DNA from: Kiritimatiellia bacterium
GTDB taxonomy: Bacteria > Verrucomicrobiota > Kiritimatiellia > RFP12 > UBA1067
Direction: 5' to 3'
Assembly: GCA_051884915.1 (NCBI GenBank)
Contig: JBJEWF010000004.1
Location: forward strand, 243-64,242
DNA length: 64,000 bases
Shown here: in pieces, positions 1-64,000 of the stretch
Numbering within the stretch: the first letter of the stretch is position 1
Layout of the letters: every line of letters starts with the position of its first letter
Notes under the pieces: generated by a model
What the model saw: the letters and a program-made list of their open reading frames with translations, nothing else
The model's database searches: none
Told to the model about the DNA's origin: nothing
Translations under genes and position numbers: made by a program

Positions 1-142
1 CATCGTCCGCGTTGAAGGCCATGTTGGCGGAAACCTCCGTGTCGACATATTCCGGCATCGCCGGAGGCGGCACGACGATCGTCCGTGCCAAGGCCGCTCC
101 GACGGCCAGCGCGGCAACCGCAAGCGACGCCGCACGGCCCAT
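1..142 (-). CDS. Partial secreted protein; only the N-terminal ~47 aa with a signal-peptide-like start MGRAASLAVAALAVGAALA is visible before the gene runs off the window start
   Basis: Minus-strand ATG at 142-140 followed by a hydrophobic signal-like segment. No stop inside the window, so it is absent from the ORF track. Confidence 0.3.
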   Translation of the reverse strand, partial: MGRAASLAVAALAVGAALARTIVVPPPAMPEYVDTEVSANMAFNADD

Positions 143-295
143 CCGGATGACATGGGAACAGGCCGACGAGGCACACCCCGCCGGAGGAAGTGCACTTCTC
201 TCGCTCATTCGGCTATTTCCCTTCCATGGAGGCGGTCGAAACTATATCATATTTTGGCCGCGATCTCAATTATTGGCCGAATGCCGAATGCCTGA

Positions 296-335
296 AATTC
301 AAAAATTCAAGGGCGGCTGCGGCGCTTCATGCGCC
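296..335 (-). terminator. Candidate rho-independent terminator of the giant LamG gene
   Basis: Minus-strand hairpin GGCGC-ATGAA-GCGCC at 335-321, followed by a U-rich run (TTGAATTTTTGAATTT) just after the TAG stop at 375-373. Confidence 0.4.
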
Positions 336-372
336 ACAGACGCCCCACGCGCCGCCGGCCGGCGGACGACGT

Positions 373-3300
373 CTAGCGAATGATGATCTGGGAACCGCCC
401 AGCGGCACGAGCCGGAGACACTTGCCGTCGGCATCGAGCTTGACGCCGACCGTTCCGGGCCGCACGCCCTCGATGGCGAAGGTCGGCGCGGTCTCGGCGA
501 TCAGGCTGCCGGTCCACGTCAACAGCGTGCCCGAAGGACGGAGGCCCTCCGGCGCGTCGATGCGGACGACGACGTTCCCTTCCAGCGTCAGGTCGCCCGT
601 CACGGCAATCGGGCGCAGCGCCTCGTCCTTCGCGCACGCCGCCGCCAGCGCCGCGCCGTCCATCAGCGTCAGGCCGTCCGCGAACGTGAAGGCGCTCGTC
701 GTCGTGGCCTTCACCGCCGCGCCGGGCGTCAGCGTGATTGGACCTGCGGACACGCCATCGCCCCACAGCGTCTGTCCGGGATAGAGCAGCGCGCCGTAGT
801 TGCCGGGACCGCCGAAGGTCGCCCCGGCGTGGACGACCACTTCCTTCGACATCTGCTGCCCGGTCGCCGCCTTGCCGCGGGTCGCCCCCGCGAGATCGAG
901 CCCGTAGGTCCGCGCCAACTCCTCCCCGACGGCGAGCACCTCGTCGTCGGACAGAACCTGGCCGCCCCAGAAGCGGATCTCCGCCACGTCCACCGGCGCG
1001 TAATGGCACTTGCCGAGTTCTCCGCCGCCCAGCAGGATGCGGGTGTTGTGGATGGTATTCGACATCGTGCAGGCCGCGGTTTCCTTCGCCCCGTCGATGA
1101 ACAGCGCCATCGTGTCCGGCACGTCGCTCTTCTTCGGGTAACGGACGACGACGACGTGCGCCTCGCCGTCGTTCAGGAAGCGCGAACGCGAACGTATCGT
1201 CTCGGAGGCGTTGGCGTAGCGGTGGGACGCGCCGATCCGGGCCGTCGCGGAGAGCATCAGCTGCCAGTTTTCGGCGTCCCCCGAGTAGAAGGCGGAACCG
1301 AGGAACGCCGCGCCTGCATCGGGCGCGAAGGCGCCGCCGCCCGTGCCGTAGCCGTGGAAGCGGACGACCGCGGCGACGGTCAGGCCGTCCTGGTTCCCGA
1401 CCGGCGTCGCGGACATGCCCGTCAACGCCAGGCAGGAGTCCGTGCCGTTGAAGGACACCATCTTGCGCCCGGCCAGCGTGTCGGAGGCGATCACCGGCGC
1501 CGTCGTCTGGCCCGGATATTCCGTGGACTGCACGAGAATGACGTCCGCGAGGTCCCGCGTGAACGTCCAGGTCGCGCCGTTGCCCGGCCCCTTGCCCGAC
1601 TTTTCGGGCCACGTCGCCACGGCCTCGCCCGCCGTCTGCGCGAGCGAATCCGCGGCCCAGACGGCCGTCGCCTCGGGCACCGCCGCGCGCGCACCGTCCT
1701 CCAGGTCGTTCCACAGCCGCTCGCCCGCGAACGCCGCCACGCCGTACTTGACGCCGAGTTCGCGCTGGACCGTCGCGCACAGGTCGGACGCGACAACGCC
1801 CGCCGTCATGCGCAGGTCGGCCAAATAGCCCCGAAACCGGCAGACGGGATCGGTCTGGCGTTCGCCCACGCCGAGGACGATGCGCGTGCGCCGCGTGCTC
1901 CTCACGTGATTGGTAGAGGGCTGCAGGGTGTAGACCTGGTCGTCGACGCGGAAACTCCACACCTTGTCGGCCTCCCAGCTCCACGTGACGACGTGCGGCT
2001 TTCCGTCGTTCACGACGACGTTCGAGGCCCACAGGGTCTCGTCCGGCAGGTCCTGCAGCACCTTGTCTTCATCCTCCCATCGGCCACCGAACGTGCCGCA
2101 TCCCACGTGCCCCTGGTCGTCGAGCGCGATACCGTACAGATGATCGAGGGAAGGATTATCCCAGGAGGAGTCGTCGATCGACGTGCCGAAGATCTGGGTG
2201 GCCGTGCGGATGTCGGACGAGGCCGTGCCGGCGAATCCCGGTTCCGTCTGGAAGACCATCGAGACCGTGAACGCCTTCTGCTCGCTGATGGGCTGGGCGG
2301 CGTTTCCCGTGAGGAACGCCGTGTTCGAGCCGTCGAACGCCAGGGCGTCGTGCCCGTTCACGGCGCCCGCGGCCAGCGTCGGGAACGTCGTCCCCCCCGT
2401 GTTGACGATGGTGGTGCCGTGCTTGAAGGACCAGACATCCTCCGGCACCATCGCGCCGCAATTCGTCCATTCGCTCAGCACGGCGCCGTTCGCGGCGGCG
2501 CCACAGCCGTCGCCCGTCCAGACGGCCGTCTCGAACCGGCTGCCGTAGGCGAGGCGCCCCTCGACGACGTCCGTCCGGCCCGTGTAGTCGTTCGCCCCCC
2601 GCAGCTGAAGGCAGCCTCCGCCCGTCTTGCGCAGACCGCCGGCGCCGTAGAGCGAGCCCGAGATGGCGATGTTGGAGATCGAATTGGGGACTTCCACGGA
2701 GACGCCGCCATCCCGGTTGGACAGGCGCATATCGGCCGGCGACTGGGTGGCCGTCTGTATGAAGGCCAGCGTGCCGCCCGAGAGAACGACGTCATACCAG
2801 GAGGGATCGGTCGGGTCGTCCGCGCTCCAGGCGCTGGCCGTCCGCAGACCGCCCGCGCCGACTTCCAGACGGCCCCCCGTCAGCCCGACGCGCACGCCCG
2901 CGTGGACGTCCGAGAGTTGCCACGTGTTGTTGTTGTTGCCGAAGAGCACGGCCGGCGTCCGGACGAGGCCGCCGGAGATCTCCAGCCGCGCGGACGACCA
3001 GTCCGACTCGGAGAACGCCACCGATTTCCCGTCCTTCTGCACGCTCTCGTTTATGAAACTGCGCGGCGCGAGGGAGAGGCCGGTGGCCCACCAGTTCCCC
3101 TGATCGGCCTGCGGCATGGTGCTCGTGTATTCGCCGCCCGTCACCCGCACCTCCGCCGGATAGGCGTCGCCGTTGCCCAGCCCGACCACGAGACGGCGGG
3201 AGGAGAACGAGCCCCCTTCAATCTGGAGCCGCTGCTCCTTCAGCCCATATTCCGCGGCCATGCCGCGCCCGAGAATGGCGCCGTAGGAGAACGCCGTCTC

Positions 3301-4320
3301 GCCGGCTTTCTGCGTCCACGACCCGCTCCGCAGATCGAACCAGACGTTGCCCGTCACGTCGGCGCCATCCGAGATGACGTGCGAGTCCTGCACGCGGATG
3401 TGGCCCTCTTCCCGATCCGACGTGTCGGACGCGGGCCCGCGCACCGCGTCCCCGGACGACAACGTAAAGGTATTGGTCCGGGAGGAGAAGCTCTTGTCGG
3501 AATCGGCTCCACCGAAGACCAGGTAGCCGGGGTTGTCGAACACGCCGCCTGAACCTGAAAGCAGGTCCGAAAACCTGAACGTATAGGTGTCTGTGCTCGG
3601 GATGAGCAGCAGTTTGGAACCCCTCGTCATCGTCGGAACCGAATTCAGGACGACGTCTTCGAGCGCGAAGATCTGAAGCCCGCTCATCGCGACGACGGAC
3701 GTCGACAGATCGCCCATGACCATGAGGTTGCCCGACGGGGAACCGGATCCGTGCGTCGTCAGCGACACGCAGATCCGCCCCGGCCCCGTGACCGACCGCT
3801 TGAAGGCGGGCGTTTTGTTGTCGCCCCAGGTCCAGGTCTGGTCGACCGGCAGGATCAGGTCCACGTCCAGATACTGACGAAAGTAATCAGACCCTGTTTC
3901 CGTGAAGATGCCGAGGCCGGCGGCGCCCAGCGTCAGCGTCCCGCCCGCGGGCGCCTGCAGGGTCAGGGCGTTGACGGTGTTCGTGCGAATGATGCCGGCC
4001 CAGATCGTCGTCTCGCCCAGCTGCAGCGTCTCCGGCGTCTGCCCGTCGAAGACGGCCACGTCGTCCGCGCCCGGCACCACGCCATCCGACCAGGCGTCCG
4101 GATTCGTCAGGTCGGTGATGCCCGAATCGTTGTTGTAGACGAACGTCAGCGGCGCATCGGCGCTCCCCTCGTCCCAGCCGTTGGTCGCCTCCTCCGCGCG
4201 GACGTCCGGCGTCCAGCTCGCCGCGGCCAGCAGCGCGCCCGCCAGCCAGAGGACGGTGGACGGTTTTCGCGACAGCGGTTTCGCATCAGAGAGCGGTTTC
4301 ACACCCGAGACATGGAGCAT
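373..4320 (-). CDS. Giant (~1316 aa) secreted protein with repeated LamG/concanavalin-A-like jelly-roll domains; adhesin-like PVC-type surface protein
   Basis: Long minus-strand ORF. ATG at 4320 is preceded by SD AAGGAAG. N-terminal signal peptide MLHVSG...LWLAGALLAAASW. LamG-like segments (for example ...VVRFHGYGTGGG...HVVVVRYPKK...) occur at least twice. The ORF track start at 4377 is a GTG in the 5' leader. Confidence 0.75.
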   Translation of the reverse strand: MLHVSGVKPLSDAKPLSRKPSTVLWLAGALLAAASWTPDVRAEEATNGWDEGSADAPLTFVYNNDSGITDLTNPDAWSDGVVPGADDVAVFDGQTPETLQLGETTIWAGIIRTNTVNALTLQAPAGGTLTLGAAGLGIFTETGSDYFRQYLDVDLILPVDQTWTWGDNKTPAFKRSVTGPGRICVSLTTHGSGSPSGNLMVMGDLSTSVVAMSGLQIFALEDVVLNSVPTMTRGSKLLLIPSTDTYTFRFSDLLSGSGGVFDNPGYLVFGGADSDKSFSSRTNTFTLSSGDAVRGPASDTSDREEGHIRVQDSHVISDGADVTGNVWFDLRSGSWTQKAGETAFSYGAILGRGMAAEYGLKEQRLQIEGGSFSSRRLVVGLGNGDAYPAEVRVTGGEYTSTMPQADQGNWWATGLSLAPRSFINESVQKDGKSVAFSESDWSSARLEISGGLVRTPAVLFGNNNNTWQLSDVHAGVRVGLTGGRLEVGAGGLRTASAWSADDPTDPSWYDVVLSGGTLAFIQTATQSPADMRLSNRDGGVSVEVPNSISNIAISGSLYGAGGLRKTGGGCLQLRGANDYTGRTDVVEGRLAYGSRFETAVWTGDGCGAAANGAVLSEWTNCGAMVPEDVWSFKHGTTIVNTGGTTFPTLAAGAVNGHDALAFDGSNTAFLTGNAAQPISEQKAFTVSMVFQTEPGFAGTASSDIRTATQIFGTSIDDSSWDNPSLDHLYGIALDDQGHVGCGTFGGRWEDEDKVLQDLPDETLWASNVVVNDGKPHVVTWSWEADKVWSFRVDDQVYTLQPSTNHVRSTRRTRIVLGVGERQTDPVCRFRGYLADLRMTAGVVASDLCATVQRELGVKYGVAAFAGERLWNDLEDGARAAVPEATAVWAADSLAQTAGEAVATWPEKSGKGPGNGATWTFTRDLADVILVQSTEYPGQTTAPVIASDTLAGRKMVSFNGTDSCLALTGMSATPVGNQDGLTVAAVVRFHGYGTGGGAFAPDAGAAFLGSAFYSGDAENWQLMLSATARIGASHRYANASETIRSRSRFLNDGEAHVVVVRYPKKSDVPDTMALFIDGAKETAACTMSNTIHNTRILLGGGELGKCHYAPVDVAEIRFWGGQVLSDDEVLAVGEELARTYGLDLAGATRGKAATGQQMSKEVVVHAGATFGGPGNYGALLYPGQTLWGDGVSAGPITLTPGAAVKATTTSAFTFADGLTLMDGAALAAACAKDEALRPIAVTGDLTLEGNVVVRIDAPEGLRPSGTLLTWTGSLIAETAPTFAIEGVRPGTVGVKLDADGKCLRLVPLGGSQIIIR

Positions 4321-4417
4321 GGCAATTCTTCCTTTTCTTGCTGTTTTCGGCCCGCGACGGCACCGCGGGGCGGACACGTCGCCCCCCCGGCGAGACTGCC
4401 GGAACAGTCTGCCATGA

Positions 4418-4450
4418 ATTATAACTATTTTTTTTTTTTTTTTCTGTCAA
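4418..4450 (-). promoter_or_regulatory. Sigma70-like promoter whose spacer is an A16 homopolymer (T16 on the + strand, 4428-4443): TTGACA-N21-TATAAT
   Basis: Minus-strand TTGACA at 4450-4445 and TATAAT at 4423-4418, both consensus. The spacer G-A16-TAGT is 21 nt. Predicted TSS is near 4411; the gene ATG is at 4320. Confidence 0.5.
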
Positions 4451-4568
4451 CCGCAAAATGCGCGTGCGTACCGGACGCGGCGGGGCGCGTGGCGGGAGGA
4501 ATCGCCGGGCGGATTTCTGCAGGCGGCACGGGTTGCTTCAATCGGAACGGCAGGGGCGCGACACGCGC

Positions 4569-4597
4569 TTGCGCCCGTGCCGTGAATGCCCTATAAT
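4569..4597 (+). promoter_or_regulatory. Candidate sigma70 promoter for the downstream secreted hydrolase gene
   Basis: TTGCGC (4569-4574), 17-nt spacer, TATAAT (4592-4597). It is divergent from the adhesin promoter. Confidence 0.4.
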
Positions 4598-4699
4598 GGA
4601 GGGCGGATTCTGGCGGCCGGTCCGGCCTCCCGCGGGGGATGCGCACGGGCGCCGGAACCGGTCCTCGGGCGGCCGGACGACACGCAAACGGGAAACGAC

Positions 4700-6163
4700 A
4701 TGAAAAACGCGATCACTTTGACGCTGCTGGCTTTGGCGCTGCCGCATTTTGCCGCGACGGTGGCGCCGGCCGATGACGGGCGCGCCCTCAACAACCCCGG
4801 CATGGGGTTTGTCATGCACTATTACGACAACAGCTGCCGGAATTACGGCGACACCTTGCCGCCGGGGGACGACATGCGCGCCTTCCCGGGATGCACGGTG
4901 GTGTACCTGCGTCTGGCATGGGAATTTCTCGAACCGGAGGAGGGCGTTTTCGATTGGACGACGCTCGATTCCGTCGCCCAGCGCTGGATCGACCGCGGCG
5001 GACAGGTCGCCTTCCGGATCACCACCGCCGAAACCGCGCGGGGCAATCCCGGCGTGCCGAAGTGGCTGATCGACAAGGGCGTCAAGGGCACGCGCTACAA
5101 TTTCGGCTGGGGGCCGGAACATGGGCCCCACCCCGAAGGCAGATTGTGGGAAGTGGACTTTTCGGATCCGGTCTACCTCAAGTATCTTGAGCGTTTTCTG
5201 TCCAGGCTCGCCGCGAAATACGACGGCAGGGACTCCGTCGCATTCGTCGACATCGGATCCTACGGCACCTGGGGCGAGGGGCATTCCCATGGTTCGAGCC
5301 GTCCGCCGGCCGCCAAAAAGGCCGCCGATCTGAAACTCCACATCGACCTGATGCGGCGGACGTGGCCGAACACCTACCTGGTGATTTCCGACGATGTCGA
5401 CGGCGGCAGCAACCGGGATCCGGCGAAATGGCCGATTCTCGACTATTGCCGCCAGCTCGGCATTGGCTTCCGCGACGATTCCATCATGGTCGGCAGGCCG
5501 CCGCATTCATGGTATCACGCGGAACAGGCCGCGCTGTACTGGCCGACGATGCCCGTGGTGCTGGAAACGGAACACTATCACATGTCGCTGGAGCGCGGCG
5601 CATGGTCGCCGGCGCTTTTCGTGGAGAGCGTCGAGCAGTATCACCCGAGCTACGTGTCGCTGCATGGCGATCCCTGGAAGATCCTGAACGGGAACAAGGA
5701 GGCGATCGACACGATCAACCGCCGGATGGGCTACCGCTTCAACCTCCGGGAATTGTCGTTCGACGATTCCCTCGTCATCGCCCCCGGAACGACCAACGCC
5801 TTCAGTTTCGCGTGGCGCTGGGCGAATGCCGGCGTCGCGCCGGTCTACCGGGACGCCTACCCGGCGATCACGCTGAAAGACGCCAAGGGCGGCATTTTCG
5901 CCGTGCTGGTGGACGACAGCGCCAACCTGAGGCGGCTGAAGGGATGCGCCAGGAACGAAGCGCCCGACACGCTCGCGTCTTCGCGGAAGTTTGCCATCGC
6001 CCGCTGCGGCGCGCCCGTCGTTCCCTCCGGCAAGTACGAGCTTTACGTTTCGGTCGGCGACCTGTCCGGCCACCCGGTCTTCGAGCTGCCGCTGGCGGTC
6101 AAGACCGACGGCAAGCGCCGCTATCTGCTCGGCACGGTCGACATCCAGAACTCCGCCCGGTAG
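4700..6163 (+). CDS. Secreted TIM-barrel glycoside-hydrolase-like protein (DUF4832-like; family uncertain)
   Basis: ATG at 4700 followed by signal peptide MKNAITLTLLALALPHFAATVAPA. NPGMGF...Y and WxF motifs typical of uncharacterised GH-like families. The ORF-track start at 4586 is an upstream extension. Confidence 0.55.
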   Translation: MKNAITLTLLALALPHFAATVAPADDGRALNNPGMGFVMHYYDNSCRNYGDTLPPGDDMRAFPGCTVVYLRLAWEFLEPEEGVFDWTTLDSVAQRWIDRGGQVAFRITTAETARGNPGVPKWLIDKGVKGTRYNFGWGPEHGPHPEGRLWEVDFSDPVYLKYLERFLSRLAAKYDGRDSVAFVDIGSYGTWGEGHSHGSSRPPAAKKAADLKLHIDLMRRTWPNTYLVISDDVDGGSNRDPAKWPILDYCRQLGIGFRDDSIMVGRPPHSWYHAEQAALYWPTMPVVLETEHYHMSLERGAWSPALFVESVEQYHPSYVSLHGDPWKILNGNKEAIDTINRRMGYRFNLRELSFDDSLVIAPGTTNAFSFAWRWANAGVAPVYRDAYPAITLKDAKGGIFAVLVDDSANLRRLKGCARNEAPDTLASSRKFAIARCGAPVVPSGKYELYVSVGDLSGHPVFELPLAVKTDGKRRYLLGTVDIQNSAR

Positions 6164-6177
6164 CCCGGGGCGGAGCG

Positions 6178-6765
6178 TCAGCCGGCCATGCGGCCGCAGG
6201 TGGCCACGAACAGCGCGTGGACGGTCGGGTCGGGATCGAGCTCGGGATGGAAGGCGGTGGCGAGGAGATTCCCCTGGCGCACGGCCACCGGCACGCCGTC
6301 GACGGCGGCGAGCGTTTCGACGGACGGTCCGCACGCGCGAATCGCCGGCGCGCGGATGAACGAGAGCGGAATCGCCGGGCCGCCGGCGAACGGGGTCTGC
6401 GCGTGGAAGCTGCCGAGCTGCCGCCCGTAGGCGTTGCGCTCGACCGTGACGTCCAGCAGGCCGAAATGCACGGCGGGATCGTCCTTCAGCCGCTTCGCGA
6501 GCAGAATGACCCCCGCGCAGGTGCCGAAAGTCGGCAGCCCGGCGGCGATCTTCGCCCGCAGCGGCTCGAAAAGCCCGAGTTCCCGGAGCAGCTTCGCCTG
6601 GACGGTGGACTCCCCGCCCGGGAGAACGAGTCCGTCAAAGGGCGCGGCGAGGTCGTCCCGCTGCCGGATCTCGAAAACCTCCACGCCGAGTTTCCGCAGG
6701 CGGCGTTCATGCTCGATGAACGCCCCCTGCACCGCCAAGACCCCGATGCGCATGGGCCGCCTCAT
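6178..6765 (-). CDS. pdxT: Pyridoxal 5'-phosphate synthase glutaminase subunit PdxT
   Basis: Class I glutamine amidotransferase signature ([12 protein letters not shown]...GGEST...GTCAG). The start overlaps the pdxS stop (ATGA coupling). Confidence 0.9.
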
Positions 6766-7637
6766 TTGCCGCGCTCGGCCATCAGCACCTGGATTTCGCT
6801 CTCGTTGATGCCGACCATGGCCTCGCCCAGATCTTCCGAGACTTCGGCGACGATCTTCGGATCGTTGAAGTTCGTGACCGCCTTGACGATGGCGGCGGCG
6901 CGTTTCGCGGGATTGCCGCTCTTGAAGATGCCGGAACCGACGAAGACGCCTTCGGCGCCCAGCTGCATCATGAGCGCGGCGTCGGCGGGCGTGGCGACGC
7001 CGCCGGCGGCGAAGTTGACGACCGGCAGCTTGCCGTTCGCGTGGACGAAGCGGACGAGTTCGACCGGCACGCGCAGCTCCTTCGCGGCCTCGTAGAGCTC
7101 GTCTTCGGCCAGCGAGGCGAGGCGGCGGATCTCCGCCTGCATCATGCGCATGTGGCGGACGGCCTGGACGACGTCGCCCGTGCCCGGCTCGCCCTTGGTG
7201 CGGATCATCGCCGCGCCCTCGGCAATGCGGCGGAGCGCTTCGCCGAGATCCTTCGCGCCGCAGACGAACGGGACCTTGAACTGCGTCTTGTCGATGTGCA
7301 GGCGGTCGTCGGCGGGGGACAGGACCTCGCTTTCGTCGATGTAGTCGATTTCAATGGCTTCGAGAATCTGCGCCTCGGCGAAATGGCCGATCCGGCACTT
7401 GGCCATCACCGGAATCGACACGGCGGCCTGAATGCCCTTGATCATCTTCGGGTCGCTCATGCGCGCGACGCCGCCCGCCGCCCGGATGTCGGCCGGGATG
7501 CGCTCAAGCGCCATCACGGCGCAGGCGCCCGCCGCCTCCGCGATCTTCGCCTGTTCGGGCGTGGTGACGTCCATGATGACGCCGCCCTTGAGCATCTGGG
7601 CGAGGTTCTTGTTCAACTCATGACGTGATGCATCCAT
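6762..7637 (-). CDS. pdxS: Pyridoxal 5'-phosphate synthase lyase subunit PdxS
   Basis: 291-aa protein with the classic PdxS sequence (LKGGVIMDV...AEAAGA...[21 protein letters not shown]). Confidence 0.95.
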
Positions 7638-7730
7638 TGTCTTTTTTCTCCTTTGGCTGTGACGGCGGATATGCTACACTTTATGCTGATTTCATTAAAT
7701 GACCAGTTCCATGAAATTTTATATGACCAG

Positions 7731-8837
7731 ATGAAACCGCGCTACCGCAAACTCTACGACCGCCTCAAGGCGTCCATCGTCTCGGGCGCGATTCCGCCCG
7801 GCGCCCGTCTGCCGTCCAAACGGACCTTGGCGCATGAGGAGAACCTGAGCGTCATCACCGTCTCGCACGCGCTCGCGATGCTCTGCGAGGAGGGCTACGC
7901 CTGCGCGCGCGAACGCAGCGGCGTTTTCGCGGCCTACCGCGAAACGGACGACGGCGCGCCGGCGGCGCCGCCCCGGCCGGTCCGGAAAGCGCCCGGCGTC
8001 AACCGGCACCGGATCCAGGACGGCTTTCCCTGGAACGACGCGGTTCGGAAGATCCGCGCGACGCTGGCCCGCTACGGGGAACGCATTCTCATCAAGTCGC
8101 CCAACTACGGCACGCGCGAACTGCAGGAGGCGGTCGCCGACTACCTGCTGCGCGCGCGCGGCATGAAGGTGGCGGCGTCGCAGGTGGTGGTGGGGTCGGG
8201 CGCCGAATATCTCTACGGCCTTCTCGCGCAGGTGTTCCGCGGGGAGACCATCGCCATCGAGGATCCGGCCTATCCGAAAATCCGCGCGGTCTATTCGGCG
8301 CACGGCATCGACTGCGAGGCGCTCCGGCTCGCGTCGCACGGCATCGAATCGCAGACGCTCGCGTCCTCGCGCGCGCAGGTCCTCCACGTCACGCCCTACC
8401 GGAGTTTCCCGACGGGCGTGACGGCCGACGCGTCCAAACGCCGCGAATACGTCCGCTGGGCGGAGGCGCGCGACGGCTGGCTGATCGAGGACGATTTCGA
8501 CTCCGAGTTCTCCCCCCTGCGGCGCGGCGCCGAAACGCTCCACGCGATCGACGGGGGCAAGCGCGTGATCTATCTCAACACGTTCTCGAAGACGATGGCC
8601 CCTTCCATGCGCGTCGGCTACCTCGTCCTGCCGAAGGGACTCGCCCGGCGCTTCACCGAGCGCGTCGGCTTCTACTCCTGCACGGTGCCGGTGCTGGACC
8701 AGCTCTTTCTGGCGGACTTCATCAACGACGGCGATTTCGAGCGCCATCTCAATCGCCTCCGGCGGCTCTACCTCAAAAGGTCGCGGGCGCGCGCAAGCGA
8801 CGCCGGCGTGGGCGCGGAAACCCCGTCGAGGCGGTAG
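7731..8837 (+). CDS. pdxR: MocR/GntR-family PLP-dependent transcriptional regulator, PdxR-like
   Basis: N-terminal GntR wHTH (YRKLYDRLKASIVSG...LPSKRTLA) plus an aminotransferase-like domain. Divergent from pdxST. I prefer the ATG at 7731, because the upstream in-frame ATGs lie in AT-rich intergenic sequence. Confidence 0.75.
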   Translation: MKPRYRKLYDRLKASIVSGAIPPGARLPSKRTLAHEENLSVITVSHALAMLCEEGYACARERSGVFAAYRETDDGAPAAPPRPVRKAPGVNRHRIQDGFPWNDAVRKIRATLARYGERILIKSPNYGTRELQEAVADYLLRARGMKVAASQVVVGSGAEYLYGLLAQVFRGETIAIEDPAYPKIRAVYSAHGIDCEALRLASHGIESQTLASSRAQVLHVTPYRSFPTGVTADASKRREYVRWAEARDGWLIEDDFDSEFSPLRRGAETLHAIDGGKRVIYLNTFSKTMAPSMRVGYLVLPKGLARRFTERVGFYSCTVPVLDQLFLADFINDGDFERHLNRLRRLYLKRSRARASDAGVGAETPSRR

Positions 8838-9487
8838 GCCAGCCCCAGGTTCCGCCACTTCGCCGCGCCCAGCGCATGATAGGGCAGCACGTCCACCCGC
8901 ACCACGTTGGGCAGCGTGCGGATGAACGCGCCCAGGCGGCGCAGATCGTCCGCGTCGTCCGTGACCCCCGGCACCAGCACGTGGCGGATCCAGACGGGCT
9001 TGCCGATTCCGGCCAGATAGCGCGCGCAGGCGAGAACCGGTTCGTTCCCGCATCCCGTGAGGGCGCGATGCCGCGCGCCGTCAATGTGCTTGAGATCCAG
9101 GAGAACGGTGTCGGCGGCCGCCAGGAGACGGCGAATCGCGTGGTCCTCGGCGGCGAACGGCCCGGCGGCGGTGTCCAGGCAGGTGTTGACGCCGGCGGCG
9201 TGAGCCAATTCGAAGAGTTCGGCCGCGAACGCGGCCTGCTGCATCGGTTCGCCGCCCGAAACCGTGATGCCCCCGTCGCTTCCCCAGTAGGCCCGGTAGC
9301 GCAACGCCCGCTCCAGCGTCTGGGCCGCCGTCATCGCGAAAGCCGCCGGACGCGCCCACGTGTCGGGATTGTGGCAATAGGCGCAGCGGAACGGGCACCC
9401 GCTCAGGAACACCAGGAAACGGACGCCGGGGCCGTCGGCCGCGGCGAACGTCTCGAAACTGTGGATCCGGCCCGTCTCCGCCGCCAT
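8768..9487 (-). CDS. pflA: Pyruvate formate-lyase activating enzyme (radical SAM)
   Basis: CxxxCxxC radical-SAM motif in GCPFRCAYCHN, about 239 aa, adjacent to pflB. Confidence 0.85.
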   Translation of the reverse strand: MAAETGRIHSFETFAAADGPGVRFLVFLSGCPFRCAYCHNPDTWARPAAFAMTAAQTLERALRYRAYWGSDGGITVSGGEPMQQAAFAAELFELAHAAGVNTCLDTAAGPFAAEDHAIRRLLAAADTVLLDLKHIDGARHRALTGCGNEPVLACARYLAGIGKPVWIRHVLVPGVTDDADDLRRLGAFIRTLPNVVRVDVLPYHALGAAKWRNLGLAYRLDGVSAPTPASLARARDLLR

Positions 9488-9499
9488 GCCGTCTCTCCG

Positions 9500-11762
9500 C
9501 TACATGCGCCGGTGGCAGGTGCGCCTGATCACGTCCAGCTGCTGCTCGCGCGTGAGGTCGATGAACTTGACGGCGTAGCCGGACACGCGGATCGTGAAAT
9601 TCGCGTATTCGGGCTTCTCGGGATGCGCCATCGCGTCGAGGAGCTTTTCGGTGCCGAAGACGTTCACGTTGAGATGGTGCGCGCCCTGGGCGAAATAGCC
9701 GTCCATCACGTTGACGAGATTCGCGACGCGCTCCTCCTCGCTGTTGCCCAGTGCGGCGGGATGGATGGTCTGCGTGTTGGAGATGCCGTCGAGCGCGTAT
9801 TCGTAGGGAATCTTGGCAACGGAGTTGAGCGAGGCCAGGAGGCCGTTCTGCTCGGCGCCGTAGCTGGGATTCGCGCCCGGCGCCAGCGGCTCGCCGGCGG
9901 CACGGCCATCGGGCATCGCGCCCGTCGCCTTGCCGTAGACGACGTTCGAGGTGATGGTGAGAATCGACGTCGTCGGTTCCGCATTCCGGTAGATGTGGTG
10001 GCCGCGGATCTTCGCCAGGAACGAGACCAGCAGCTCCTGCGCGATGTCGTCCGCGCGGTCGTCGTCGTTGCCGTAGCGCGGGAAATCGCCCTCGACCCGG
10101 TAGTCGACGGCGAACCCCTCCGCGTCGCGGATCACGTGCACCTTCGCGTACTTGATGGCGCAGAGCGAATCCACCGCGTGCGAGAAGCCGGCGATGCCCG
10201 TCGCGAACGTGCGGCGCACGTTCGTGTCGATCAGCGCCATCTCGGCCGCCTCGTAGTAGTACTTGTCGTGCATGTAGTGGATCAGGTTCAGCGTGTGGAC
10301 GTACAGCCCCGCCAACCAGTCCATCATGGTGTGGTAGCGCTTCATCACCTCCGCGTAGTCGAGGACCTCCGACGTGATGCGGGGGAACTCCGGCGCCACC
10401 TGCACGTGCGTCGTCTCGTCCCGGCCGCCGTTGATGGCGTAGAGGAGGCATTTCGCGAGATTCGCGCGCGCGCCGAAATACTGCATCTCCTTGCCGGTCT
10501 GCGTGGCGGAGACGCAGCAGCAGATGGCGTAGTCGTCGCCCCAGACGTAGCGCATGATCCCGTCGTTCTCGTACTGGACGGACGACGTGTCGATCGAGAC
10601 CTTCGCCGCGTAGGCGCGGAAGGCCCGCGGCAGCCGGCGCGAATAGAGCACCGTCATGTTCGGCTCCGGCGAGGGCCCCATCGTCTCAAGCGTGTGGAGG
10701 ATGCGGTAGTCGTTCTTCGTGACCATCGAGCGCCCGTCCGTGCCGATTCCCGCCAGCGACAGCGTCGCCCAGACGGGATCGCCGCTGAAAAGCTCGTTGT
10801 AGCTGGGGATGCGGGCGAACTTCACCATGCGCAGCTTCATCACGAGATGGTCGATGAGCTCCTGCGCCGCCGTTTCGTCGAGGCGGCCCGCCGCGAGGTC
10901 GCGCGTGATGTAGATGTCGAGGAACGTGGAAATGCGCCCGATCGACATCGCCGCGCCGTTCTGCGTCTTGATGGCGGCGAGATAGCCGAAATAAGTCCAC
11001 TGGACGGCCTCGCGCGCGTCCTTCGCGGGCTGCGAGATGTCGAAGCCGTAGGACGCGGCCATCGCCTTCATGCCTTCGAGCGCCCGCACCTGCTCGGCCA
11101 CTTCCTCGCGGAGGCGGCAGACGTCTTCGGGCATGGACCCCATGCCGCAGTGCAGCATGTCGTCGCGCTTGATGGCGATCAGGCGGTCGACGCCGTAGAG
11201 CGCGATGCGGCGATAGTCGCCGACGATGCGCCCGCGCCCGTAGGTGTCGGGAAGGCCGGTGATGATGTGCGCCTTGCGGGCGGCGCGCATTTCGGGCGTG
11301 TACACGTCAAAGACGCCCTGGTTGTGCGTCTTGTGGTATTTCGTGAAGATCTCGTGGAGCCGCGGGCTGGGCGTGTAGCCGTAGGTCGTGCAGGCCTCCT
11401 CGGCCATGCGGATACCGCCGTAGGGCATGAACGCGCGCTTCAGGGGCTTGTCGGTCTGGAGGCCGACGACCTTCTCAAGCGCCTGGTCGAGATACCCCGG
11501 CGCGTGCGAGGTCAGGCCCGAGACGATCTCGGTGTCCATGTCGAGCACGCCGCCGCGGGCGCGCTCCTCCCGCTGGAGTTCCTGCAGCCGGCGCCAGAGC
11601 GCGTCCGTCGCCGGCGTCGCGGCCGCGAGGAACGACGCGTCCCCGTCGTAGGGCGTGTAGTTCAGGCGGATGAATTCGCGGACGTTGACGTCCGTCATCC
11701 AGCGGCCTTCGACAAAGCCCGCCCACGCGTCGGGACGGGCAGATGGCACAGCATCATTCATG
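9500..11762 (-). CDS. pflB: Formate C-acetyltransferase (pyruvate formate-lyase)
   Basis: N-terminus matches PflB ([34 protein letters not shown]). The C-terminal glycyl-radical motif is RVSGYAVKF...[12 protein letters not shown]. The start at 11762 (MNDAVPS) fits the expected ~754 aa. Confidence 0.9.
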
Positions 11763-11957
11763 TGGGCATCTCCTGATATGAACAATGCCCAGGCGAACGA
11801 CTTTCCCGGCCCAGGGCCGAATCCGCGGTTCATGTGGTAGACGCCACTCGCGGGCACGCGCCCGCTATCGCCAGTTCCGCAGACGCCCGCCATGATAGCA
11901 CAACCGCGCGGATCGGGGAAGAGGGAAAGCGCGGAAATCGTCGCCGCCCGCCGCCGG

Positions 11958-13871
11958 CTACCGCCGCCAGGGGAAGATCGTGATGCGCGTCTGCGTGCAG
12001 CCGAGCGGAAGCAGTTCAAGCGTCTCGTCCGCCTGCGGCGCCCGGATCGGCGACGGCGGCGGTTCGTTCATCAGCCCGCGCGCGTCGGGACGGAACGTGC
12101 CCCATTCCGCTTCGTCCGTGCGGCAGCCCTTCACCCGCAGGCGGACCGGCGCCGCCGCCACGTCGAACGGCTGCGCGGCGAGCGGCCGGCCGTCGTCCAC
12201 CACTTCCGCCGCGAACGGGCCGCGCAGGTCGAGCGCGACGTTGAAGGCGCCCCGGTGGTGGAGTTCGCGCGTGACGAAGCCCCCGCCGTAATCCGCCGTG
12301 ATCTTCTCCGTGTGCGGGACCGGCCAGCTGTAAAGCAGCGCGCCCCGGCGGACGACGGCCGCGTTGCGGTTCCAGCCCGTCTCGACGCGGGCTTCGGCCG
12401 CGAAGCGCAGTTCCACCTTCTCGCCCGGCTTCCACGCGCGGTCGATGCGGCGGAAGGTGCCGGCGTCCGCCTCCTGCGCCCAGCGCGGAATGCGCACGTA
12501 GAGCGGAAACGCGCCGCCGCCGCGCACGACTTCCAGCGTGATGCGGTCGCGGAACGGGTAGTCCGTCGTCTCCACGATCGTCACGTCCGGCGTCTCCAGC
12601 CGGCAGGGTCCGTACGCCACCGCCGCATAGCCGCCGTCGGCCGTCTTCATCCACATCGACTGGACGAACTTCGGCCAGCCGGCGTGGACGTTCGACCGGC
12701 AGCAGCCGAATCCCGCGTGCGGCCCCGGCACGAGGCTGTTGACCTTCTCGCCGTTGTTGGCGTAGTCCGTCTTCTCGTTCGTGCATTTGGGCTGGTTGAG
12801 CGCAAGGTAGTAGCGGAGGCCCTTCCCGTCGGGCGCCAGCGTCGCCGGCAGGCAGTTGTAGGCGACCGACTCCATGTCGTCGGCCGCCCGCGCATCGGCG
12901 AAGACCGCGATCTGGTCCGCGCACGAGATGATGCGCTCCACCTGGGCGCAGAGTTCCGTGCCGCCCGTCGTCTCGCGGTCGCGCAGCGGCTCCTCGCCGT
13001 TCTGCATGCCGTCGGGGCGCCCCGCGCAGAGCTGCGCCCAGCCGTCCGCGGCCGTCGCGGCGGCGTAGGCGGAGCGGTTCCGGTCGTCGTCGCCCAGGCC
13101 CAGCCGCCACAGGAGCGAGGGCGTCTTGAGTCCCTGGTTGAAGTTGACGATGTGCTGCTGATAGCTGCGGTTCGGCGCGCCGTCGTGGTAGTAGTCGGTC
13201 CAGGGCGCGGTCTGCGACGCCACGAGGCGCGCCGTCCGGACCAGGTCGCCCTTCTTCGTCGCGTCATAGGCGTCCAGCAGCACCTCGATCAGGTCGCCGC
13301 CGCGCGCCGGCGCCCACGGGCCGTCCTGCGTCAGCGGCGACGCCGGCAGGACGTTCCGCTGGAAATCCGCGTACGCCACGATGAAGTCGAGGCCGCGCGG
13401 TTCGCCGGAAATGAGGTACCAGTCGCGGACGATCGCGAGCGCCAGCATGTTCGCCCACCAGTTCGTGCGCCGCAGGGCGATGTCGCCAGTCGCCGTCTGC
13501 CAGCCGAACAGCGCCTCGACCCACCGTTTCGCCTTCGCCTTCAGGGCCGCGTCGTCCAGCTGCCAGGCCAGGGGGAGAAGCCCGCGCGCGTAGTACGGGC
13601 CGCGCTCCCAGTCGTACTGCTCGTTCTTCCCCTTCCGGTGCGTGAGCCAGGTCGAGTGGCCGATGTCGTCGTAGAGTTCCTCGGCGTGTCCCGCGAGCCC
13701 CGCCCCCTGCAGGCGCAGCTGCTCGCGCAGCCAGCCGTCGGGCTTCACGGCACCCGGCTTCAGCCGGATCATGCGCGCCGCCCGCGGCGGCGGGAGCGCA
13801 TCCGCCGCGAACGCCCCGGCGGCCATGGCCATAGCCGCCGCGCACAGCAGTCCCGTTTTCGTCATTTTCAC
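11958..13871 (-). CDS. Secreted glycoside hydrolase family 127-like (beta-L-arabinofuranosidase / DUF1680)
   Basis: Signal peptide [22 protein letters not shown]. Conserved Cys-rich core (CQVERIISC...[13 protein letters not shown]) typical of GH127. Confidence 0.7.
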
Positions 13872-13950
13872 GCGAATCCTCCTTCTTCCGGACGCGGCAG
13901 GGCAACTTGCGCCGTTTGCCGCCGGCGCCCGCCGGCCGGTCCGGCCGCGC

Positions 13951-16626
13951 TCAACGGATGTCGATGGGACCGAGCAGACCGGCGGACTGGAGCGGATCCG
14001 CCGTCGTGTAGCCGGAATAGACGGTCGGGCGGATCTTCCAGGCCGGGCCGCCGGCCGGCGGCTTGCGTTCGCCCTTCCAGTAGTGGAGGTTCGACCTGGT
14101 CACGCGCGCGGCCTCGTCGAGGAAGCAGTCGCCCACGAGGCGGTTGTACCAGTTGTTGACGTAGCGGATTTCGAGCTCGTTGGCGCCCGCGCGCACGGCA
14201 GGGGCGATTTCGGCCTCCCACGGCGCGCACCACACGGTTCCGCAATCGGTCCCGTTCACGTAGACGCGGGCCAGGCCCGTCGGGACCTTGCCGAGGGAGA
14301 GCGTGAGCGACGCGGGCTTGTCGGCCGCGAAATCGAAGGTCGTCCGGTAGGTGGCGGTGCCGGCGAAATGCCGGAGGTCGTCGCGCGTGGAGAAGTCGAC
14401 CAGCTCGTCCAGCTTCACGGGCGCGGGCGCGGCGGCCTTGACGTACTTGTGGTAGGCGAACGACACCGTCCACGGCCCCGCCACGCGCAGGTTCAGCGGA
14501 GGGCGTTTCGCCGGTTCGGGCGCCAGCCCGTCGGGCGTCGTCTGCCGGAACACCACGAAACGGCTGCCGCCGACCGGCAGATCGAGCGCGAGCCGGGTGC
14601 GTCCGTCCGCCTGCGGCACGGCCTTCGCCGCGACGCGCGTGGCCGTCACGGCGTCCCAGATCTCGACCGCCGGCGCCGCCGCGCGGAAAACGAGATCCGC
14701 CGCGCCCTCGCCGGCGATGAAGTAGACGTCGTCCTGCCCGAGGCGGCGGTGGCACCAGGTGAAGTCGGACGCCGTCTCGACGTCGGGCGGCAATCCCGCC
14801 ACGGGGACCGTTCCCGTGCGGTTCGCCGCCGGGCGCGCGTCGTAGACGACGCGATAGCGCTTCAGCAGGTCGGGATTCCGCCGGAGCGCGGCGTCGTTGA
14901 CGGTGTCGTAGGCGTAGCCGCGCGGAATCCGGACGGGCATCTCGTCCGACACGAGATTGCGGAAGCGGGTGTTCTTCTGCGTGCCCCAGTGCGTATAGGC
15001 GCGATCACCCGTCAGCACGGCGATGTCCGTCACGGGTTCGCCGGCCTGGAGGAGCGACTGGCAGCGCGCCAGATAGGTCACCATCGCGGGGAACTCGTCG
15101 TGCCAGGTCACGTTGCGGTTGATGTGCGACCCCGCGAAATACTCGATGCCCGGCGTGCCGTACTTCAGCGGCGACGACGTGTAGGTATGCCAGACGAGCA
15201 GATTGACGCCGTCGGCAAACGCCTGGTCGCCCAGCGGCTTGAGAAACGCCGGGTCGACCGACCAGTGGCGGTGCATGTGCGTGAAGGCCTCGACCGAGGC
15301 GATTCGCCGGTCGAAGACGTGCGCGGCGGAGACCACGCCCTTGGCGATGAAGCGCCCGTTCGCATTGGCGTGGCCGGCCGCCGGGGAGCGCCCGTTCTCC
15401 GCCACCGGCCAGAATTCGCCCTGCGGGAAGTCGTTGTGGAAGAGGAACTCCAGCATGTCGCATTCGCCGAACGTCTGCGGGTTGCGCTGCCAGGGGCCGC
15501 CCGACTCGGAAAACGCGCCCATCCCGTGCGCCTGCGCCCACGCCCGCACGGTGCCGTAGAGGTGTTCGCCCATCATCACGCCGCGCGCATGGCGGAAGTC
15601 GCGCATGACCGCGTCGGTCGGCTTCGCGGCCAGCTCGAAACCGGCCAACGCCGGCAGGAACGGCCGCACCGCGTATCCCTCGGCGGCCGCGAAGTCCTCC
15701 TCGAAGGTGGCGCTCCAGGTCGGCATCGCCCCTTCCCAGCTGACGTTGTACAGGTTGGCGAAGGTCTTGTCGCGGCCGACCAGGTCCGGCACGCGGGCGA
15801 TCAGCCGGCCGACGACGCGCTCCAGATGGCGGCACACCGCCGTGCGGTCGAGAACGTCGATGTCGACCTCCTGCCCCTTCAGCGTTCCGGCCCCGAAACG
15901 GACAATCGTCCACCCCTCCGTCAAGGCCGCGCCGTCGGCCGCCGACTTCAGTTCGCGCACCTCCAGCGCCCGGCGCGTGACGAATCCCGAACCGCCGTCC
16001 ACGCGCGTGCCGGAGGAGGCGGCCATCGTGTAGTAGCCGTCGCCCGCATGGGCCCAGTCGCTCCGCGCCGCCGCCTCGGCGGTCCTGACGGCGAACACGG
16101 CCACTTCGCGGTAGTGCGGAATCGCCGGCGTCTCGAAGGCGTCGCCCGGCAGATAGTTGCGGCACATCAGGAACTTGGGATTGTCCGCCCCGACGTCCAC
16201 GTCGCCGCGCAGATGGCCGCCCGAGGCCGCGATGTTGAGCGAGAACGTGAGCTTGTTGCGCGCCGCTTCGCGCACCGCATGGGCAAAGAGATCCAGCCAC
16301 GCGTCGCCGCCCCACTGCATCGTCGGCGGCGGCACGAGCAGATGCTCGTCGTCCACATGGTAGCCGCGGCTGTCCGTCACCAGCATCCCGCCGAAGCCGA
16401 GCCGCGCGATGTCGGCGAATTCCTCGGCAATCGTCTCGCGGTCCGTGAGCGTATTGGTGAGAAACCAGTAGCACCACGGTCGCGCCGCCAGCGGCGGATC
16501 GGCGAACCGGGAAAAACACGCGCCGGCGGCCGCCCCGGAAGCCGCGACCGCCGAAACCGCCAGAACGGGGAACAGCAGGACGGCTCCCCCCAACGCAAAT
16601 GCCAGTCTGTTCTTCATGGGAGGCAT
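13951..16626 (-). CDS. Large secreted glycoside hydrolase (GH106/alpha-L-rhamnosidase-like or related; family uncertain)
   Basis: Signal peptide, then the ARPWCYWFLTN...GFGGMLVTD opening typical of a group of uncharacterised GH TIM-barrel enzymes. About 890 aa. Confidence 0.55.
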   Translation of the reverse strand: MPPMKNRLAFALGGAVLLFPVLAVSAVAASGAAAGACFSRFADPPLAARPWCYWFLTNTLTDRETIAEEFADIARLGFGGMLVTDSRGYHVDDEHLLVPPPTMQWGGDAWLDLFAHAVREAARNKLTFSLNIAASGGHLRGDVDVGADNPKFLMCRNYLPGDAFETPAIPHYREVAVFAVRTAEAAARSDWAHAGDGYYTMAASSGTRVDGGSGFVTRRALEVRELKSAADGAALTEGWTIVRFGAGTLKGQEVDIDVLDRTAVCRHLERVVGRLIARVPDLVGRDKTFANLYNVSWEGAMPTWSATFEEDFAAAEGYAVRPFLPALAGFELAAKPTDAVMRDFRHARGVMMGEHLYGTVRAWAQAHGMGAFSESGGPWQRNPQTFGECDMLEFLFHNDFPQGEFWPVAENGRSPAAGHANANGRFIAKGVVSAAHVFDRRIASVEAFTHMHRHWSVDPAFLKPLGDQAFADGVNLLVWHTYTSSPLKYGTPGIEYFAGSHINRNVTWHDEFPAMVTYLARCQSLLQAGEPVTDIAVLTGDRAYTHWGTQKNTRFRNLVSDEMPVRIPRGYAYDTVNDAALRRNPDLLKRYRVVYDARPAANRTGTVPVAGLPPDVETASDFTWCHRRLGQDDVYFIAGEGAADLVFRAAAPAVEIWDAVTATRVAAKAVPQADGRTRLALDLPVGGSRFVVFRQTTPDGLAPEPAKRPPLNLRVAGPWTVSFAYHKYVKAAAPAPVKLDELVDFSTRDDLRHFAGTATYRTTFDFAADKPASLTLSLGKVPTGLARVYVNGTDCGTVWCAPWEAEIAPAVRAGANELEIRYVNNWYNRLVGDCFLDEAARVTRSNLHYWKGERKPPAGGPAWKIRPTVYSGYTTADPLQSAGLLGPIDIR

Positions 16627-16746
16627 TATAGTAAATCGACCGCGCTCCGGTCAATCGGGATCCGGCCGGCGGCGGGCCGTTTCCTTTCCGGAATCGGCGG
16701 ACGCGGGGAAACATCCGGCTAACAGAAATCTGCTATAATCTTCCGC

Positions 16747-17127
16747 ATGGAGAACACCGAAGAGCAAACCACCCTCGAACTGGCCGAGGAACGCCTCCGC
16801 CTCGAACGCGAAGCCATCGCGCTCGAACGCGAACGGCTGGCGACGGCCCGCGCCCATGCCGAGGCCGAGAACAAACTTGCCCGTTCGTCCAGACGGACGC
16901 CGTTCGCCGCCGCCTCCATCGTCCTGCTGGCCGCCCTCAGCTTCGTGGGCGGTCTGCTCACGGGACTGGCGATCATGGAAAACCGCCAGCAGCGCCAACG
17001 GGAAGAGCGGCTTGCGCGCGCCCTGTCCCAGCTGGACGACCTGGCCGGCGCGTCGTCGACCAACGCCCCCGCCGGCCAGCAGGCCGGCAACGCCCATCCG
17101 AACGTCGCGGTCATGGTGATCCAATGA
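16747..17127 (+). CDS. Small membrane protein with N-terminal coiled coil, translationally coupled to the BatD-like gene
   Basis: 126 aa with one TM segment (IVLLAALSFVGGLLTGLAIM). Its stop overlaps the downstream start (ATGA). Confidence 0.5.
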   Translation: MENTEEQTTLELAEERLRLEREAIALERERLATARAHAEAENKLARSSRRTPFAAASIVLLAALSFVGGLLTGLAIMENRQQRQREERLARALSQLDDLAGASSTNAPAGQQAGNAHPNVAVMVIQ

Positions 17128-19217
17128 CGGTTCGCGTGAAAGCCCTCGGGCTGCTGGTTCTCGCGGCCTTCCTGCCGGCGGCGGCGGAACAGGCGCCGGC
17201 GTTCGAAATCGTCGCCTCGTCGACCAATCTCGTCCTGACGGAACACGTCGCCGTCACGCTCCGGCTCCGTCTGCCCCCTCTGGCGCCCCCCCATGAGGAC
17301 CAGGCGCCGATTCTCAGCCAGCGCGCGCCCCATCTGGAGGCGGCGTTCCTGGAACAGGGCTGGGCGACGGCCGAACTGGTTCCCGTCGACGCCAGGCGTC
17401 TCTTCTCCGGATCCGCGGGCGAACGGCGGCGAAGCCCCGACGCCCCCGCGTTTTCGGTCAACGACTACATGGCGAACGACGTGTTCGCCTCGATGCCGGA
17501 CCCATTCGGCCTGTTCGACGACGACGCGTTCGGCCGGACGATGCTCGGCCCCAGGCTCCGGCTGTTCGCCTTCGACGTGGCGCGCGAATCCCGGAACGGC
17601 ACGAACGGCTGGCTCTTCACGGCCACGCTGGCGCCGTGGCGGGCCGTCGCCGCGGGAACGGTGAAGCCCTTGCGCGCCCGGTTCCGCGTTCCCCACGTCA
17701 CGGGCGTCAAAGCGGGCCACGACCGTTTCGGCCGGCCCGTCAACCAGGTCCGGATGGGCGAGATCGTCCTGGAGGCCCAGCTGCCGGAACTGGCCGTCAC
17801 GGCGCCGCCCGCGGCCACCCGTCCCGCGTCGTTCTGCGGCGCCATCGCCAGCAATTTCACGGTGCGGGCGACTCTGGACACCAACGTCTGCACCGCCGGC
17901 GACCCGCTCGTGCTCACGCTGGACGTCGCCGGCGCGACCGACGCCTCCATGGTCCATCCGCCCTCCTTCGCCGAGGCGCTGAAGGGTTCCGTCTTCCGGC
18001 TTGACGAATCCTCCGCGAAGACGGACACGTTCGCCGGCTTCCGGCGCTTCACCTGGCGCGTGCGGCCCACGAAAGCCGGAACGGTGGAGTTCCCCGCGCT
18101 GCCGGTCGCCTATTTCGACCTCGCGACGCGCGCCTACGCGACGTGCCGGACCGAGGCCATTCCCATCCAGGTCAAAGCGGGCGCCCAGGCCACGCTGGGC
18201 GCGCTCGGCGAGCTGGAGGACGATGCGGCGGCCCTGCCCCTGCCGGACGGGCTCGAACTGTCCGAAACGGGCGGCCGCACGCTTCCGCTTCTGCCCCGTC
18301 TGCGGCTGTCGGCCATCCTGTTTCTCGTCCCGCCCGCGTTCGTCCTGCTCCTGCGGCTGCTGCCCCCCGTCCGCCGCTATCTGGTCCGGCGGAACAACGC
18401 GCGCCGGACGGCCACGGCCTTCGCCCGCTGCCAGCGCGTGCTTCTCGGCGGGCGCGAAGACCGGAAGATTCCGGCCGTCCGCCGCTTCCTTGCCGTCCGC
18501 TACGGCGTCAACGGCGCCGCCGTGACGGCGGCCGACGCGGAGCGGCTCATGCGCCCCGACTATTCGCCCGAACAGCGCGCGCTCGTCGTCGACGCGCTCA
18601 CCGCCCAGGAGCGCACGGCGTTCTCGGCCCGCACGACCATTGCCGGACTGCTGCTGGCCCTCGCCCTTCTCCTGCCGGCGGCAACGGCCGCCGCGGACGC
18701 CGACTTCACCTACCGCCGCGCCGTTTCGCTCGCAACGCGCGCGGCGGCCGCGGCCGATTTCGAGAAGGCCGCCGCGGCCTACCGCGACTGCCTTGCCCGG
18801 GGCGCCGACACGCCCGCCCTCCTGGCGGACCTCGGCACGTGCGCCCTCATGGCGGGCCAGCCGCGGCTGGCTCTCGCCGCCTTCGGCTGCCTTGAACGCA
18901 GAACCGGCGAAACGGCGTCCTCCCGCCGCGGCATCCAGGCCGCGCGGGCGCGCCTCAGGAACGACCCGCGGGCCGATCTGCCGCTGAGCCGTTTCTTTGC
19001 CCGCCCCCACTACCTGTTCACGCTCGACGCCCGGCTGCTGGCCGCGGCCGCCGCCTGGGCGGTTCTCTGGTTTGCCGCGCTGCTGCCGCCCGGCCGCTGC
19101 CGGCGGATCCTGTTCGCGGCCGCCCTCGCCGTCTTTCTCGGCGCGGGGATCTCCGCCGCGACCTCCCTCGTCGAAGAACACGTGGAGAAAGGAATGCTCG
19201 TCCATGTCGCCCGCTAA
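17124..19217 (+). CDS. BatD-like (aerotolerance operon family) membrane protein with internal TM segments and TPR-like cytoplasmic region
   Basis: Signal peptide, large periplasmic N-domain, hydrophobic segments, and Ala-rich TPR-like helices, consistent with BatD architecture. The opposite-strand 901-aa ORF is low-complexity and rejected. Confidence 0.6.
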   Translation: MTVRVKALGLLVLAAFLPAAAEQAPAFEIVASSTNLVLTEHVAVTLRLRLPPLAPPHEDQAPILSQRAPHLEAAFLEQGWATAELVPVDARRLFSGSAGERRRSPDAPAFSVNDYMANDVFASMPDPFGLFDDDAFGRTMLGPRLRLFAFDVARESRNGTNGWLFTATLAPWRAVAAGTVKPLRARFRVPHVTGVKAGHDRFGRPVNQVRMGEIVLEAQLPELAVTAPPAATRPASFCGAIASNFTVRATLDTNVCTAGDPLVLTLDVAGATDASMVHPPSFAEALKGSVFRLDESSAKTDTFAGFRRFTWRVRPTKAGTVEFPALPVAYFDLATRAYATCRTEAIPIQVKAGAQATLGALGELEDDAAALPLPDGLELSETGGRTLPLLPRLRLSAILFLVPPAFVLLLRLLPPVRRYLVRRNNARRTATAFARCQRVLLGGREDRKIPAVRRFLAVRYGVNGAAVTAADAERLMRPDYSPEQRALVVDALTAQERTAFSARTTIAGLLLALALLLPAATAAADADFTYRRAVSLATRAAAAADFEKAAAAYRDCLARGADTPALLADLGTCALMAGQPRLALAAFGCLERRTGETASSRRGIQAARARLRNDPRADLPLSRFFARPHYLFTLDARLLAAAAAWAVLWFAALLPPGRCRRILFAAALAVFLGAGISAATSLVEEHVEKGMLVHVAR

Positions 19218-20298
19218 AGCCCGGATCCTTCTCGCGGCGCTGGCCATCGTCCTGTCGGGGCGGCTTCCCGCCCAATGGCCCTTCGGGGGCTTCACCCGCA
19301 TGCCCCGCCAACAGGCGCCGCGGTCGAAAATCTCCGGACGCGCCGAACTGGCGCCGTCCCGCGTCTTCGCCGGCGAGCCGTGCGCCATCGTCATCGAACT
19401 GGCGCTCGACAAAGGCCTTGGCATCGAAGAGCTCCGGGTGAACGGCCTTCCCGACGCGGATTCGGGCGTCGTCTACGGCGAGGAAATCGAGAACCTTCCC
19501 GACACGCTCCTCCCCACGAATCGCGTGCTCAAGCGCTTCCGGCTTCCCGCGCGGTTCCTTTCGCCCCGCAACGAGGAAATCGCAATCGTCCTGCAGGGCA
19601 TGCAGGTCTCGCGCCGGCAGCAGGGCGGCATGAGCTTTTCGAGTTCATCCAGCTTCTCCGTGCGCCTCCCGCCGTTTTCCCTGGCCGTCCTGCCGCTGCC
19701 CGACGACCGGAAGCCCGCGGACTTCTCCGGCGCAATCGGCACGGGATTCCGGATGACGCAGACGCTGTCCGCCGACCACGTCCATCCGGGCGACCTGATC
19801 ACGGCGACGTATGAACTCGCCTACGACGGCCACTGCCCCTCCAATGCCTGGCCGCGGATCGAGCGCCTTTCGCGCGCGTTCAAGGCCTACGCGCCCAAGG
19901 AAGTCGCCCGCACGGACAAGTCCGTCACCTGGACGCAGATTCTCGTTCCCCAGACGACCGCCGCGACGAACACCCCGCTCGTCTCGCTGGACTTCTTCAA
20001 CGTGCGGACCAGGAGATACGAGGTCGCGCGGGCCAATCCGAAGACCCTCGTCTTCGTTTCGGACTCGGCCGCGCCGACCGAAAACACCGCCGTCGTCATC
20101 GCGACGGAGAAAAAGCCGGCCGCCGAAGAGCGCCCGGCGGCGGCTTCCGCGACCGGCCCGCTCGTCCTCCGGCTGGCGCCGTCCGAAAAGTCCCCCGTTC
20201 TCGCGACGCTCCCGCCGCACACGCCGGTTCGCGTGCTCGCCCAGATCCGGGGCTGGCGCCGGGTCGAGACGCCGCGGGCGATCGGCTGGACGCGCTAG
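19204..20298 (+). CDS. BatD/BatE-like protein with C-terminal SH3b-like domain
   Basis: Signal peptide MSPAKARILLAALAIVLSG. N-domain related to the upstream protein. C-terminal SH3b-like segment (VLRLAPSEKSPVLATLPPHTPVRVL...GWRRV). Confidence 0.5.
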   Translation: MSPAKARILLAALAIVLSGRLPAQWPFGGFTRMPRQQAPRSKISGRAELAPSRVFAGEPCAIVIELALDKGLGIEELRVNGLPDADSGVVYGEEIENLPDTLLPTNRVLKRFRLPARFLSPRNEEIAIVLQGMQVSRRQQGGMSFSSSSSFSVRLPPFSLAVLPLPDDRKPADFSGAIGTGFRMTQTLSADHVHPGDLITATYELAYDGHCPSNAWPRIERLSRAFKAYAPKEVARTDKSVTWTQILVPQTTAATNTPLVSLDFFNVRTRRYEVARANPKTLVFVSDSAAPTENTAVVIATEKKPAAEERPAAASATGPLVLRLAPSEKSPVLATLPPHTPVRVLAQIRGWRRVETPRAIGWTR

Positions 20299-20299
20299 C

Positions 20300-21457
20300 C
20301 TAGATCTTCCGCCAGACGTTCCCGCCCTTCGACGACGCCACGACGGCCTCGACGAATCGCATGCCGCGCACGCCCGCGCCGACGTCCGGGAAGTCCAGCT
20401 CCAGTTCGGTGGGCTTGCGCTTTTCCGCGCGGGCGCGGATCGTGTCGCAGAAGTTCAGGTAGTTGTTGGCGAACGCTTCCAGAAAGGCCTCGGGATGGCC
20501 GGCCGGCGTCCGGCTGCAGCGCGCCGCCCGGGGCGAGATCTCCGCCACGTACGGATTGCCGCGCTTCCACTTCTCCTCGGGCGCGCCCGGATTGAAGACG
20601 GTCAGGAAATGCGGATCCTCCTGGCGCCAGGCCAGGGCCTTCTTTTCGCCATAGACGCGGATGCGCAGGCCGTTCTCTTCGCCCGTCGAGATCTGGGACG
20701 CGATCAGAACGCCCTTGGCGCCCTTCTCCATGCGGAGCAGCACGTCGCCGTCGTCGTCCAGGCGGCCGCCCGTGAAATTCGTCAGATCGCTCAGCACTTC
20801 CTTTATCCTGAGCCCCGTGACATACTCCGCCAGGTTGGCCGCGTGCGTGCCGATATCCGCCATGCAGCCCGAAATGCCGCTCGTCTTCGGATTCATGCGC
20901 CAGACCAGACGCTCGACCGTCGTCTTTTTCGGATCGATCCGGCGCATCCATCCCTGCGGATACTGGACGACGACTTTCGCGATCCGCCCCAGATCGCCAC
21001 GCGCGACCATGTCGCGCGCCAGCTTGACCATGGGATAGCCGACATACGTGTGCATCACGCCGAAGACCCGTTTCGTCTTCCCGACGAGGCGCGCCAGATC
21101 CTCCGCCTCGGCCGCCGTCATCGTCATCGGCTTTTCGCACATGACGTGGAAGCCGGCCTCCAGGCACGCCTTCGCAATCGGGTAGTGCGTGAAATTGGGC
21201 GTGCAGATCGCCACGAAGTCGATCCGCTCGCCAGCCGGACGCGCCCGTTCGCCCGCGATCATGTCCTGACAGGTGTCGTAGACGCGCGCCGGGTCGAGGC
21301 CGAGCAGACGGCCCTGTTCCCGGCCCCGTTCGGGCAGGGCGTCAAACGCGCCGGCGACGAGATCGACGCCGCCGTCGATGCGGACGGCCAGCCGATGCAC
21401 GTTCCCGATGAACGCGCCGATGCCGCCGCCGACCATGCCCATTTTGAGTTTCTTCAT
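20300..21457 (-). CDS. Gfo/Idh/MocA-family NAD(P)-dependent oxidoreductase
   Basis: Rossmann N-terminus MKKLKMGMVGGGIGAFIG followed by a conserved MocA-family core. ATG at 21457. Confidence 0.85.
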   Translation of the reverse strand: MKKLKMGMVGGGIGAFIGNVHRLAVRIDGGVDLVAGAFDALPERGREQGRLLGLDPARVYDTCQDMIAGERARPAGERIDFVAICTPNFTHYPIAKACLEAGFHVMCEKPMTMTAAEAEDLARLVGKTKRVFGVMHTYVGYPMVKLARDMVARGDLGRIAKVVVQYPQGWMRRIDPKKTTVERLVWRMNPKTSGISGCMADIGTHAANLAEYVTGLRIKEVLSDLTNFTGGRLDDDGDVLLRMEKGAKGVLIASQISTGEENGLRIRVYGEKKALAWRQEDPHFLTVFNPGAPEEKWKRGNPYVAEISPRAARCSRTPAGHPEAFLEAFANNYLNFCDTIRARAEKRKPTELELDFPDVGAGVRGMRFVEAVVASSKGGNVWRKI

Positions 21458-21470
21458 TTTCGTTCTCCTC

Positions 21471-22841
21471 CTACAGTTGAATGACACGTTCCCTGACCAG
21501 TTCCTTCGGTTCGCCAATCTCCACCCGCGGCGCATGGGCGAGCAGGTAGTCCTCGGCCGCTTTGCACCACAGGCCCTTGTTCGCCGCGCACAGCCGGTCG
21601 AGTTCCGCATAGAACGGGTCGGTTTCGCCCAGCCGGGCGAAATCGGAGATGGCCGTCATCGGCATGTTCACGTGCGTATAGACCAGCCGCTTCCCGCCGG
21701 GAACCTTCAGGAGATCGGCGGTCGCCGCCGCCGCGCTGTCCAAACCGCCCACGTGCGTGATCATCACTTCCGGATGCAGCCGGCCCTCGCCGATCCACGC
21801 CACCGAGTCCGCCATGTCCTTCACGTCGCCGCCCGAATTCGCGACCACGTGGTGCATCATGTAGTGGACGTTGTAGAAATTGAATTCCGCCATCAGACGC
21901 CGGTCGGTTGGCCCGGCGAAGAAATTCAGGCAGCCGCCAAAGCCCAGCAGGTCCGAGCACTGGGTGATCAGCGCCGGAACGGCCGCGAACAGGAAGATGT
22001 CGTCGTAGCCGCCGCCCGTCGAGGTCGGATTGTCGGACCGGGCGTCATCCCGGAGGTTGAACGCCTTCAGCTCCCCGACGGGATCGGCCATGCCTTTCGT
22101 GTTGACGAAGTGGACCTCGACACCGTTCACCCGGCCGTCCGCCCGGCCCGCGGAACAGGAAAGCCCGAACATCTTCGCCGCCCGCGCCAGGCGCGCATCG
22201 TCGATGTCCGTCACGACGAGGCGGCGCGGCCGCTTCTCCGGCGAATGGCAGGCGACGTCCACGCACCCGAGTCCCATGGCCCCGCACCCCGCCAGCAGAA
22301 GCATGGTGCCGTCCCTGACGATTCCGCCTTCGAGATCGTGCGAGCAGAAGGCGTTGTGGTAGTTGGTGCGGAAGGCCGAAACGATGCAGGAGATCGGCTC
22401 GGCCAGGGAGCATTTGAAGAACGCGTCGCCGTCATACGGCAGCAGACAGCCCATTTCCATGACGATCGACGGGAGGTAGACGTGCGTCGTGTCGCCGCCA
22501 ATCGTGTGCCATGCGTAGCCAACCGTCTCCAGCTCGTGCCCGGGGATGTTCAACGACGGCTGCAGCCCGACGGACTGGCCGACCCTGAAACGGCCCCGCC
22601 ATTTCGTCCCCACCTCGCGGACGATGCCCGCGATCTCGTGGCCAAACATCGTCGGGCGCGTCGCGATGTCCGGCGGGACGCGCTTGTGCCCCGTCCCCAG
22701 CGACAGCGCCTTGTAGTCGCTCAGGCAGATGGTGTTGGAGACGAGTTCGACGACGATGCCGTCCGCCCCCGCGCCTTCAAGTTCGATGTCCTCAAGCCGC
22801 GCGTCTCCCGCGCCATACAAACGCCATGCTTTCGCCTTCAC
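21471..22841 (-). CDS. Zinc-dependent alcohol dehydrogenase (MDR family; sorbose-1-phosphate reductase / polyol dehydrogenase-like)
   Basis: GHE zinc-ligand motif (FGHEIAGIV), a structural-zinc Cys cluster, and a GxGxxG Rossmann motif (LAGCGAMGLG). Confidence 0.8.
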   Translation of the reverse strand: MKAKAWRLYGAGDARLEDIELEGAGADGIVVELVSNTICLSDYKALSLGTGHKRVPPDIATRPTMFGHEIAGIVREVGTKWRGRFRVGQSVGLQPSLNIPGHELETVGYAWHTIGGDTTHVYLPSIVMEMGCLLPYDGDAFFKCSLAEPISCIVSAFRTNYHNAFCSHDLEGGIVRDGTMLLLAGCGAMGLGCVDVACHSPEKRPRRLVVTDIDDARLARAAKMFGLSCSAGRADGRVNGVEVHFVNTKGMADPVGELKAFNLRDDARSDNPTSTGGGYDDIFLFAAVPALITQCSDLLGFGGCLNFFAGPTDRRLMAEFNFYNVHYMMHHVVANSGGDVKDMADSVAWIGEGRLHPEVMITHVGGLDSAAAATADLLKVPGGKRLVYTHVNMPMTAISDFARLGETDPFYAELDRLCAANKGLWCKAAEDYLLAHAPRVEIGEPKELVRERVIQL

Positions 22842-22853
22842 GTCCGCCCCTTT

Positions 22854-23757
22854 CTACCGACCGGTCTTCGTTGCCAGAAATGCCACCCGCGCCGGATCCG
22901 GCGGCTCGCCGCCCGGCATGGCGCAAGCCGCGCTGCCGGCGGCAACCGCCCACCGCCCGGCGTCCTCGCCCGCCGCTTCGCCATAGGTCCGCCAGCACCA
23001 TTCCGCCAGCAGCGTGTCGCCGGCCGCCGTTGTGTCCAGCACGTCCACGGGCGGCGCGGCGACGAACCGCCCGTTGAACCAGCACCCGGCGCCGCCATCC
23101 GAGATGACGGCCGTCCCCACGCGCGGCTTCAGAATCTCCGTCGCCCGGCGGAAATCGTCGGCCGTCTTCGGCGCAAACCCCACCAGCTGCCGGCATTCGT
23201 CCGCATTGGGCTTGACGACGTCCGGATGCGCCTCGACGCCCTTCCGCAGCGGCGGCCCGCTCGCGTCAAGCGCGACCGTGGCCCCCCGCGCGCGCGCATA
23301 CGCGACACAGGCGGCGTAGTAGCCGGCGTCGCAGCAGGCGGGAAGGCTGCCGGAGAGGATGCAGACCGTCTGCGCGTCGACTTCGGCCAGCATGTCCGCC
23401 GGCGCGGGGACGGCGCGCAGGGAGGCAAACGCCGACCGGTTGAGTTTCACGCTGCCGTTCGGCCACACGATCATCTCGTTGCGCCGCGTCGTTCCGGGCA
23501 CCCGCCGGAACAGGTCCCGGATGCGGAACTTCGCCATCTCCCGCTCGAAGGGACGCGCGTTGTCCTCGCCCAGCAGGCCGGCGCAGGCGACTTCGGCGCC
23601 GCGAAGCGCCAGCCAGCGGGCGACGTTCAGGCCCTTGCCGCCCGCGGTTTCCGTCTCCCGGACGTCCTTGAAGATCTCGCCCGCGCCGGATGGCGCGGAC
23701 GGAAGCTCCACCGTCGCGTCGAGCGCGGGGCTCATGCACAGGCAGAGGAACTTCACG
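22854..23757 (-). CDS. pfkB-family carbohydrate kinase (1-phosphofructokinase / tagatose-6-phosphate kinase-like)
   Basis: N-terminal LCLCMSPALDATVE (LNPALD-like) and C-terminal TTAAGD motifs of FruK/LacC-type kinases. GTG start at 23757. Confidence 0.75.
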
Positions 23758-25117
23758 CCAACGCCCCCAGGATCTTCTCGCCCCAGCGCGCCGCCGCCCG
23801 GAACTGGTCGAGTCCGTAGGATTCGTTGGGCGCGTGGATGCGATCCCGGGCCTGGCCCCATCCCACCAGCAACGGCGCGGCGCCGCTGCAGTCCTTCAGC
23901 GTCGAGACGACGGGGATGGACGCGCCGTCCCACTGGAAGACCGGACCGCGCGGATCCATCTCCGCGAGCACCGTCGCGGCCAGCCGGAAGACCGGCGACG
24001 CGAGCGGCAGCCGGAATCCGGCCGCCTCGCCCGTCAGATCTTCGATGAACAGCCGCATGCCGCGCGGCGTATGCAGCCGCAGATGCCGTTCCACGCAGGC
24101 CATCGCGTCGCCAGGCTCCTGCCCCGGCACCAGCCGCATCGAGAGCTTGGCCAGGGCGGAGGCGGGGATGACCGTTTTGGAACCCGGCCCGCCATAGCCC
24201 GTGTGGATGCCGTTCACCTCGATGGTCGGGCGGAAGGAATTGCGCTCCGTCGGCGTCAGCCCGGCTTCCCCGCCCACCGGCGGACAGCCCATCTCGCGTT
24301 CATAATGCGCCTCGTCCATCGCCGCGGTCTCCGCGGCCGCACGCTCGCCGTCGGTCGGCGGTTCGACGCGATCGCAGAATCCGCGCACGGCAATCGCGCC
24401 GTCGGCGTTGTGCAGACTGGCCAGCAGTTCCGCCATCCCCTGGGCCGGATTCGGCGCGATGCCGCCAAACTCGCCCGAATGCAAATCGTGGCTGGCCGCC
24501 TCCAGGCGGACGGTGAAATGGCTGACCCCGCGCAATCCCGCGACGATTGCCGGACGCAAATCCGCCGCCGCGCACGTATCGCAGACGAGCAGCACGTCGG
24601 CCCGCAGACGCTCCCTGATCGTCGGCGCCAGTTTCGACAGGGCCGTCGAGCCGCTCTCCTCCTGCCCTTCCAGGCAGATCTTGACCGTCGGCACGGCGGC
24701 GCCGTCGGCGATCAGTTTCTTCAGGCCGGTCAGGAAGGCGAACAACTGGCCCTTGTTGTCCTGCGCGCCGCGGCAGTAGACGCGCCCGTCGTCCTTCAGC
24801 GTCGGCTCGAACGGCGGCGTCTGCCACTGGTCCAGGGGATCGGCCGGCTGGACGTCGTAGTGCCCGTAGAACAGAACGGTCGGCGCCCCCTCGGCGCCCC
24901 GCCGTTCGGCCAGCAAGACGGGCGGCGTCCCCACCAGCCCCTCCGCCTGCATCAATTCGCCGCCGAAGCCGAGGGGCGCCAGCCACTTCCTGAGCCACAG
25001 GGCGCAATCCACGCACGCGCGCAGTTTCAGCGGATCGGCGCCGACCGTCTCGAACCGCAGCAGGTCGAAGTAGTCCTTCAGGATGTCCGTCCGGTGTTTT
25101 TCGAAATAGGCCGTCAT
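23753..25117 (-). CDS. M20-family metallopeptidase (dipeptidase/ArgE/DapE-like)
   Basis: HYDVQP...D...E(E)SGS metal-binding signature (FYGHYDVQPAD...GQEESGS), about 454 aa. Confidence 0.8.
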   Translation of the reverse strand: MTAYFEKHRTDILKDYFDLLRFETVGADPLKLRACVDCALWLRKWLAPLGFGGELMQAEGLVGTPPVLLAERRGAEGAPTVLFYGHYDVQPADPLDQWQTPPFEPTLKDDGRVYCRGAQDNKGQLFAFLTGLKKLIADGAAVPTVKICLEGQEESGSTALSKLAPTIRERLRADVLLVCDTCAAADLRPAIVAGLRGVSHFTVRLEAASHDLHSGEFGGIAPNPAQGMAELLASLHNADGAIAVRGFCDRVEPPTDGERAAAETAAMDEAHYEREMGCPPVGGEAGLTPTERNSFRPTIEVNGIHTGYGGPGSKTVIPASALAKLSMRLVPGQEPGDAMACVERHLRLHTPRGMRLFIEDLTGEAAGFRLPLASPVFRLAATVLAEMDPRGPVFQWDGASIPVVSTLKDCSGAAPLLVGWGQARDRIHAPNESYGLDQFRAAARWGEKILGALA

Positions 25118-25126
25118 GGCGGGCCC

Positions 25127-26455
25127 TCACTTCCATTCGGGGTTGCGTTCGTAGTCCGGCACGTAGGTCGCGAGAAGCGAACAGATGTGGGCGACCTTCT
25201 CGTCGCGCTCGTCGCGCTCGCCCTTGTCGCGGCGCGCCTGGTCGTAGAGCTTGCGGAAGGCCTTGACGAACTCGTCCCGGGAGACGCGCCCCGCCAGCAG
25301 GCGGCTGTAATAGGCCTCGTTGCGCGTGATCAGCGCCACGATCACGCCCATGCGCGCCCAGTCCGGCGGAAGCGCCATCAGCGACGTGCAGAGCCGCCCC
25401 GCCTCGTCCTCCCGCCCCGCCGCATGGGCCTCCTCGACGAGCTCGGCGTAAACCGAAACGTACTCGGGAACGAGCGACGCCAGCGTCTTGCGGTAGTAGG
25501 CGGCGTCGGCGGGACGCTGTTCCTTCAGCGCCTGGTCGATCAGCGTCTCGAACTTCGCGACGTGCTGCCGGGCGCGCTGGCGGCGCACCGCCGCGGCCTT
25601 GTCGTCCAACATCCGGTTCAGGCTGGAGACCTTGGCCTGGGCGGGCGTCTCGCACCCGGACGTTTCCGGCCACGCGACCGTGACGACGGCATTGGACGCC
25701 GGCGGGGCGTCCGGCGCCGCCGGTTCCGCGCCGGCCGTCCCGTCTTCGTCCTCGTCCACGCGCACCCCCGCCTCCTCCTGCGCCAGCAGTTTCTCGGCGC
25801 GCTGCAATTCAAGCATCTCGGCCCGGCTCGTCTCCGCGCGCTTGTACATGCGCAGCTTCCGGTCGTGTTCCGCGGACGCGTTCGCCTCCGCCGCCTTGCG
25901 GTCGTTTTCGCTCTTGGCCAGGGCCGCGTCGGCAATCGCCTTGGCCGCCAGCGCGCGTTCGCGCTCGGCCTCGGCCTTCTGCCGTTCCTCGCTCGCGCGC
26001 CGCAGGGCAAGGGCCTCGGCTTTCGCCTTGGCGTCCGCCGCGGCCTTTTCGGCCTGGGCCCGGACCGTTGCCGCCTCGGCCTGCGCCTTCGCGGCCTCGG
26101 ACGCGGCCCGCTCCGCCTCGGCCTGCGCCTTCGCCTTCACGGCGGCATCCTGGCGGGCCTTTTCGTTGGCGGCTTCCTGCTTCTTGGCGTCGAGCTGCCG
26201 CTCGGCCCGCTCCTTCTCGGCCTGCGCGGTCTTCATCTTGGCCTCCGCCGCGCGCGCTTCCGCGGTCTTGGCCTTTTCGTTGGCCTCCGCTTCGCGCCGC
26301 GCCTCCTCCTTCTCCTTCAGCCTGGTCTCCCGGGCCTTCTGCTGGAGTTCCTGGCGGCGCGTCTCCTGGACGTTCCGGAAATAGAACGTCCCGCCGCCCG
26401 CCGCGGCCAGGCCGACAAGAGTCGCCACCAGTCCCGCCGTTCCCGAAATCTTCAT
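25127..26455 (-). CDS. Membrane-anchored coiled-coil protein with Ala/Glu/Lys-rich repeats and a C-terminal globular domain
   Basis: N-terminal TM (GLVATLVGLAAAGGG), then about 200 aa of AEAxxKAxAEA heptad-like low complexity. Lies directly downstream of gspK. Confidence 0.6.
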   Translation of the reverse strand: MKISGTAGLVATLVGLAAAGGGTFYFRNVQETRRQELQQKARETRLKEKEEARREAEANEKAKTAEARAAEAKMKTAQAEKERAERQLDAKKQEAANEKARQDAAVKAKAQAEAERAASEAAKAQAEAATVRAQAEKAAADAKAKAEALALRRASEERQKAEAERERALAAKAIADAALAKSENDRKAAEANASAEHDRKLRMYKRAETSRAEMLELQRAEKLLAQEEAGVRVDEDEDGTAGAEPAAPDAPPASNAVVTVAWPETSGCETPAQAKVSSLNRMLDDKAAAVRRQRARQHVAKFETLIDQALKEQRPADAAYYRKTLASLVPEYVSVYAELVEEAHAAGREDEAGRLCTSLMALPPDWARMGVIVALITRNEAYYSRLLAGRVSRDEFVKAFRKLYDQARRDKGERDERDEKVAHICSLLATYVPDYERNPEWK

Positions 26456-26483
26456 CTCCCGCCTCCTCTCTTCAATCGCCTCT

Positions 26484-27710
26484 TCACGGATTCTCGCGCC
26501 ACTCCAGATAGACCGGCGCGGAATCCTTGATCGTCATTTTGGCCTTCACGGTGTGCGTCATGCCCATCGCCGACGCCGTAATCGTAATCCGGTACAGGGC
26601 GCCGTCGCCGGAGCCTCCGGTGAAACTCAGATATTCCTGCGCCGTCTTCCCGATTTCGCCTTCGGTGATCTCGTTCAGCTTGCTCCAGTCCTTGATCAGC
26701 GTGCCGTTCTCCTCGTTCTCGACGTCGACTTCGTTGCCCGCCATGTCCAGCCCGTTCCGCCAGTCGACAATCGCCTGCGCCACCATCTCGTCGACGTCGT
26801 CCTCGGGGTCCTCGTTGTCCTTGCACCGGATGCCCGGAATGCACATGAGCACGTCTTTCGAGGCCAGATTGACGTTGATCTTGTCCCCGCCATACACGTC
26901 CAGGACCGTTTCCAGCCGGTTCGTGATGTAGAGGTTGTCCTCGTCCTTGACCTTGTCCTGCGGATAGTACCATCCGCCCGTCAGGACCGCCGGGTGCAGA
27001 CGGAACGCGCCAATCGACGCGAGTTCCCGCAAATCGGGGATCGGCCCGTTGCGCGGCTTCTGCTTCTCGTTTCCGCCGTTCTCCCCGCCTTCGTCCTCCC
27101 ACAGGTCCTCGTAGTATTCCATCTCCCCCCCGACGTCCTTGTCGTCGCTGTAGGGGCCGACCATGACATCGTCCTCGTCGCGCCAGTCCAGCCAGCTGTT
27201 GACGAAATACTGCCGGTCGTCCTCGGGCACCCCGACCCAGCAGAGAATGTGTTCCCACAACTCGGCATAGTGGGGGTTGCCCTGCGGATGCAGCGAATTG
27301 ATGTTGAATTTCGGTCCGCCGCCCTCGCCGCCGCCGACGGACTCGATCTGGACGGTCACGGTGCCGTCCTCCGGATGGCGTTCGTCGACCGCAATGGGCC
27401 CAATCGTGGCCGCGGCGCCGCTTTGCTTCAACTGCCGCTTCTCCATCAGCCAGCGGTCGTCTTCCAGCAGTTTCTCGACGTCTTCGCCCTCCGAATAGGT
27501 CGACGCCTCCTGGTGCGTGGCAATGACCATCTCGGCCAGGACCCTGCCGGCGTCGACCAGATGGTCCATGTGGACGCGCTCGCGCACGTAGACGTTGGCG
27601 GCGGACTGCAGTTTCGCCTCGACGGCAAAACTCATGACGAGGATGGACAGGACGGCAATCGTCCAGATGACCATGACCAGCGCGGAACCTTGACGGGCAG
27701 ACGTCTTCAT
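26484..27710 (-). CDS. gspK: Type II secretion system minor pseudopilin GspK-like
   Basis: Characteristic N-terminus GSALVMVIWTIAVLSILVMSF and size (~408 aa). Last gene of the pseudopilin run. Confidence 0.7.
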   Translation of the reverse strand: MKTSARQGSALVMVIWTIAVLSILVMSFAVEAKLQSAANVYVRERVHMDHLVDAGRVLAEMVIATHQEASTYSEGEDVEKLLEDDRWLMEKRQLKQSGAAATIGPIAVDERHPEDGTVTVQIESVGGGEGGGPKFNINSLHPQGNPHYAELWEHILCWVGVPEDDRQYFVNSWLDWRDEDDVMVGPYSDDKDVGGEMEYYEDLWEDEGGENGGNEKQKPRNGPIPDLRELASIGAFRLHPAVLTGGWYYPQDKVKDEDNLYITNRLETVLDVYGGDKINVNLASKDVLMCIPGIRCKDNEDPEDDVDEMVAQAIVDWRNGLDMAGNEVDVENEENGTLIKDWSKLNEITEGEIGKTAQEYLSFTGGSGDGALYRITITASAMGMTHTVKAKMTIKDSAPVYLEWRENP

Positions 27711-28665
27711 GGCAGTCCTCCACCTCCCGCGCCCGCGCCGCCGCCCGCGCCCGCGCCGCCGCCGCCCGTACCGGGCATGCCGCCGCCGGGACGGGTTCCC
27801 GCGCCCGTCTGGGCGCCAGACGGCCGCCCGCCGCCCGTGCCCGTACCGCCCTTGCCGCCCGTGCCCGTACCGCCCTTGCCGCCCGTGCTGCCGCCCGTGC
27901 CGCCGCCCGGCGTCTTCTTCTTGCCGTCGTCCTTCGTCGTCGACCCGTCCAGCGCAAACGGATTCTGGGACAGGCCGGAAACGGGAATTTCGACCACGCG
28001 GAGAACCGGCAGCGGGTCATCGCCCTTTTCCGGCGGCTTCATCCGGAAGGTGATCTTCACCCGGTAGGGGATGGAATTGGACGTGTCCCAGGTGTCCTCC
28101 CATTTCGGCTTGCCGTCGCTCTCGACTTCCTTGGCGTCCTTCTGGACCTGGCAGTCGAATCCGACGACATCCTCCACGAGCAGGAATTCCTCGCCGAACT
28201 CGTCCTCGTCGAACCGGTCCGCGTCGTCCTCGACGAAAAGATCCGGATTCCACACGCGCACCCACAAGCCGCCCGGCTCGTCCTTTTCCCGCGACTCCTC
28301 CACCCACATGCGGACGCGATGGGAGGTTTCGCCCATCGTCGACTTGTCGCCGATGATCGCGTTGCCGAGTTTCGTCCACTCGACCATGTCGCTGCCGGAC
28401 ACGTCCGTGCCGTCGCCATTGTCCATCAGCATGAAGCCCCAGCCGTCCTTCTGGTTGCCGTCCGTCGGGTAGTAGGCGCTGCGCAGGCCGGCGACGATCT
28501 GGTTGAGCGCGTAGTCCGCAGTCTGCATGCGCTCCGCCACGATCGTGGCCTTCTTCCAGGAGTTGATGACCGACGTGAAGGTGATTCCCGTGACGATGGT
28601 CATGACGGACAGAATCAGGATCGCCGCCAGCATCTCGATCATGGTGAAGCCGGCCCGTCTCATTT
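27707..28665 (-). CDS. GspJ-like pseudopilin with prepilin N-terminal motif and a C-terminal Gly/Thr-rich low-complexity tail
   Basis: MRRAGFTMIEMLAAILIL prepilin cleavage/methylation motif at ATG 28665. The tail is ...GGGTGGSTGGKGGTGTGGKGGTGTGGG.... The ORF-track upstream extension is rejected. Confidence 0.65.
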
Positions 28666-29130
28666 TGCAGCCGCCCCCTTCCACCAGAGCCTGACGACCG
28701 TCATCTCGTCCTTCTTCCCGCCGAAATTGTCGCCGCCCCATTTCACCGTGGTGCGGACGGTGTAGATGCCGCCGTTGCGCGCCAGTTCCTCGTCGTCGAT
28801 GTCGTCCACCTCGCGCTGCGCGGTATAGCCCCTGAGATCGCGCGCGTCCTGGGGCGTCAGGTCGATTTCCAGCTCCGCCGCCAGATCGCCCGCCCGTTCC
28901 TCGTCGACGTTCAGCAGATCGTTCCGGAGGGGATCGTCCGTCACCTCGCTCGCGGGCGGCATGGGATGGACCATCTCGAAATAGTTGAGCACCCGCTGCG
29001 CGGTCTCGAAACGCGCCGAGGCCAGCATCATCCGCTGGCTCTGCGTGAACAAGGCCAGCACGGAGAGAAGTCCGAGCGTCAGGATCACGGAGGCGATCAG
29101 AATCTCGATGAGCGTGAATCCCTTTTTCAT
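28660..29130 (-). CDS. GspI-like pseudopilin
   Basis: MKKGFTLIEILIASVILTLGLLSVLAL prepilin N-terminus, about 156 aa. Confidence 0.65.
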   Translation of the reverse strand: MKKGFTLIEILIASVILTLGLLSVLALFTQSQRMMLASARFETAQRVLNYFEMVHPMPPASEVTDDPLRNDLLNVDEERAGDLAAELEIDLTPQDARDLRGYTAQREVDDIDDEELARNGGIYTVRTTVKWGGDNFGGKKDEMTVVRLWWKGAAAK

Positions 29131-29132
29131 GG

Positions 29133-29894
29133 TCACTCGTGGGCGACCGGCCGGCCGAACCGCCCGATGCCAATCACCATCGCGTCGTCCTCGCGGGCGC
29201 CCTCTTTCCAGATTTTCACCACATAGGGTTCACACCGGCCATTCGCCTCGTAGACGACGGAGTAGGACGATTCCCGGTCCACTTCCTCCGCCGCGTCGCC
29301 GCCGTCGTCCCCGCTCTCCGCCGCTTGCGCGCGCGCTTTCGCCTGCTGGTCGGCGGCCTGCTTCATCAGCGTGTCCACGTTGCTGAACACGGAGATCCGC
29401 GAACGGACGAGTTCCCGGTTCTCCTTGTCCTCGGCATGGATCCGGATGCCCTCGAATTCGCGCGGCCCGGCCGCCAGGGGATCGGGCGCCTCGCCGCCGC
29501 CCGGCTGCAGGGGCGCCTCGTCCCCGACGTCCACGCCGACGATCTTCCCGGACAGCGTCCGCACCTCGCCGGCGGCGGTCCCGCCCACGCCGAAGCCCGC
29601 GCCGCCGGACGCGCCCGCGTCCGCCGCGGGGGCGTCCGACGAAAAGGTCATCGACACGCGGCTCTTGACGAACGCGCCGTTCTCGACGATCTCCTCAAAC
29701 GTCAGCACGACCGGCCGCTGCTTCAGCAGGGCGACGGCCTTGGCATGACGGGCGTATTGCTGGACGGCGCGGGCGGCATCGGACAGCCGCGCCGCCTTCA
29801 TCCCGGCACCGACGCTGGCCACGGCCGTTCCCACGATGATCGCCATGATCACGAGCGCGATCAGGATCTCAATCAGTGTGAAGCCGCGCTTCAT
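29133..29894 (-). CDS. GspH-like pseudopilin
   Basis: MKRGFTLIEILIALVIMAIIVG prepilin N-terminus, about 253 aa. Confidence 0.65.
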   Translation of the reverse strand: MKRGFTLIEILIALVIMAIIVGTAVASVGAGMKAARLSDAARAVQQYARHAKAVALLKQRPVVLTFEEIVENGAFVKSRVSMTFSSDAPAADAGASGGAGFGVGGTAAGEVRTLSGKIVGVDVGDEAPLQPGGGEAPDPLAAGPREFEGIRIHAEDKENRELVRSRISVFSNVDTLMKQAADQQAKARAQAAESGDDGGDAAEEVDRESSYSVVYEANGRCEPYVVKIWKEGAREDDAMVIGIGRFGRPVAHE

Positions 29895-29898
29895 CCGC

Positions 29899-30330
29899 TC
29901 ACTTCTTGTCGGCGATATTGGTCAGGTCGTCGTCCGTGCCCGGCTCCATGTCCGGCCCGTCCGACGTGATCTTGAAGCGGCCGCCCTTGCCCACGCGCTC
30001 GTAGCGGAGCGGATTGCCCCAGGGATCGTTCAGCGCGTCCTCGCCGCCTTCGATTTCGGGGTCCTCGCCGCCGGTCAGGGCCTCGACCCAGGCTTCCTGG
30101 GAATCCGGCACCTTGCCGCTGTGGTCGAGCGAATAGGTCGTCGTCGCCTGCGCCGCGGTCTGGATCAGCTGCTGCGCGGCTTTGATGCGCGCGCGCTTGA
30201 TGTTCTTCTGGATGTTCGGCACGGCCACGGCGGCCATGATGCCGACGATGGCGATGGCGATGATGATTTCAATGAGCGTGAAGCCGGCTTTCGCGGCCTG
30301 CTCCGCAATCTTGCGTTCCTGTTCCTTCAT
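29899..30330 (-). CDS. gspG: Major pseudopilin GspG-like
   Basis: Leader MKEQERKIAEQAAKAG followed by FTLIEIIIAIAIVGIMAAVAVPN, a typical GspG/type IV pilin N-terminus. 143 aa. Confidence 0.8.
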   Translation of the reverse strand: MKEQERKIAEQAAKAGFTLIEIIIAIAIVGIMAAVAVPNIQKNIKRARIKAAQQLIQTAAQATTTYSLDHSGKVPDSQEAWVEALTGGEDPEIEGGEDALNDPWGNPLRYERVGKGGRFKITSDGPDMEPGTDDDLTNIADKK

Positions 30331-30390
30331 GTTCGTTGCTCCTTGTGTTCGCTTGCCCGTTCGAAAGAAAATCCGCCGTCCGGCGGGCGC

Positions 30391-31653
30391 CTATCCGCCA
30401 ATCTGGTTCGACATGGCGAAGACGGCCGAGACGATGGCGTAGGCGATGAATCCGACGCCCACCGAGATGATGCCGATCATCAGCGGCCCCAGCGCGTTCG
30501 TGAACTTGGCGATGTTCCGGTCCATGTCCTTCTGGTAGCGCATGCCGATGTGCCCCAGCGAGCTCGTGAGATTTCCGGCCTGTTCGCCGACGGCCAGCAT
30601 GTCCGTCATCATGCGCGGGAACGCCCCCGAGGCGGCAAGCGGTCCCGAAATCGACGTGCCGTCCGTCACGCGCTTGCGCGCGGTCGCCAGGGCCTGGCCG
30701 ATGACGGCGTTGTCGCAGGTGTCCTCGGCGATCTTCAGGGCCTGGAGCACGTTCACGCCATTGGTCAGCAGCGTCTGCAGCGTGAACGCGAGCGACGAGT
30801 AGGCGCCGGCGGCGACAATGCCGCTCACCAGCGGCGCCTTCAGTTTCCAGCCGTCGACCTTGGCCCGGCCGGCCGGCGTCGCCTTCCATTTCCGGAACCA
30901 GACGACGGCCGCCGCGAGCGCGAGGGCCATCACCCAGCCGTACTCGACCAGCACATCGCTCATTTCCATCAGGATCTGCGTCGGCGCGGGCAGGGCGCCG
31001 CCCAGCCCCTCGAACACCTTCTTGAACCGGGGGATGATGAACCCCATCGCAACGACGACGGCGCCGATGCCGAAAAACAGCACGAAGGCCGGATACATCA
31101 TGGCGCCTTTGATCTTGCTCTTCATCGAATCGAAGCGCTCGTAGTGCTCGACCAGCCGGTGCAGGACGTCCACCATGGCGCCCGACGCCTCGCCGGCGCG
31201 GATCATGTTCGCGTAGAGTCCGGGGAACGTCTTGGGATGATGCGCGACGGCGTCCGAGAACGACTCGCCGTTCACGATGCGCTGGCAGAGGTCCTGCGCG
31301 ACGGTCCGCTGCGGAGTGCCCTCCTCGCCCTGGTTCGCCAGACACCCCAGCGCCTGTCCCAGCGTCATGCCGGCTTCGAGCAGATCCGCAAGCTCGCTCG
31401 TGAACAGCTGGACCTCGACGGGCGACATGTCGGCCGCCGCGCCGCCCAGCTTCATGTTCCAGATGCTGCCGGCCGATTTCCCGGCCGCCTTCTTCCCGGC
31501 GGCGGCGCCGCCGCCCGCCGTTTCCGAGACGGCAAGCGGCGTGTGGCCGAGTTTCCGCACGGCGGCAAGCGCACTCCGGCGGTCGGCCGCCTCGACCGTC
31601 CCGTCGACGCGCCGCCCGTTCCTTGTCATTGCCCTGTAGCTGAATGCCGCCAT
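30391..31653 (-). CDS. gspF: Type II secretion/type IV pilus inner-membrane platform protein GspF/PilC
   Basis: About 420 aa with the duplicated GspF domain architecture and three TM regions. Confidence 0.85.
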   Translation of the reverse strand: MAAFSYRAMTRNGRRVDGTVEAADRRSALAAVRKLGHTPLAVSETAGGGAAAGKKAAGKSAGSIWNMKLGGAAADMSPVEVQLFTSELADLLEAGMTLGQALGCLANQGEEGTPQRTVAQDLCQRIVNGESFSDAVAHHPKTFPGLYANMIRAGEASGAMVDVLHRLVEHYERFDSMKSKIKGAMMYPAFVLFFGIGAVVVAMGFIIPRFKKVFEGLGGALPAPTQILMEMSDVLVEYGWVMALALAAAVVWFRKWKATPAGRAKVDGWKLKAPLVSGIVAAGAYSSLAFTLQTLLTNGVNVLQALKIAEDTCDNAVIGQALATARKRVTDGTSISGPLAASGAFPRMMTDMLAVGEQAGNLTSSLGHIGMRYQKDMDRNIAKFTNALGPLMIGIISVGVGFIAYAIVSAVFAMSNQIGG

Positions 31654-31672
31654 GCGGAAGTCCCCGGATCGA

Positions 31673-32839
31673 CTACTTGATGACGCGGACGCGGATGACC
31701 GCGTCGCTCCGCTTCAGCGCCTCGACGACGTCGGCCGGAATCGCGGCATCCGTGTCGATCAGCGTGTAGGCGAAATCGCCGCGGCTCTTGTTGGAGATGG
31801 CGTCGATGTTCACCTTGGCGTTGCCGAGAATGGACGTGAACGTGCCGATCATGTTCGCGACGTTCTTGTGGCAGATCGCAAGGCGGCCCGCCTTGTTGGC
31901 GGCGCCGAGCGAACAGGCCGGATAGTTGACCGAGTTCACGATGTTGCCGTTTTCAAGGTAGTCGCGGATCTCCTTGACGGCCATGACCGCGCAGTTGTCC
32001 TCGGCCTCCTCCGTCGACGCGCCGAGATGGGGAATCACGATCACGCCCTTCTGGCCGGCGGTCGTCGCGTTCGGGAAGTCGGACACGTACTTGCGGACCT
32101 TGCCCGATTCGAGCGCGGCCAGCATGTCCTTCTCGTCGACGAGCGCGTCGCGCGCCGCGTTGATGACGATGACGCCCGTCTTCATCATGGCGATCGACTC
32201 CGCGTTGATCATGCCCTTCGTCGAATCGAGGGCCGGCACGTGGATCGTGATGAAATCGCTCGCCGCGTAGATGTCCTCGACGTTCTTGCAGTGCCGGACG
32301 GAGCGGCTGAGGTTCCAGGCCGCGTCAACCGACAGATAGGGGTCGTAGCCGTAGACTTCCATGCCGAGGGCGACGGCCGCGTTGGCGACCTTCTGGCCGA
32401 TGGCGCCGAGGCCGATGACGCCCAGCTTCTTGCCCTGGATCTCCGTGCCGGCAAACGCTTTCTTCGCCTTTTCCGCCGATTTGCCGATGGCGGGATCGGC
32501 CGCGTTCTGCCGGACCCAGTCGATTCCGCCGACGATGTCGCGGCTGGCGAGCAGCATGGCCGCGATCACCAGTTCCTTCACGCCGTTGGCATTGGCGCCC
32601 GGCGTGTTGAACACGACGATGCCCCGCTTGGCGTATTCCGCGTGGGGGATGTTGTTGACGCCGGCGCCGGCGCGCGCGACCGCCAGAAGCCTGCCGGAAA
32701 CCGCCAGCCCGTCCATTTTCGCGCTGCGGACGAAAACGGCGTCCGCGTCGGCGAAATCCTCCGTACGGGAATATGCGTCCGTGAGATTCTTCAACCCCAC
32801 CGGAGCGATTGGATTGAGGCAGGTGTACTTGTAGTTCAT
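31673..32839 (-). CDS. serA: D-3-phosphoglycerate dehydrogenase with C-terminal ACT domain
   Basis: 2-hydroxyacid dehydrogenase NAD-binding motif GVIGLGAIGQKVA plus a C-terminal ACT-like segment. About 388 aa. Confidence 0.85.
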   Translation of the reverse strand: MNYKYTCLNPIAPVGLKNLTDAYSRTEDFADADAVFVRSAKMDGLAVSGRLLAVARAGAGVNNIPHAEYAKRGIVVFNTPGANANGVKELVIAAMLLASRDIVGGIDWVRQNAADPAIGKSAEKAKKAFAGTEIQGKKLGVIGLGAIGQKVANAAVALGMEVYGYDPYLSVDAAWNLSRSVRHCKNVEDIYAASDFITIHVPALDSTKGMINAESIAMMKTGVIVINAARDALVDEKDMLAALESGKVRKYVSDFPNATTAGQKGVIVIPHLGASTEEAEDNCAVMAVKEIRDYLENGNIVNSVNYPACSLGAANKAGRLAICHKNVANMIGTFTSILGNAKVNIDAISNKSRGDFAYTLIDTDAAIPADVVEALKRSDAVIRVRVIK

Positions 32840-32931
32840 CGTGTTTCTCTCTTTTTTCTTTCTTGTAGAGTTTATCGGTAGAAAGCCGGGCGCAATGCCC
32901 GTAAGTCGCTATTATAGCACAATCCCGGGGG

Positions 32932-33582
32932 CTAGTCATCGCCCAGTTCGGCGGCCAGGGCGTGATAGGCGCGCGTCATGCGCAATTTGATCTGGCTCAC
33001 CAGGTTCCGGGTGATGCCAAAGGCCCGCGCGACCTCCTCCACCGGACGCCCGTCGATCGCGTGGGCCTTGTAGACGTCCCGGTAGAGGGGCTTGATCGCC
33101 GGATTGGCCAAAAGGCGCGCCAGGATCTCCTGCCGCCGGGCGGCCGCCCACTCCAGGTCCAGATTCTTCCAGACGGCGTCGTCCGGCGTGGCGATCTCCA
33201 TCTCGGCACGGCACGCCGCGTTCCCCGCCGGATCCTCCGCGGCCGCGTCCAGATAGACGCGCCGGTCCATCCGGCGCGCCTTTTCCTTGCGGTAGGCCAT
33301 CCCCAGTTCGTTCCGGACCATCTGGGCGACGAATGCGCGGAAATTCCCCTTCTCCCCCCTGAACCGCCCGGCGCGGAAGAAATCGACGAGTTTGCGCATC
33401 ACTTCGCTGAGGATGTCGTCCGCGTGGGATTCGTCGCCCACGCGGACGGCGAAGCGCCGGATGGCGCCCGCATAGAGATTCCAGAACCGAACCCAGTTGG
33501 ATTGGTCTTCTCCCGTGACCTGGGCGGCGAGCTTGCCCAGAAGCGTGACGGAAGTTTCGGGAAACGTCGAAGAAGCTTTCAT
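32932..33582 (-). CDS. ECF-type RNA polymerase sigma-70 family factor
   Basis: Sigma region 2 (LYAGAIRRFAVRVGDESHADDILSEVMRKL) and region 4 HTH (PVEEVARAFGITRNLVSQIKLRM). The MKASS start at 33582 is preferred over 33636. Confidence 0.8.
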   Translation of the reverse strand: MKASSTFPETSVTLLGKLAAQVTGEDQSNWVRFWNLYAGAIRRFAVRVGDESHADDILSEVMRKLVDFFRAGRFRGEKGNFRAFVAQMVRNELGMAYRKEKARRMDRRVYLDAAAEDPAGNAACRAEMEIATPDDAVWKNLDLEWAAARRQEILARLLANPAIKPLYRDVYKAHAIDGRPVEEVARAFGITRNLVSQIKLRMTRAYHALAAELGDD

Positions 33583-33652
33583 GGCCGGTCTTTCACGTGA
33601 TGTCGCACCAATGCTATGCGCGCCAGGCCCCCGCATGACACGATGGCGAAAA

Positions 33653-35074
33653 TCAGCGGGCGCCCTCCCTGCCGGCCGCCTCCTTCTGCGCCCAGGCCCG
33701 GCGGATCCGCGCCAGCAGATCGGCGTCGACGAACCGGAGCTTCGGCAGACTGTCCGACAGCGCGCGCTCCCACTCCCCGCATTCCTCCCTGATCAGGGCC
33801 AGTTCGTCCACGGCCCACTCGGCGTTGCCTTCCCGCAGGAACAGAATCGCCGAAGCCGAACGGCAGAGCAGGCCCAGCGCCCGCGACGTGCCGTCGAACG
33901 CGTCGGGGATGGATTCAAGCTCGTCGGCGGCGGCGCTCATCCGGCTGGCCGCGCTGGAATTGCCGTCCAGCCGCTCCCGGCCCAGCTCGTCCACGACTTT
34001 TGCCATGACGAAAGGCCGCACGAGGGCGGCGCTCCGCTTCAGCGCGCCGTCGTCCAGGCGCGGAATCGTGCAGAAGACATTGGCGTCTTTCGCGTCAATC
34101 GCGGACTGGACCCGCGCGGAGGCTTTGGTGAGCCGGGTCTCGCGGTCCCGCGCGAAGTAGGTCAGGAAACTGCCCGCGCAGAGTCCGCCCAACAGGAAGA
34201 TCCCGGCCCAATGCGCGCCCCGCCGTCCCCGCCGTTCCGGTTCCGGGCGCGCGGCCGCCGGAACGCCTTCGCCGTTCCACCGCGGGCAGCGCCGTTTCGC
34301 GGGATCGGCTTCCAGCAGCGCCGGAACGACCGTCTGCCACCGCTCGTCGAAAAGCGACAGCAGATCCGCGACTTTCGCGCCCGGCGCATACCAGACCTGG
34401 TTGAGCAGATAGAAGACGAGAACGCCCAGGGAGTAGATGTCCGACGCGGGCGACTCCGGCCGGCCGGCGCGGACCTCCGGCGCGATGTAGAACGCCTTTC
34501 CCATCAGCGGCCGGCCCTCGGACATCATCGTCGCGACCGTCTGGTCCAATTCCGCCCGCAGATCGCGGTCGAGGATCTTGCAGACGCCGAAATCCGACAG
34601 CACGGCCCTTCCATCGGGGCCCACCAGGGCATTTTCAAGCGAAACGTCGCGGTGGACGACGCCTTTCCCGTGGATGTAGGCCAGCGCCTCGACAAGGTCC
34701 TCGTACCACGCGGCGATCCGCTCCTCCGTCGAGAGGCCCCGGTCGAGCGCATTGCGCAACGTGCACGGAACGCCCGTCGCGTCCAGAACGAGGTCCATCA
34801 CGTAATACGGCGTCCTCTCGTCGGCGTCGGCATAGCCGAAATCATGGACGCGGACAATCCGCGGGTGGTGGAGCCGGGACAGGACGCGGGCCTCGGACCA
34901 GAACCGCTTCTTCAGGAAGATCGCGTTGGCCTGTTCGCAGACAAAGACCTTCAGCGCGTAGAGGGCGCCCGTCTTCTCGGATTCGACCTCATAGACCTCC
35001 GCCATCCCGCCTTTTCCGAGCAGACCGAGAACGCGGTAGCCGCCGACTGCCTGATCTGCCTGCAATACGGACAT
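33653..35074 (-). CDS. Serine/threonine protein kinase with a TM segment and an uncharacterised C-terminal domain
   Basis: Hanks kinase motifs GKGGMAEVY, ALKVF, HRDVSLEN, DFG, APE. Followed by a hydrophobic segment and a ~170-aa C-terminal region. Confidence 0.85.
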   Translation of the reverse strand: MSVLQADQAVGGYRVLGLLGKGGMAEVYEVESEKTGALYALKVFVCEQANAIFLKKRFWSEARVLSRLHHPRIVRVHDFGYADADERTPYYVMDLVLDATGVPCTLRNALDRGLSTEERIAAWYEDLVEALAYIHGKGVVHRDVSLENALVGPDGRAVLSDFGVCKILDRDLRAELDQTVATMMSEGRPLMGKAFYIAPEVRAGRPESPASDIYSLGVLVFYLLNQVWYAPGAKVADLLSLFDERWQTVVPALLEADPAKRRCPRWNGEGVPAAARPEPERRGRRGAHWAGIFLLGGLCAGSFLTYFARDRETRLTKASARVQSAIDAKDANVFCTIPRLDDGALKRSAALVRPFVMAKVVDELGRERLDGNSSAASRMSAAADELESIPDAFDGTSRALGLLCRSASAILFLREGNAEWAVDELALIREECGEWERALSDSLPKLRFVDADLLARIRRAWAQKEAAGREGAR

Positions 35075-35099
35075 CGTTCCCCTCGCATGCCGCCGGAAC

Positions 35100-36797
35100 C
35101 TACTGGTCTTCCGTCACGCGGCGAATTTCATTCACGCTGGTCACGCCCTTGAAAACCTTGGCCCAGCCGTCCTCGCGCAGCGTCTTCATGCCCTTCTGCA
35201 GCGACAGGTGCTGGATCTGCGTCGCGTTTTCCCGGCGGATGATCGCCCCTTCGATGTCCTCGTCGACTTCAAGCACCTCAAAGAGCGCGCGGCGGCCCTT
35301 GTATCCCGTCCGGCTGCAGGAATCGCACCCGCGCTCCGCCGGCTGGAAGACCGTCTCCGCCGCCGGCGGATAGGGCAGATCGTACCACTTCCGGTCCAGC
35401 GGGACCTCCTGCCGGCATTTCGGGCAGAGGCGCCGGCACAGGCGCTGCCCCATCACGCCCGCCACGGCGGACGCGATCAGAAACGGCTCCACGCCCATGT
35501 CGATCATGCGCGGGAAGGCGCCCGCCGCCGTGTTCGTATGCAGAGTCGAAAAGACCATGTGGCCCGTCAGCGACGCGTTGATGGCGATTTCCGCCGTTTC
35601 GCGGTCGCGGATTTCGCCTACCATGATCTTGTCCGGATCCTGGCGCAGAAAGGCCCGCAGCGTCCGCGCGAAGTCGAGTCCGATGTCCTTGTTCATCTGG
35701 ACCTGGATGATGCCGTCCATCTGGTATTCGATCGGGTCTTCCGCCGTCAGGATGCGCACGTCCATCGTGTTCACTTCATGCAGGAAGGAGTAGAGCGAGG
35801 TCGATTTGCCCGAACCCGTCGGCCCCGTCACGAGGAAGATGCCGTTCGGCCGGCGGATGATCTTGTCCACCACGCGGAAGTCGCGATCGTTGAATCCCAG
35901 GTCGGCCATCCTGACGAAATTGCCGCTCTTCGCCAGCAGACGCAGGGAAATGGACTCGCCCCAGGCGCCCGGCATCGTCGAAACGCGGATGTCGATGTCC
36001 TCGCCGCCCAGCCGGATGCCGATGCGCCCGTCCATCGGCAGCCGTTTCTCGGCGATGTCCAGGTTCGCCATGACCTTGATGCGGGAGATGATCGCGGATT
36101 TCAGGCGGTTCAGCTGGGGCGGCACGTCGACCTTGTGGAGCATGCCGTCGATGCGGTAGCGGATCCGCAGCTCCGTCTCCTGCGGTTCGATATGGATGTC
36201 CGTGGCCCCCTGGCGGTCGGCTTCGGCGATGATCCGGTTCACGAACTTGACGATGGAGGCCTCTTCGCCCTCGGCGCCGACGTCGATCTTCGAGATCGAG
36301 CCGTCGTCGTCGTCCACGGCGTAGCGGCCGTCTTCGATCATCTTCTCGATCGCGTCGGCGCCGACGCCATAGAACTTCTTGACCGCCTTGTCGATGTCCT
36401 CGCGCGGCGCCAGGACGATCTTCACCGGACACCCCGCCGCCAGGCGCAGGCCGTCGCCGGCGACCGTCGAGAACGGATCGTTGGACACGACGGTCAGGAC
36501 GCCGTCGGCGAATCTGACCGGCAGCACGTTGTACTGGTACACGGCCGAGGCGGGGAGCTTCTGCAGCACGTCGGGACGGGGCTGGACCTTCTCCAGTTCG
36601 ACATAGTCGAAGCCCAGAAAGGCCCCCGCCTTCTGCAGGAACTCGGCCTCCCGGATGCCGCCGAATTTGACGGCCGCCTCCGCCAATCCCATCTCCGGGT
36701 TCTTCGCCCGTCCCTCGGCAATGCGCGCCAGGGCCTCTTCCGAATAGAGTCCCGTCGCCCGCAAAACGTCAAGCGCCAACCGTGACATATCGCTCAT
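35100..36797 (-). CDS. gspE: Type II secretion ATPase GspE
   Basis: Walker A GPTGSGKST, Asp box, Walker B and His box, plus the tetra-Cys motif CPKC...CDSC. 565 aa. Confidence 0.9.
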   Translation of the reverse strand: MSDMSRLALDVLRATGLYSEEALARIAEGRAKNPEMGLAEAAVKFGGIREAEFLQKAGAFLGFDYVELEKVQPRPDVLQKLPASAVYQYNVLPVRFADGVLTVVSNDPFSTVAGDGLRLAAGCPVKIVLAPREDIDKAVKKFYGVGADAIEKMIEDGRYAVDDDDGSISKIDVGAEGEEASIVKFVNRIIAEADRQGATDIHIEPQETELRIRYRIDGMLHKVDVPPQLNRLKSAIISRIKVMANLDIAEKRLPMDGRIGIRLGGEDIDIRVSTMPGAWGESISLRLLAKSGNFVRMADLGFNDRDFRVVDKIIRRPNGIFLVTGPTGSGKSTSLYSFLHEVNTMDVRILTAEDPIEYQMDGIIQVQMNKDIGLDFARTLRAFLRQDPDKIMVGEIRDRETAEIAINASLTGHMVFSTLHTNTAAGAFPRMIDMGVEPFLIASAVAGVMGQRLCRRLCPKCRQEVPLDRKWYDLPYPPAAETVFQPAERGCDSCSRTGYKGRRALFEVLEVDEDIEGAIIRRENATQIQHLSLQKGMKTLREDGWAKVFKGVTSVNEIRRVTEDQ

Positions 36798-36898
36798 AAT
36801 CGAATCCGCTCTTTCCCGTGCGGGATTATATCAAAAAAAAGGGTTTGCAGACATGAAATGTGCCGCACGGCCAAAAATGACAAAACTTTCCCGCGCAA

Positions 36899-36927
36899 TT
36901 GACGCAATCGGGGATATCTGATATACT
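36899..36927 (+). promoter_or_regulatory. Sigma70 promoter for the tRNA-Gly/tRNA-Leu pair
   Basis: TTGACG (36899-36904), 17-nt spacer, TATACT (36922-36927), about 20 nt upstream of the tRNA-Gly 5' end. Confidence 0.45.
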
Positions 36928-36946
36928 TCGGACCGTTTTTCCCCTC

Positions 36947-37020
36947 GCGGGCGTAGCTCAATGGCAGAGCGTCGGCCTTCCAAGCCGATGACGAGGGTTC
37001 GATTCCCTTCGCCCGCTCCA
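36947..37020 (+). tRNA. tRNA-Gly (anticodon UCC)
   Basis: GCGGGCG acceptor stem pairs with CGCCCGC. Anticodon loop CUUCCAA. T-loop GGTTCGATTCC. 3' CCA encoded. 74 nt. Confidence 0.85.
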
Positions 37021-37048
37021 CGAACGGAAACGGGGAAGGCGTCTTCAG

Positions 37049-37134
37049 GCCGGAGTGGCGTAATGGCAGCCGCAGCAGACTCAAAATCTGCCGTACGCGA
37101 GTACGTGAGGGTTCGAGTCCCTCCTCCGGCACCA
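37049..37134 (+). tRNA. tRNA-Leu (anticodon CAA) with long variable arm
   Basis: GCCGGAG/CTCCGGC acceptor stem. Anticodon loop CUCAAAA. Long variable arm. GGTTCGAGTCC T-loop. CCA encoded. About 86 nt. Confidence 0.8.
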
Positions 37135-37187
37135 TTCCGCCGGACGACGGCCCTTTCCGTCCGGAGATCCGCGCCTGCGGGGCGGCT

Positions 37188-38139
37188 TCAGTTCATGTTG
37201 GCGACGGCGAGCGCCGCATAGTCGCCGATGTTCTCGCCGATTCCCGCCGGCACGATCCGGCAGACCTTCAGGGCTCCCGGCAGCGCCTCGCGCTGGAGGA
37301 TGGGTTCGATTTCCGGCATGAAAAGGTCGGCATTGCGCATGAACACGCCGCCCAGCACGATCACCTCGGGATTCAGCACGTCGATCGTGAACGCCAGGAT
37401 CGTCGCCAGTTTCCCGGCGCTTTCCTTGAAGATGCGCGTGCAGAACGGATCGCCCGCGCGCACGTAGCCGAAGACGTCCTTCGTCGTCAATTCGCCGGCC
37501 CGCGCCCGCGCCGCGCTTTCGGAACCGGCGTATTCCATCTCGTGCTCGCGCGCGCGGATCCCGGCGAGCCGCACGATGCCCGCGCCCGAGCAGAACCCTT
37601 CCGCGCTGCCGTCCTTGTTGTAGCCTTTCGGACCGCCCGGCGCCAGCCGGACGTGCCCGATCTCGCCCGCGTTGTCGTTGGTCCCCGAATAGAGCTTCCC
37701 GTCAATGACGATGCCCGCGCCCAGGCCCGTGCCGAACGTCATGAACACGACATTCCGCGCCCCGCGGCCCGCGCCGAACTTCGCCTCGGCCAGGGCGCAG
37801 GCGTTCGCGTCGTTCTGGATGTGGACGGGCACGTCGAAACGGTCCTTGAAATACTGGACGATCGGCACGTCGTCCCAGCCGGGCAGATTGGGCGGACTCT
37901 GGATCAGCCCCGCCTTCGAGTCGAGCGGGCCCCCGCACGAAATGCCGATGTTGGCGATTTCGAACGTCTCGGTCAGTTCCTGGATCTTGTCCGTATAAAT
38001 CGCCAGGACGTCCTGCCAGCTTTTCCCCGCGGTGGGGAATTCCTGGCGGAACTTGATTTCGACGTCCCGTTCGCCCACCGCGCCCAGGCTCACCGCGCAC
38101 TTCGTGCCGCCAATGTCCAATCCAACCGAATAGCCCATT
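37188..38139 (-). CDS. ROK-family sugar kinase (glucokinase/N-acetylglucosamine kinase-like)
   Basis: N-terminal LDIGGTK ATP-binding motif and the ROK Cys/His zinc motif (GHV...C...C). Start MGYSVGLDIGGT at 38139. Confidence 0.8.
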
Positions 38140-38181
38140 CCGTTCCTCCCGTCTCCGCATCCGCCCGCGTCGCGCCGCCCG

Positions 38182-40938
38182 TCAGAACTCGACCGACGGG
38201 TCGAGCGGATACCGGCCAAAGTCCGCGCCGTAGACCGCCAGGCCGTGCTCGTCCGTCTCCAGCCGGACGACCACCTTGCCGTCTCCCTTCGCCAGGATCT
38301 CCGGCGCGATCTCGGCCTCGACCAGATAGCCGTAGGATCCCGCCTCGTTGAGCGTCCGCGACTTGCGCATCTCCGGACGCTGCTGCGCCGCCCAGGAGAG
38401 AATGCCCCGGTGGTCGGCCGGGTCGTCGGGCAGGACCATGGTCTTCACCAGTTCGCCGTTGGCATAGACGCTGAGCGTGCCGGACCATTTTTCCGCGCAC
38501 GTCATCGGATAGCTGTTGGGGTTCTTCGACCGGTCGGCAAATCCGCCGCCGAGCATGCAATCCAGATCGCGGACGCCCTTGTCGAGGTCCTTCGTGTCCT
38601 TCGCATTCAGGCGCTTGGCCGACACTTCCGCCCGGAACGTCGCCTTCCGGCCCGCCGGCACGCCCGCGAACGCATACTCGAAGAATCCCTTGCCGGCGCC
38701 ATTGGCCTTCTCGCCGTCGAAGATGTTCCACTGCTTCTGCGACCACGACGCCTTCGAGAAGGCGCCCGGCTTCACCGAGACCACGTTGTCGGGCGCCTTC
38801 CCCTTCGTCGCGAAGCAGGCAAAGTTCCGCGCCACGACCGTGTCGCCGTCCTTCAGCTCGAAACAGATCACGCCGCTCGCCGTCTCGTCCGGCAACGCGA
38901 CGGGGACGTCAAGCACCCGTCCGTTCTGCCACGACGACGCCGTGAACGAACCGGCCTCCGCCGGGGCGGACTCCGTCAGCCGACCCTTCGCGTTCCAGCT
39001 GCGGATCCACGAGAAGACCGTCAGGCGCTTCCCCGTGTACTTGTCGGTTGTCAGCGAGACGTCGACCGGCATCGTCCACGTCTCCCCCGCCCCGAACGCG
39101 CGGAAAAGCTCCCTGTCCAGCGGCAGATAGGCGTCGGCATGCCAGTCCTTCAGCGACGAGCCCGGAACGAGCTCCTCCACGCCGGTGAACTTCTCCGTGC
39201 GGTCGAACCGGACGTAGCCGTTCCACTCGTTGATGACGTCGTGGTGTTCCGTATACAGCCAGCCGCCGCAGGCCAGCCGGCGCCGGAAGGCGTTCATCAT
39301 CATGTGGTAGTCCCACGACCAGTCGCAGTCGCCCGTCGACCCCTTGTATCCCCAGACGTTGCCGCATTCGGAATTGAACATCGGCGCGCCGTTCTGCACA
39401 TAGCCGCCGATGTAGTTGTGGGTCGATCCGGGGAACGTGCTCTTGCATTGACGCTCGACCTCGTTCTCCCAGCCGTAGCCCGGCAGATAGCCATGCCAGG
39501 TGTTGATGTCCGTGATCACGTGGTCGCGGTTGCAGGGCGAATTGTCCTCGACGAGCCGCGTGGGATCCAGCGCCTTCGCCTTGGCGTAGGCGTCCGCCAC
39601 GCGCCGGCGGACCCACGGGGCATACCGGTTCGCGCGATTCGCGCCCCAGTTCTCGCCGTCGGCGAACAGGCCCCAGGTTTCATTGAACAGCACCCAGGAG
39701 AAGATCGAGGGATGGTTGAAATCGCGCGCGACCATGTCCTCGAAGCAGAACCAGTGCTCGCGGAACATCGCCTCGCTCGCCGGCCCCCAGGCGCAGGGCA
39801 CGTCCGCCATGATGAGCAGGCCCAGCCTGTCCGCCCAATACAGCTTGCGCGGAATCTCGACCTTGATGTGGATGCGGTTGCCCGACAGCGCCAGGTTCTT
39901 GGAAATCATGATTTCGTTCTTCATGAACGCGTCCGACGGGAACGTGTAGAAACCGTCCGGATGATAGCTCTGGTCCAGCGTCAGCTGCAGATAGATCGGC
40001 TTGCCGTTCAGCGTCACGTAGGGAACGTCCGACCCCGGCAGCTTCCCGACGGCGACCTTGCGCATGCCGAAATAGGTCGAAACGGCATCGGCCGTGCCCT
40101 CGCCCTCCAGCACGACCTTGACTTCGTAGAGGTAGGGGTTGTCCAGATCCCAGAGCTTGACGTTGCGGAGAGGGATCCTGACCCTGGCCGACATCTGGCC
40201 CGGCACGAACTGGACGACGGCGGGCTTGGCCCGGTCGTCTTCCCTGAACTGGACCTGGAACGTCAGCGGCTTCTTCGCCGGCGCGCCCAGCCTCACGTCG
40301 GCCGTCACCAGGCCGTTTTCGATGTCGGGCGTGAAGTGGACCTTCTCCAGATAGTCGGCGCCGCGCGCCTCCAGATAGACGGTCTGCCACACGCCGCGCG
40401 CGTTGCCGTAGCCCTGCTTCCCGTACAGCCGCCAGTCGCGCCGCGACAGTTCCGCCGGCGCGTCCCACGCGCGCAACGTGATCTTCTGCGGGCTTCCCCA
40501 GTTCACGTGGTCGGTCAGTTCGAACTCGAACGGCGTATAGCCGCCCGAATGGGCGCCCAGCCGGTTGCCGTCGAACCAGCACGTCGTGTCATGGTCCGAC
40601 GCGCCGATGACGAGAAAGACGCGCTTGCCCTTCCACTCCGCCGGCACGGTCACGTCGCGGCGATACCAGCCGACGTCCGCCTCGTCGCCGACGCCCGAAA
40701 GCCTGCTGCCCCACGGGAACGGCACGGTGATCGACTTGTCGAACGCGTCGTCCGCGGCAGTGAACCACTGCTCCTTCTCGCCGACGTCCCGGCCGTCGAA
40801 CGCGAACCGCCAGGAACCGTTCAGGTTCATCCAGAGGGCGCGTTCCCAGTCTGGACGCGGATGCTCCGGCAGAGGGATTTCGGACCGAAGGCCGCCGGCA
40901 AGGGCCACGACGCAAAAGGCGAACAGAATGTTTTTCAT
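38182..40938 (-). CDS. Secreted glycoside hydrolase family 2 protein (beta-galactosidase/beta-glucuronidase-like)
   Basis: Signal peptide MKNILFAFCVVALAGG. GH2 sugar-binding, immunoglobulin-like and TIM-barrel signatures (NHPSIFSWVLFNE, NSECGN). About 918 aa. Confidence 0.8.
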   Translation of the reverse strand: MKNILFAFCVVALAGGLRSEIPLPEHPRPDWERALWMNLNGSWRFAFDGRDVGEKEQWFTAADDAFDKSITVPFPWGSRLSGVGDEADVGWYRRDVTVPAEWKGKRVFLVIGASDHDTTCWFDGNRLGAHSGGYTPFEFELTDHVNWGSPQKITLRAWDAPAELSRRDWRLYGKQGYGNARGVWQTVYLEARGADYLEKVHFTPDIENGLVTADVRLGAPAKKPLTFQVQFREDDRAKPAVVQFVPGQMSARVRIPLRNVKLWDLDNPYLYEVKVVLEGEGTADAVSTYFGMRKVAVGKLPGSDVPYVTLNGKPIYLQLTLDQSYHPDGFYTFPSDAFMKNEIMISKNLALSGNRIHIKVEIPRKLYWADRLGLLIMADVPCAWGPASEAMFREHWFCFEDMVARDFNHPSIFSWVLFNETWGLFADGENWGANRANRYAPWVRRRVADAYAKAKALDPTRLVEDNSPCNRDHVITDINTWHGYLPGYGWENEVERQCKSTFPGSTHNYIGGYVQNGAPMFNSECGNVWGYKGSTGDCDWSWDYHMMMNAFRRRLACGGWLYTEHHDVINEWNGYVRFDRTEKFTGVEELVPGSSLKDWHADAYLPLDRELFRAFGAGETWTMPVDVSLTTDKYTGKRLTVFSWIRSWNAKGRLTESAPAEAGSFTASSWQNGRVLDVPVALPDETASGVICFELKDGDTVVARNFACFATKGKAPDNVVSVKPGAFSKASWSQKQWNIFDGEKANGAGKGFFEYAFAGVPAGRKATFRAEVSAKRLNAKDTKDLDKGVRDLDCMLGGGFADRSKNPNSYPMTCAEKWSGTLSVYANGELVKTMVLPDDPADHRGILSWAAQQRPEMRKSRTLNEAGSYGYLVEAEIAPEILAKGDGKVVVRLETDEHGLAVYGADFGRYPLDPSVEF

Positions 40939-41004
40939 GCGGCCATTATACCACAACGACCGGACGGGTGGCAAATCCGCCGCCGGGACGATCCGGGCGG
41001 GCCG

Positions 41005-42321
41005 TCACAGGCTGCCCAGCGCCGCCAGGACTTCGGGCAGCAGCTGTTTCTTGCGCGAGAGCACGCCGGGAAGAAGGAAGAGTCCGTCTTCGCGGCGGCG
41101 CCACGGCAAGGCGCGCCGGACCTGTTCGGAGCCGCAGTAGAGCAATTCCGAATTGCCCCGGACGGGGTCGGTCACCAGCAGCGCCGCGAAGTCGAGGTTG
41201 TCGGCGGCGCGAATCGACTCCAGCGCCTCCGCCATCTCGGCCCGGCGATTGTGGAAGAGCGCCAGGTTGGTTTCCTCGATCTGGGACAGGGCGAAACGCA
41301 TCCCCGCTTCGGCATAGGTCTTCCGGTCGGAGTCGATCGCCTTTTCGGGCGACAGCGCATTCAGGGCCGAAGCGACCGACATCATGCCCGCCATGATTTC
41401 CGACGCCGTCGTCCCGGAAATCCGCTCCAGCCAGCGCGCGAAGAGATGGTCGGCCTCCGCGGTCGTCGGCGACTGGAACAGAAGCGTGTCCGCGACAATG
41501 CCGGCCAGCAGGATCCCCGCCGTCGTCTTCGAGGGACGGTGGCCCGCGCCCCGCCACATCCGCGCGACGATCGTGCAGGTCGACCCCACGACGTCGGCCG
41601 TGTATTTGATGGGCTCCGGCGTCGACGTGAAGGAGATCCGATGGTGGTCGACCACCTCCAGGACGGGAATCTCCTCAAGCCCGGGAATGCCCTGGTCCGT
41701 CTCGTTGTGGTCGACGAGAATCATCCGGTACGGCGGCGGTTCCGCGAACGCGCGCTTCAGCACCGTCCCGACCAGACGCCCCGTTTCGTCGACCACGGGG
41801 AAATGGTTGTGCGAATTGCGGACGCACGCCGCCTTGACGTCATGGACCCGATCGGAGACCTGGAGCACCTGCGTGCAGGCGTGCAGCGGCGCCTCGCCGG
41901 TCGGACGCGACAGATCGTCCTTGGCGATGAACAGCGACAGCAGTTTCGCCGGGGACAGCATGCCGCGGAACGAACCGTCCGCCGCGGCCACGGGAAGCGA
42001 CGATTCGCCCGAGGCCTCCAGCCGCCGCAGCGCCTCGATCAGCGGGATGCCGGCCGGAATCACGGGCACCTCGCCCGCGATCAGATCCCGAACCCGGACG
42101 TAGACGTCGCCGCGGCTGGGCGGCGGCGGCACGCCAAAATGGTCGAACACCCATTTCGCCCGCGCGGGCAGCCGCCCGGGGCAGATGGCCTCGACATTCG
42201 TCTGGCCCGTGCGGCGGCGAAGGTCCGCCAGACCGTAGGCGCTCATGATCGAATCGCAATCCGGATTGCGATGCCCGCAAACGAAGATTTTCCGGTCGTC
42301 CATGTGATCACGTCCTTTCAT
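41005..42321 (-). CDS. CBS-domain-containing DHH/DHHA2 phosphoesterase (putative Mn-dependent inorganic pyrophosphatase-like)
   Basis: DHH motif (MILVDHNETDQ, DHH) with N-terminal CBS-pair-like segments and a DHHA2-like C-terminus. The stop of rluA overlaps its start (ATGA). Confidence 0.7.
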   Translation of the reverse strand: MKGRDHMDDRKIFVCGHRNPDCDSIMSAYGLADLRRRTGQTNVEAICPGRLPARAKWVFDHFGVPPPPSRGDVYVRVRDLIAGEVPVIPAGIPLIEALRRLEASGESSLPVAAADGSFRGMLSPAKLLSLFIAKDDLSRPTGEAPLHACTQVLQVSDRVHDVKAACVRNSHNHFPVVDETGRLVGTVLKRAFAEPPPYRMILVDHNETDQGIPGLEEIPVLEVVDHHRISFTSTPEPIKYTADVVGSTCTIVARMWRGAGHRPSKTTAGILLAGIVADTLLFQSPTTAEADHLFARWLERISGTTASEIMAGMMSVASALNALSPEKAIDSDRKTYAEAGMRFALSQIEETNLALFHNRRAEMAEALESIRAADNLDFAALLVTDPVRGNSELLYCGSEQVRRALPWRRREDGLFLLPGVLSRKKQLLPEVLAALGSL

Positions 42322-42986
42322 GCAAAAGGCGGCAGGGCCGTCTCGAAGGTCATCGTCTCATGCGTGTGCGGATGGACGAACGACAGTTTCCAGGCATGCA
42401 GGCACAGCGCGTCGCCCCGCCGTCCATGCCCGTATTTCGCGTCGCCCACGACCGGATGGCCCATCTCGCGGAAATGGACGCGGATCTGGTTCTTGCGGCC
42501 GCTCTTCAACGCGACCTCGACCAGCGTGGTCCCGTGCGCTTCCGAACGGCGCCGCCATTCCGTCCGCGCAAACTTTCCGTGCCGCGGGTCCTTGACGCTC
42601 TTGACGAAATAGTTCTCATCCTCGCGCAGATAGCTTTCGACCGCCCCGGCCTCCGCCTCCAGCGCGCCTTCCACGCGGGCCAGGTAGATCTTCGTCGTGA
42701 CCTCGTTCCACCGCGCGCGGAAATACGCCTGGACGGCTTCCGTCTTGGCGACCACCATCACGCCCGAAGTCTCGCGGTCAAGACGGTGGACGAGATAGAC
42801 GCGCTTCGCGCTTTTCCACTGCCCCTTGCGCACGTAGTCGTTCAGCACGCCCTCGACGCTCGCCTCTTCGCCGCGGCGCGTGGCCTGGGACAGGAGTCCC
42901 GCCGCCTTCTCGATCACGATGACGTCGGGATCCTCGTGGAGGATCTTGAGACCGCGCGGGGCATGGGCTTTCCGTTTCATGTTCAT
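42318..42986 (-). CDS. rluA: RluA-family pseudouridine synthase
   Basis: HRLDRETSGVMVVAKT catalytic-Asp motif. 222 aa. Start MNMKRK at 42986 overlaps the murA stop. Confidence 0.85.
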   Translation of the reverse strand: MNMKRKAHAPRGLKILHEDPDVIVIEKAAGLLSQATRRGEEASVEGVLNDYVRKGQWKSAKRVYLVHRLDRETSGVMVVAKTEAVQAYFRARWNEVTTKIYLARVEGALEAEAGAVESYLREDENYFVKSVKDPRHGKFARTEWRRRSEAHGTTLVEVALKSGRKNQIRVHFREMGHPVVGDAKYGHGRRGDALCLHAWKLSFVHPHTHETMTFETALPPFA

Positions 42987-44274
42987 GGAATCCGTTTCAC
43001 GTCCGCGCCCAGCGCGGCAAGCTCCCTTTCGACCGCTTCGTAGCCCCGGTCGACCGACTCGGCGTTCAGGATGGTCGTCTCGCCCTTCGCGCAGAGGGCG
43101 GCGATCAGCAGGGAGATGCCGGCCCGGATGTCGGGAGAGGTCACCGTCGAGCCGACGAGCTGCGTCGCGCCGGTCACCACCACGCGGTGCGGATCGCACT
43201 GGACGATTTTCGCGCCCATGCCAATCAGGTGGTCCACGAAATACAGGCGGCTCTCGAACATCTTCTCGAACAGCAGGCAGGTGCCCCGCGTTTGCGTCGC
43301 CAGCACGATCAGCACGCTCATCAGGTCGCTCGGGAACATCGGCCAGGGACCGTCCGCGATCGAAGGGATCGCGTCGCCGAGGTCGTAGGCCATTTTCCGG
43401 CGCCGGCGCACCGGCATGTGCAGCGTCCGCGCGGCGGCGTTGCACGTCCACTTGACGCCAAAACGGGCGAACGGCTTTTCGAGAACCGCAAACACGTCGG
43501 CGTCGACTTCCGCCAGATCCATTTCCCCGCCCGTCACGGCCGCCGCGACCAGATAGCTCGCGCCCTCGATGTAGTCGCACCCCACGCGCGCCGTGGCCCC
43601 GTGCAGCGCCTCGACGCCCTCGACGACGATCAGGTTCGTCCCCGCGCCGGCGATCCTGGCCCCCATGGCGTTCAGCATCCGGCACAGGTCCTGGACGTGC
43701 GGTTCGCAGGCCGCGTTGTAGAGTTCCGTCCGCCCCTTGGCGAGGACGGCCGCCATGAGAATGTTCTCCGTCGCCGTCACCGACGCCTCGTCCAGCAGGA
43801 TGCGCGTCCCCGTCAGCCCCCGGGGCGCCTTGACCGACAGCACGCGCCGGCCGGCCTGGACCTTGGCCCCCAGCGCGACGAAACCCTCGAAATGCCCGTC
43901 CAGACGCCGGCGCCCGATGCCGTCGCCGCCCGGCGGCGGCAGGCTGACCGCCCCCAGGCGCGCCAGCAGCGGCCCCGCGAACAGGATCGACGTGCGGATC
44001 TTGCGCGCCAGCTCGGGATTCAGACGGCCCGACGCGACGCCGGACGCGTCGACGACCACCGTGCGCGCCGCGAGATCGCGCGCCACCTTCGCCCCGAACT
44101 TTTCGGCGCACTCCAGCATGCGCGCCACGTCGGCAATGTCCGGCACGTTCACCAGCGTCACCGGTTCCGGCGCCAGCAACGCCGCGGCGATCATCGGCAG
44201 CGCCGCATTCTTGTTGCCCGGCACCCGATGGAGTCCGGAGACCGTTTTCCGCCCAACTATCTTGAATCTGCTCA
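42983..44274 (-). CDS. murA: UDP-N-acetylglucosamine 1-carboxyvinyltransferase
   Basis: N-terminal GNKNAALPMIAAALLA and a global MurA match. GTG start at 44274 (VSRFKIVGRK). Confidence 0.85.
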
Positions 44275-44299
44275 CCGGACAATTATACTCATTTTCCCC

Positions 44300-44328
44300 C
44301 TTGCAATCCACCCGAGAATTTAATATAA
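44300..44328 (+). promoter_or_regulatory. Consensus sigma70 promoter for tRNA-Gln
   Basis: TTGCAA (44300-44305), 17-nt spacer, TATAAT (44323-44328). The tRNA starts about 25 nt downstream. Confidence 0.45.
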
Positions 44329-44340
44329 TGCCGACCGTTT

Positions 44341-45582
44341 TCACGGCCACGTTGCCTCGTGGTGTAATGGTAGCACTGCAGATTCTGATTCTGCCTGTTG
44401 GGGTTCGAGTCCCTGCGAGGCAACCACTTCGCGGCCGTTTGTTTTTCCTCCCCCGTTCGCTTCCTCCCGCTCCCGGGAACGGCGCAGGGCGTCGAGCACG
44501 GCAAAGCCGCGCCGATCGGGCCAGCTCGTCACGTTCCGCAGGATGACGAGGATCGTCCGGTCGACGGGGTCGAAGCCGACGAAGGAGGAGCCGCCGTAGA
44601 TCATGCCCGCCCGGTAGAGGACGCGGCGCCCCGAGGGAAGGACCTTGACCCGCAGCAGCCCGAACACGGCATCGTCCGCGCAGGCGCCGATCGAACGCTC
44701 CGCCATTTGGGCGTCGACGATCTTCCAGTAGGCGGTGAACACCCGGGCGCAATCGGCAATCGACGAAAACAGGCCGCCTGTCGCCCGGAGCGCCGATCCG
44801 AGGCGATGGTCGGGAACGTCGTGTCCGCGGCGCGTCAACCAGGGCAGGCAGCCCGCCCGCGCCCGCGTCAGGCGGTTCGTGAACAGGGGTTCCGGTTCGT
44901 ATGTCGTGTCCTGCAGGCGCATGGGGCGGACGAGTTCGTCCCGGATCAGATCCTCCAGCGTCATGCCGAGCGCATCTTCGAGAACCGTGCCAAGAAGCCC
45001 GAATCCCACATTCGAGTAGACGTCCCGCTTGTCGCGAACGCACGCGCGCCACCAGGGACGCCAGGCCGTTTTCGCAAAATTCTCGCGCGAATCGAAGTCC
45101 CCGTAGATGTGGATTCCGGCGAGTCCGCAACGGAAACACGTCCACATGTCCCACGGCGTCCACGGCATCAGGAATTCGCGCGGCAGGCCCGAGCGGTTGT
45201 CCAGCAGATCGCGAAGCGTCACCGTTGCATATTCCGGCGGCAGCTCCAGCTTCGAGCAATCGCTCACCGGCCGGTCCAGATCGATCCGCCCGTTTTCGGC
45301 CAGTTCCAGAATGACCGGATGGAGAAACAGCTTCGAAAGCGAGGCCAGGCGAAAGAGCGCGTGTTCGTCCGCCGGGCCCGACCGGCCGTAGACGACGCCG
45401 TTTGTCGTCACATGGGCGACGACGCAGCATTCGTCGCCGAGATCCTGCACGTAGAAGTCCGCCGTGGCCTGGACGATCTCCCGCGGCGACCGGGCCGTCA
45501 GCAGACGATCGTCAAGCGTCCGGCAGCCTCCTGCCAGAAACGCCGAACAGCACGCGGCGAACAGCCAGTGGAAGAGCCGCAT
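44341..45582 (-). CDS. Lipoprotein serine hydrolase of the beta-lactamase/transpeptidase-like family
   Basis: Lipobox signal MRLFHWLFAACCSAFLAGGC and an SxxK motif (LASLSKLF). Last gene of the KS/KR/DH operon. The 3' ~85 nt is antisense to tRNA-Gln. Confidence 0.7.
   Translation of the reverse strand: MRLFHWLFAACCSAFLAGGCRTLDDRLLTARSPREIVQATADFYVQDLGDECCVVAHVTTNGVVYGRSGPADEHALFRLASLSKLFLHPVILELAENGRIDLDRPVSDCSKLELPPEYATVTLRDLLDNRSGLPREFLMPWTPWDMWTCFRCGLAGIHIYGDFDSRENFAKTAWRPWWRACVRDKRDVYSNVGFGLLGTVLEDALGMTLEDLIRDELVRPMRLQDTTYEPEPLFTNRLTRARAGCLPWLTRRGHDVPDHRLGSALRATGGLFSSIADCARVFTAYWKIVDAQMAERSIGACADDAVFGLLRVKVLPSGRRVLYRAGMIYGGSSFVGFDPVDRTILVILRNVTSWPDRRGFAVLDALRRSREREEANGGGKTNGREVVASQGLEPQQAESESAVLPLHHEATWP
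44353..44426 (+). tRNA. tRNA-Gln (anticodon CUG)
   Basis: TGCCTCG/CGAGGCA acceptor stem. Anticodon loop UUCUGAU. GGTTCGAGTCC T-loop. CCA encoded. 74 nt. Confidence 0.85.
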
Positions 45583-45606
45583 CCGGGAACCGCCGTGCGC
45601 CATTTC

Positions 45607-46830
45607 TCAACGCATCGCGCGGAAGATCAGACTGGTGTTGACGCCGCCGAACGCAAAGTTGTTCGTCATCGCGTACTCGCAGTCGATCGTCCGCCCCTCG
45701 CCCTGGAGATAATCCATCTCCGCGCAGGCCGGATCGACAGTCTTCAGGTTGAGCGTGGGCGGGTACCAGCCGCATTCGAGCGACTTCACCAGCATCGCCG
45801 CCTCGATGGCGCCGCAGGCGCCAAGCGTATGCCCCATGTAGCTCTTCAGCGAAGACAGCGGCACGGCCCGGTTGAAAACCGCGCGCGTCGCCATCGTCTC
45901 CGCCACGTCGCCCGCCTTCGTCGCCGTTCCATGGCCGCTCACGTAGCCGATGTCGCCGGCGGACAGGCCCGCATCGTCCAACGCGCCCTTGAGCGCGTAG
46001 GACATCGTTTCGGCGTTGGGGTTGGTCACGTGGGCGCCGTCCGTCGTCTCCGCGAATCCCACCAGTTCGGCCAGGATCCGGGCGCCCCGCGCCTGCGCGT
46101 GCCCATACTCCTCCAGCACGAACGTCGCCGCGCCATCGCCCACGACCAGTCCGTCGCGGCCGGCATCGTACGGCGCCGGGGACGCCTTCGGGCAATCGTT
46201 CTTCAGCGAGGTTGCGTAGAGCGTGTCGAAAATCGCGACCTGGGTGGCGCTGAATTCCTCCGCGCCGCCGGCCAGCATCACGTCCTGAACGCCCCAGCGG
46301 ATCAGTTCGGCGGCATTGCCGAGCGCGAGCGAACCGCTGGTGCAGGCGGTCCCCGTCGGGACAAGACGGCCGTGCGTCTTGAAATGGACCGACAGGTTGC
46401 ACGCGGTCGTCTGCGGCATCAGTTTGATGTAGGTTCCGCTGGTGATGCCCGCGATCTCCTTCGTCTTGAGCATCGAATAGAAATCCAGCAGGGCGGGAAT
46501 CGAGCCGGAGCAGGAACCGTAGGCCACGCCCGTGCGGCCACTCTGGAGCAGGGCGTCGTCAAGCCGCGCCTGGGCGATGGCCTGCTCCGTGGCCGCCAAT
46601 GCGTACATCGCCACCTCGCCCATGGTCCGCGTGGTCTTGCGATTCCAGTGCGCCGGCCGCTCAAACGCCGTCGGACAGCCCAGACGCGTGTTCAATCCCC
46701 TGTACGCGGCGAGTTCCGGCAACGCCTGCACGCAGTTTTCCAGTTTTCTCAATCGCGCGAACGCCGTCTCGATGTCATTTCCGATCGGGGAGACAATCCC
46801 CATGCCCGTCACTGCAACTCGTCTCTTCAT
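45607..46830 (-). CDS. Beta-ketoacyl-ACP synthase (KAS I/II-like) with intact Cys-His-His triad
   Basis: Active-site motifs GTACTSGS, SGHGTAT, MGHTLGACG. Start MKRRVAVTGMGIVSP at 46830. Confidence 0.85.
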   Translation of the reverse strand: MKRRVAVTGMGIVSPIGNDIETAFARLRKLENCVQALPELAAYRGLNTRLGCPTAFERPAHWNRKTTRTMGEVAMYALAATEQAIAQARLDDALLQSGRTGVAYGSCSGSIPALLDFYSMLKTKEIAGITSGTYIKLMPQTTACNLSVHFKTHGRLVPTGTACTSGSLALGNAAELIRWGVQDVMLAGGAEEFSATQVAIFDTLYATSLKNDCPKASPAPYDAGRDGLVVGDGAATFVLEEYGHAQARGARILAELVGFAETTDGAHVTNPNAETMSYALKGALDDAGLSAGDIGYVSGHGTATKAGDVAETMATRAVFNRAVPLSSLKSYMGHTLGACGAIEAAMLVKSLECGWYPPTLNLKTVDPACAEMDYLQGEGRTIDCEYAMTNNFAFGGVNTSLIFRAMR

Positions 46831-46899
46831 CTCGCGTTTTCCCACTCTCGCACATGCGGCCGGAGGCCGCCGTCCATCCAACGATCCAGAATGCCCCGT

Positions 46900-47631
46900 C
46901 TAGAACAGCCCGCCATTCACGGAAATGACCTGCCGCGTCACGTAGGACGCCTCCTCGCGGAACAGAAACGCCACCACGCCGGCCACTTCGTCGGGCGTGC
47001 CGAAGCGGCGCATCGGAATCGCCTTCTTCACCTCCTCCGGGAACGCGATCGAATGGGCCATTTCCGTTTCGATCACGCCCGGCGCCACGGCGTTCACCGT
47101 GATGCCGCGTTTCGCCAATTCGACGGCCAGGGCCTTGACGGCGCCGATGATGCCGGCCTTGGCCGCCGAATAGTTGACCTGCCCGCGATTCCCCGCGATT
47201 CCGCTCACGCTGGAAAGGGCGACGATGCGTCCGCGAATGCGATTGGAGACCATCGGCATCACCACGGGCTTCAAGACGTTGTAGAGGCCCGTCAGGTTCG
47301 TGTCGACGACCCTGTCCCACGCGTCGCCTTCCAGAATCGGGAACGGCGCGTCGGCCGCGACTCCCGCGTTGGCGACGACGCCGTAGTACGGTCCCCGCGC
47401 CGCCATGTCCGCCTCAAGGGCCGCCGCCACCGCGGCGCGGTCGGCCAGATCGAAAACCAGAACCGGCTGTTCGGGCCGGTTCGCCAGCGCCGCGCAGGCG
47501 GCGGCGGTTTCACGCGCCGCCGCCGCGTTTTTCACGGCGTGCGCCACCACGGCAAAACCGTCCTTTGCCAAACGCAGGGCAATCGCCTTGCCGATCCCCC
47601 GCGAAGCCCCTGTCACAAGAACCCGTTTCAT
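46900..47631 (-). CDS. 3-oxoacyl-ACP reductase FabG-like (SDR)
   Basis: MKRVLVTGASRGIGKAIA Rossmann N-terminus. Catalytic YxxxK (YSAAKAG). 243 aa. Confidence 0.85.
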   Translation of the reverse strand: MKRVLVTGASRGIGKAIALRLAKDGFAVVAHAVKNAAAARETAAACAALANRPEQPVLVFDLADRAAVAAALEADMAARGPYYGVVANAGVAADAPFPILEGDAWDRVVDTNLTGLYNVLKPVVMPMVSNRIRGRIVALSSVSGIAGNRGQVNYSAAKAGIIGAVKALAVELAKRGITVNAVAPGVIETEMAHSIAFPEEVKKAIPMRRFGTPDEVAGVVAFLFREEASYVTRQVISVNGGLF

Positions 47632-48098
47632 GTCCGTGCCTGCTCCTTCAAGAAAACTTCCAGATCCGGCGGCCGATAGGCATTCAGAACCGCCGTGGCC
47701 ACCACCGTCCCGTCCGCCGCCGCAATCGTGCATTCGAACGCGGCCGCGTCGGCGTCGCTGAACGCGTTGACGGCCGTGATCTCGTAGGTCCGGCCCTGTT
47801 CAAACCGCTCAAGCTTCAGTTCCAGCTTGCGCGTGCCGAGCAGCAGTCCCGGCCGCGCAAGCCGGTCCGGCGCACGGGACTTGTCCCAGTACCCCGTCAG
47901 GGCCGCCGCCGTCTGCGCCATGTATTCGATCGCCACCCAGTTGGGAACGCCCTCCCCCGCCACGAAGAAGAGCTGACGTTCGTCGATCGTCACGTATGCC
48001 GTCAGCGTCTTCGCCGCCGCGTCAAAACGCCGCACGCCATCAATGAGAATCATCGGCGGCCGATGCGGCAGCAGATCTGTCAGCGCCCATTCACCCAT
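47628..48098 (-). CDS. Hotdog-fold 3-hydroxyacyl-ACP dehydratase (FabZ/ApeP-like)
   Basis: LPHRPPMILIDGV motif of FabZ-type dehydratases. 156 aa. Overlaps both neighbouring genes by 4-8 nt. Confidence 0.75.
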   Translation of the reverse strand: MGEWALTDLLPHRPPMILIDGVRRFDAAAKTLTAYVTIDERQLFFVAGEGVPNWVAIEYMAQTAAALTGYWDKSRAPDRLARPGLLLGTRKLELKLERFEQGRTYEITAVNAFSDADAAAFECTIAAADGTVVATAVLNAYRPPDLEVFLKEQART

Positions 48099-49192
48099 TT
48101 TCCGCCACCATCGCCACGCAGGCGTTCGAACCGCCGAACGCGAATGAATTGGAGAGCGCGGCGCCCGCCACCGCCCCCGAAGACAGATACAGCCAGCACA
48201 GCGCCGCTTCGACGGCGCCCGCCGCGCCGAGGCAGTGTCCCGTCATCGCCTTCGTGGACTCCACCCGCGGCAGCGTCCCGAAAATCCGCCGGACGGCCTT
48301 CATCTCCATGGCGTCGTTCGCCGGCGTCCCCGTGCCATGCAGGTTCACGTAGCCGACGTCCGCCGGAACAAGACCGCCCTCCGCCAGCGCCGCGCGCATC
48401 GCCGCCTCCGCGCCGCGCCCTTCCGGATCGGGGGCCGTCGCGTGGTAGGCGTCGCTTGTCTCGCCGCAGCCCACCACGGCCACGGTGCGGCCGGCTCCGG
48501 GCGCGGGAGACGGCTCCATGAGGAACAGGGCCACGCCCTCCCCCAGATTGATGCCGTCGCGGTCCGCGGCCAGCGGCCGGCAATGCCCCTGCGCCAACGC
48601 GCCGAGGGCGTGGAACCCGTTCATCGCGAACCGGCAGCGCCCGTCGACGCCGCCGACCACGACCGCGTCGGCCACGCCCGCCGCCATCAGACGGTGCGCC
48701 GCGCCGAAGACCTTGGCGCTCGAACTGCAGGCCGTGGAAACCGTATAGGCCGGTCCCTCGATGCCCAGCAGACGTTTCAGATAGTCCGAAGGCGTCCCCA
48801 GCTCGATCTGCGAAAAGTCCAGCCCCCGCGGCTTCGTCCCCGTCTCCAGCCAGTCCCCCACAAACCGCTGGGCCTCGTCGATTCCCGTATTGGACGCGCC
48901 CAGCACGATGGCGATGCGCGCGGCCGGATGACGCGCCCTGAAGGCGTCCAACGCCGGCCGGAAATTGGAGACGGCATGCAGCAGCAGGCGATTCGACCGG
49001 AAATCGAACTCGGGTTCATCGATTTCGGGCAATTCGCCCGGCACCATGCCGAAGAGAATCGTCCGCCCGGGAACGTCCGACGGCAGCGGCACCAGTCCCG
49101 CAACCGATCCCCGAAGTCCGTTCGCAAGCACTTCTTCATTCGTCCGGCCGAGTGCGCATGCGCACGAAAGACCCGTCAGATGACAACGCATA
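48091..49192 (-). CDS. Second beta-ketoacyl-ACP synthase with intact Cys-His-His triad
   Basis: VSTACSSS, LHGTGTPAND, MTGHCLGAAGA motifs. Start MRCHLTGLSCACALG at 49192; the longer ORF-track start is rejected. Confidence 0.8.
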
Positions 49193-49241
49193 CCGTCCTG
49201 ATGCTCTTCGCTTCTGTTCGCCCCGTGGCCGGACGGCATCG

Positions 49242-51541
49242 TCACCATTGAATCGCTTCCGCCCGGGTGATGTATTTGTCCTGTTCGGACTTCGGCAGGT
49301 CGTTCCAGCGGACGTTCCATCCGCACACGCGGACCTGCAGATCCTCGTACTTCTCCGGGTGCCGCTGCGCGTCCTTCAGCTCCTCGGCGCTGAACACCGT
49401 GAACTGGACGACGCTGCCGCCGTTCGCGTGAAAGACCCGCACCACGGTCTTCATCGCCTCGCGGCCCTTCGCGCCGGAACAGGCCGACGGGTGCATCATC
49501 ACGTCCAGCGGAACGTCGCCCGGCAGGTCCTCCACGCTGACCGAGCTTAGCGTCTGGACGAGCGCCGTCACCCCCTCCGTGTCCATGCCCATGGTCGGCG
49601 AGAGGTTCTTGGACATCTCTTCGCCTTTTCGGCGGCCGTCCGGCGTCGCGCCCGTCTTCGCCCCCAGCTCGATGAACTGGCGCGCGCAGTGTCCCGCGGC
49701 GAGGAAGATCCCACCTCTGGAATTGGGCTTGCCGTTGATTTCGCCGGAGAAGGTCAGGATCAGCTCGCGCCCGAGCGCGTTGGCCTCGGGGTCGTTGTTG
49801 CCCCACTTGCGCTTCGAGCGCAGCATCCGCAGGCGCAGGGACTCGTGGCCCGCCCAGTCCGCCGCCATCGCTTCGCCCAGCCCGGCCAGCGTCAGCTCCC
49901 GCCGTTCGTAGACGATCTCCTTCACGGCCAGCAGCGCGTCGACCGCGGTGCCGAGGCCCACGCCCAGGATCTCCGTGTGGTTTCCGTGCGGACATCCATC
50001 GGCGAAGCCGTCCTTGCGGTGCCGCAGCGCGAATTCGGTCGCGAGCGTCATGCAGTTCGCGGGGTTGACCTCCGCCAGCACCTTCTCGGATTCGAAGGTG
50101 ATGTCGCGGCAGCGCACCGTCACGTCCGCCAGACGGCGCAGATATTCGGCCTTGAACTCCGGGAACGTCGCCGCCGCGAACGTTCCCGCTTTCGCGTCCG
50201 CCAGCAGCTTCTCGACCGGTTTGAGGTAGCTGAGGTAGCCCATGATCGTGGTGTTCGCGCTGTCGCGCAAAGCGAATTCGTAGCAGCCGATCAGGACCAT
50301 CGTGCGGCAGTCCTCGTCCGACGCGTGGCACCATTGCTTCAGCGCCTTCGCCGCCGGCTCTTCGCCGATGAACGCCAGCGACCGGTGGCGGCGCGCCATG
50401 TCCACCAGCTTGTCCATCACCCAGTCCGGCGTGTTCGGCGCGATCTTCACCAGGAACTTCGGCGACGTGAGGTTGCACGCGTCCGCGACTTCGAGAATGA
50501 TCCGCGAGACGTGGTTGAACTCCGTGGTGCCGTCCGCCTTCGTGCCGCCCAGGCCGATCGGATGGTTCCAGTAGTTGGCGATCGAGCCCCACTGCCAGAA
50601 GAAATGCTTGAGCTGTTCGCGGAATTCGGCCTCAGTCGTCCGCCCGGCGGCAAGGTCCGCCTCGTAGTAGGGGGTGAGGAAGACGTCGAGTTCCGTCAGC
50701 GACCGGCACTGGACGGCATCCATGTGCTCCGAGTAGAAGAAATACAGCCACACGAACATCAGCATGTCGTAGGCGGTCTGCGGCTTGCCGGTCTGCAGCC
50801 GCTCCAGACAGGCGATTTCCTTGGCGAGCCGCCCCGCGGCGTCGCCCTTCGCGAGATTCCGCTGCGCCTGCCGCTTGAACCGGTCGATTCCCGCGAGCAT
50901 CGCGTCCATGGCGATCCGCAAGCTCTCGTAGAACGGATCGTCGCGCCCGTTCGCCTTCGCATACCGCTCCAGCCGCGCCTGCATGCCCGGATAGCCGAGG
51001 GCGAGGATCGCGCGCCAGTCCGGAACCGAGTGGTCGAAATCCTGCCACAGGTGCCAGTCGCCGTCGCGGTTGCCCTCCCGCCAGGCGCGACGGACCCAGT
51101 CCGGCAGCCGGCGCGCGTTCACTTCGCCGGCGCGCGCGCCGATGATGGCGTTCATCGGACGGTCCCAGCGGTTCCAGATGGCGATGGCGGGGAACCAGTC
51201 GAACGCCGAGACGTCAATCGCCTGGCGCGTGACGAGACAGGCGAAGCACTTCGCCTTGGTGATGCGCCACGGCTCGGCTGCGGCCTTGCCGGCGGCGACG
51301 ATTTCCTTCAGGGCCGCCTTCAGCGCCGGCACGGCGAGTCCGGTGGACCTGTCCGTCACGTCCTGCCGGAATTTGCGGCGCAGATAGGTGTCCACGTCGG
51401 CAATATGGGGAACGAACGGATCCCAGTAGGTCATGTCGATGAAAGACCTGGCCAGCAGCGAACCCGGCGCACCGCAGACCACCACGCCCGAGGCGAGTCC
51501 GAGAAAGCCTCGACGCGTATAAGCATAAGCGTTTGTCATGT
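49242..51541 (-). CDS. Divergent glycyl-radical enzyme (PFL2/dehydratase-type) with predicted twin-arginine (Tat) N-terminal leader
   Basis: C-terminus aligns with the PFL glycyl-radical domain (HPEKYEDLQVRVCGWNVRWNDLPKSEQDKYITRA against [25 protein letters not shown] of the window's own PflB). Single catalytic Cys in a GCYE motif. N-terminus is MTNAYAYTRRGFLGLASGVVVCGAPGSLLARS. Confidence 0.75.
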
Positions 51542-51682
51542 CCACATGATACCATTTAACGGGTCCGAAGGCAATGGTGCGCGGTTCCGGGGGCGGGCGG
51601 GGGCGGCGACGAAGCGGCGCGCGGGCACTCCCTGCGGCGCGAAGAGGGCAAAAGGGCGAACGTCCGCATCGGCCCGCCCGCC

Positions 51683-51721
51683 GGCCCAAAAACGAAGAAA
51701 CCCAAACGCGCGTTTGGGTTT
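51683..51721 (-). terminator. Rho-independent terminator following the orphan tRNA 3' fragment
   Basis: Perfect 12-bp-stem hairpin AAACCCAAACGC/GCGTTTGGGTTT (51698-51721), followed on the minus strand by a U-rich run (CUUCGUUUUUGGG). Confidence 0.55.
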
Positions 51722-51734
51722 CAACGTCTTGGAT

Positions 51735-51790
51735 TGGTGCGACTGACTGGGATCGAACCAGCAACCTTCGGCTTCGGAGAACAAATCGGG
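51735..51790 (-). other. Orphan tRNA (or tmRNA) 3'-half fragment; putative attachment-site remnant at the prophage boundary
   Basis: Minus strand reads ...GGTTGCTGGTTCGATCCCAGTCAGTCGCACCA: T-stem-loop, 7-nt acceptor 3' strand, discriminator, CCA. No D-arm or complementary 5' acceptor strand upstream, so it is not an intact tRNA. Confidence 0.45.
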
Positions 51791-51830
51791 ACCGCGTTTT
51801 ATTGGAGAATAGCCCTACTGTGCATATTCT

Positions 51831-51840
51831 GTGCTATAAT
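51831..51840 (+). promoter_or_regulatory. Candidate extended -10 promoter (TGcTATAAT) upstream of the integrase gene
   Basis: gTGcTATAAT at 51831-51840. No good -35. Confidence 0.3.
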
Positions 51841-51916
51841 TGGCACCGTTAAGCGCGGAACTATACCATAGAAGGACATGGACACGCACGCGAGAGCAGA
51901 AACGGAGCGAAACGAA

Positions 51917-53059
51917 ATGAAACGGACAAACGGGAGCGGAACGCTCTACAGAAGGACGGGCAGCGACATCTGGTACACGAGAATCCTCATCGGCGGGAAA
52001 TGGGTGCGGAAGTCTACCGGCGAGACGGACCGCGCAAAGGCCGAGAAGATTCTGGACGAATACGCCACCGGCCACGACCTTCCAGACGACGCGCGGCTGG
52101 CGGCGGTCGAGGCGATCCTCAAGGCACGGCGCAGCCATTCGCCGACATTCGCCGAGGCATGGGACCTCTACACGCGCCACCCGAAGAACGCGGACCAGAG
52201 CCAGGGCGCGCAAGGAATCGACCTCGGACGCTGGCGCGTTTTCACCCGCTGGGCCGGAGGATATCAGGGCGGCGACCGTTGCCGAATCAACCAGGACGCC
52301 GCGCACCCGGAAGTCGAACGGCTCGAAGACGTGACCCAGGACATCGCAAGTGAGTTTGTCGCCTGGGCACGCGGAACGGTGTCACCGTCAACCGTCAACC
52401 GATACATCCGCGTCTGTCGCCGAATCTGGGACTTTGCGAAGGCCGAACGGAATCCCTGGGTGGACTTCCCTCACCTCAAGACGGACGCACAGAAGCGGAG
52501 ACGTCTCACGCCGGAAGAACTCACGCGGCTCATTGAATCGGCCACGGGCGAAATGCGGACGCTTTTCGTGATCGGAGCCTACACGGGACTCCGCCTGGGC
52601 GACGCGGCCCATGTGACCTGGGAACAAGTCGACGCGGCGGCTGGAATCATACGGCTACGCCCGCACAAGACGATCTACTCCGCCGGAACCTGGGTCCACC
52701 TGCCAATGCACCGCGTTCTCTCCCGCCAGCTCGGGAAGCCGAAGAAGCGCGGATACGTCACGCCCGAAATGGCGTCGTGGCCTCAATGGAAGTTGAGCGA
52801 CGCGGCCCAGGCCCACTTCGAGGTATGCGGACTTGCAGAAAGACGCAAGGCGGACGGCTACAAGCGCCACACGGCGGTCGTCGGTTTCCATTCGCTGCGG
52901 TCCACGTTCGTCTCTCTCATGGTGGACGCTGGCGTGCCGCTGGCCATCGTCCGGGCGCTTGTCGGACACGTCGACGAGGAGATCACCCTGCGCTACTACC
53001 GCATGGAGGAGGAGCGGGCACGGGCGGAAATCGACAAGCTGCCCGACTTCACGGCGTAA
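51917..53059 (+). CDS. int: Tyrosine-type site-specific integrase (phage integrase family)
   Basis: N-terminus MKRTNGSGTLYRR. C-terminal catalytic motifs HSLRSTFVSL...GH...LRYY. The ORF-track start at 51878 is an upstream extension. Confidence 0.9.
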   Translation: MKRTNGSGTLYRRTGSDIWYTRILIGGKWVRKSTGETDRAKAEKILDEYATGHDLPDDARLAAVEAILKARRSHSPTFAEAWDLYTRHPKNADQSQGAQGIDLGRWRVFTRWAGGYQGGDRCRINQDAAHPEVERLEDVTQDIASEFVAWARGTVSPSTVNRYIRVCRRIWDFAKAERNPWVDFPHLKTDAQKRRRLTPEELTRLIESATGEMRTLFVIGAYTGLRLGDAAHVTWEQVDAAAGIIRLRPHKTIYSAGTWVHLPMHRVLSRQLGKPKKRGYVTPEMASWPQWKLSDAAQAHFEVCGLAERRKADGYKRHTAVVGFHSLRSTFVSLMVDAGVPLAIVRALVGHVDEEITLRYYRMEEERARAEIDKLPDFTA

Positions 53060-53067
53060 AACCGCTT

Positions 53068-53277
53068 TCAGAGTTCAGACGGATCGATATCGGCGTCGCG
53101 CAGGATTTTACGGAGCAGCCCGACATGAAGCGGACGGGATCCGTGAGCGGGAACCGTGATCAGCGTCGCCACTCCGGGCTTTTTGAACTGCATATGGCTG
53201 CCGTCTTTCATGCGGGCAAGCGACCAGCCTCGAATATTCAGCTCATGGGCGAGCTGCCTGGCGTTCAACTGCTTCAT
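53068..53277 (-). CDS. hicA: HicA-family mRNA interferase toxin
   Basis: 69 aa. ...GWSLARMKDGSHMQFKKPG...TVP... matches the HicA (YcfA-like) signature. Confidence 0.8.
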   Translation of the reverse strand: MKQLNARQLAHELNIRGWSLARMKDGSHMQFKKPGVATLITVPAHGSRPLHVGLLRKILRDADIDPSEL

Positions 53278-53474
53278 ACGAGAACGCTGGCAACCTCGGC
53301 GCCGTCCGGGACCTCGAACGAGTTGAGGCCCTCAAGGTGGAAGCTGATCGCCTTGCGGAGATTCTCACGAAGCTCCTCAAGCGTGTCTCCGCTCGAATAG
53401 CACCCGGGCAGGGCCGGAACCTCAGCCCAGAAAGACCCGTCCTCGCGGCGGACTATGGCTTTGTACTGGCACAT
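53274..53474 (-). CDS. hicB: HicB-family antitoxin (short UPF0150-only form)
   Basis: 66 aa. ...EDGSFWAEVPALPGCYSSGDTLEELRENLRKAISFHLE matches the HicB N-domain. Overlaps hicA by 4 nt. Confidence 0.75.
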   Translation of the reverse strand: MCQYKAIVRREDGSFWAEVPALPGCYSSGDTLEELRENLRKAISFHLEGLNSFEVPDGAEVASVLV

Positions 53475-53689
53475 TGGATGGTTTATACCTCAGTTTCGAT
53501 TCTGTTCAGTTCGCAAAAAACGCGGCTATGATACCACAACCGAGGACGTGACGCAACCGGGACAAGCCCTGAAATCACCCACTCGGAACGCCCCGCCGAA
53601 CGCCCAGGAAAATGCTTCGCGGACACTTCGCGCGAAATATCGCAAAATGTTAATTATAGCTCTTGCACAGCGTACACAGCGCGATGCTT

Positions 53690-53729
53690 CGCAACCCTAA
53701 GTTTTTATAATATAAAAACTATAGGGTTG
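53690..53729. repeat. 40-bp near-perfect palindrome GCAACCCTAAGTTTTTATAAT/ATAAAAACTATAGGGTTGC in AT-rich non-coding DNA
   Basis: The arms are reverse complements apart from a 1-nt indel. AT-rich core contains TATAAT in both orientations. Confidence 0.6.
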
Positions 53730-54166
53730 CAAAGTATGCGCGCAAACTGTACCCCCACCCCTTAACTGTAAATTCAATATACGCAGTCGAGCACCCCTAC
53801 AGTACCCCTGGACTCCTACAGAACAGAACAACACAAGACGCTCACGGAAAAAGACCAACGGCAGCATGCCCCCCAACCCTACCCTTCCCACGCCCGGAGA
53901 TGCGTCGGCGTGGCTGCGAGGGCCTGAAAGATTCTCATGGGCGACACTTGACGGGCGGCGTCGCCGTGGTAGAAAGCACGAAGCAGGTCGCGGATCTTGC
54001 GTTTGCATGAAGCGCATCGACCTCATCCGCACAATTACCGAAAAATGCGCCGTATTTGTCCGCAATGGACACGACCACGACTGGTACCGAAATGTCGTGA
54101 CAGGCTGTCTTTCAGCCGTTCCACGCCACCGTTAGAGCGGTTGTAGAAAAAATATGAAAAAATCAT

Positions 54167-54195
54167 AAAAACCATATTGACGGTGTAAAACACCT
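54167..54195 (+). promoter_or_regulatory. Perfect sigma70 promoter TTGACG-N17-TATAAT with the 13-bp palindromic operator GGTGTAAAACACC occupying the spacer (operator copy O1, 54172-54184)
   Basis: -35 at 54167-54172, -10 at 54190-54195. An AGGA RBS and the first ribbon-helix-helix gene follow at 54239. Confidence 0.6.
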
Positions 54196-54238
54196 ATGGT
54201 ATAATACGCGCCACAAAGACCAAAACAGGAACATCAAA

Positions 54239-54427
54239 ATGCCGAACAAACGAAAGCAAGGAAAGAAGTTGGTAGCCGGATGGCTACAAAGTGGTGATGC
54301 CGAAGAGTTCAAGGATCGTGCCGCAGAATTGGGCATGACCACAACCGATTTGCTGACACTTCTAATCCGAGAGGAATTGAAGCGTAGCAACCGCACAAAC
54401 ACAAATCCAACCGAAAGGAATGCCTGA
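54239..54427 (+). CDS. Ribbon-helix-helix (CopG/Arc-like) DNA-binding protein 1
   Basis: 62 aa. ...AELGMTTTDLLTLLIREEL... matches the RHH helix pattern. Driven by the operator-containing promoter. Confidence 0.65.
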   Translation: MPNKRKQGKKLVAGWLQSGDAEEFKDRAAELGMTTTDLLTLLIREELKRSNRTNTNPTERNA

Positions 54428-54428
54428 A

Positions 54429-54600
54429 ATGGAAATGGAAATGCAAAACATCGAAGTGACCTTGTCCGACAAGGAAATCAAGGACTTCAACGAACTATGC
54501 GCCGAGCGCAATGTCTGCCCTGCGCAAAAAATAGGCGAACTGATACACGGGTTTATTTTGGCCGAGGGTGTAAAACACCAAATCAGAAAGACAGCATGAG
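54429..54600 (+). CDS. Ribbon-helix-helix-like small protein 2 (56 aa; absent from the ORF track because it is under 60 aa)
   Basis: MEMEMQNIEVTLSDKEIKDFNELCAERNVCPAQKIGELIHGFILAEGVKHQIRKTA has the beta-strand-then-two-helix RHH layout. Starts 2 nt after the RHH1 stop. Confidence 0.5.
54568..54580. promoter_or_regulatory. Operator copy O2 of the palindrome GGTGTAAAACACC (inside the 3' end of the second RHH ORF)
   Basis: Exact 13-bp repeat of the O1 sequence. Confidence 0.5.
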
Positions 54601-54618
54601 GTATTTTTTGACCGTGCG

Positions 54619-54631
54619 GTGTAAAACACCG
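54619..54631. promoter_or_regulatory. Operator copy O3 of the palindrome GGTGTAAAACACC, embedded in an extended inverted repeat CCGTGCGG...CCGCACGG
   Basis: Exact 13-bp repeat, 51 bp centre-to-centre from O2, immediately upstream of the RBS of the third RHH gene. Confidence 0.5.
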
Positions 54632-54663
54632 CCGCACGGCCTGAAACCTAACAGGAGCGGGAC

Positions 54664-54846
54664 ATGAGCGACGAGAAGATGATAAACGTGCCGCTGGACG
54701 ATGAGACGAAGTTCGTCCTTGAAACCAGCGCGAGGGAGAACGGACGCGCCGTAGGGCGCGAAGCCGCTATGCTGATAAAGCGCGGGCTTGCCTCATTCCG
54801 GCGCGGGCTGGAAGCGGCGGGCGCGTTGGAGCGGAAAGGCGCGTGA
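54664..54846 (+). CDS. Ribbon-helix-helix (Arc/MetJ-like) DNA-binding protein 3
   Basis: 60 aa. MINVPLDDETKFVLETSARENGRAVGREAAMLIKRGL. RBS AGGAG upstream. Confidence 0.65.
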   Translation: MSDEKMINVPLDDETKFVLETSARENGRAVGREAAMLIKRGLASFRRGLEAAGALERKGA

Positions 54847-54956
54847 CATGGAGCGCAAGGCCGCGCTTGGATCCGCCGAGGACGGAGGCGAGCCGGACGG
54901 TGAAATCAGAACTTAACCCACTACACCAACCACCCGAACCGAAAGGAACCGAACCG

Positions 54957-55298
54957 ATGACAAACCCGAACTTCCCCGAACTCGAGATCGACTGCGCCCA
55001 CTGCGTCTTCGGCTGCAGCGCGATCCGTGCGAAGAACGTCAAAGAAGGTAACAAGAAATGGACGAAGAGACTAATCGAAATCTTTGAGTGCCGTATTTTC
55101 AGGCCATCTCAGACCTCATCCTTCCCCGAGATCAACATCAACGACTGGTGCGGGTACTTCTGCGACGCGGAGACACTGGCCCGCCCCTTCGTCGGGCTGA
55201 ACGCCGCCCCGAATGATCCCGCCAAGCTCCGCCACAAGCCCGTGCAGCCGCGAAAGATCCACGCGGAGGATCAGCCGCGAGAGGAGGTGGCCGAATGA
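54957..55298 (+). CDS. Cys-rich (zinc-finger-like) hypothetical phage protein
   Basis: Motifs CAHCVFGC...C...CGYFC. Start MTNPNFPE at 54957 with a GGAACCGAACCG RBS-like region. The ORF-track start at 54843 is an extension. Confidence 0.5.
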   Translation: MTNPNFPELEIDCAHCVFGCSAIRAKNVKEGNKKWTKRLIEIFECRIFRPSQTSSFPEININDWCGYFCDAETLARPFVGLNAAPNDPAKLRHKPVQPRKIHAEDQPREEVAE

Positions 55299-55456
55299 AG
55301 CCGGAGACCGTCGAGACGCTGAAGGAAGCCGTCGGCTGCGTGGCCGTGTTCATCATCTACGTCGTTCTGGCGTGGCTTTTCCTGACCGCGACGCCGCCGC
55401 AGTTTTCTGCCGAACGCGACCTTTGCGCCGAACAGATGGAAGGGATTGCGAAATGA
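55295..55456 (+). CDS. Small (53 aa) single-TM membrane protein, ATGA-coupled to both neighbours (not in ORF track)
   Basis: MKPETVETLKEAVGCVAVFIIYVVLAWLFLTATPPQF... The start overlaps the previous stop and the stop overlaps the next start. Confidence 0.4.
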   Translation: MKPETVETLKEAVGCVAVFIIYVVLAWLFLTATPPQFSAERDLCAEQMEGIAK

Positions 55457-55632
55457 CGAAGGCGGAAGCAATCATCGTGCTGCAGAAGATCCACGACCGC
55501 TGCCCTTCGTCGTACCAGCGCGAGGCCGTCAACGCCGGAATCGCCGCCCTTCTCCGCTCCATCAAGTCGACGAAGGCCGCGAAGAGGAACCACATCGCAC
55601 GCGCGAAGGCCGCGAGGAAGGCTGGCGATTAA
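55453..55632 (+). CDS. Small basic hypothetical protein (59 aa)
   Basis: MTKAEAIIVLQKIHDRCPSSYQREAVNAGIAALLRSIKSTKAAKRNHIARAKAARKAGD. Translationally coupled on both sides. Confidence 0.45.
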   Translation: MTKAEAIIVLQKIHDRCPSSYQREAVNAGIAALLRSIKSTKAAKRNHIARAKAARKAGD

Positions 55633-55799
55633 TGGCAACCGAGAAGAAGCACTACCTTGTCGAGACGCACGTCGGCCCCCAGGAAACCTGGGCCACCTCT
55701 CCGAAGAAGGCAATCGCCCAGGTCCGCTACCGTCTCGTCGGCGGAGCGTTCGCCGGAACCTGCAGGACAACATACTGGACCGTGAAGGAGATCGCATGA
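55632..55799 (+). CDS. Small hypothetical protein (55 aa)
   Basis: MATEKKHYLVETHVGPQETWATSPKKAIAQVRYRLVGGAFAGTCRTTYWTVKEIA. TAATG overlap with the upstream gene and ATGA overlap with the downstream gene. Confidence 0.45.
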   Translation: MATEKKHYLVETHVGPQETWATSPKKAIAQVRYRLVGGAFAGTCRTTYWTVKEIA

Positions 55800-56098
55800 A
55801 GACCGCCGCCAACCTTCCAGACATCAAGTGCAAGTTCGACGCAATCGTCGACGCACTGGAACAGAAGATCCGCGAACTTCGGACCTTCGCCGCGGACAAC
55901 CTGGCGCAGCCAGTCGCAGTCAACGGCGCGACGGAACAGATTATCAGCGTCGCGGACGCAGCCGAGGTCCTCTCGAAGTCTACGAAGACCGTCCTCCGCT
56001 ATTGCCGCGCCGGAAGTCTCAAGGCGTACAAGGCCCCAGGCGCGAAGCTCACGACGGGCGTCTACCTCTCGTCGCTGAACGCCCTGCTGAACGATTAA
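55796..56098 (+). CDS. HTH DNA-binding protein (excisionase/MerR-like HTH)
   Basis: ...ISVADAAEVLSKSTKTVLRYCRAGSLKAYK is a helix-turn-helix typical of Xis/AlpA-like proteins. 100 aa. Confidence 0.55.
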   Translation: MKTAANLPDIKCKFDAIVDALEQKIRELRTFAADNLAQPVAVNGATEQIISVADAAEVLSKSTKTVLRYCRAGSLKAYKAPGAKLTTGVYLSSLNALLND

Positions 56099-56114
56099 CC
56101 AACCACAAAAGGAG

Positions 56115-56498
56115 ATGCAGATGCACACGAACAACATCTTGAAGGAAATCCGACAGGAGAAAATCGGGAAGTGGCTCCAGGCGGTGAAGAAGAACACCGA
56201 CCTGCTGCTGGCGTTCCCCGTCGATCCGGTCGAGCACGAGGCCGTGGCCGAATTCCGGGAGAGCGTCGCTTACAAGATCGGCTGGCTTTCCGAGTACCTG
56301 GCGACGGGCAAGTGGAACTTCTTCGCCGATCAGAACATCGGAAGCCCGATGACGATCCAGATCGACGCCGAACGCGCCGAGGAACCCCACGACGAAGCCT
56401 CCGACGCCGAACGCGCCGCCGCAATGGACGCGGCGACGGAAGCCGAAGCCGCCGAGGAAGCCGCCCTGGCCCAGGCGAAGCAGGAAGCGGAGGCGTGA
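56115..56498 (+). CDS. Hypothetical phage protein with acidic Ala/Glu-rich C-terminus
   Basis: 127 aa. No recognisable motif. Confidence 0.45.
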   Translation: MQMHTNNILKEIRQEKIGKWLQAVKKNTDLLLAFPVDPVEHEAVAEFRESVAYKIGWLSEYLATGKWNFFADQNIGSPMTIQIDAERAEEPHDEASDAERAAAMDAATEAEAAEEAALAQAKQEAEA

Positions 56499-56499
56499 C

Positions 56500-57096
56500 A
56501 TGGACGAGACCTTCAAGGGCGCCGGCATCCAGGCGAAGCTCTCCTACATCCAGGTGAATCTCCGCGTTCCGAAGGATATGGACGTGAAGAACTGGCAGGG
56601 GAAGACGCAATATCAGTACCGCAACCTCTCCAGCATCTTCGAGAAGGTGAAGCCGCTGCTGGAGCAGACCGGCTGCAATCTCAAGATCGTCGACGAGACG
56701 CCGGTCGTCGTCGGCGGAGACATCACGCCCGTCTTCGAGACCGTCAAGAACAAGAACGGGAACACGTCGCAGCGTATGCTCGTCGGCCCCCGCATCTACA
56801 TCCGCGCCCACGCAATTCTCACGGACATTGAGACCGGCGAGAGCGTCGAGGCGGTCCGCAACGCACGCGAGACCGAATGGCGGACTGGAATGGATCCCGC
56901 GCAGCTCACGGGCGCGACCTCGAGCTACGCGGGCAAGTACGCCGCCGAGGCGCTTTTCGGCCTTGACGGATCCGACGACGCCGACGCGCTGGCCGCAAAG
57001 GAGAACGCGCCCAGGACGGGCGGCGTGAGGCGGACCTACTTCGGCCAGTACAAGGACGCCATCGCCGCCTCGCAGGACGAAGCCCCCAATTTTTAA
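56500..57096 (+). CDS. erf: ERF-family single-strand annealing protein
   Basis: ...TGMDPAQLTGATSSYAGKYAAEALFGLDGSDDADA closely matches the recalled P22 Erf core (KGMDAAQVTGATSSYARKYCLNGLFGIDD). Confidence 0.8.
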   Translation: MDETFKGAGIQAKLSYIQVNLRVPKDMDVKNWQGKTQYQYRNLSSIFEKVKPLLEQTGCNLKIVDETPVVVGGDITPVFETVKNKNGNTSQRMLVGPRIYIRAHAILTDIETGESVEAVRNARETEWRTGMDPAQLTGATSSYAGKYAAEALFGLDGSDDADALAAKENAPRTGGVRRTYFGQYKDAIAASQDEAPNF

Positions 57097-57121
57097 CCAC
57101 AACCCCAAAAGGGAAAACGAC

Positions 57122-58156
57122 ATGAGCAAGAAAGACACAGAGGCGGCACCCGCCGCAATCCACGACCCCTTCGGCGGATCCAAATGGCCGGCGTTCTCGG
57201 TCTCCCCGGCGTTCCGTGGTGCCGACGGAACCTCGAAGGAAGCGCAGAGCGGTACCCGCGCCCACATCGCAATGGCGGTATTCACGGGCAACTCCGGAGC
57301 GACGCGCGAGGACGTCCAGGCCGAGATCAAGAAGGTGAAGGACGTGTACCGCACGAAGCTCACCGACGAGGAGATCGAGATCGCCCGCTGGGCCGTCGGC
57401 GTGAAGAAGCACTACGCCAAGGGCCGCGAACTCCACCCCGAGACGACGACGAAGATCGACGCGCCCGCGCTTGCGAACATCCACGGCATCGAGGGCACGG
57501 CGGACGACTGGTGCCTGGGCGCGGACGGTGAGCCGCCGATCATCTTCGACCTCAAGAGCGGGGCGCGTGAATTCCCCGAGCGGAAGTTCGAGCAGTTTGT
57601 CTGCTACGCTGCCGGGCTTATGTCCACGGCCCCGGAGTTCGCGGAAGCCGCCGCCGCCGCCGACTACAAGGTGCGCTTCATCGCCCTTCTCGGTGGCGCG
57701 AGGTCCGCCGTCGAGACCACGGTGGACATCAACGCGGCGGCGGAACGCGCGAACAAGTACATCGGCGTGGCGAAGGCCGCAACGCCGGAGAGCTGCACGC
57801 CGAACCCGTCGAGCTGCGAGTACTGCAAGTTCTCGGCGGACTGCCCCGCGCGGAAGAATGACGCCGACGCGGCTGCAAAGGAGTCCGGCATCATCCAGGC
57901 CGGTTGCGAGTACGTCCCGATGGCGAAGCTTGACACGCCGAACGCCCTGCTCCGCCTCAAGGGCGTCGCCGCGTTCTTCGACGCGGCCAAGAAGCAGATC
58001 CAGGCCGACAGGCTTGACGGCATCATGGCCAGCGAGGACTGGAAGAGGCACACTGCTGCGCTGAAGGACCTCGCCGCAACGGCTAACTTCGAGGGCGCGG
58101 GCGGCGTCGCCGTCAAGTTCATCGTCAAAATCTCCACCGAGGTCCGCATCGGATGA
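57122..58156 (+). CDS. PD-(D/E)xK nuclease, Cas4/RecB-like, with C-terminal Cys cluster (CX6CX2CX5C); probable recombination exonuclease partner of ERF
   Basis: GTADDW...IIFDLKSG nuclease core. The CTPNPSSCEYCKFSADC Cys cluster is a putative Fe-S site. Confidence 0.6.
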   Translation: MSKKDTEAAPAAIHDPFGGSKWPAFSVSPAFRGADGTSKEAQSGTRAHIAMAVFTGNSGATREDVQAEIKKVKDVYRTKLTDEEIEIARWAVGVKKHYAKGRELHPETTTKIDAPALANIHGIEGTADDWCLGADGEPPIIFDLKSGAREFPERKFEQFVCYAAGLMSTAPEFAEAAAAADYKVRFIALLGGARSAVETTVDINAAAERANKYIGVAKAATPESCTPNPSSCEYCKFSADCPARKNDADAAAKESGIIQAGCEYVPMAKLDTPNALLRLKGVAAFFDAAKKQIQADRLDGIMASEDWKRHTAALKDLAATANFEGAGGVAVKFIVKISTEVRIG

Positions 58157-58224
58157 ACCGATTCGGGGAGAACATCCACAAGTCATTCTGCCCGATTCTG
58201 GGCGCAACAAAGAAGGAGCCACAC

Positions 58225-58776
58225 ATGAAGATCGAAATCGAGAACGCGGAAGTGACCCGCGTCTGGGAGAACACGCGCGGACAGTACACCGACTACTGCC
58301 TCAACGTCAAGTTCATGGACGGGAAGTTCGACAACTTCCTCTGCCTGAAGTCGAAGGATTCCGGCGTATTCGCCGACATCCACGAAGGCGACATCATCGA
58401 GAAGGCGACCGTGTACATCAATGGCCGCGCCTGGGAATCCCCGAAGGACGGACAGGTCGTGTTCTGCGACTTCAAGGTGGCGAGCCGACAGAGCATCACG
58501 TTGAAGGCGGCGGTGGCGAAGAAGCCGATCCTTGCGTGCGACTGGAAGGCCGCGCAGCTTGCGTTCATCGAAGCAAAGGGCCTTGGCGATTCTAGCGCGG
58601 ACGAGATCAAGAAGGCGTTCGGCGAGTTCTGCAAATCGACGATCCCCGGCAAGGCCGCGAAGGACTACAAGCCGGTCGACTGGGCGACCATCCACAACGC
58701 CGCGACGGGCGCGAAGGAAGAGACTCAGGAAGAGGCCGCGCCGGACTTCGGCGACCTCGACGACCTGCCGTTCTAA
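58225..58776 (+). CDS. Putative phage single-stranded DNA-binding protein (divergent OB-fold) with SSB-like acidic C-terminal tail DFGDLDDLPF
   Basis: Start MKIEIEN at 58225 with an AAGGAG RBS. C-terminal ...EEAAPDFGDLDDLPF mimics the SSB DDDIPF protein-interaction tail. Confidence 0.5.
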   Translation: MKIEIENAEVTRVWENTRGQYTDYCLNVKFMDGKFDNFLCLKSKDSGVFADIHEGDIIEKATVYINGRAWESPKDGQVVFCDFKVASRQSITLKAAVAKKPILACDWKAAQLAFIEAKGLGDSSADEIKKAFGEFCKSTIPGKAAKDYKPVDWATIHNAATGAKEETQEEAAPDFGDLDDLPF

Positions 58777-58852
58777 ACTTGCTGGGCCTCGCAGATCACC
58801 CAGGACCAAAACGATCTGCACCACTTTTCAGCCGAAACTAAACGAGACGAAC

Positions 58853-60041
58853 ATGAGAATCAAGAGGAAACAGACGAATCCGCGCGAAATCAACACGGTG
58901 GACCTCTTATGCGGTGCCGGCGGCGCTTCCACCGGCATGGAACTCGCCATGCAGCGCCTGGGACTGACGCACAAGGGCATCGCCATCAACCATTGGTCCG
59001 TGGCCGTGGACACCATGAAGCTGAACCACCCGCTCATCGAGACGAAGCAGATGAGCATCGAGGAAGCGGTCCCCACAGACATGGTTCCGAGCGGAGAGGT
59101 TGACCTTCTCTGGGCGTCGCCGAGCTGCACCCACCACTCCCGCGCAAAGGGCGGGAAGCCTAGGTCCAACCAGCTCCGCGCCCAGCCCGAACTCGTCCTC
59201 ACCTGGATAGACCAGCTTTTCGTCCGCCGCGTCATCATCGAGAATGTCCCCGAATTTGTTGAATGGGTACCGCTCTCGAAGGACGGCCAGCCGATCAAGA
59301 AGCTGCAAGGCTCGTGCTTTCGCGCATGGATCGCGGCAATCGAGGCGCGGAACTATGCCGTGGAATGGCGAGTTGTAAATTGCGCTGACTACGGCGACGC
59401 GACAAGCCGCCGCCGCTTTTTCCTGAAAGCCGTTCGGCGCGGTTGCGGTAAGATTAGGTGGCCGGAACCGACACACGCCGAAAAACCGCAGCCCGACCTT
59501 TTCGGCCGCGAATTGAAGAAGTGGCGCGGCGTTCAGGAATGCCTGGACTTGGCGGACACGGGTAAGTCGATCTTCAACCGCGAGAAGCCGCTTGCGAGGA
59601 ACACGCTGCGGCGCATCATGGTTGGCTTGCGCAAGTACAACGGACTTGACTTCCAGATGGATATGCTCGGCAGCGACAAGGGCGAAGGTTCGCGTGTGCG
59701 CCCGTTGACCGCGCCGTTGCCGACACAACACGCAGGGGGCAACCGCAGCGCGGTGGTGCGCCCATTAATAGTGCGCTTGCGAAACAATCAGGACGCCGAT
59801 GCCCACGCTTACTACAGGCGGCGCAATGCGCGGCATCTTCCCCGTGCTGGAGGACGGGCGAATAATCGACATCCGCATTCGGATGTTGAAGCCAGGCGAA
59901 CTTGCTGCAGCGCACAGCTTCCCGAAGGACTACGTGCTTACGGGCAACCGGGGCGAACAGGTGAAGCAGATCGGGAACTCTGTGCCGGTCATGACCGCAG
60001 CCGCAATGTGCGGTGCTGACTTCGAGGATACAAACAAGTGA
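58853..60041 (+). pseudogene. DNA (cytosine-5)-methyltransferase (Dcm-type), interrupted by a +1 frameshift near 59772-59800
   Basis: Motif I DLLCGAGG, motif IV SPSC, motif VI ENVPEF in one frame from ATG 58853. The PTLTTGG...QIGNSVPV motifs (VIII-X) are in the +1 frame, ending at 60041. Confidence 0.65.
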
Positions 60042-60463
60042 AGATCATCCTCAACATTGTGCCGCCGACAGCGACGGCCCAGCAGAAGGGAGCCTACGTC
60101 GCCGGCGGGCGCGTGCGCTTCTACAAGAAGGAGAAGGTCCGCATTGCCGAGAATCTCCTCGCGTCCATGCTCAAGGACTACCAGCCGAAGGAGCCGATTA
60201 ACGAAGCCGTCAACGTCAGCGTCGTGTTCTGCTTCCCGTATCGTAAGAACGAGCGAAAGCATATCGTGAGGAACGGTCTCATCGTCCCGCACACGACACG
60301 CCCGGATCTGGACAACATGGAGAAGGCCCTGCTCGACACGCTCACACGCCTGGGATTCTGGAATGACGACGCGCTCGTCTGCTCGAAGCACACGCGCAAG
60401 CAGCGCGGCCCCGTACCGTTCATCAGAATCGACATCGTCCCGCTCAAGGAGCTGCTGCCGTGA
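60038..60463 (+). CDS. rusA: RusA-family Holliday junction resolvase
   Basis: ...TRPDLDNMEKALLDTL... is the RusA catalytic Asp motif. GTG start overlaps the Dcm +1-frame stop (GTGA). Confidence 0.8.
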   Translation: MKIILNIVPPTATAQQKGAYVAGGRVRFYKKEKVRIAENLLASMLKDYQPKEPINEAVNVSVVFCFPYRKNERKHIVRNGLIVPHTTRPDLDNMEKALLDTLTRLGFWNDDALVCSKHTRKQRGPVPFIRIDIVPLKELLP

Positions 60464-60684
60464 CGAACGCCGAGAAGTTCAGCACGCCAGCCGTGAAAAT
60501 CGCGCATTTCGCCGACTACATCGCCACGTCGGACGGCTTCAAGGCCATTAAAATCGCACGCGACAACCTCGGCATGAGCGAAATCGCCGCCACCAATCTC
60601 GTCTTCTCCGCCTGGCTCACAACCGAAGCCGCGCCCGAAGACGCCACCGAAACCGAAAACCCCGAATGGGAGACCACAAAGTGA
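60460..60684 (+). CDS. Hypothetical phage protein (74 aa)
   Basis: Coupled ORF (start overlaps the rusA stop). No motif recognised. Confidence 0.4.
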   Translation: MTNAEKFSTPAVKIAHFADYIATSDGFKAIKIARDNLGMSEIAATNLVFSAWLTTEAAPEDATETENPEWETTK

Positions 60685-60820
60685 CACACAAGAGCGCACC
60701 AAGGCGCGCCGTCGCGGCAGCCGTCGGCTTCATCGTCGGCATCGCCGTCGCCGGCATCGCCATCTTCTACCTTCCCTTCCACTTCGCCGCCGAGGGATGG
60801 CGTCAAGAATAGCACAAGAA

Positions 60821-61099
60821 ATGAACAACATGAGCCGAAACCGGTATGAACCTGTGAAGAACCCGCCGCTCCACCATGGCGTCGCGATCTTCCACCACGT
60901 CGAGAGCTACAAGCCAATCGCCCTCAACCCGGTCATCATCTACAAGATCGGCATCAGCAACCATGAGCGTGGCGACACGATGGTCTTCTACGGGCAAAAT
61001 GAGTACATCTACGTTGCCGAGAGCATCAAGGAGGCCACCGTCATCTGGGCGAACGCGCTGAACGGCACGACGGACTGGGAAGGAGTAGACACGCTATGA
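60821..61099 (+). CDS. Hypothetical phage protein
   Basis: ORF with lower-GC codon usage. Start uncertain (60797, 60821 or 60830). Confidence 0.4.
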   Translation: MNNMSRNRYEPVKNPPLHHGVAIFHHVESYKPIALNPVIIYKIGISNHERGDTMVFYGQNEYIYVAESIKEATVIWANALNGTTDWEGVDTL

Positions 61100-61473
61100 A
61101 GCACCCGAACCTTCCGCGCATCAGCCCCGGAATGCTGCTCACAATGTTCCGAGACGCGGCCATTGCGCTCGAACACGCCGAGAGCAAGCACCCCAACTTC
61201 GCCGACTCGTTCACTTGCCGGTTCGACACCTTGAAGGACGCGAACGTCGCCCTGCAAACGCGCCGCGAACTCAACGCCAGGGCTATCGAAGACGGGCGGC
61301 TCACCTCAATCGAGGTCCTGGACTGCGAACTCCTGGAAGCCCGCGAGGCGTTCATTCGCGGGAGCCTGGAAGACTTCAACATGGAGATGGCCCAGGTCCT
61401 GGCCGTGACGCTCCGCTTGTGGCACCTCGGCGCGTTGACGCTTGTCAAGGGCGAGAACGGAGGTGCGAAATGA
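61096..61473 (+). CDS. Hypothetical phage protein (125 aa)
   Basis: ATGA-coupled to both neighbours. Confidence 0.45.
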   Translation: MKHPNLPRISPGMLLTMFRDAAIALEHAESKHPNFADSFTCRFDTLKDANVALQTRRELNARAIEDGRLTSIEVLDCELLEAREAFIRGSLEDFNMEMAQVLAVTLRLWHLGALTLVKGENGGAK

Positions 61474-61808
61474 TCATCTATGTCGCGTCCCCCTTCCACG
61501 GCGACGGAACCGCCGAATCCCAGCGCGAGAACATGAAACGAGCCGCCGTCTATTGCGCTTGGGTGGTCCAGCGCGGACACGTCCCCTACGCGCCGCACCT
61601 CTTGTTCCCGAACTTCCTCGACGAGAACAAGCCCGAACACCGCGAGATTGCGCTCAAGGCCGGCCAGGCAATGCTCAACCGCTGCGACCAGCTCTGGGCG
61701 TTCACGGAGAACGGAATCAGCGACGGAATGCGTGCCGAGATGGACTACGCCCGGCGAATCGGGAAACAGGTCTACATGATGAATCCTGAGAAGAGGAGCG
61801 CGAAATGA
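61470..61808 (+). CDS. Nucleoside 2-deoxyribosyltransferase-like small phage protein (DUF4406-like)
   Basis: MIIYVASPFHGDG... N-terminus resembles the (I/L)Y(L/V)A(G/S)P(M/F) opening of the DUF4406/NDT-like fold. 112 aa. Confidence 0.45.
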   Translation: MIIYVASPFHGDGTAESQRENMKRAAVYCAWVVQRGHVPYAPHLLFPNFLDENKPEHREIALKAGQAMLNRCDQLWAFTENGISDGMRAEMDYARRIGKQVYMMNPEKRSAK

Positions 61809-62278
61809 CGTTCATACGCGCCGACATCTGCAGCACGGGGCACCTGGACGGAATAACGTTCCGCCCAATTGCCGGAATCGGGAGCGAACCCGAGATGCTG
61901 CTCATGGGCGAAATTGCCGGCCAGCTCAACCGCCGCGCCAAGGAACTCACCTCCGAATGCTCTCCGAAGATCTCCGCGACCGAGACCAAGCGCCTCGAAA
62001 CGCGGAGCCGTCGCGAGAAATGCACGGCGGTCATTTCTTGCCGGTGGGACGGCGCGCGCTTCACGCTCCGGAACTACCTCGAGGACTTCCAGGTGGCGAC
62101 GGGGCAAGACAAGCGAGGCCGTCCCATCTGGAAGACGGCGGAGCAGAACGAGACGAGCGTGCGCCTGGGGAATTGGGCGTCCTATGTCCTCGACTGGTTC
62201 GAGGCATACGAAAAGGGCATCGTCGAGCAGTTTGTCCCGGAAGCCCGCGCGAAGATTTCCGTCACGACGGACCGCTAA
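61805..62278 (+). CDS. Hypothetical phage protein (157 aa)
   Basis: Coupled ORF. No motif recognised. Confidence 0.45.
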   Translation: MTFIRADICSTGHLDGITFRPIAGIGSEPEMLLMGEIAGQLNRRAKELTSECSPKISATETKRLETRSRREKCTAVISCRWDGARFTLRNYLEDFQVATGQDKRGRPIWKTAEQNETSVRLGNWASYVLDWFEAYEKGIVEQFVPEARAKISVTTDR

Positions 62279-62808
62279 TGCCTTCCCATGCGGCCATAGA
62301 ACGCGCGGCGGTGTTCGCCCTTCTCGACCCAGAAACGGCGACCTGGGCGACGCCGCTTGTGCGTGGACTGTCCGCCAGGGACTTCACGGACCCGTTCTGC
62401 CGCTTGTGCTTCCAGGCAATATGCGCCGCGCACAAGCGCGAGGACGCAATCCCGACGGAGAGGGACATGGCGAGACGGTACGGATGGAGCCAGCGGGCGA
62501 CCGCGCTCATCGAAGACGCCGAACTCGTCACCGTCTGGACGAGCGAGACCGACAATCCGCTGCACCACATCCCGAGAGAGACGTACACGCGACCCATCAC
62601 CCAAGAGGAATACGACACCTGGCCGGAATTCCTTCGGGAAGGAACCAAGCCAGGCGACCCGACAATCGAAACGCGCCCGCAGACCGTGGTCGAGCGCATC
62701 AAAATACGGCCCGTGGACGAGCTGCTGCAGAACGCAGCGTACACCGACAAGCAGATCCGCGACGCCTTCCATTTTCTCCAAGCCCACAGAAGGACCGAAC
62801 CGACATGA
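62278..62808 (+). CDS. Replication-associated protein with DnaB-N-terminal-like domain (possible helicase loader)
   Basis: ...ERAAVFALLDPETATWATPLVRGLSARDFTDPFCRLCFQAICAAHK resembles the DnaB N-terminal helical domain. TAATG-coupled start. Confidence 0.45.
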   Translation: MPSHAAIERAAVFALLDPETATWATPLVRGLSARDFTDPFCRLCFQAICAAHKREDAIPTERDMARRYGWSQRATALIEDAELVTVWTSETDNPLHHIPRETYTRPITQEEYDTWPEFLREGTKPGDPTIETRPQTVVERIKIRPVDELLQNAAYTDKQIRDAFHFLQAHRRTEPT

Positions 62809-64000
62809 CGCAGAAACGCGAGAAGCGTGACCTCCGGCGCGAAGCCGAACTCGCCGTAATTGGGAGCCTTCTGACACCCACGACACAAGAGGCCACAATC
62901 AAGGCCATCAAGCGCAGCAGCCTGGGAGCCGACTCGTTCGCCACACGCGACACCGCAGCCGCTTTCGCGCAGATCCTCATCGACGCGAAGTCCGAATGGG
63001 GAATCATGGACACCTCCGCCGAAGCCATCGGAAGGGACCTGGCGACCGCAAAGGCGCTGGCGAGAATCGGCAAGGAGAAGGAAGCCGTCGAGAAGGTCGT
63101 GGACAACGCACGCCAGGAGAAGCTCTTCACCACCATCCAGGGCATCACGGACAAGGTGGCCAACTACCCGAACGCCATCCAGGCGGGACGGGCGCTCCAG
63201 GACGCGCTCAAGCGGTTCGAGCGCGACGCGCAGAAGCTGAACAAGCCGAAGGGACGACTTCTCGGCTCATACGACTACCCAGGCCCCGACGAAGAGGACG
63301 ACCACTGCCTCTTCCAGAACCGCTACCTCCGCAGGGGAATGGCCGGAATGATCGTCGCCGGCTCCGGCGTCGGAAAGTCGGTCGTGTCGATCCAACTCGC
63401 CTACCATTGGGCGGTCGGCAAGACGTGCCTGGGAATCACGCCCACGAAGAAGACCGCCGCGACCTGCAAGGCGGGACGGAGCCTCCCGGACGGCGGAATG
63501 AAGATCGCCATCTTCCAGAGCGAGGACGACGAGTACGATATGCAGAACTTCCGGCGCGGCATCACGAACGGACTCATCGCAGACGGCTGGACGAGCGAGG
63601 AGATCAAGCTGGCGGAGAGCCGCGTGTCGTGCTATGGAATCGACGAAATCGGCGGCCAGGACATCTTCTCGTTCATGAGCGCGGTCCAGGACGATGAACT
63701 GTTCGACATGGCGTTCATCAACCCGCTCTTCGGATTCTACGAAGGCGACATCAAGGACAACGAGGAGGCGCGGCGTTGGCTGCGTGGCGGTCTCGACCCG
63801 CTCATCAAACGCGCCGGCAAGGAATTCGGGTGCTGGATTGTCCACCACACCCCGAAGCCGAAGCTCGACGACCTCAAGGACGGCGGCAACGTCTTCGCCG
63901 CCTACATAGGCAACGGAGCCTCCGAATTCACGAACTACCCCCGAGTTACGCTAGCCTTCGTGCCATGGAAGAGCGCGGCCCGTGGCAGCGTGCCGAGCCG
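62805..64000 (+). CDS. DnaB/RepA-like replicative helicase (RecA-fold NTPase), partial; continues beyond the window
   Basis: Open frame from ATG 62805 to the window end. N-terminal DnaB-like helical domain, Walker A GSGVGKS, then a Walker-B-like ...DMAFINPL segment. Absent from the ORF track because there is no stop in the window. Confidence 0.65.
   Translation, partial: MTQKREKRDLRREAELAVIGSLLTPTTQEATIKAIKRSSLGADSFATRDTAAAFAQILIDAKSEWGIMDTSAEAIGRDLATAKALARIGKEKEAVEKVVDNARQEKLFTTIQGITDKVANYPNAIQAGRALQDALKRFERDAQKLNKPKGRLLGSYDYPGPDEEDDHCLFQNRYLRRGMAGMIVAGSGVGKSVVSIQLAYHWAVGKTCLGITPTKKTAATCKAGRSLPDGGMKIAIFQSEDDEYDMQNFRRGITNGLIADGWTSEEIKLAESRVSCYGIDEIGGQDIFSFMSAVQDDELFDMAFINPLFGFYEGDIKDNEEARRWLRGGLDPLIKRAGKEFGCWIVHHTPKPKLDDLKDGGNVFAAYIGNGASEFTNYPRVTLAFVPWKSAARGSVPS

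Follow-up and report, generated by a model that had tools for sequence, protein, structure and literature searches.

Introduction

Most of what has been established on contingency loci built on repeats comes from host-adapted pathogens such as Neisseria, Haemophilus, Helicobacter, Campylobacter, Mycoplasma and Treponema. The closest described systems place a simple repeat in the promoter of a surface-protein gene. In Treponema pallidum, work by Giacani et al., as described in PMC7864442, concerns a poly-G tract between the -35 and -10 elements of the sigma70-type promoter of tp0126, which encodes an OmpW homolog and putative outer-membrane protein, and poly-G tracts in tpr promoters, of which that within the tprL promoter ranges from 7 to 11 G within isolates; tract length sets promoter activity. 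Here we report on a locus in a 64,000-nt stretch of Kiritimatiellia DNA (the window). It resembles tp0126 in that a homopolymer occupies the promoter spacer, and its Kiritimatiellia orthologs with G8–G10 in the spacer look very similar to tp0126. T. pallidum, however, is a spirochaete pathogen with a poly-G tract, whereas the window comes from Kiritimatiellia and carries a longer poly-A (13–18) in DNA of 66% G+C, in a promoter that is predicted from sequence.

In Neisseria meningitidis, a poly-C tract in the opc promoter sets expression (Sarkari 1994, cited in PMC3447861). In opc, and by prediction in the window, expression of a surface protein depends on how many bases a promoter homopolymer contains, and slipped-strand mispairing is proposed for both. 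The base and the phylum differ; in addition, the expression classes of opc were measured, whereas those of the window locus are predicted only. To our knowledge, the opc promoter does not combine two perfect consensus hexamers; porA and fetA are analogous to opc. Meanwhile, hif in Haemophilus influenzae has a variable combined promoter (van Ham 1993, cited in PMC11868660). The hifA/hifB pair and the window locus share a simple-sequence repeat in the -35/-10 spacer, a promoter that serves a surface structure and a divergent gene pair. The hif repeat, however, is a (TA)n dinucleotide, and its overlapping divergent promoters switch both genes, whereas the -35 boxes of the two divergent promoters considered here are 118 bp apart and the neighbouring gene should be unaffected. 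The original prediction had named opc and the Haemophilus fimbriae as parallels, and both analogies proved to be real (opc in PMC3447861; hif as cited in PMC11868660). Studies of both H. influenzae and C. jejuni with titles of the form 'Repeat number determines ... PV rates' also appear in the timeline table of PMC11868660.

[quoted passage not shown] The Vlp proteins are small lipoproteins of a clustered multigene family in an AT-rich, wall-less bacterium, whereas here one locus was read. Citti and Wise reportedly found a poly(A) tract in the vlp promoter spacers of M. hyorhinis. The likeness to the window locus lies in this poly(A) in the spacer and in a hint of a 5' module shared among paralogs (the first 42 residues, shared with the paralog P0015). 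In Helicobacter pylori, a T-tract in the sabA promoter acts as a 'rheostat', the length of which tunes adhesin transcription in steps (PMC4081817). It is the nearest analogue of a second A tract (A8/A14) at two of the orthologous loci described below (L061 and L062); the window tract differs in that it lies inside the spacer. The sabA tract is said to adjoin the core promoter elements rather than to lie between them, and reportedly acts through DNA geometry. Chlamydia belongs to the same superphylum (PVC) as Kiritimatiellia. Genes of the chlamydial pmpG family contain in-frame poly-G tracts, for which a homopolymer-based switch has been suggested (PMC4488443). These genes are similar in that they encode large, autotransporter-type, PATR-like surface proteins; however, their tract lies in the coding region and would act by translational frameshift, whereas the window tract lies in the promoter.

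Kiritimatiellia are uncultured or barely cultured, high-G+C bacteria of gut and rumen communities, and no paper pairing Kiritimatiellia with phase variation was found in the literature that we searched. The mechanism considered here is well known; what is new is the Kiritimatiellia host, the unusually long poly-A, the length polymorphism in public assemblies and the independent reappearance of homopolymers in the promoter spacers of orthologs.

Results

A long A tract lies between two perfect promoter hexamers

Read on the minus strand, positions 4450..4418 are TTGACA-G-A16-TAGT-TATAAT (Table 1). Re-reading of the strand confirmed the arrangement as it had been predicted, i.e., two perfect consensus hexamers with a spacer of 21 nt. 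The SD sequence AAGGAAG and the ATG at 4320 are also where they had been placed, and 97 nt separate the end of the -10 box from the ATG. The motif itself, which had been assigned to a segment beginning at 4411, spans 4418-4450, and 4411 corresponds to the inferred transcription start. The tract had been called a gross outlier for GC-rich DNA. This is borne out by the window, which has a G+C content of approximately 66% and in which T16/A16 is the sole homopolymer longer than 8 nt; the next longest is an A8 at 36833-36840, and T runs elsewhere do not exceed 6 nt. The window contains a single match to the pattern TTGACA-N14-24-TATAAT, and none of 100 dinucleotide-preserving shuffles contained one. 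Our promoter scan accepted spacers of 16-18 nt only and therefore reported nothing at 4418-4450, because the 21-nt spacer is outside this range.

Table 1. Positions of the features at the window locus and promoter arrangements of orthologous loci.
Feature	Position or locus	Strand	Details
-35 hexamer TTGACA, perfect consensus	4445..4450	-	1 of only 3 TTGACA on both window strands
Single G, first base of spacer	4444	-	
A16 homopolymer, variable element (T16 on + strand)	4428..4443	-	
TAGT between tract and -10	4424-4427	-	
Whole spacer, G + A16 + TAGT, 21 nt	4424..4444	-	AGT before -10, no TGn extended -10 motif
-10 hexamer TATAAT, perfect consensus	4418..4423	-	
Inferred transcription start ~4410-4412; 5' UTR of ~90 nt	4321..4412	-	Inferred from the -10 position
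SD AAGGAAG	4334-4328	-	7 nt before ATG at 4320
Controlled gene, 1315 aa + stop	373..4320 (ATG 4320)	-	Locus tag ACI4Q3_00180, 'hypothetical protein', identical protein in the NCBI MAG
Leader module, codons 1-42	4195..4320	-	Common to paralog ACI4Q3_04750 (P0015)
Divergent neighbour, secreted GH42-like/DUF4832 protein, 487 aa	4700..6163 (ATG 4700)	+	
Promoter of neighbour, TTGCGC-17 nt-TATAAT	4569..4597	+	TATAAT at 4592
Tyrosine integrase	51878-53059		Prophage-like island
ERF recombinase	56500-57096		Prophage-like island
PD-(D/E)XK nuclease	57122-58156		Prophage-like island
RusA	60038-60463		Prophage-like island
Promoter of ortholog P0003	L061		TTGACC-ACCCCTA-G10-TA-TATAAT, spacer 19 nt
Promoter of ortholog P0006 (84% identical to P0003)	L062/L063		L061-type promoter with G8, spacer 15 nt
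Promoter of ortholog P0008	L064		TTGACA-AAACGGAAT-G9-TATAAT, spacer 18 nt
Ortholog promoter, no tract	L058		TTGACA-18-TAGAAT
Ortholog promoter, no tract	L065/L066		TTGACA-17-TATAAT
Ortholog promoter, no tract	L067		TTGACA-17-TACATT
Ortholog promoter, no tract in promoter	L070/L071		TTGCAG-17-TACGAT
Ortholog promoter, no tract	L074		TTGACG-16-TATACT
Ortholog promoter, no tract	L068		TTGTGC-17-TATGTT
Second A tract	L061 2905-2912; L062 2401-2414; L063 71-84		

Other ways of reading this segment were considered. As an alternative -10 element, 'TAGTTA', which is 17 nt from TTGACA at A16, agrees with the consensus at only 2 positions out of 6, the final T not among them; as an alternative -35 element, 'CAGAAA', which is 17 nt from TATAAT, matches at 3 of 6 positions and would support at most basal activity. 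Both were rejected. Similarly, the T run was rejected as part of an intrinsic terminator, as no terminator was called at the tract and the flanking genes are divergent, so that no transcript ends there; on the plus strand, the nearest hairpin is separated from T16 by 17 nt. An RNA element in the 5' UTR or the intergenic region was also rejected, since no Rfam match was found there even at an E value of 1 or less, and the fold energy of the 5' UTR was no better than that of shuffles (z = -0.02).

The -35 boxes of the two divergent promoters are 118 bp apart, and the promoter of the neighbour does not overlap the tract. Because the neighbour has its own promoter at this distance, an effect of the tract on the divergent gene was rejected. 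In addition, no read-through can bypass the A-tract promoter because the upstream gene is divergent, and ACI4Q3_00180 has no other visible promoter.

The N-terminus of ACI4Q3_00180 resembles a signal peptide, and the protein contains a single PATR/autotransporter beta-strand repeat (TIGR02601/PF12951) as well as LamG domains; a PDB profile search with it matched only the PATR region of autotransporter proteases. These features support a secreted or surface protein as its probable nature. The description as a secreted LamG-repeat surface protein holds for the signal peptide and the LamG domains, to which the PATR repeat has to be added; the surface location is predicted, and the label 'adhesin' is a guess. 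The open reading frame (4320..373) is intact over 1315 codons with a GC3 of 0.88, typical of genes in this genome, and gives 1315 aa plus a stop codon in place of the 1316 aa stated earlier.

Promoters in the window show a preferred spacing

The 13 TATAAT hexamers in the window are all located upstream of genes or tRNAs. At 5 of the 13, TTG lies 17-18 nt from TATAAT, where approximately 0.03 per site would be expected (binomial P about 2e-5). The TGn extended -10 motif is found at 6 TATAAT promoters, i.e., at half of the 12 other than the A-tract promoter, and a second element (TTGnnn at 17-18 nt and/or the TGn extension) is present at 10 of these 12. The A-tract promoter alone among the 13 has its -35 element at 21 nt and no TGn. 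Several TATAAT hexamers have an ATG 6-7 nt downstream, which points to leaderless genes, and these TATAAT-N6-7-ATG arrangements support TATAAT as the working -10 box. The promoters of the source organism, as far as they can be read from their hexamers, follow sigma70 logic. Under sigma70 rules, a promoter without the TGn extension relies on contact with the -35 element. The A-tract promoter should therefore be sensitive to spacer length.

Sites of this apparently leaderless type are located at 16615-16745, 40935-40950 and 44275-44290 of the window and also at the promoters of L058, L065 and L074. At these three loci, which carry orthologs of the large protein, TATAAT or a close variant of it stands 6-7 nt before the ATG, whereas the leader of the window gene is 97 nt long and includes an SD sequence.

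Tract length differs between assemblies of otherwise identical sequence

Five Logan contigs from five SRA runs were retrieved by exact-protein look-up of the divergent neighbour (487 aa). In runs SRR30616807, 813, 820, 824 and 825, the tract is T18, T15, T13, T16 and T16, respectively, as compared with T16 in the window, and the spacers are 23, 20, 18, 21 and 21 nt, as compared with 21 nt. The flanks of the five contigs showed 0 mismatches to the window over 2,007-2,928 bases (205 bases to one side of the tract plus 1,802-2,723 bases beyond its other end), and a G7 run located 40 nt from the tract was constant in all assemblies. It had been proposed that tract lengths be compared across metagenomes and that the loss of 3-4 A would give a spacer of 17-18 nt. 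The lengths indeed differ, from A13 to A18, and an A13 allele with an 18-nt spacer is present in one assembly.

The spread of 5 nt runs from -3 to +2 around the mode, A16, and was read from assembled contigs, not from reads; PCR stutter and sequencing error readily affect homopolymers of this length (13-18 nt) and may account for some of the variation. Error alone, however, is a poor explanation for a 5-nt range when no other position differs. A16 was the commonest length (3 of 6 assemblies) and is 3-4 nt off the optimum, the 'ON-like' allele with 18-nt spacing (A13) was found in 1 of 6, and A12 in 0 of 6. A DNA pattern scan of JGI metagenomes with both flanks and a variable gap gave 0 matches, and no protein on record was an exact match to pdxS, to pdxT (195-aa version) or to the large protein.

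Homopolymers recur in the promoter spacers of orthologs

We fetched the DNA upstream of orthologs of 42-75% identity and anchored their promoters on the hexamers (Table 1). In three further Kiritimatiellia lineages, the same part of the spacer is taken up by a run of G8, G9 or G10. Meanwhile, the six tract-free orthologs with a recognisable promoter have spacers of 16-18 nt; that is, the tract-bearing promoters scatter over 15-23 nt, whereas the tract-free ones keep canonical spacing. Because the base differs (A vs G) while the position is the same, the selected property would be mutable length rather than a binding sequence. Such a pattern of spacers would be predicted of a selected mutable spacer, and not of a sequence-specific site or an assembly artefact. 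The switch, however, is not a conserved property of the gene family, since several orthologs are without any tract.

In alignment, the promoters of L061 and L062 differ in little beyond the G tract, a TA dinucleotide and one further tract. The latter is a second variable homopolymer, A8 vs A14, located 12 nt upstream of the -35 element at the position of an UP element. Upstream of the TTGACC box, these two promoters also contain GCATTTTCGCC, which GCATTTTGCGG upstream of the -35 box in the window resembles. Their spacers (19 nt in L061 and 15 nt in L062) are off-optimum, which fits a contingency locus and equally fits promoters in decay. Homopolymers of at least 8 nt are few: 8 were listed in the 117.6 kb of fetched loci, which, with the T16 and A8 of the window, makes 10 in 181.6 kb of Kiritimatiellia DNA, and 6 of these 10 listed runs fall in the promoter region of the large protein.

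In another lineage (L069, L076, L059 and L060), 2-3 REP-like palindromes arranged in tandem take the place of the promoter. The palindromes consist of GGTCGCGACAAGCGCGACCCTCCC and its complement and are found at L069 2124-2256, L076 3296-3476 and L059 1-75 and in the upstream regions of L061/L062; L069 has 2 copies and L076 has 3. Two further G runs lie outside the promoter spacers. A G9 tract in L070/L071 is identical in two samples and is overlapped by open reading frames of at least 80 aa. A G8 run at L062 6193-6200 (= L063 3863-3870) lies inside the coding region of P0006, approximately 40 codons before the stop; from its position and the protein sequence it would encode E-G-G-V, and a frameshift at this point would leave all but the conserved C-terminal tail unaltered. 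A scan of genome contigs with the DUF4832 neighbour gave identities of at most 50%, and the best loci with upstream DNA, L006 and L012, had no tract of at least 8 nt and no obvious counterpart of the window intergenic region.

A paralog shares the leader of the window protein

P0015 (1136 aa), encoded on another contig of the same MAG, is 74% identical to the window protein over 58 aa. Residues 1-42, which include the signal peptide, are shared nearly exactly, residues 24-42 are identical, and the two proteins are otherwise unrelated. The orthologs of the large protein have other leaders and can be aligned only from residue ~58. We infer that codons 24-42 correspond to a stretch of identical DNA of at least 31 nt in both paralogs. 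All five Logan contigs stop at window position 4223. A repeat inside the window was considered as the cause of this shared end, and none was found; the P0015 leader would explain it if the DNA of the two leaders is identical over 31 nt or more, since an assembly graph with k=31 would then be interrupted there. The shared leader suggests a movable 5' module, as judged from the two protein sequences. A homolog search with the leader only (60 aa) returned no candidates. It is conceivable, and in our view rather doubtful, that the promoter, tract, 5' UTR and signal peptide together form a portable 5' module, that at least two genes for giant secreted proteins in this genome carry its leader part, that spacer homopolymers (A in one lineage, G in others, besides the second A tract at the UP-element position) have arisen repeatedly in gut Kiritimatiellia, and that Vlp-like combinatorial surface variation is the result.

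Discussion

We consider the A tract to be, probably, a slipped-strand promoter-spacer switch, of the phase or rheostat type, for a secreted PATR/LamG protein. The switch candidate that had been put forward originally gains support from the length polymorphism, from the 17/18-nt promoter grammar combined with the lack of TGn at this promoter, and from G8-G10 in the spacers of orthologs. The locus also shows the anatomy and the polymorphism expected of a simple-sequence-repeat (SSR) promoter-spacer contingency locus, i.e., a repeat of at least approximately 8 nt, its location between -35 and -10 (in silico) and length polymorphism (at the contig level).

The A tract would be a hypermutable simple-sequence repeat, located in the spacer of the sole promoter that serves the gene, and slipped-strand mispairing in replication would add or remove A residues. 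Spacer length would equal tract length + 5. With A12-A13, the hexamers would be 17-18 nt apart, and a strong promoter is predicted. With A15-A18, the boxes would be displaced by 3-6 bp, i.e., by more than 100 degrees of helical phase, too far for one RNA polymerase holoenzyme, and transcription in the absence of TGn would fall to a low basal level. The population would then be a heritable, reversible mix of ON, OFF or graded states of the surface or secreted protein; the outcome may be ON/OFF or graded (rheostat). We infer all three of the effect of length on transcription, the reversibility and the selective agent, which could be host, phage or substrate.

The observations can also be read in other ways. 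If the tract were fixed in vivo, the spread of 13-18 would be technical, and the promoter would be constitutively weak and over-spaced, its AT-rich spacer having no switching role. The lengths are indeed contig-level, and the contig ends differ within 2-3 kb, which suggests low coverage. Nevertheless, the range of 5 nt occurs while all other bases in 2-2.9 kb agree and G7 is constant, a 16-nt homopolymer is expected, from the known behaviour of simple-sequence repeats, to slip in vivo, and technical error cannot explain G8-G10 in the same spacer of three other lineages. We therefore regard a fixed tract as unlikely. Alternatively, the tract may be hypermutable and yet a neutral or degenerative by-product, in which an A run expanded in a promoter that was no longer needed, so that the gene is silenced rather than switched. 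Decay of this kind is consistent with the modal length, which is 3-4 nt beyond the optimum, with the loss of the promoter to REP-like arrays in related lineages (L069, L076, L059 and L060) and with the spacers of L061 and L062, which are off-optimum too. We give it little credence, as the open reading frame has remained intact over 1315 codons with a GC3 of 0.88, both hexamers are still perfect consensus, which is unexpected under decay, and an A13 allele with 18-nt spacing exists; in addition, the occurrence of independent tracts of A and of G at one and the same position suggests that mutability has been selected.

MerR-family target promoters have good hexamers and spacers of 19-21 nt. The long spacer at the window locus, which with its good hexamers is typical of such targets, might thus be compensated by a DNA-distorting activator of the MerR type, or the rigid A-tract might be read by a nucleoid protein. 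The spacer, however, is a pure homopolymer with no dyad operator, and the adjacent divergent gene encodes the GH42-like/DUF4832 protein and not a merR-family regulator. Moreover, the orthologs have G runs, the DNA structure of which is quite different, at the same place, and no single protein-induced twist could fit a range of 18-23 nt. Compensation of either type is highly improbable on these grounds.

If the slipped-strand switch is real, these commensals, too, would hedge how strongly they express a surface protein; host immunity, phage or a changing supply of glycan substrates may be what they hedge against. The tract would then also serve as a marker readable from metagenomes, with tract length per sample set against the transcript level of the gene. 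If the portable-module reading is true as well, the contingency strategy would be one so far documented almost only in small-genome pathogens. For practical purposes, the tract locus will be mis-assembled or collapsed in MAGs, and a tract length taken from a single assembly should be treated with caution.

Other features of the window

The A8 run (T8 on the minus strand; region 36798-36946) lies just upstream of a TGa-TATAAT -10 element (36830-36825, minus strand). The promoter that it adjoins lies in front of a gene for a GspE/PilB-like secretion or pilus ATPase (35100-36797) and is divergent from two tRNA genes. A ZMP/ZTP riboswitch (RF01750) at 11780-11888 on the minus strand scores 42 bits, little more than the gathering score of 39. 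The last part of the window, 51878-64000, appears to be an integrated prophage-like island (Table 1) with a lower G+C content of 0.52-0.63 and a strong A>T skew on the plus strand.

Follow-up and report, generated by a model that had tools for sequence, protein, structure and literature searches.

A glycyl-radical enzyme with a predicted twin-arginine-type export signal from a Kiritimatiellia bacterium

The window analysed here, a stretch of 64,000 nt, contains on its reverse strand a gene for a complete glycyl-radical enzyme (GRE) of the dehydratase/eliminase (1,2-eliminase) type. Motif, conservation and codon usage indicate that a cleavable twin-arginine-type signal is part of the translated protein, for which export is predicted. 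Export signals recur on the related GREs, and together with secreted sugar-degrading neighbours they suggest radical chemistry outside the cytoplasm. The features concerned, in window coordinates, are:

45607–49248 (−): fatty-acid/aryl-polyene-like genes (ketosynthase, ApeP-like dehydratase, short-chain reductase, ketosynthase), from gene calls and Pfam on identical contigs
49242–51539 (−): coding sequence of the signal-bearing GRE; 765 aa, Pfam PFL-like and Gly_radical
49314–49331 (−): glycyl-radical loop R737-V-C-G740-W-N742, aligning to the Gly_radical domain and to RVAGWS of 2f3o
50277–50288 (−): Cys loop G418-C419-Y420-E421, with the thiyl-radical Cys and general-base Glu of eliminase-type GREs
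51450–51539 (−): predicted signal peptide, residues 1–30 (TIGR01409), candidate cleavage SLLA30/R31
51501–51518 (−): twin-arginine motif T8-R9-R10-G11-F12-L13, read from the sequence
51546–51574 (−): promoter-like site TTGCCT-17 nt-TG-TATCAT, ending 6 nt before the ATG
51697–51790 (−): terminator-like hairpin (51697–51722) and 3′ remnant of a tRNA (about 51735–51790), bounding the upstream region of the gene
8768–9487 (−): PflA, 276.9 bits on TIGR02493 (cut-off 231.75), without a signal; the only GRE activase in the window

The open reading frame had been placed at 49242–51541 by a first-pass annotation. The frame is real, and its start lies at 51539, 2 nt from the end then given: translation of 49242–51539 yields 765 residues, while that of 49242–51541 meets 25 stops. 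The product is identical to an NCBI ‘pyruvate formate lyase family protein’ of a Kiritimatiellia MAG and scores 192.5 bits on the Pfam PFL-like model (PF02901; cut-off 24.3) and 70.7 bits on Gly_radical (PF01228). Its top sequence matches in the PDB are GRE eliminases. An AF2 model (pLDDT 82, pTM 0.85) retrieves PflD, propanediol dehydratase, HypD, glycerol dehydratase and CutC in Foldseek, with TM ~0.8. Both domains and the fold are shared with the eliminase-type GREs of known structure (B12-independent glycerol dehydratase, 1r8w; propanediol dehydratase, 5i2g; HypD, 6vxc; CutC, 5a0u; PflD/YbiW, 8yjo/8id7), as are a radical Gly on a C-terminal loop, a G-C-x-E Cys loop with its general-base Glu and, in the relatives of the focal GRE, a radical-SAM activase partner of PFLE/PFLC type. 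Unlike these enzymes, to which it is only ~20% identical, the focal GRE carries an export signal, and its relatives lie in glycan-degradation loci and occur as fusions with secreted carbohydrate-active enzymes. It also falls far under the curated NCBIfam cut-offs: the best-scoring model, TIGR01774 (PFL2-3 subfamily), gives 224.4 bits against 678.2, the equivalog models (HypD, CutC, HpsG and others) all stay far below threshold, and pyruvate formate-lyase (TIGR01255) gives 64.8 bits against 994.2. The true PFL of the window, at 9500–12019, reaches 1120.8 bits on TIGR01255.

The catalytic motifs RVCGWN, GCYE and FIGEE, as read earlier, are all present, at residues 737–742, 418–421 and 390–394, respectively. 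Across 120 homologues, R737, C739, G740, W741 and N742 are invariant and position 738 is V or I. G418, C419 and E421 are invariant in the same homologues and in a set of 44–81% identity that includes fusion proteins; G740, C419, E421 and the entire RVCGWN loop are unchanged down to 44% identity. E421 aligns to the Glu of GCVE in 2f3o and HypD. The Trp beside the radical Gly had been regarded as a novelty; it is already found in the solved structure of Archaeoglobus fulgidus PFL2 (PDB 2f3o, RVAGWS) and is present across the wider clade. This protein is the best match of the focal GRE among solved structures (E = 6e-51); the match begins at residue 183 of the 776-aa chain, the comparison covering sequence beyond the N-terminus, and 2f3o has LFFDD where the focal family has FIGEE.

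The focal N-terminus reads MTNAYAYT-RRGFLG-LASGVVVCGAPGSLLA followed by RS, with cleavage after A30 read by eye rather than predicted by a tool. It passes the NCBIfam model TAT_signal_seq (TIGR01409; 20.1 bits, curated cut-off 16.7); a search with Pfam TAT_signal (PF10518) reported no match. In the AF2 model residues 1–50 are unstructured (pLDDT <50). The Tat-type leader claimed by the first-pass annotation belongs to the protein, with conservation extending over the family: T-R-[RK]-x-F-L and a hydrophobic core are kept among orthologues while the surrounding sequence varies. Under a home-made rule, all of whose signals are predictions, the N-termini of the 120 closest homologues divide into 88 that are Tat-like, with the motif in RR or RK form, seven Sec-like, two hydrophobic and 23 ‘none’. 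At least 20 of these 23 are gene models that start at a Met within the hydrophobic core. In a distant signal-less clade, the same rule returns ‘none’ for 103 of 108 proteins. A lipoprotein reading fits less well, as VVVC22G makes a poor lipobox and its Cys is kept only among the closest relatives. A signal on a GRE had been called highly unusual, and this agrees with the full-text literature available without subscription, in which no description of a GRE or activase exported with a Tat or Sec signal was found.

The related loci number 79, all from gut and rumen MAGs of Kiritimatiellae and Lentisphaerae, with three to four paralogues per genome. Almost every clade member has an export signal, Tat-like or Sec-like, and the whole clade is predicted to be extracytoplasmic. 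Relatives at 32–54% identity are fused behind a signal peptide together with an AXE1 or SASA esterase, a 3-keto-disaccharide-hydrolase domain, GH2 or GH78. Such fusions occur repeatedly, on independent contigs; a cluster look-up of the fusion proteins returned no names. The neighbours of the relatives include secreted GH2, GH28 with glucuronoyl esterase, GH97, SASA and lectin-like proteins, as well as AraC-PAS regulators. When the ORFs of all loci were clustered, those recurring in at least 13 loci, shadow ORFs of the GRE aside, were the activase, an AraC-PAS regulator and a secreted protein of 600–1200 aa; no conserved periplasmic ferredoxin, flavodoxin or other accessory gene appeared in these clusters. 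The recurrent secreted protein, which lies upstream, has no match in Pfam or among PDB sequences; only three homologues were found, and its AF2 model has a pLDDT of 39.

The surroundings of the focal gene, with fatty-acid-like genes and an integrated element, are unlike those of its relatives. Downstream, the first called start of the co-directional genes overlaps the GRE stop by 7 nt. A functional link to these ketosynthase, ApeP and reductase genes was considered and rejected, since none of the related loci contains them; the linkage is specific to the focal genome and probably incidental. Upstream, the 25-nt T-arm/acceptor/CCA string of the tRNA remnant occurs once in the window, and neither ARAGORN nor Rfam calls a tRNA there. 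Adjoining it is an ORF at 51878–53059 (+) that was read by eye as an integrase.

A dedicated activase is encoded in the flanks (up to 10 kb on each side) of 36 of the 79 loci, usually directly beside the GRE, and loci with Sec-type GREs are among those that have one. It scores 229 bits on TIGR02494 (cut-off 174), and the CxxxCxxC motif is retained. By prediction, the signals on GRE and activase appear complementary. Six pairs combine a Tat-like GRE with a signal-less activase, 16 a Tat-like activase with a Sec-like or hydrophobic GRE; both partners are Tat-like in one pair (L014) and neither has a signal in four (for example L026 and L036), the pairs being related sequences, with fewer independent events than pairs. 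Within the focal clade, Tat-like activases are seen at L012, where the GRE has no signal, and at L024, where the GRE is Sec-like and the activase lies 6 kb off. ‘Tat-like’ here denotes an RR/RK-x-F motif plus the home-made rule, and only one of ten activase N-termini reaches the TIGR01409 cut-off. The extension is present in all 120 closest database homologues of a signal-bearing activase, with RR or RK in 113, and five of 22 loci offer no alternative start codon, so that there it must be translated. No dedicated activase is visible in the window. Its PflA, which shares 31% identity with the family's dedicated activase and lies ~40 kb from the focal GRE, is no more than a candidate for activating it.

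The reading favoured here, with moderate confidence, is that of a functional 1,2-eliminase/dehydratase-class GRE that is exported in folded form by Tat, after or together with its activation, and acts on extracytoplasmic glycans. The enzyme would fold in the cytoplasm, where a radical-SAM activase would place the radical on Gly740; in relatives this would be the dedicated, signal-less PFLE/PFLC-type activase encoded beside the GRE, whereas in the window only PflA is visible. The Tat translocase would then carry the folded GRE out of the cytoplasm, perhaps along with a bound activase as its passenger. In an anoxic periplasm or at the cell surface, the GRE would act on a glycan-derived substrate beside secreted esterases and glycosidases, with Cys419 as the thiyl radical and Glu421 as the base. 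We infer that export takes place, how it is ordered relative to activation, and what kind of substrate is used. Genomes with orthologues do carry Tat components: L008 has TatC (PF00902, 175 bits) and TatA/B, and L021 has a TatC match; probes with E. coli TatA and TatC found no match within the window. Tat has also been reported for K. glycovorans (PMC5148204).

Parts of this scheme resemble known systems. The focal GRE shares with Tat substrates of the HybOC/DmsAB kind an S/T-R-R-x-F-L motif, a core of weak hydrophobicity and basic residues close to the site of cleavage. In E. coli, hydrogenase-2 (HybOC) and DmsAB are Tat-exported cofactor enzymes with ‘hitchhiker’ co-export; their cargo has to fold or mature in the cytoplasm first, as proposed for the GRE, and in hitchhiker pairs only one partner bears the Tat-like signal, as in all GRE/activase pairs with such a signal except L014. 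The GRE differs in that its ‘cofactor’ would be a protein backbone radical and not a metal centre, and we know of no GRE or GRE activase that is a Tat substrate. A second likeness is to the anaerobic sulfatase-maturing enzyme (anSME), a cytoplasmic radical-SAM enzyme that modifies a sulfatase, which is afterwards exported for glycan degradation; cytoplasmic radical-SAM modification followed by export to degrade glycans is what the scheme envisages for the GRE. Formylglycine, however, is a stable covalent modification, whereas the glycyl radical is reactive and oxygen-labile, and in the GRE family the maturase itself often bears an export signal. Many sulfatases are predicted in K. glycovorans, the phylum's type strain, and 35% of them have signal peptides (PMC5148204).

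The export reading is burdened by the fact that a transported backbone radical must survive, and that its regeneration outside would need activase, SAM and reductant there. Pre-activation is impossible for paralogues with Sec-like signals, so that for the family as a whole activation would have to take place in the periplasm; neither a SAM source nor an electron donor for this was found among the conserved neighbours. An EamA transporter adjoining the L005 activase was considered as a SAM exporter and rejected, as it does not recur among the neighbours. A tentative and broader proposal, to which we give distinctly less credence, is that the whole GRE–activase system is extracytoplasmic and constitutes an anaerobic class of ‘radical carbohydrate-active enzymes’. 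Working in the periplasm or on the surface of the cell, the GRE would use radical 1,2-elimination to cleave or deoxygenate glycan residues, at glycosidic, ester or ether C–O bonds beside a hydroxyl. Tat would, in many lineages, export the iron-sulfur activase too, perhaps pre-loaded with SAM and an electron for a single use; another possibility is joint export of a GRE–activase complex in which either partner bears the signal.

Of the rival explanations, the one that survives best, though it is unlikely, is that the GRE stays cytoplasmic and its Tat-like N-terminus is vestigial or re-purposed, as is that of E. coli NarG; without translocation, it might serve for docking of a chaperone or the activase, or as a tether to the inner face of the membrane. 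To our knowledge, all GREs characterised so far reside in the cytoplasm and depend on an activase there, on SAM and on a low-potential reductant, and the focal genome does encode a cytoplasmic PFL/PflA pair. Most family members have R-K in place of R-R, and most of these RK variants fail TIGR01409; basic residues (such as ...APARKQR) follow the core. Yet the family cores, of 13–20 residues, are signal-like and too short for a membrane anchor, and close orthologues and paralogues (L019, L022–L024 and other subfamilies) carry ordinary Sec-type signals instead. The relatives fused behind signal-bearing esterases and glycosidases also argue against a cytoplasmic location. The signal-free pairs L026 and L036 of the same clade imply that activation as such does not depend on the N-terminus, and unless there is transport, the complementary signals of GRE and activase are difficult to account for.

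An exported protein with the GRE fold that forms no glycyl radical, acting as a non-radical catalyst or a glycan-binding module, is more improbable still. It would accommodate the Sec-type paralogues and fusions, which imply unfolded export, incompatible with prior activation, as well as conserved neighbours without a SAM source or reductant for periplasmic activation. The suggestion of a possibly non-catalytic homologue is nevertheless difficult to reconcile with the invariance of Gly740, Cys419, Glu421 and the RVCGWN loop described above, with the dedicated activases at 36 of 79 loci, those of Sec-type GREs included, and with the CxxxCxxC motif that these keep. A microcompartment encapsulation peptide was rejected. 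In glycyl-radical-enzyme microcompartments, N-terminal encapsulation peptides extend the GRE and the activase, as the N-terminal extensions do in the focal family; the former are amphipathic helices, whereas the latter are hydrophobic and signal-like with an RR/RK motif, and no shell-protein families were found among the Pfam-annotated neighbours at L001 and L003–L005.

A mis-assigned start, with translation from the internal Met36 (MTYWDPF) proposed earlier or from GTG19 or GTG20 and the Tat-like stretch as untranslated leader, is very improbable, and was rejected in view of GC3, conservation among orthologues and the position of the promoter-like site. In-frame GTG at codons 19–20 and ATG at codon 36 are available, and no Shine–Dalgarno sequence is evident upstream of ATG1. 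The atypical early codon usage pointed out before is real in that GC3 is 0.40 over codons 1–15, but it is not unusual, the starts of other window genes spanning 0.47–0.93 and low GC3 at the first codons occurring among them as well. Codons 16–35 have a GC3 of 0.85, like the gene body (genome GC, 0.66), and ~108 of 120 homologues keep motif and core at the protein level despite divergence. The promoter-like site would place the transcript start at or beside ATG1; by consensus match only, two such sites were found in 600 nt where shuffles predict 0.2. With 6 nt between the end of this site and the ATG, the mRNA may have little or no leader.

The dependence of GREs and their radical-SAM activases on SAM, on a low-potential reductant and on shelter from oxidants is why both are considered strictly cytoplasmic. 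Judged by their sequences, hundreds of gut and rumen proteins appear to break this rule, with complementary signals on GRE and activase and a catalytic domain joined to secreted esterases and glycosidases. Should export prove real, this would be the first extracytoplasmic glycyl-radical chemistry, and Tat would transport a protein-based radical or an activase–enzyme complex. Export would then also hint at an oxygen-independent radical route by which recalcitrant plant or host glycans are degraded in anoxic guts, a functional counterpart of the oxidative enzymes of aerobes.

The focal gene occupies 49242–51539 on the minus strand; the slightly different interval of the first-pass annotation, 49242–51541, captured this gene but is 2 nt too long and gives 25 stop codons on translation. 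The encoded glycyl-radical enzyme (GRE) matches the Pfam domains PFL-like (residues 169–613, 192.5 bits) and Gly_radical (643–746, 70.7 bits), and the motifs quoted earlier are all present: T8-RRGFL, FIGEE (390–394), GCYE (418–421) and RVCGWN (737–742). Among NCBIfam models, its closest resemblance is to the PFL2/glycerol-dehydratase group, yet it falls far below every curated cut-off (TIGR01774, 224 versus 678; the true PFL model, 65 versus 994). Among solved structures, the best matches are A. fulgidus PFL2 (2f3o, E = 6e-51), HypD, PflD, glycerol dehydratase and CutC. An AlphaFold2 model with 46 family sequences as input (pLDDT 82, pTM 0.85) leaves residues 1–50 unstructured and resembles PflD, propanediol dehydratase, HypD and glycerol dehydratase at a TM of ~0.8 and ~20% identity. 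The Trp beside the radical glycine is no novelty: 2f3o already has RVAGWS, and RVCGW is found in most of the wider clade.

Features of the window:
8768–9487, minus strand: PflA (TIGR02493, 277 bits), the activase of PFL and sole GRE activase of the window
9500–12019, minus strand: bona fide cytoplasmic PFL (TIGR01255, 1121 bits; RVSGYAV), PflA directly downstream
45607–49248, minus strand: ketosynthase, ApeP-like hot-dog dehydratase, short-chain reductase and second ketosynthase (aryl-polyene-like), downstream of the GRE
49242–51539, minus strand: focal GRE, open 765-codon gene
51697–53059: tRNA 3′ remnant (T-arm, acceptor, CCA) with terminator, and adjoining integrase-like ORF

The canonical PFL/PflA genes at 8768–12019 mean that an ordinary GRE pair and a signal-bearing GRE coexist in one genome; no dedicated activase of the focal family lies within the 64-kb window. 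There is a 7-nt overlap between the GRE stop and the first called start of the ketosynthase set. Since these genes occur in none of the related loci, this arrangement is regarded as genome-specific. Upstream of the GRE, the locus is broken by the tRNA remnant and then by a lower-GC stretch that begins with the integrase-like ORF (identified by eye from its translation). This stretch of ~12 kb reaches the window end (64000), carries many short plus-strand ORFs, and has 52–66% GC per 1-kb step, mostly under the 63–70% of the 8 kb to the left; it resembles an integrated phage or island, with its other end beyond the window. Elsewhere, a GH106 α-L-rhamnosidase is encoded at 13951–16626 (minus strand), and a 1334-aa signal-bearing protein at 373–4377 (minus strand) has homologues near family GREs in two related loci (L023, L037). 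The window as a whole leans towards glycan degradation.

Several lines of evidence indicate that the Tat-type leader is part of the focal protein. On NCBIfam TIGR01409 (TAT_signal_seq; cut-off 16.7), residues 1–42 reach 20.1 bits; Pfam's shorter Tat-signal model does not report them. GC3 is 0.40 in codons 1–15, 0.85 in codons 16–35 and 0.86–0.91 thereafter (window GC 66%), so the hydrophobic core is coding in this frame. The early codons, flagged as atypical in the first-pass annotation, do have low GC3 but are not out of the ordinary, other genes of the window starting at 0.47–0.93 with low-GC3 starts among them. A sigma-70-like site, a consensus match only (TTGCCT-17 nt-TG-TATCAT), ends 6 nt before the ATG, which would place the transcript start at or beside the start codon. 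The frame cannot begin further upstream, because a terminator-like hairpin and the tRNA remnant sit upstream of that site. Nearly all of the closest 120 database homologues (66–100% identity; those with names all Kiritimatiellae) open with M-x(1-4)-T-R-[RK]-x-F-[LIV], followed in nearly all cases by an uncharged core of 13–20 residues, an A-x-A-like site and basic residues.

N-termini were also classed by a rule of our own, which requires K or R before an uncharged stretch of ≥11 residues with mean hydropathy ≥0.9 and, for the Tat-like class, RR, RK or KR followed by x-hydrophobic-hydrophobic abutting that stretch. By this rule, 88 of the closest 120 are Tat-like, 7 are Sec-like and 2 hydrophobic; the remaining 23 score 'none', and at least 20 of these have their called start at a Met within the hydrophobic core. 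In a distant clade without signals (≤41% identity), the score is 'none' for 103 of 108. The alternative of translation from an internal Met is rejected on the strength of the TIGR01409 match, GC3, the promoter-like site and the retention of the motif in homologues.

With each species represented by a single genome, a scan yielded 79 loci (L handles). Almost all come from MAGs of gut or rumen origin that carry the label Kiritimatiellae, Lentisphaerae or the older Verrucomicrobia; one is in a Lentisphaerae MAG of unstated source. Many of the genomes contain three to four paralogues, in some cases tandemly arranged. As read from the DNA, the N-termini group into subfamilies. They are mostly Tat-like in the focal clade (60–84% identity), with Sec-like signals instead in orthologues L019, L022, L023 and L024, and Sec-like or short hydrophobic in three further subfamilies (43–55%); a signal is missing from a few members (L026, L036, L050, L080, L084). 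At L003, L007, L019, L031, L053, L055 and L066, two to three family GREs of different subfamilies and signal types lie in tandem or a few kb apart.

The activase of the family is a 250-aa radical-SAM enzyme of the PFLE/PFLC type (TIGR02494, 229 bits versus a cut-off of 174; motif GCPLxCxWCHNPE). It is present in the fetched flank of the GRE in 36 of 79 loci, as well as in L005, and most often shares the GRE's strand, 6–500 nt away. About 22 activases have an N-terminal extension of their own of ~27 residues, for example MNRREFIGSSAAFAVAPLFAAGG... and MRITRKEFMALATAFAVSPMLAEDG.... Activases with a signal-like extension of this kind, bearing T-R-[RK]-x-F, are encoded beside the GRE in L014, L032, L034, L037, L040–L042, L053, L055, L057–L059, L061–L063, L073, L076, L077 and L079. 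In all 22, an in-frame start codon, nearly always ATG, precedes the motif by a few codons; in five there is no other, so the extension must be translated. In an independent database search, the closest 120 matches to one extended activase, proteins of 269–296 aa, all carry the extension, with RR or RK in 113. One of ten extensions tested reaches the TIGR01409 cut-off, so the label 'Tat-like' rests here on the motif.

Each activase was paired with its nearest GRE, and the signals of both were classed.

Signal classes of GRE/activase pairs:
GRE Tat-like, activase none: 6 pairs
GRE Tat-like, activase Tat-like: 1 pair (L014)
GRE Sec-like or hydrophobic, activase Tat-like: 16 pairs
GRE none, activase none: 4 pairs
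GRE none, activase Tat-like: 1 pair (L012)

In addition, L031 and L053 combine Tat-like activases with short hydrophobic GRE N-termini that the rule scores as 'none'. At least one partner is Tat-like in 27 of 27 signal-bearing pairs (including L024, whose activase is 6 kb from the GRE), a count of related sequences that exceeds the number of independent events. Within the focal clade, loss of the Tat-like signal from the GRE (L012, L024) coincides with a Tat-like activase, so the complementarity is not merely one ancient split. An iron-sulfur activase can exit the cytoplasm only folded, via Tat; Sec export of an unfolded GRE is possible only if the activase waits outside, whereas Tat export of a folded GRE permits prior activation, or carriage of the activase as a passenger. 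The pattern is thus what genuine transport would predict, and it speaks against the main rival, an unlikely one in our estimation, that the peptide does not in fact direct export and the enzyme remains in the cytoplasm. The hardest problem for export is how Sec-type paralogues would obtain SAM and electrons for activation outside the cell; no conserved neighbour gene supplying either was found in the family loci.

In the 120 homologues, Gly740, Cys419, Glu421 and the greater part of the Gly loop show no variation, and the same holds for a 14-sequence set reaching down to 44% identity, fusion proteins included. By these residues, the enzyme is not degenerate. That the protein is exported but non-radical, the non-catalytic homologue envisaged in the first-pass annotation, is less probable still, given these residues and the dedicated activases encoded beside its relatives.

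An exhaustive search over 50%-identity representatives identified fusion relatives of 940–1560 aa (database proteins P0123–P0127, P0129 and P0189), found again on several independent contigs. A signal peptide stands at the start and the GRE domain is C-terminal (46–54% identity; 32% for the GH78 fusion). Between them lies an AXE1 (acetyl-xylan esterase), SASA acetylesterase, 3-keto-disaccharide-hydrolase, GH2 mannosidase-like or GH78 rhamnosidase module; the 840-aa N-terminal part of P0124 has no Pfam match. Long N-terminal extensions are also seen on GREs of L037, L020, L044 and L075. In line with the fusions, genes around family GREs are overwhelmingly glycan enzymes with signals (GH2, GH28 with glucuronoyl esterase, GH97, SASA, lectin-like proteins, a GDE-like protein). 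A divergently transcribed AraC-PAS regulator occurs in 17 loci. In 13 loci, including L003, L005, L009, L010, L015, L020, L055, L066 and L070, a secreted protein of 600–1200 aa is encoded upstream of the GRE, mostly on the same strand and often directly (6–140 nt away in six genes). It has no match in Pfam or the PDB, is predicted to be all-beta, and may be a functional partner of the GRE.

Two rumen genomes encode Tat components ~8 kb downstream of a family GRE, namely a tatA/B-tatC pair in L008 (19812–21109; PF02416; PF00902, 175 bits) and a TatC match in L021 (17979–18758); this closeness may be coincidental. RR or RK signals of similar style occur on other enzymes of the loci, including Gfo/Idh/MocA-like proteins and metallophosphatases. 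Among orthologous secreted enzymes, R-R and R-K alternate in one signal motif (metallophosphatase-like ORFs in L012, L019, L027 and L035; Gfo/Idh/MocA-like ORFs in L043, L048 and L070). This lineage may accept R-K as a natural form of the twin-arginine motif.

In the literature available without subscription, we found no paper on a signal-bearing GRE or GRE activase. On balance, the focal gene probably encodes a functional GRE of the eliminase type, exported in the folded state by Tat and acting outside the cytoplasm on a glycan-derived substrate. Predicted export of an iron-sulfur, SAM-dependent activase in the same family is unexpected in its own right.

Follow-up and report, generated by a model that had tools for sequence, protein, structure and literature searches.

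Which protein reads the three identical 13-bp sites at the head of this prophage operon, and what do the sites control? An initial annotation of the locus described them as palindromic operators organising three tandem ribbon-helix-helix (RHH) genes, here called A, B and C, in either an immunity-type switch or an antitoxin-type circuit. The answer developed below draws on the whole 64-kb stretch of DNA that was analysed (the window) and on related metagenomic loci. Judging from the sequences compared, the 13-mers are probably Arc/CopG-type operators for the A/B pair, forming with it an autoregulated immunity module that heads the early lytic operon.

The sites and their prophage setting

The locus is clearly the early operon of a Kiritimatiellia prophage. 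An integrase gene lies upstream of the module, and genes for Erf, an exonuclease, a methyltransferase, RusA and an excisionase-like protein are found downstream. The first site (O1) lies, as described earlier, within the spacer of a strong promoter for this early operon. About 12 kb of the window belongs to the prophage, which runs on beyond position 64,000.

The 13-mer GGTGTAAAACACC is present in the window as three exact copies, all on the plus strand (Table 1); base composition alone predicts 0.00035 such copies, and 0.07 for the pattern GGTGT-N3-ACACC. The search for additional 13-mers that the initial annotation had proposed returned just O1, O2 and O3, with no fourth copy in the window even when two mismatches were tolerated. 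The site is an imperfect palindrome, with GGTGT/ACACC arms around a non-symmetric AAA centre, so that the earlier count of exact copies stands and the word palindromic needs qualifying. Coordinates required small corrections as well, O1 having been placed 10 bp too low and O2 and O3 each 1 bp off; the O2-O3 spacing of 51 bp is unchanged, while O1 and O2 are 385 bp apart and not about 396. O2 lies in B, 18 nt before its stop codon (54597-54599), and O3 lies 19 nt beyond that codon. The longer inverted repeat in which O3 had been said to be embedded is real. It also surrounds O3 of L044, a locus of another operator class with the same C gene, and is absent from the remaining 13-mer loci among the aligned relatives.

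A consensus scan gave the early promoter 11 of 12 matches and an extended -10. O1 fills its spacer, and the first G of the site doubles as the last base of the -35; the promoter once called perfect is near-consensus, although O1 does lie between its hexamers as described. The scaffold TTGAC/TTGCG-site-TGTGGTAtAAT was found again in all related loci. One piece of it, common to all operator classes, is the A-rich upstream element, which on reading the sequences is near-identical in the window, L034, L036, L037, L039 and L044 and stands a fixed 19 nt before ATTGAC/ATTGCR; from its position, we infer that it functions as an UP element. By eye, several relatives have minus-strand hexamers similar to those of the divergent promoter-like site in the window. 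O2 and O3 were rejected as positions of a second promoter: a TTG-type hexamer precedes these sites, yet no -10 follows them in any class.

Table 1. Features of the regulatory module, with positions in the window
Feature	Position	Strand	Description
A-rich upstream element	54146-54163	+	GAAAAAATATGAAAAAAT, in UP element position
Divergent promoter-like site	54162-54189	-	TTTACA-16-TATGAT, 10/12 consensus; -35 within O1; putative
Early promoter	54177-54205	+	-35 TTGACG 54177-54182, 17-bp spacer, TG 54197-54198, -10 TATAAT 54200-54205
O1	54182-54194	+	GGTGTAAAACACC, in promoter spacer; putative primary operator
Gene A	54239-54427	+	62 aa, RHH-like
Gene B	54420-54599	+	56-59 aa, acidic, RHH-like; last codons hold O2
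T-tract before O2	54552-54559	+	TTTATTTT, ends 7 nt before O2; Phe/Ile/Leu codons
O2	54567-54579	+	GGTGTAAAACACC, within gene B, encodes G-V-K-H
T6 tract before O3	54604-54609	+	after B stop, 8 nt before O3
Inverted repeat around O3	54612-54639	+	8 bp, CCGTGCGG 54612-54619 / CCGCACGG 54632-54639
O3	54618-54630	+	GGTGTAAAACACC, between B and C; C start codon 33 nt further on
Gene C	54664-54846	+	60 aa, TraY/FitA-like RHH; first downstream gene
Spacer sites of other classes (examples)			GGTGATAACACC, GGTTTATATAAACC

Conservation of the sites and their exchange between relatives

In 12 non-redundant, diverged metagenomic relatives (A identity 61-85%), the three sites are found at the same positions and their flanks have decayed. 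Information content per column is 1.85 bits for O1 against 0.62 for its flanks, 1.92 against 0.92 for O2, and 2.00 against 0.35 for O3. The core that is invariant across at least 12 loci is GGTG-N5-CACC only, and its centre varies (TAAAA, TATAA, TTAAA, CAATG, TAAAG); for example, O1 of L029 carries a dyad-symmetric double change (GGTGCAATGCACC) that keeps these boxes. Within B, the O2 codons are frozen at synonymous positions (GGT in 12/12, AAA in 11/11 and CAC in 12/12 loci), while adjoining conserved Gly, His and Lys codons do vary. As these alignments show, the three sites are under strong selection at the level of the DNA, and the earlier reading of the 13-mers as operators gains support from their invariance at three homologous positions amid decayed flanks. 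L016 has as its O2 the reverse complement of its O1, and L026 keeps A and the promoter, has one mismatch in O1, and has lost B, O2 and O3.

The conserved unit consists of the promoter with O1, gene A, gene B holding O2, and O3. The next gene varies, and its start codon lies 14-33 nt from O3 in many loci. Distances also vary. O1 and O2 are 353-421 bp apart across loci, and O2 and O3 are separated by 45-79 bp within the 13-mer class and by 24-61 bp elsewhere, so that the proposed five helical turns are not supported. Nothing related was found in phage collections: the region (blastn) and A and C (tblastn) had no match among 50,697 GenBank phage records, and IMG/VR yielded nothing related to the A alignment, the C alignment or the promoter-scaffold pattern, the four pattern matches being AT-rich, unrelated phages. 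A scan of genome contigs with an 18-mer (TTGACG plus the site) returned 14 single matches scattered over unrelated phyla; about 17 are expected by chance, and these matches were therefore discounted.

In sibling prophages that lack the 13-mer, a different site is triplicated at these three positions, and the A/B pair differs as well. In total there are six operator classes, the 13-mer class and five others, with an identical three-site layout and one promoter scaffold; related phages thus have at least five other site sequences in this layout. The window and L034 have a common A type and common GGTG/CACC boxes, and their B proteins differ. Behind other A/B pairs, C recurs at 93% identity in L039 and at 70-76% in L034-L038 and L044, with no 13-mer there. 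Since near-identical C genes accompany different A/B pairs and different sites, it is the A/B pair, and not C, to which the sites belong. C is thereby rejected as the reader and, as far as these comparisons reach, is outside the specificity module. Across the loci compared, the sequence of the site and the A/B pair change in step, and no other gene follows them, a pattern that fits the immunity-type role suggested earlier.

The same evidence makes it very improbable that the sites organise three RHH genes with C as one of the binders, or serve an antitoxin-type circuit, even though all three ORFs are RHH-like and O3 lies just before the ribosome-binding site of C. Besides the persistence of C behind other A/B pairs and other sites, most 13-mer loci have something other than an RHH gene after O3. 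No toxin family was matched in A, B, C or the next ORFs, and the adjacent co-transcribed toxin that defines a type II toxin-antitoxin system was thus not found. The divergent neighbours in the window, HicB and HicA on the other strand, are missing from many related loci; HicAB is separate, variable cargo and no toxin partner of the module. A HicA-like fragment at 54009-54135 was also seen by eye and has no Pfam support.

Candidate readers of the sites

Of the three small tandem ORFs once annotated as RHH genes, the C family matches Pfam RHH models, with TraY matched by 15 of 19 homologues (best E 1e-5) and a FitA-like RHH model by 10 of 19 (best 1.9e-5), although C of the window itself scores 18.7 bits against TraY (E 0.0019; cut-off 21.3). 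A and B resemble RHH regulators only in predicted fold and in Pfam matches below threshold: A to Antitox_RHH (E 0.13, 12.8 bits, cut-off 27.2) and B to RHH_9 (E 0.022, 15.1 bits, cut-off 23.4). The AF2 monomer models of both (mean pLDDT 77.7 for A and 89.3 for B) have an extended N-terminal segment followed by two helices, with no strand assigned. Foldseek lists from the PDB consist mostly of RHH proteins for both (ParG, PutA, CopG, Arc, AmrZ, AtaR, CopA_SO); the top matches of A are almost all of this kind (E 0.8-9, 33-43 columns, rmsd 1.1-1.9 A), and those of B are ParG, YiiF, StnY, CopG, Arc and AmrZ. All E-values exceed 0.1, as expected for so small a domain. By sequence, A and B profiles found no RHH structure among solved structures, and the two profiles aligned with each other in RHH register without significance (probability 5%). 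In L039, the protein at the A position passes the Pfam cut-off for RHH_1 (CopG family).

The 13-mers are very probably binding sites for the RHH regulators encoded by A and B, the first two genes of the early operon, and the operator geometry fits this. RHH proteins are dimers that read the major groove with paired strands, two or more dimers sharing an operator. Arc and CopG operators contain a 13-bp symmetric element with one dimer binding each half, and the target of CopG, the copy-number repressor of plasmid pMV158, at its Pcr promoter is a 13-bp pseudo-symmetric element with inverted 4-bp boxes 5 bp apart that overlaps the promoter (PMC2724298). The GGTG-N5-CACC core has this same geometry, and O1 puts it within the early promoter. 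As in pMV158, the small RHH protein would be encoded by the first gene of the operon that it represses, co-transcribed with the genes downstream, and the L039 protein provides a link to the CopG family. Unlike the CopG case, the module heads a prophage early operon and not a plasmid replication operon, has no RepB, contains a second RHH-like gene (B), and has two further full sites downstream, at distances of about 385 and 436 bp, of which the nearer lies in coding sequence; the site lies in the promoter spacer, whereas that of CopG is centred on the -35, and A itself reaches no Pfam RHH threshold.

In phage P22, one Arc operator governs two divergent, overlapping promoters, Pant and Pmnt (PMC2724298). 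The immI region resembles the present locus in having a phage RHH repressor made from the first gene of the operon that is shut down, a 13-bp symmetric element (bound by two dimers in the Arc case), and, counting the divergent promoter-like site over O1, a second promoter at the operator. It differs in having one site and not three, and A and B have no sequence similarity to Arc. Pfam and PHROGs revealed neither an antirepressor Ant nor a Mnt homologue, with no Ant-type match in the ORFs at 54957-55298, 55295-55456, 55796-56098 and 56115-56498, and the module here probably exerts primary control over the early operon and is not a secondary immunity region.

Between the two regulators, A is the likelier reader of the bases, a preference held with modest confidence, because its basic arm and strand are as invariant as the site itself. 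Homologues of A (n=30, 61-100% identity; core pairwise identity 77%) share an invariant basic N-terminal arm, MPNKRKxGKK, and an invariant strand, LVAGWL, and A is far more conserved than B (n=10 homologues). B is more likely a partner or modulator, being acidic (pI 5.2 in the window class) with a predicted ribbon that varies at 8 of 9 columns and often holds Glu, Asp or Pro. It is rather unlikely, by comparison, that A alone does not read the sequence and that B does so, or an A-B hetero-oligomer in the manner of a split TraY, since the site is invariant where the ribbon of B is not. Several observations do favour such a reader. In every locus the A and B genes either overlap or adjoin, which makes translational coupling likely, and coupling would supply the two proteins in equal amounts; A and B each co-vary with the operator class; O2 lies within B in every case; and the loss of B in L026 accompanies the loss of O2 and O3 and a mutated O1. 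Moreover, L039 and L036 have asymmetric operators, which a mixed ribbon would explain; in L039, O1 also points the opposite way to O2 and O3. An A-B hetero-oligomer is possible.

In lambdoid phages, CI and Cro share operators. By this classical logic, a separate lysogeny repressor, encoded divergently or elsewhere in the prophage, would bind the 13-mers, with A as a Cro-like competitor. Such a repressor would fill a gap, as a self-repressing operon alone offers no obvious bistability; the prophage continues past position 64,000, and sibling loci carry an uncharacterised gene of 142-210 aa at the divergent 'cI position'. We nevertheless consider it improbable. Within the 13-mer class, the divergent position is occupied by HicAB, by unrelated genes of 71 and 125 aa or of 199 aa, or by nothing, leaving no conserved candidate beside the sites. 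Pfam detected no HTH, CI or S24 domain, nor any DNA-binding domain, in the divergent proteins of the loci examined, and hence no CI-like gene next to the sites. The recombination boundaries of the specificity swaps, furthermore, hug the A/B genes and the three sites. The compact switch of phage TP901-1, in which one repressor, CI, holds the immune state through three site copies, OR, OL and OD (PMC7250872), is similar in having three copies of one site. Its CI is, however, a helix-turn-helix hexamer encoded divergently to the lytic promoter and antagonised by MOR, whereas the regulators here are RHH-like and lie inside the operon they would repress, and no conserved divergent CI-type repressor gene was found among the loci examined.

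The downstream sites and the proposed switch

O2 and O3 mark the border at which the regulator genes give way to the lytic genes, and a T-tract stands before each. In all 16 tabulated loci, which cover five classes, a T-run ends 6-14 nt (mostly 7-12) upstream of O2, and on reading one also precedes O2 in L044, of the sixth class; its Phe codon is TTT in 12 of 12 loci. Before O3, a T-run ends at 7-12 nt in 13 of the 16 loci, against a background of 1.4% for T4 or longer at that distance. Short GC hairpins before the T-tract were seen in some loci only.

Could the repeats act in the RNA, as GGUGU-AAA-ACACC hairpins or a larger O3 hairpin that governs processing, termination or translation? The transcript does include O2 and O3, and a 13-mer could fold into a hairpin of 5 bp. 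In the palindromic classes, the stretch from O2 to O3 is also more structured than its shuffled versions, and in many loci O3 is 14-33 nt from the next start codon. This role is nonetheless extremely improbable, because O1 lies between the -35 and the -10, outside the transcript, and non-palindromic classes have their sites at the same positions without significant structure (z +0.5 for L039 and -0.26 for L036). Flips of orientation, seen in the inverted O1 of L039 and in L016, where O2 is the reverse complement of O1, also oppose it, as do the lack of a T-run after the hairpins on either strand and of any Rfam family match. Nor does the O3 hairpin qualify as an intrinsic terminator, as the T-run stands before it and not after it on both strands.

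For the preferred reading, in which the A/B pair binds the sites as DNA, we propose the following. One RHH dimer would occupy each half-site on the GGTG/CACC boxes, and protein on O1 would block RNA polymerase at the strong promoter formed by the UP element, -35 and extended -10. As a result, A and B would shut down their own production together with that of the genes that follow (C, excisionase-like, Erf, exonuclease and RusA). The module would work as an immunity cassette that phages can exchange. O2 and O3 may, tentatively, act as a gate, at which read-through into the lytic genes would be stopped while A and B are still made. Alternatively, and with yet more reserve, they may be auxiliary sites whose looping to O1 reinforces repression there. 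In the lac operon, the primary O1 is at the promoter and an auxiliary O2 lies about 400 bp downstream inside lacZ; LacI is a tetrameric HTH protein for which looping has been demonstrated. The present layout is alike in pairing a promoter operator with an auxiliary copy about 400 bp downstream in coding sequence, but its O1-O2 distance varies from locus to locus, and looping is putative here. Neither the O1-O2 nor the O2-O3 distances of the tabulated loci are phased, and they therefore give looping no positive support.

Two other systems place sites in comparable positions. Reg576 of plasmid p576, which represses establishment genes, is an RHH autoregulator whose short repeats are bound cooperatively by two dimers; some of its motifs occupy promoter spacers, and others closely precede ribosome-binding sites (PMC6294495). 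Its operators consist of 7-bp direct repeats, spread over four separate promoters on a conjugative plasmid, unlike the one promoter and two downstream sites here. The stoperators of cluster A mycobacteriophages are repressor sites in transcribed regions that stop elongating polymerase, alongside an early-promoter operator (PMC9283540). The analogy is functional only, as stoperators are numerous and asymmetric, share one orientation, and are read by a monomeric two-domain HTH repressor. Here, the window has three sites in about 12 kb of prophage, two of them downstream, with orientation not conserved across classes and with RHH-like regulators.

A self-repressing operon alone would not explain stable lysogeny. 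A bolder and, as a whole, unlikely version of the preferred reading is a CI-less, single-promoter lysogeny or immunity switch run by a coupled RHH pair, possibly a heterodimer, with roadblock-assisted termination at the T-tracts of O2 and O3. The A/B pair bound there would stall polymerase at the adjacent T-tracts and transcripts would end before the lytic genes, and the whole cassette would pass between phages as a unit of specificity.

The module is compact and directly testable, comprising a single promoter, three sites and a pair of genes with about 60 codons each. Its relatives amount to a natural swap experiment, in which six operator sequences sit on one conserved scaffold, each with its own regulator pair; they are a candidate ready-made set of orthogonal repressors and operators and a good case for RHH recognition rules. 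O2 is in addition a clear example of an operator constraining the codons of the regulator gene that holds it. If the downstream sites and T-tracts do stop transcription, this would be an unusual way for a single promoter to keep a repressor on and lytic genes off, and if the CI-less switch is true, immunity and the gate to lytic development would both come from one operon.

A triplicated element at the head of an early operon

A tyrosine integrase gene lies upstream of the early promoter, and downstream genes encode an HTH_17 excisionase-like protein, an Erf annealing protein, an exonuclease, a cytosine methyltransferase and RusA; this gene content identifies the locus, at the sequence level, as the head of a temperate phage early operon in a Kiritimatiellia MAG host. 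A HicAB-type toxin-antitoxin pair between integrase and promoter occupies the same slot in several related metagenomic loci (L016, L032, L033 and L026). Between hicB and the promoter, a gene-poor stretch of 700 bp holds a long AT-rich hairpin with only sub-threshold miRNA-type matches in Rfam, followed by a 42-aa ORF that by eye resembles a truncated HicA-type toxin and had no match in a Pfam search. Genes for tRNA-Gly(TCC), tRNA-Leu(CAA) and tRNA-Gln(CTG) occur at 36947-37134 and 44353-44426; since none of these adjoins the integrase, no obvious tRNA gene serves as the attachment site near 51750-51870.

Throughout the 64-kb window, the candidate operator GGTGTAAAACACC has three exact copies (O1, O2 and O3), all on the plus strand, and no fourth copy was found with two mismatches allowed; base composition predicts 0.00035 exact 13-mers per window and 0.07 matches to GGTGT-N3-ACACC. 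The initial annotation had recognized the three copies but placed O1 10 bp too low and O2 and O3 1 bp off. Its palindrome within a perfect promoter is a near fit: the palindrome is imperfect, with an AAA centre between 5-bp arms, and the promoter has 11 of 12 consensus matches, a 17-bp spacer and an extended -10 TG. The longer inverted repeat that it had described at O3 is present as 8-bp arms on both sides of the site, and recurs almost unchanged around O3 of the related locus L044 (2446-2475).

Features of the early region in the window
Feature	Position	Strand	Description
Tyrosine integrase	51878-53059		upstream of early promoter
HicA	53068-53277	-	toxin-antitoxin pair with HicB
HicB	53274-53474	-	partner of HicA
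Imperfect hairpin	53684-53737		23-nt arms, 78% complementary; core AGTTTTTATA-A-TATAAAAACT at 53700-53720
42-aa ORF	54009-54135	+	MKRIDLIRTITEKCAVFVRNGHDHDWYRNVVTGCLSAVPRHR, just 5' of promoter
A-rich block	54146-54176 region		GAAAAAATATGAAAAAAT, fixed 19 nt 5' of -35
Promoter-like site	54162-54189	-	TTTACA-16-TATGAT, directed away from A
-35 hexamer	54177-54182		TTGACG; last base is first G of O1
O1	54182-54194	+	exact GGTGTAAAACACC; followed by TATGG
-10 hexamer	54200-54205		TATAAT
Gene A	54239-54427	+	62 aa
Gene B	54420 or 54429 to 54599	+	small ORF after A
T-tract	54552-54559		5' of O2
O2	54567-54579	+	exact GGTGTAAAACACC, within ORF B, 18 nt 5' of B stop
T-tract	54604-54609		5' of O3
Inverted repeat	54612-54619 and 54632-54639		CCGTGCGG/CCGCACGG, flanking O3
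O3	54618-54630	+	exact GGTGTAAAACACC, 19 nt past B stop, 33 nt before C start
Gene C	54664-54846	+	60 aa

Conservation and exchange of the site

Thirty A homologues (61-100% identity) all come from metagenomes or MAGs. Comparison of 19 contigs bearing them, short metagenomic ones, placed the motif at three matching positions in 12 non-redundant loci: O1, 40-83 bp 5' of A, in the spacer of a TTGAC/TTGCG...TGGTAnnnT promoter, O2 in the final codons of B at about +313 from the A start codon, and O3 past the B stop, 45-79 bp downstream of O2. In anchored alignments, O1, O2 and O3 carry 1.85, 1.92 and 2.00 bits per column, against 0.62, 0.92 and 0.35 in their flanks.

Three apparent exceptions to this layout are informative. 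L026 has one mismatch in O1 (GGTGTAAAGCACC) with a promoter unchanged in type, a truncated B and neither O2 nor O3; a toxin-antitoxin-like cassette (a HicA-like gene and a 147-aa gene) is inserted between promoter and A, and so would be expressed from the operator-controlled promoter. O1 of L028/L029 (GGTGCAATGCACC) is altered symmetrically in both arms, so the dyad is kept. In L032 (2320-2345, compared with L033 1031-1110), what looks like a repeat-mediated deletion between direct site copies leaves the left half of O2 fused to the right-hand flank of O3, removing the normal B C-terminus and both downstream sites. From these variants, the strictly invariant core is GGTG-N5-CACC, around an A/T-rich, variable centre. 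In L016, O1 and O2 are reverse complements of each other, and in L020 they have a centre variant in common.

O2 reads G-V-K-H within B, and its codons are fixed across the 12 loci (Gly GGT 12/12, Lys AAA 11/11, His CAC 12/12), whereas equally conserved residues a few codons 5' use synonymous codons freely (Gly columns 3/3/3/3 and 1/6/2/1; His CAC 8, CAT 3; Lys AAA 7, AAG 4). This contrast argues that O2 is under selection at the DNA level and not at the protein level alone.

C homologues (70-93% identity) occur in sibling prophages whose genes run integrase, divergent gene, two small genes, C, HTH_17, PD-(D/E)XK nuclease and AAA_24; the small genes there are other RHH-like (ribbon-helix-helix) pairs. 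The 13-mer was not found in these prophages; each carries three copies of a site of its own in the corresponding places (GGTGTAGTGTCACC in L034/35, GGTTTATATAAACC in L037/38, AGGTTGAATCACCC in L039 with O1 inverted, GGTTCAACCAACC in L036 and GGTGATAACACC in L044/45). The promoter scaffold is near-identical in all six classes (GAAAAAATATGAAAAAAT, 19 nt, ATTGAC, site, TGTGGTATAAT), with the spacer filling alone swapped. Its A-rich block GAAAAAATATGAAAAAAT, near-identical in L034, L036, L037, L039 and L044 despite sequence-unrelated regulator genes, probably serves as an UP element or as a site for a factor they share.

L044 combines another operator core with the same downstream gene C as the window, and a recombination boundary seems to fall right at the operator. 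Because C is kept behind other A/B pairs with other sites, it cannot, by this comparison, be the specificity determinant. In the 13-mer class the gene 3' of O3 is mostly non-RHH, and the "three tandem RHH genes" initially proposed do not hold together as a unit. Within a single class the divergent position may hold HicAB, unrelated genes or no gene at all, and no DNA-binding Pfam domain was found in the proteins encoded there. Judged by gene order, A and B are the only genes that always accompany the sites.

The regulator pair and proposed control at O1

In Pfam searches, 15 of 19 members of the C family match TraY (best E 1e-5) and 10 of 19 match FitA-like RHH; A and B gave sub-threshold RHH matches only. 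In the AlphaFold models of A (pLDDT 77.7) and B (pLDDT 89.3), two helices follow an extended N-terminus, and the PDB structures nearest to them are nearly all of RHH proteins (ParG, PutA, CopG, Arc, AmrZ, antitoxins), with non-significant E-values, as is usual for a 45-residue domain. These models point to A and B being RHH-like.

In the Arc and CopG operators, a pair of inverted 4-bp boxes separated by 5 bp makes up a 13-bp symmetric element, which overlaps the promoter and takes one dimer on each half (Hernandez-Arriaga et al., PMC2724298); GGTG-N5-CACC has exactly this geometry. As copG and repB are co-transcribed from a promoter repressed by CopG (PMC2724298), so O1 lies in a strong promoter that has A as its first gene. 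It is a straightforward inference from this analogy that an RHH tetramer at O1 would occlude the promoter, and hence that the A-headed operon would be autoregulated. The Arc operator governs two divergent promoters (PMC2724298), and the -35 of the minus-strand promoter-like site here falls within O1, so that a single bound repressor could govern both directions, like Arc at Pant/Pmnt.

Which protein reads the site can be approached through conservation in the 12 loci. The A core has 77% pairwise identity (minimum 65%), and its basic arm and strand, MPNKRKxGKKLVAGWL, show at most conservative substitutions; the B core has 55% identity (minimum 31%), its predicted ribbon varies in 8 of 9 columns with frequent Glu, Asp or Pro, and B is acidic (pI 5.2). 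The window and L034 have a common A type and GGTG/CACC boxes with unrelated-looking B proteins, and the A-position protein of L039 exceeds the Pfam RHH_1 (CopG) cut-off. On these grounds we lean towards A as the operator reader, with B acting alongside it as a partner or a modulator. A serious alternative is an A-B hetero-oligomer, in line with the overlap of the A and B genes and the asymmetric operators of some classes.

The downstream sites and a probable role in phage immunity

In every class, O2 and O3 sit where the regulator genes give way to the remainder of the early operon. A second promoter at these sites is rejected, since no -10 element follows them in any class. A role at the RNA level is unlikely because O1 is untranscribed, no structure shows in the non-palindromic classes (z +0.5 and -0.26), the sites differ in orientation from locus to locus and Rfam gave no match. 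The proposed five-turn phasing also fails, as the distances vary without phase (O2-O3 45-79 bp in the 13-mer class and 24-61 bp in the others; O1-O2 353-421 bp).

In most loci of all six classes, five tabulated and the sixth (L044) by reading, a run of 3-8 T ends 6-12 nt 5' of O2, and likewise of O3 (background frequency 1.4%); at O2 it forms Phe/Leu codons, always TTT or TTG. The run could reflect roadblock-assisted termination, minor-groove contact or duplicated flanks. If polymerase were halted against a site-bound protein, roadblock footprints would put the RNA 3' end roughly on that U-tract. This suggests roadblock-assisted release: a protein on O2/O3 would stall polymerase with the RNA 3' end on the U-tract, acting as a gate by which A and B are made and the lytic genes stay silent. 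The main alternative is cooperative looping of O2/O3 to O1, as between lac O1 and O2. A phage parallel is TP901-1 CI with OR, OL and OD (PMC7250872).

RHH autoregulators with 13-bp symmetric operators are textbook. What is new is the pairing of coupled RHH-like genes, the constant arrangement of three sites with one candidate operator inside the regulator's own final codons, the T-tract rule before O2/O3, and, for phages from an uncultured lineage, a set of six interchangeable specificities. No relatives of the module were found in GenBank phages or IMG/VR, and a genome-collection pattern scan gave chance matches only. Site sequence and regulator pair swap jointly within a constant scaffold, which is, as far as sequence comparison goes, the signature of a phage immunity region. 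A and B may maintain lysogeny by themselves, or may be a Cro-like early brake beside a repressor encoded past position 64000.
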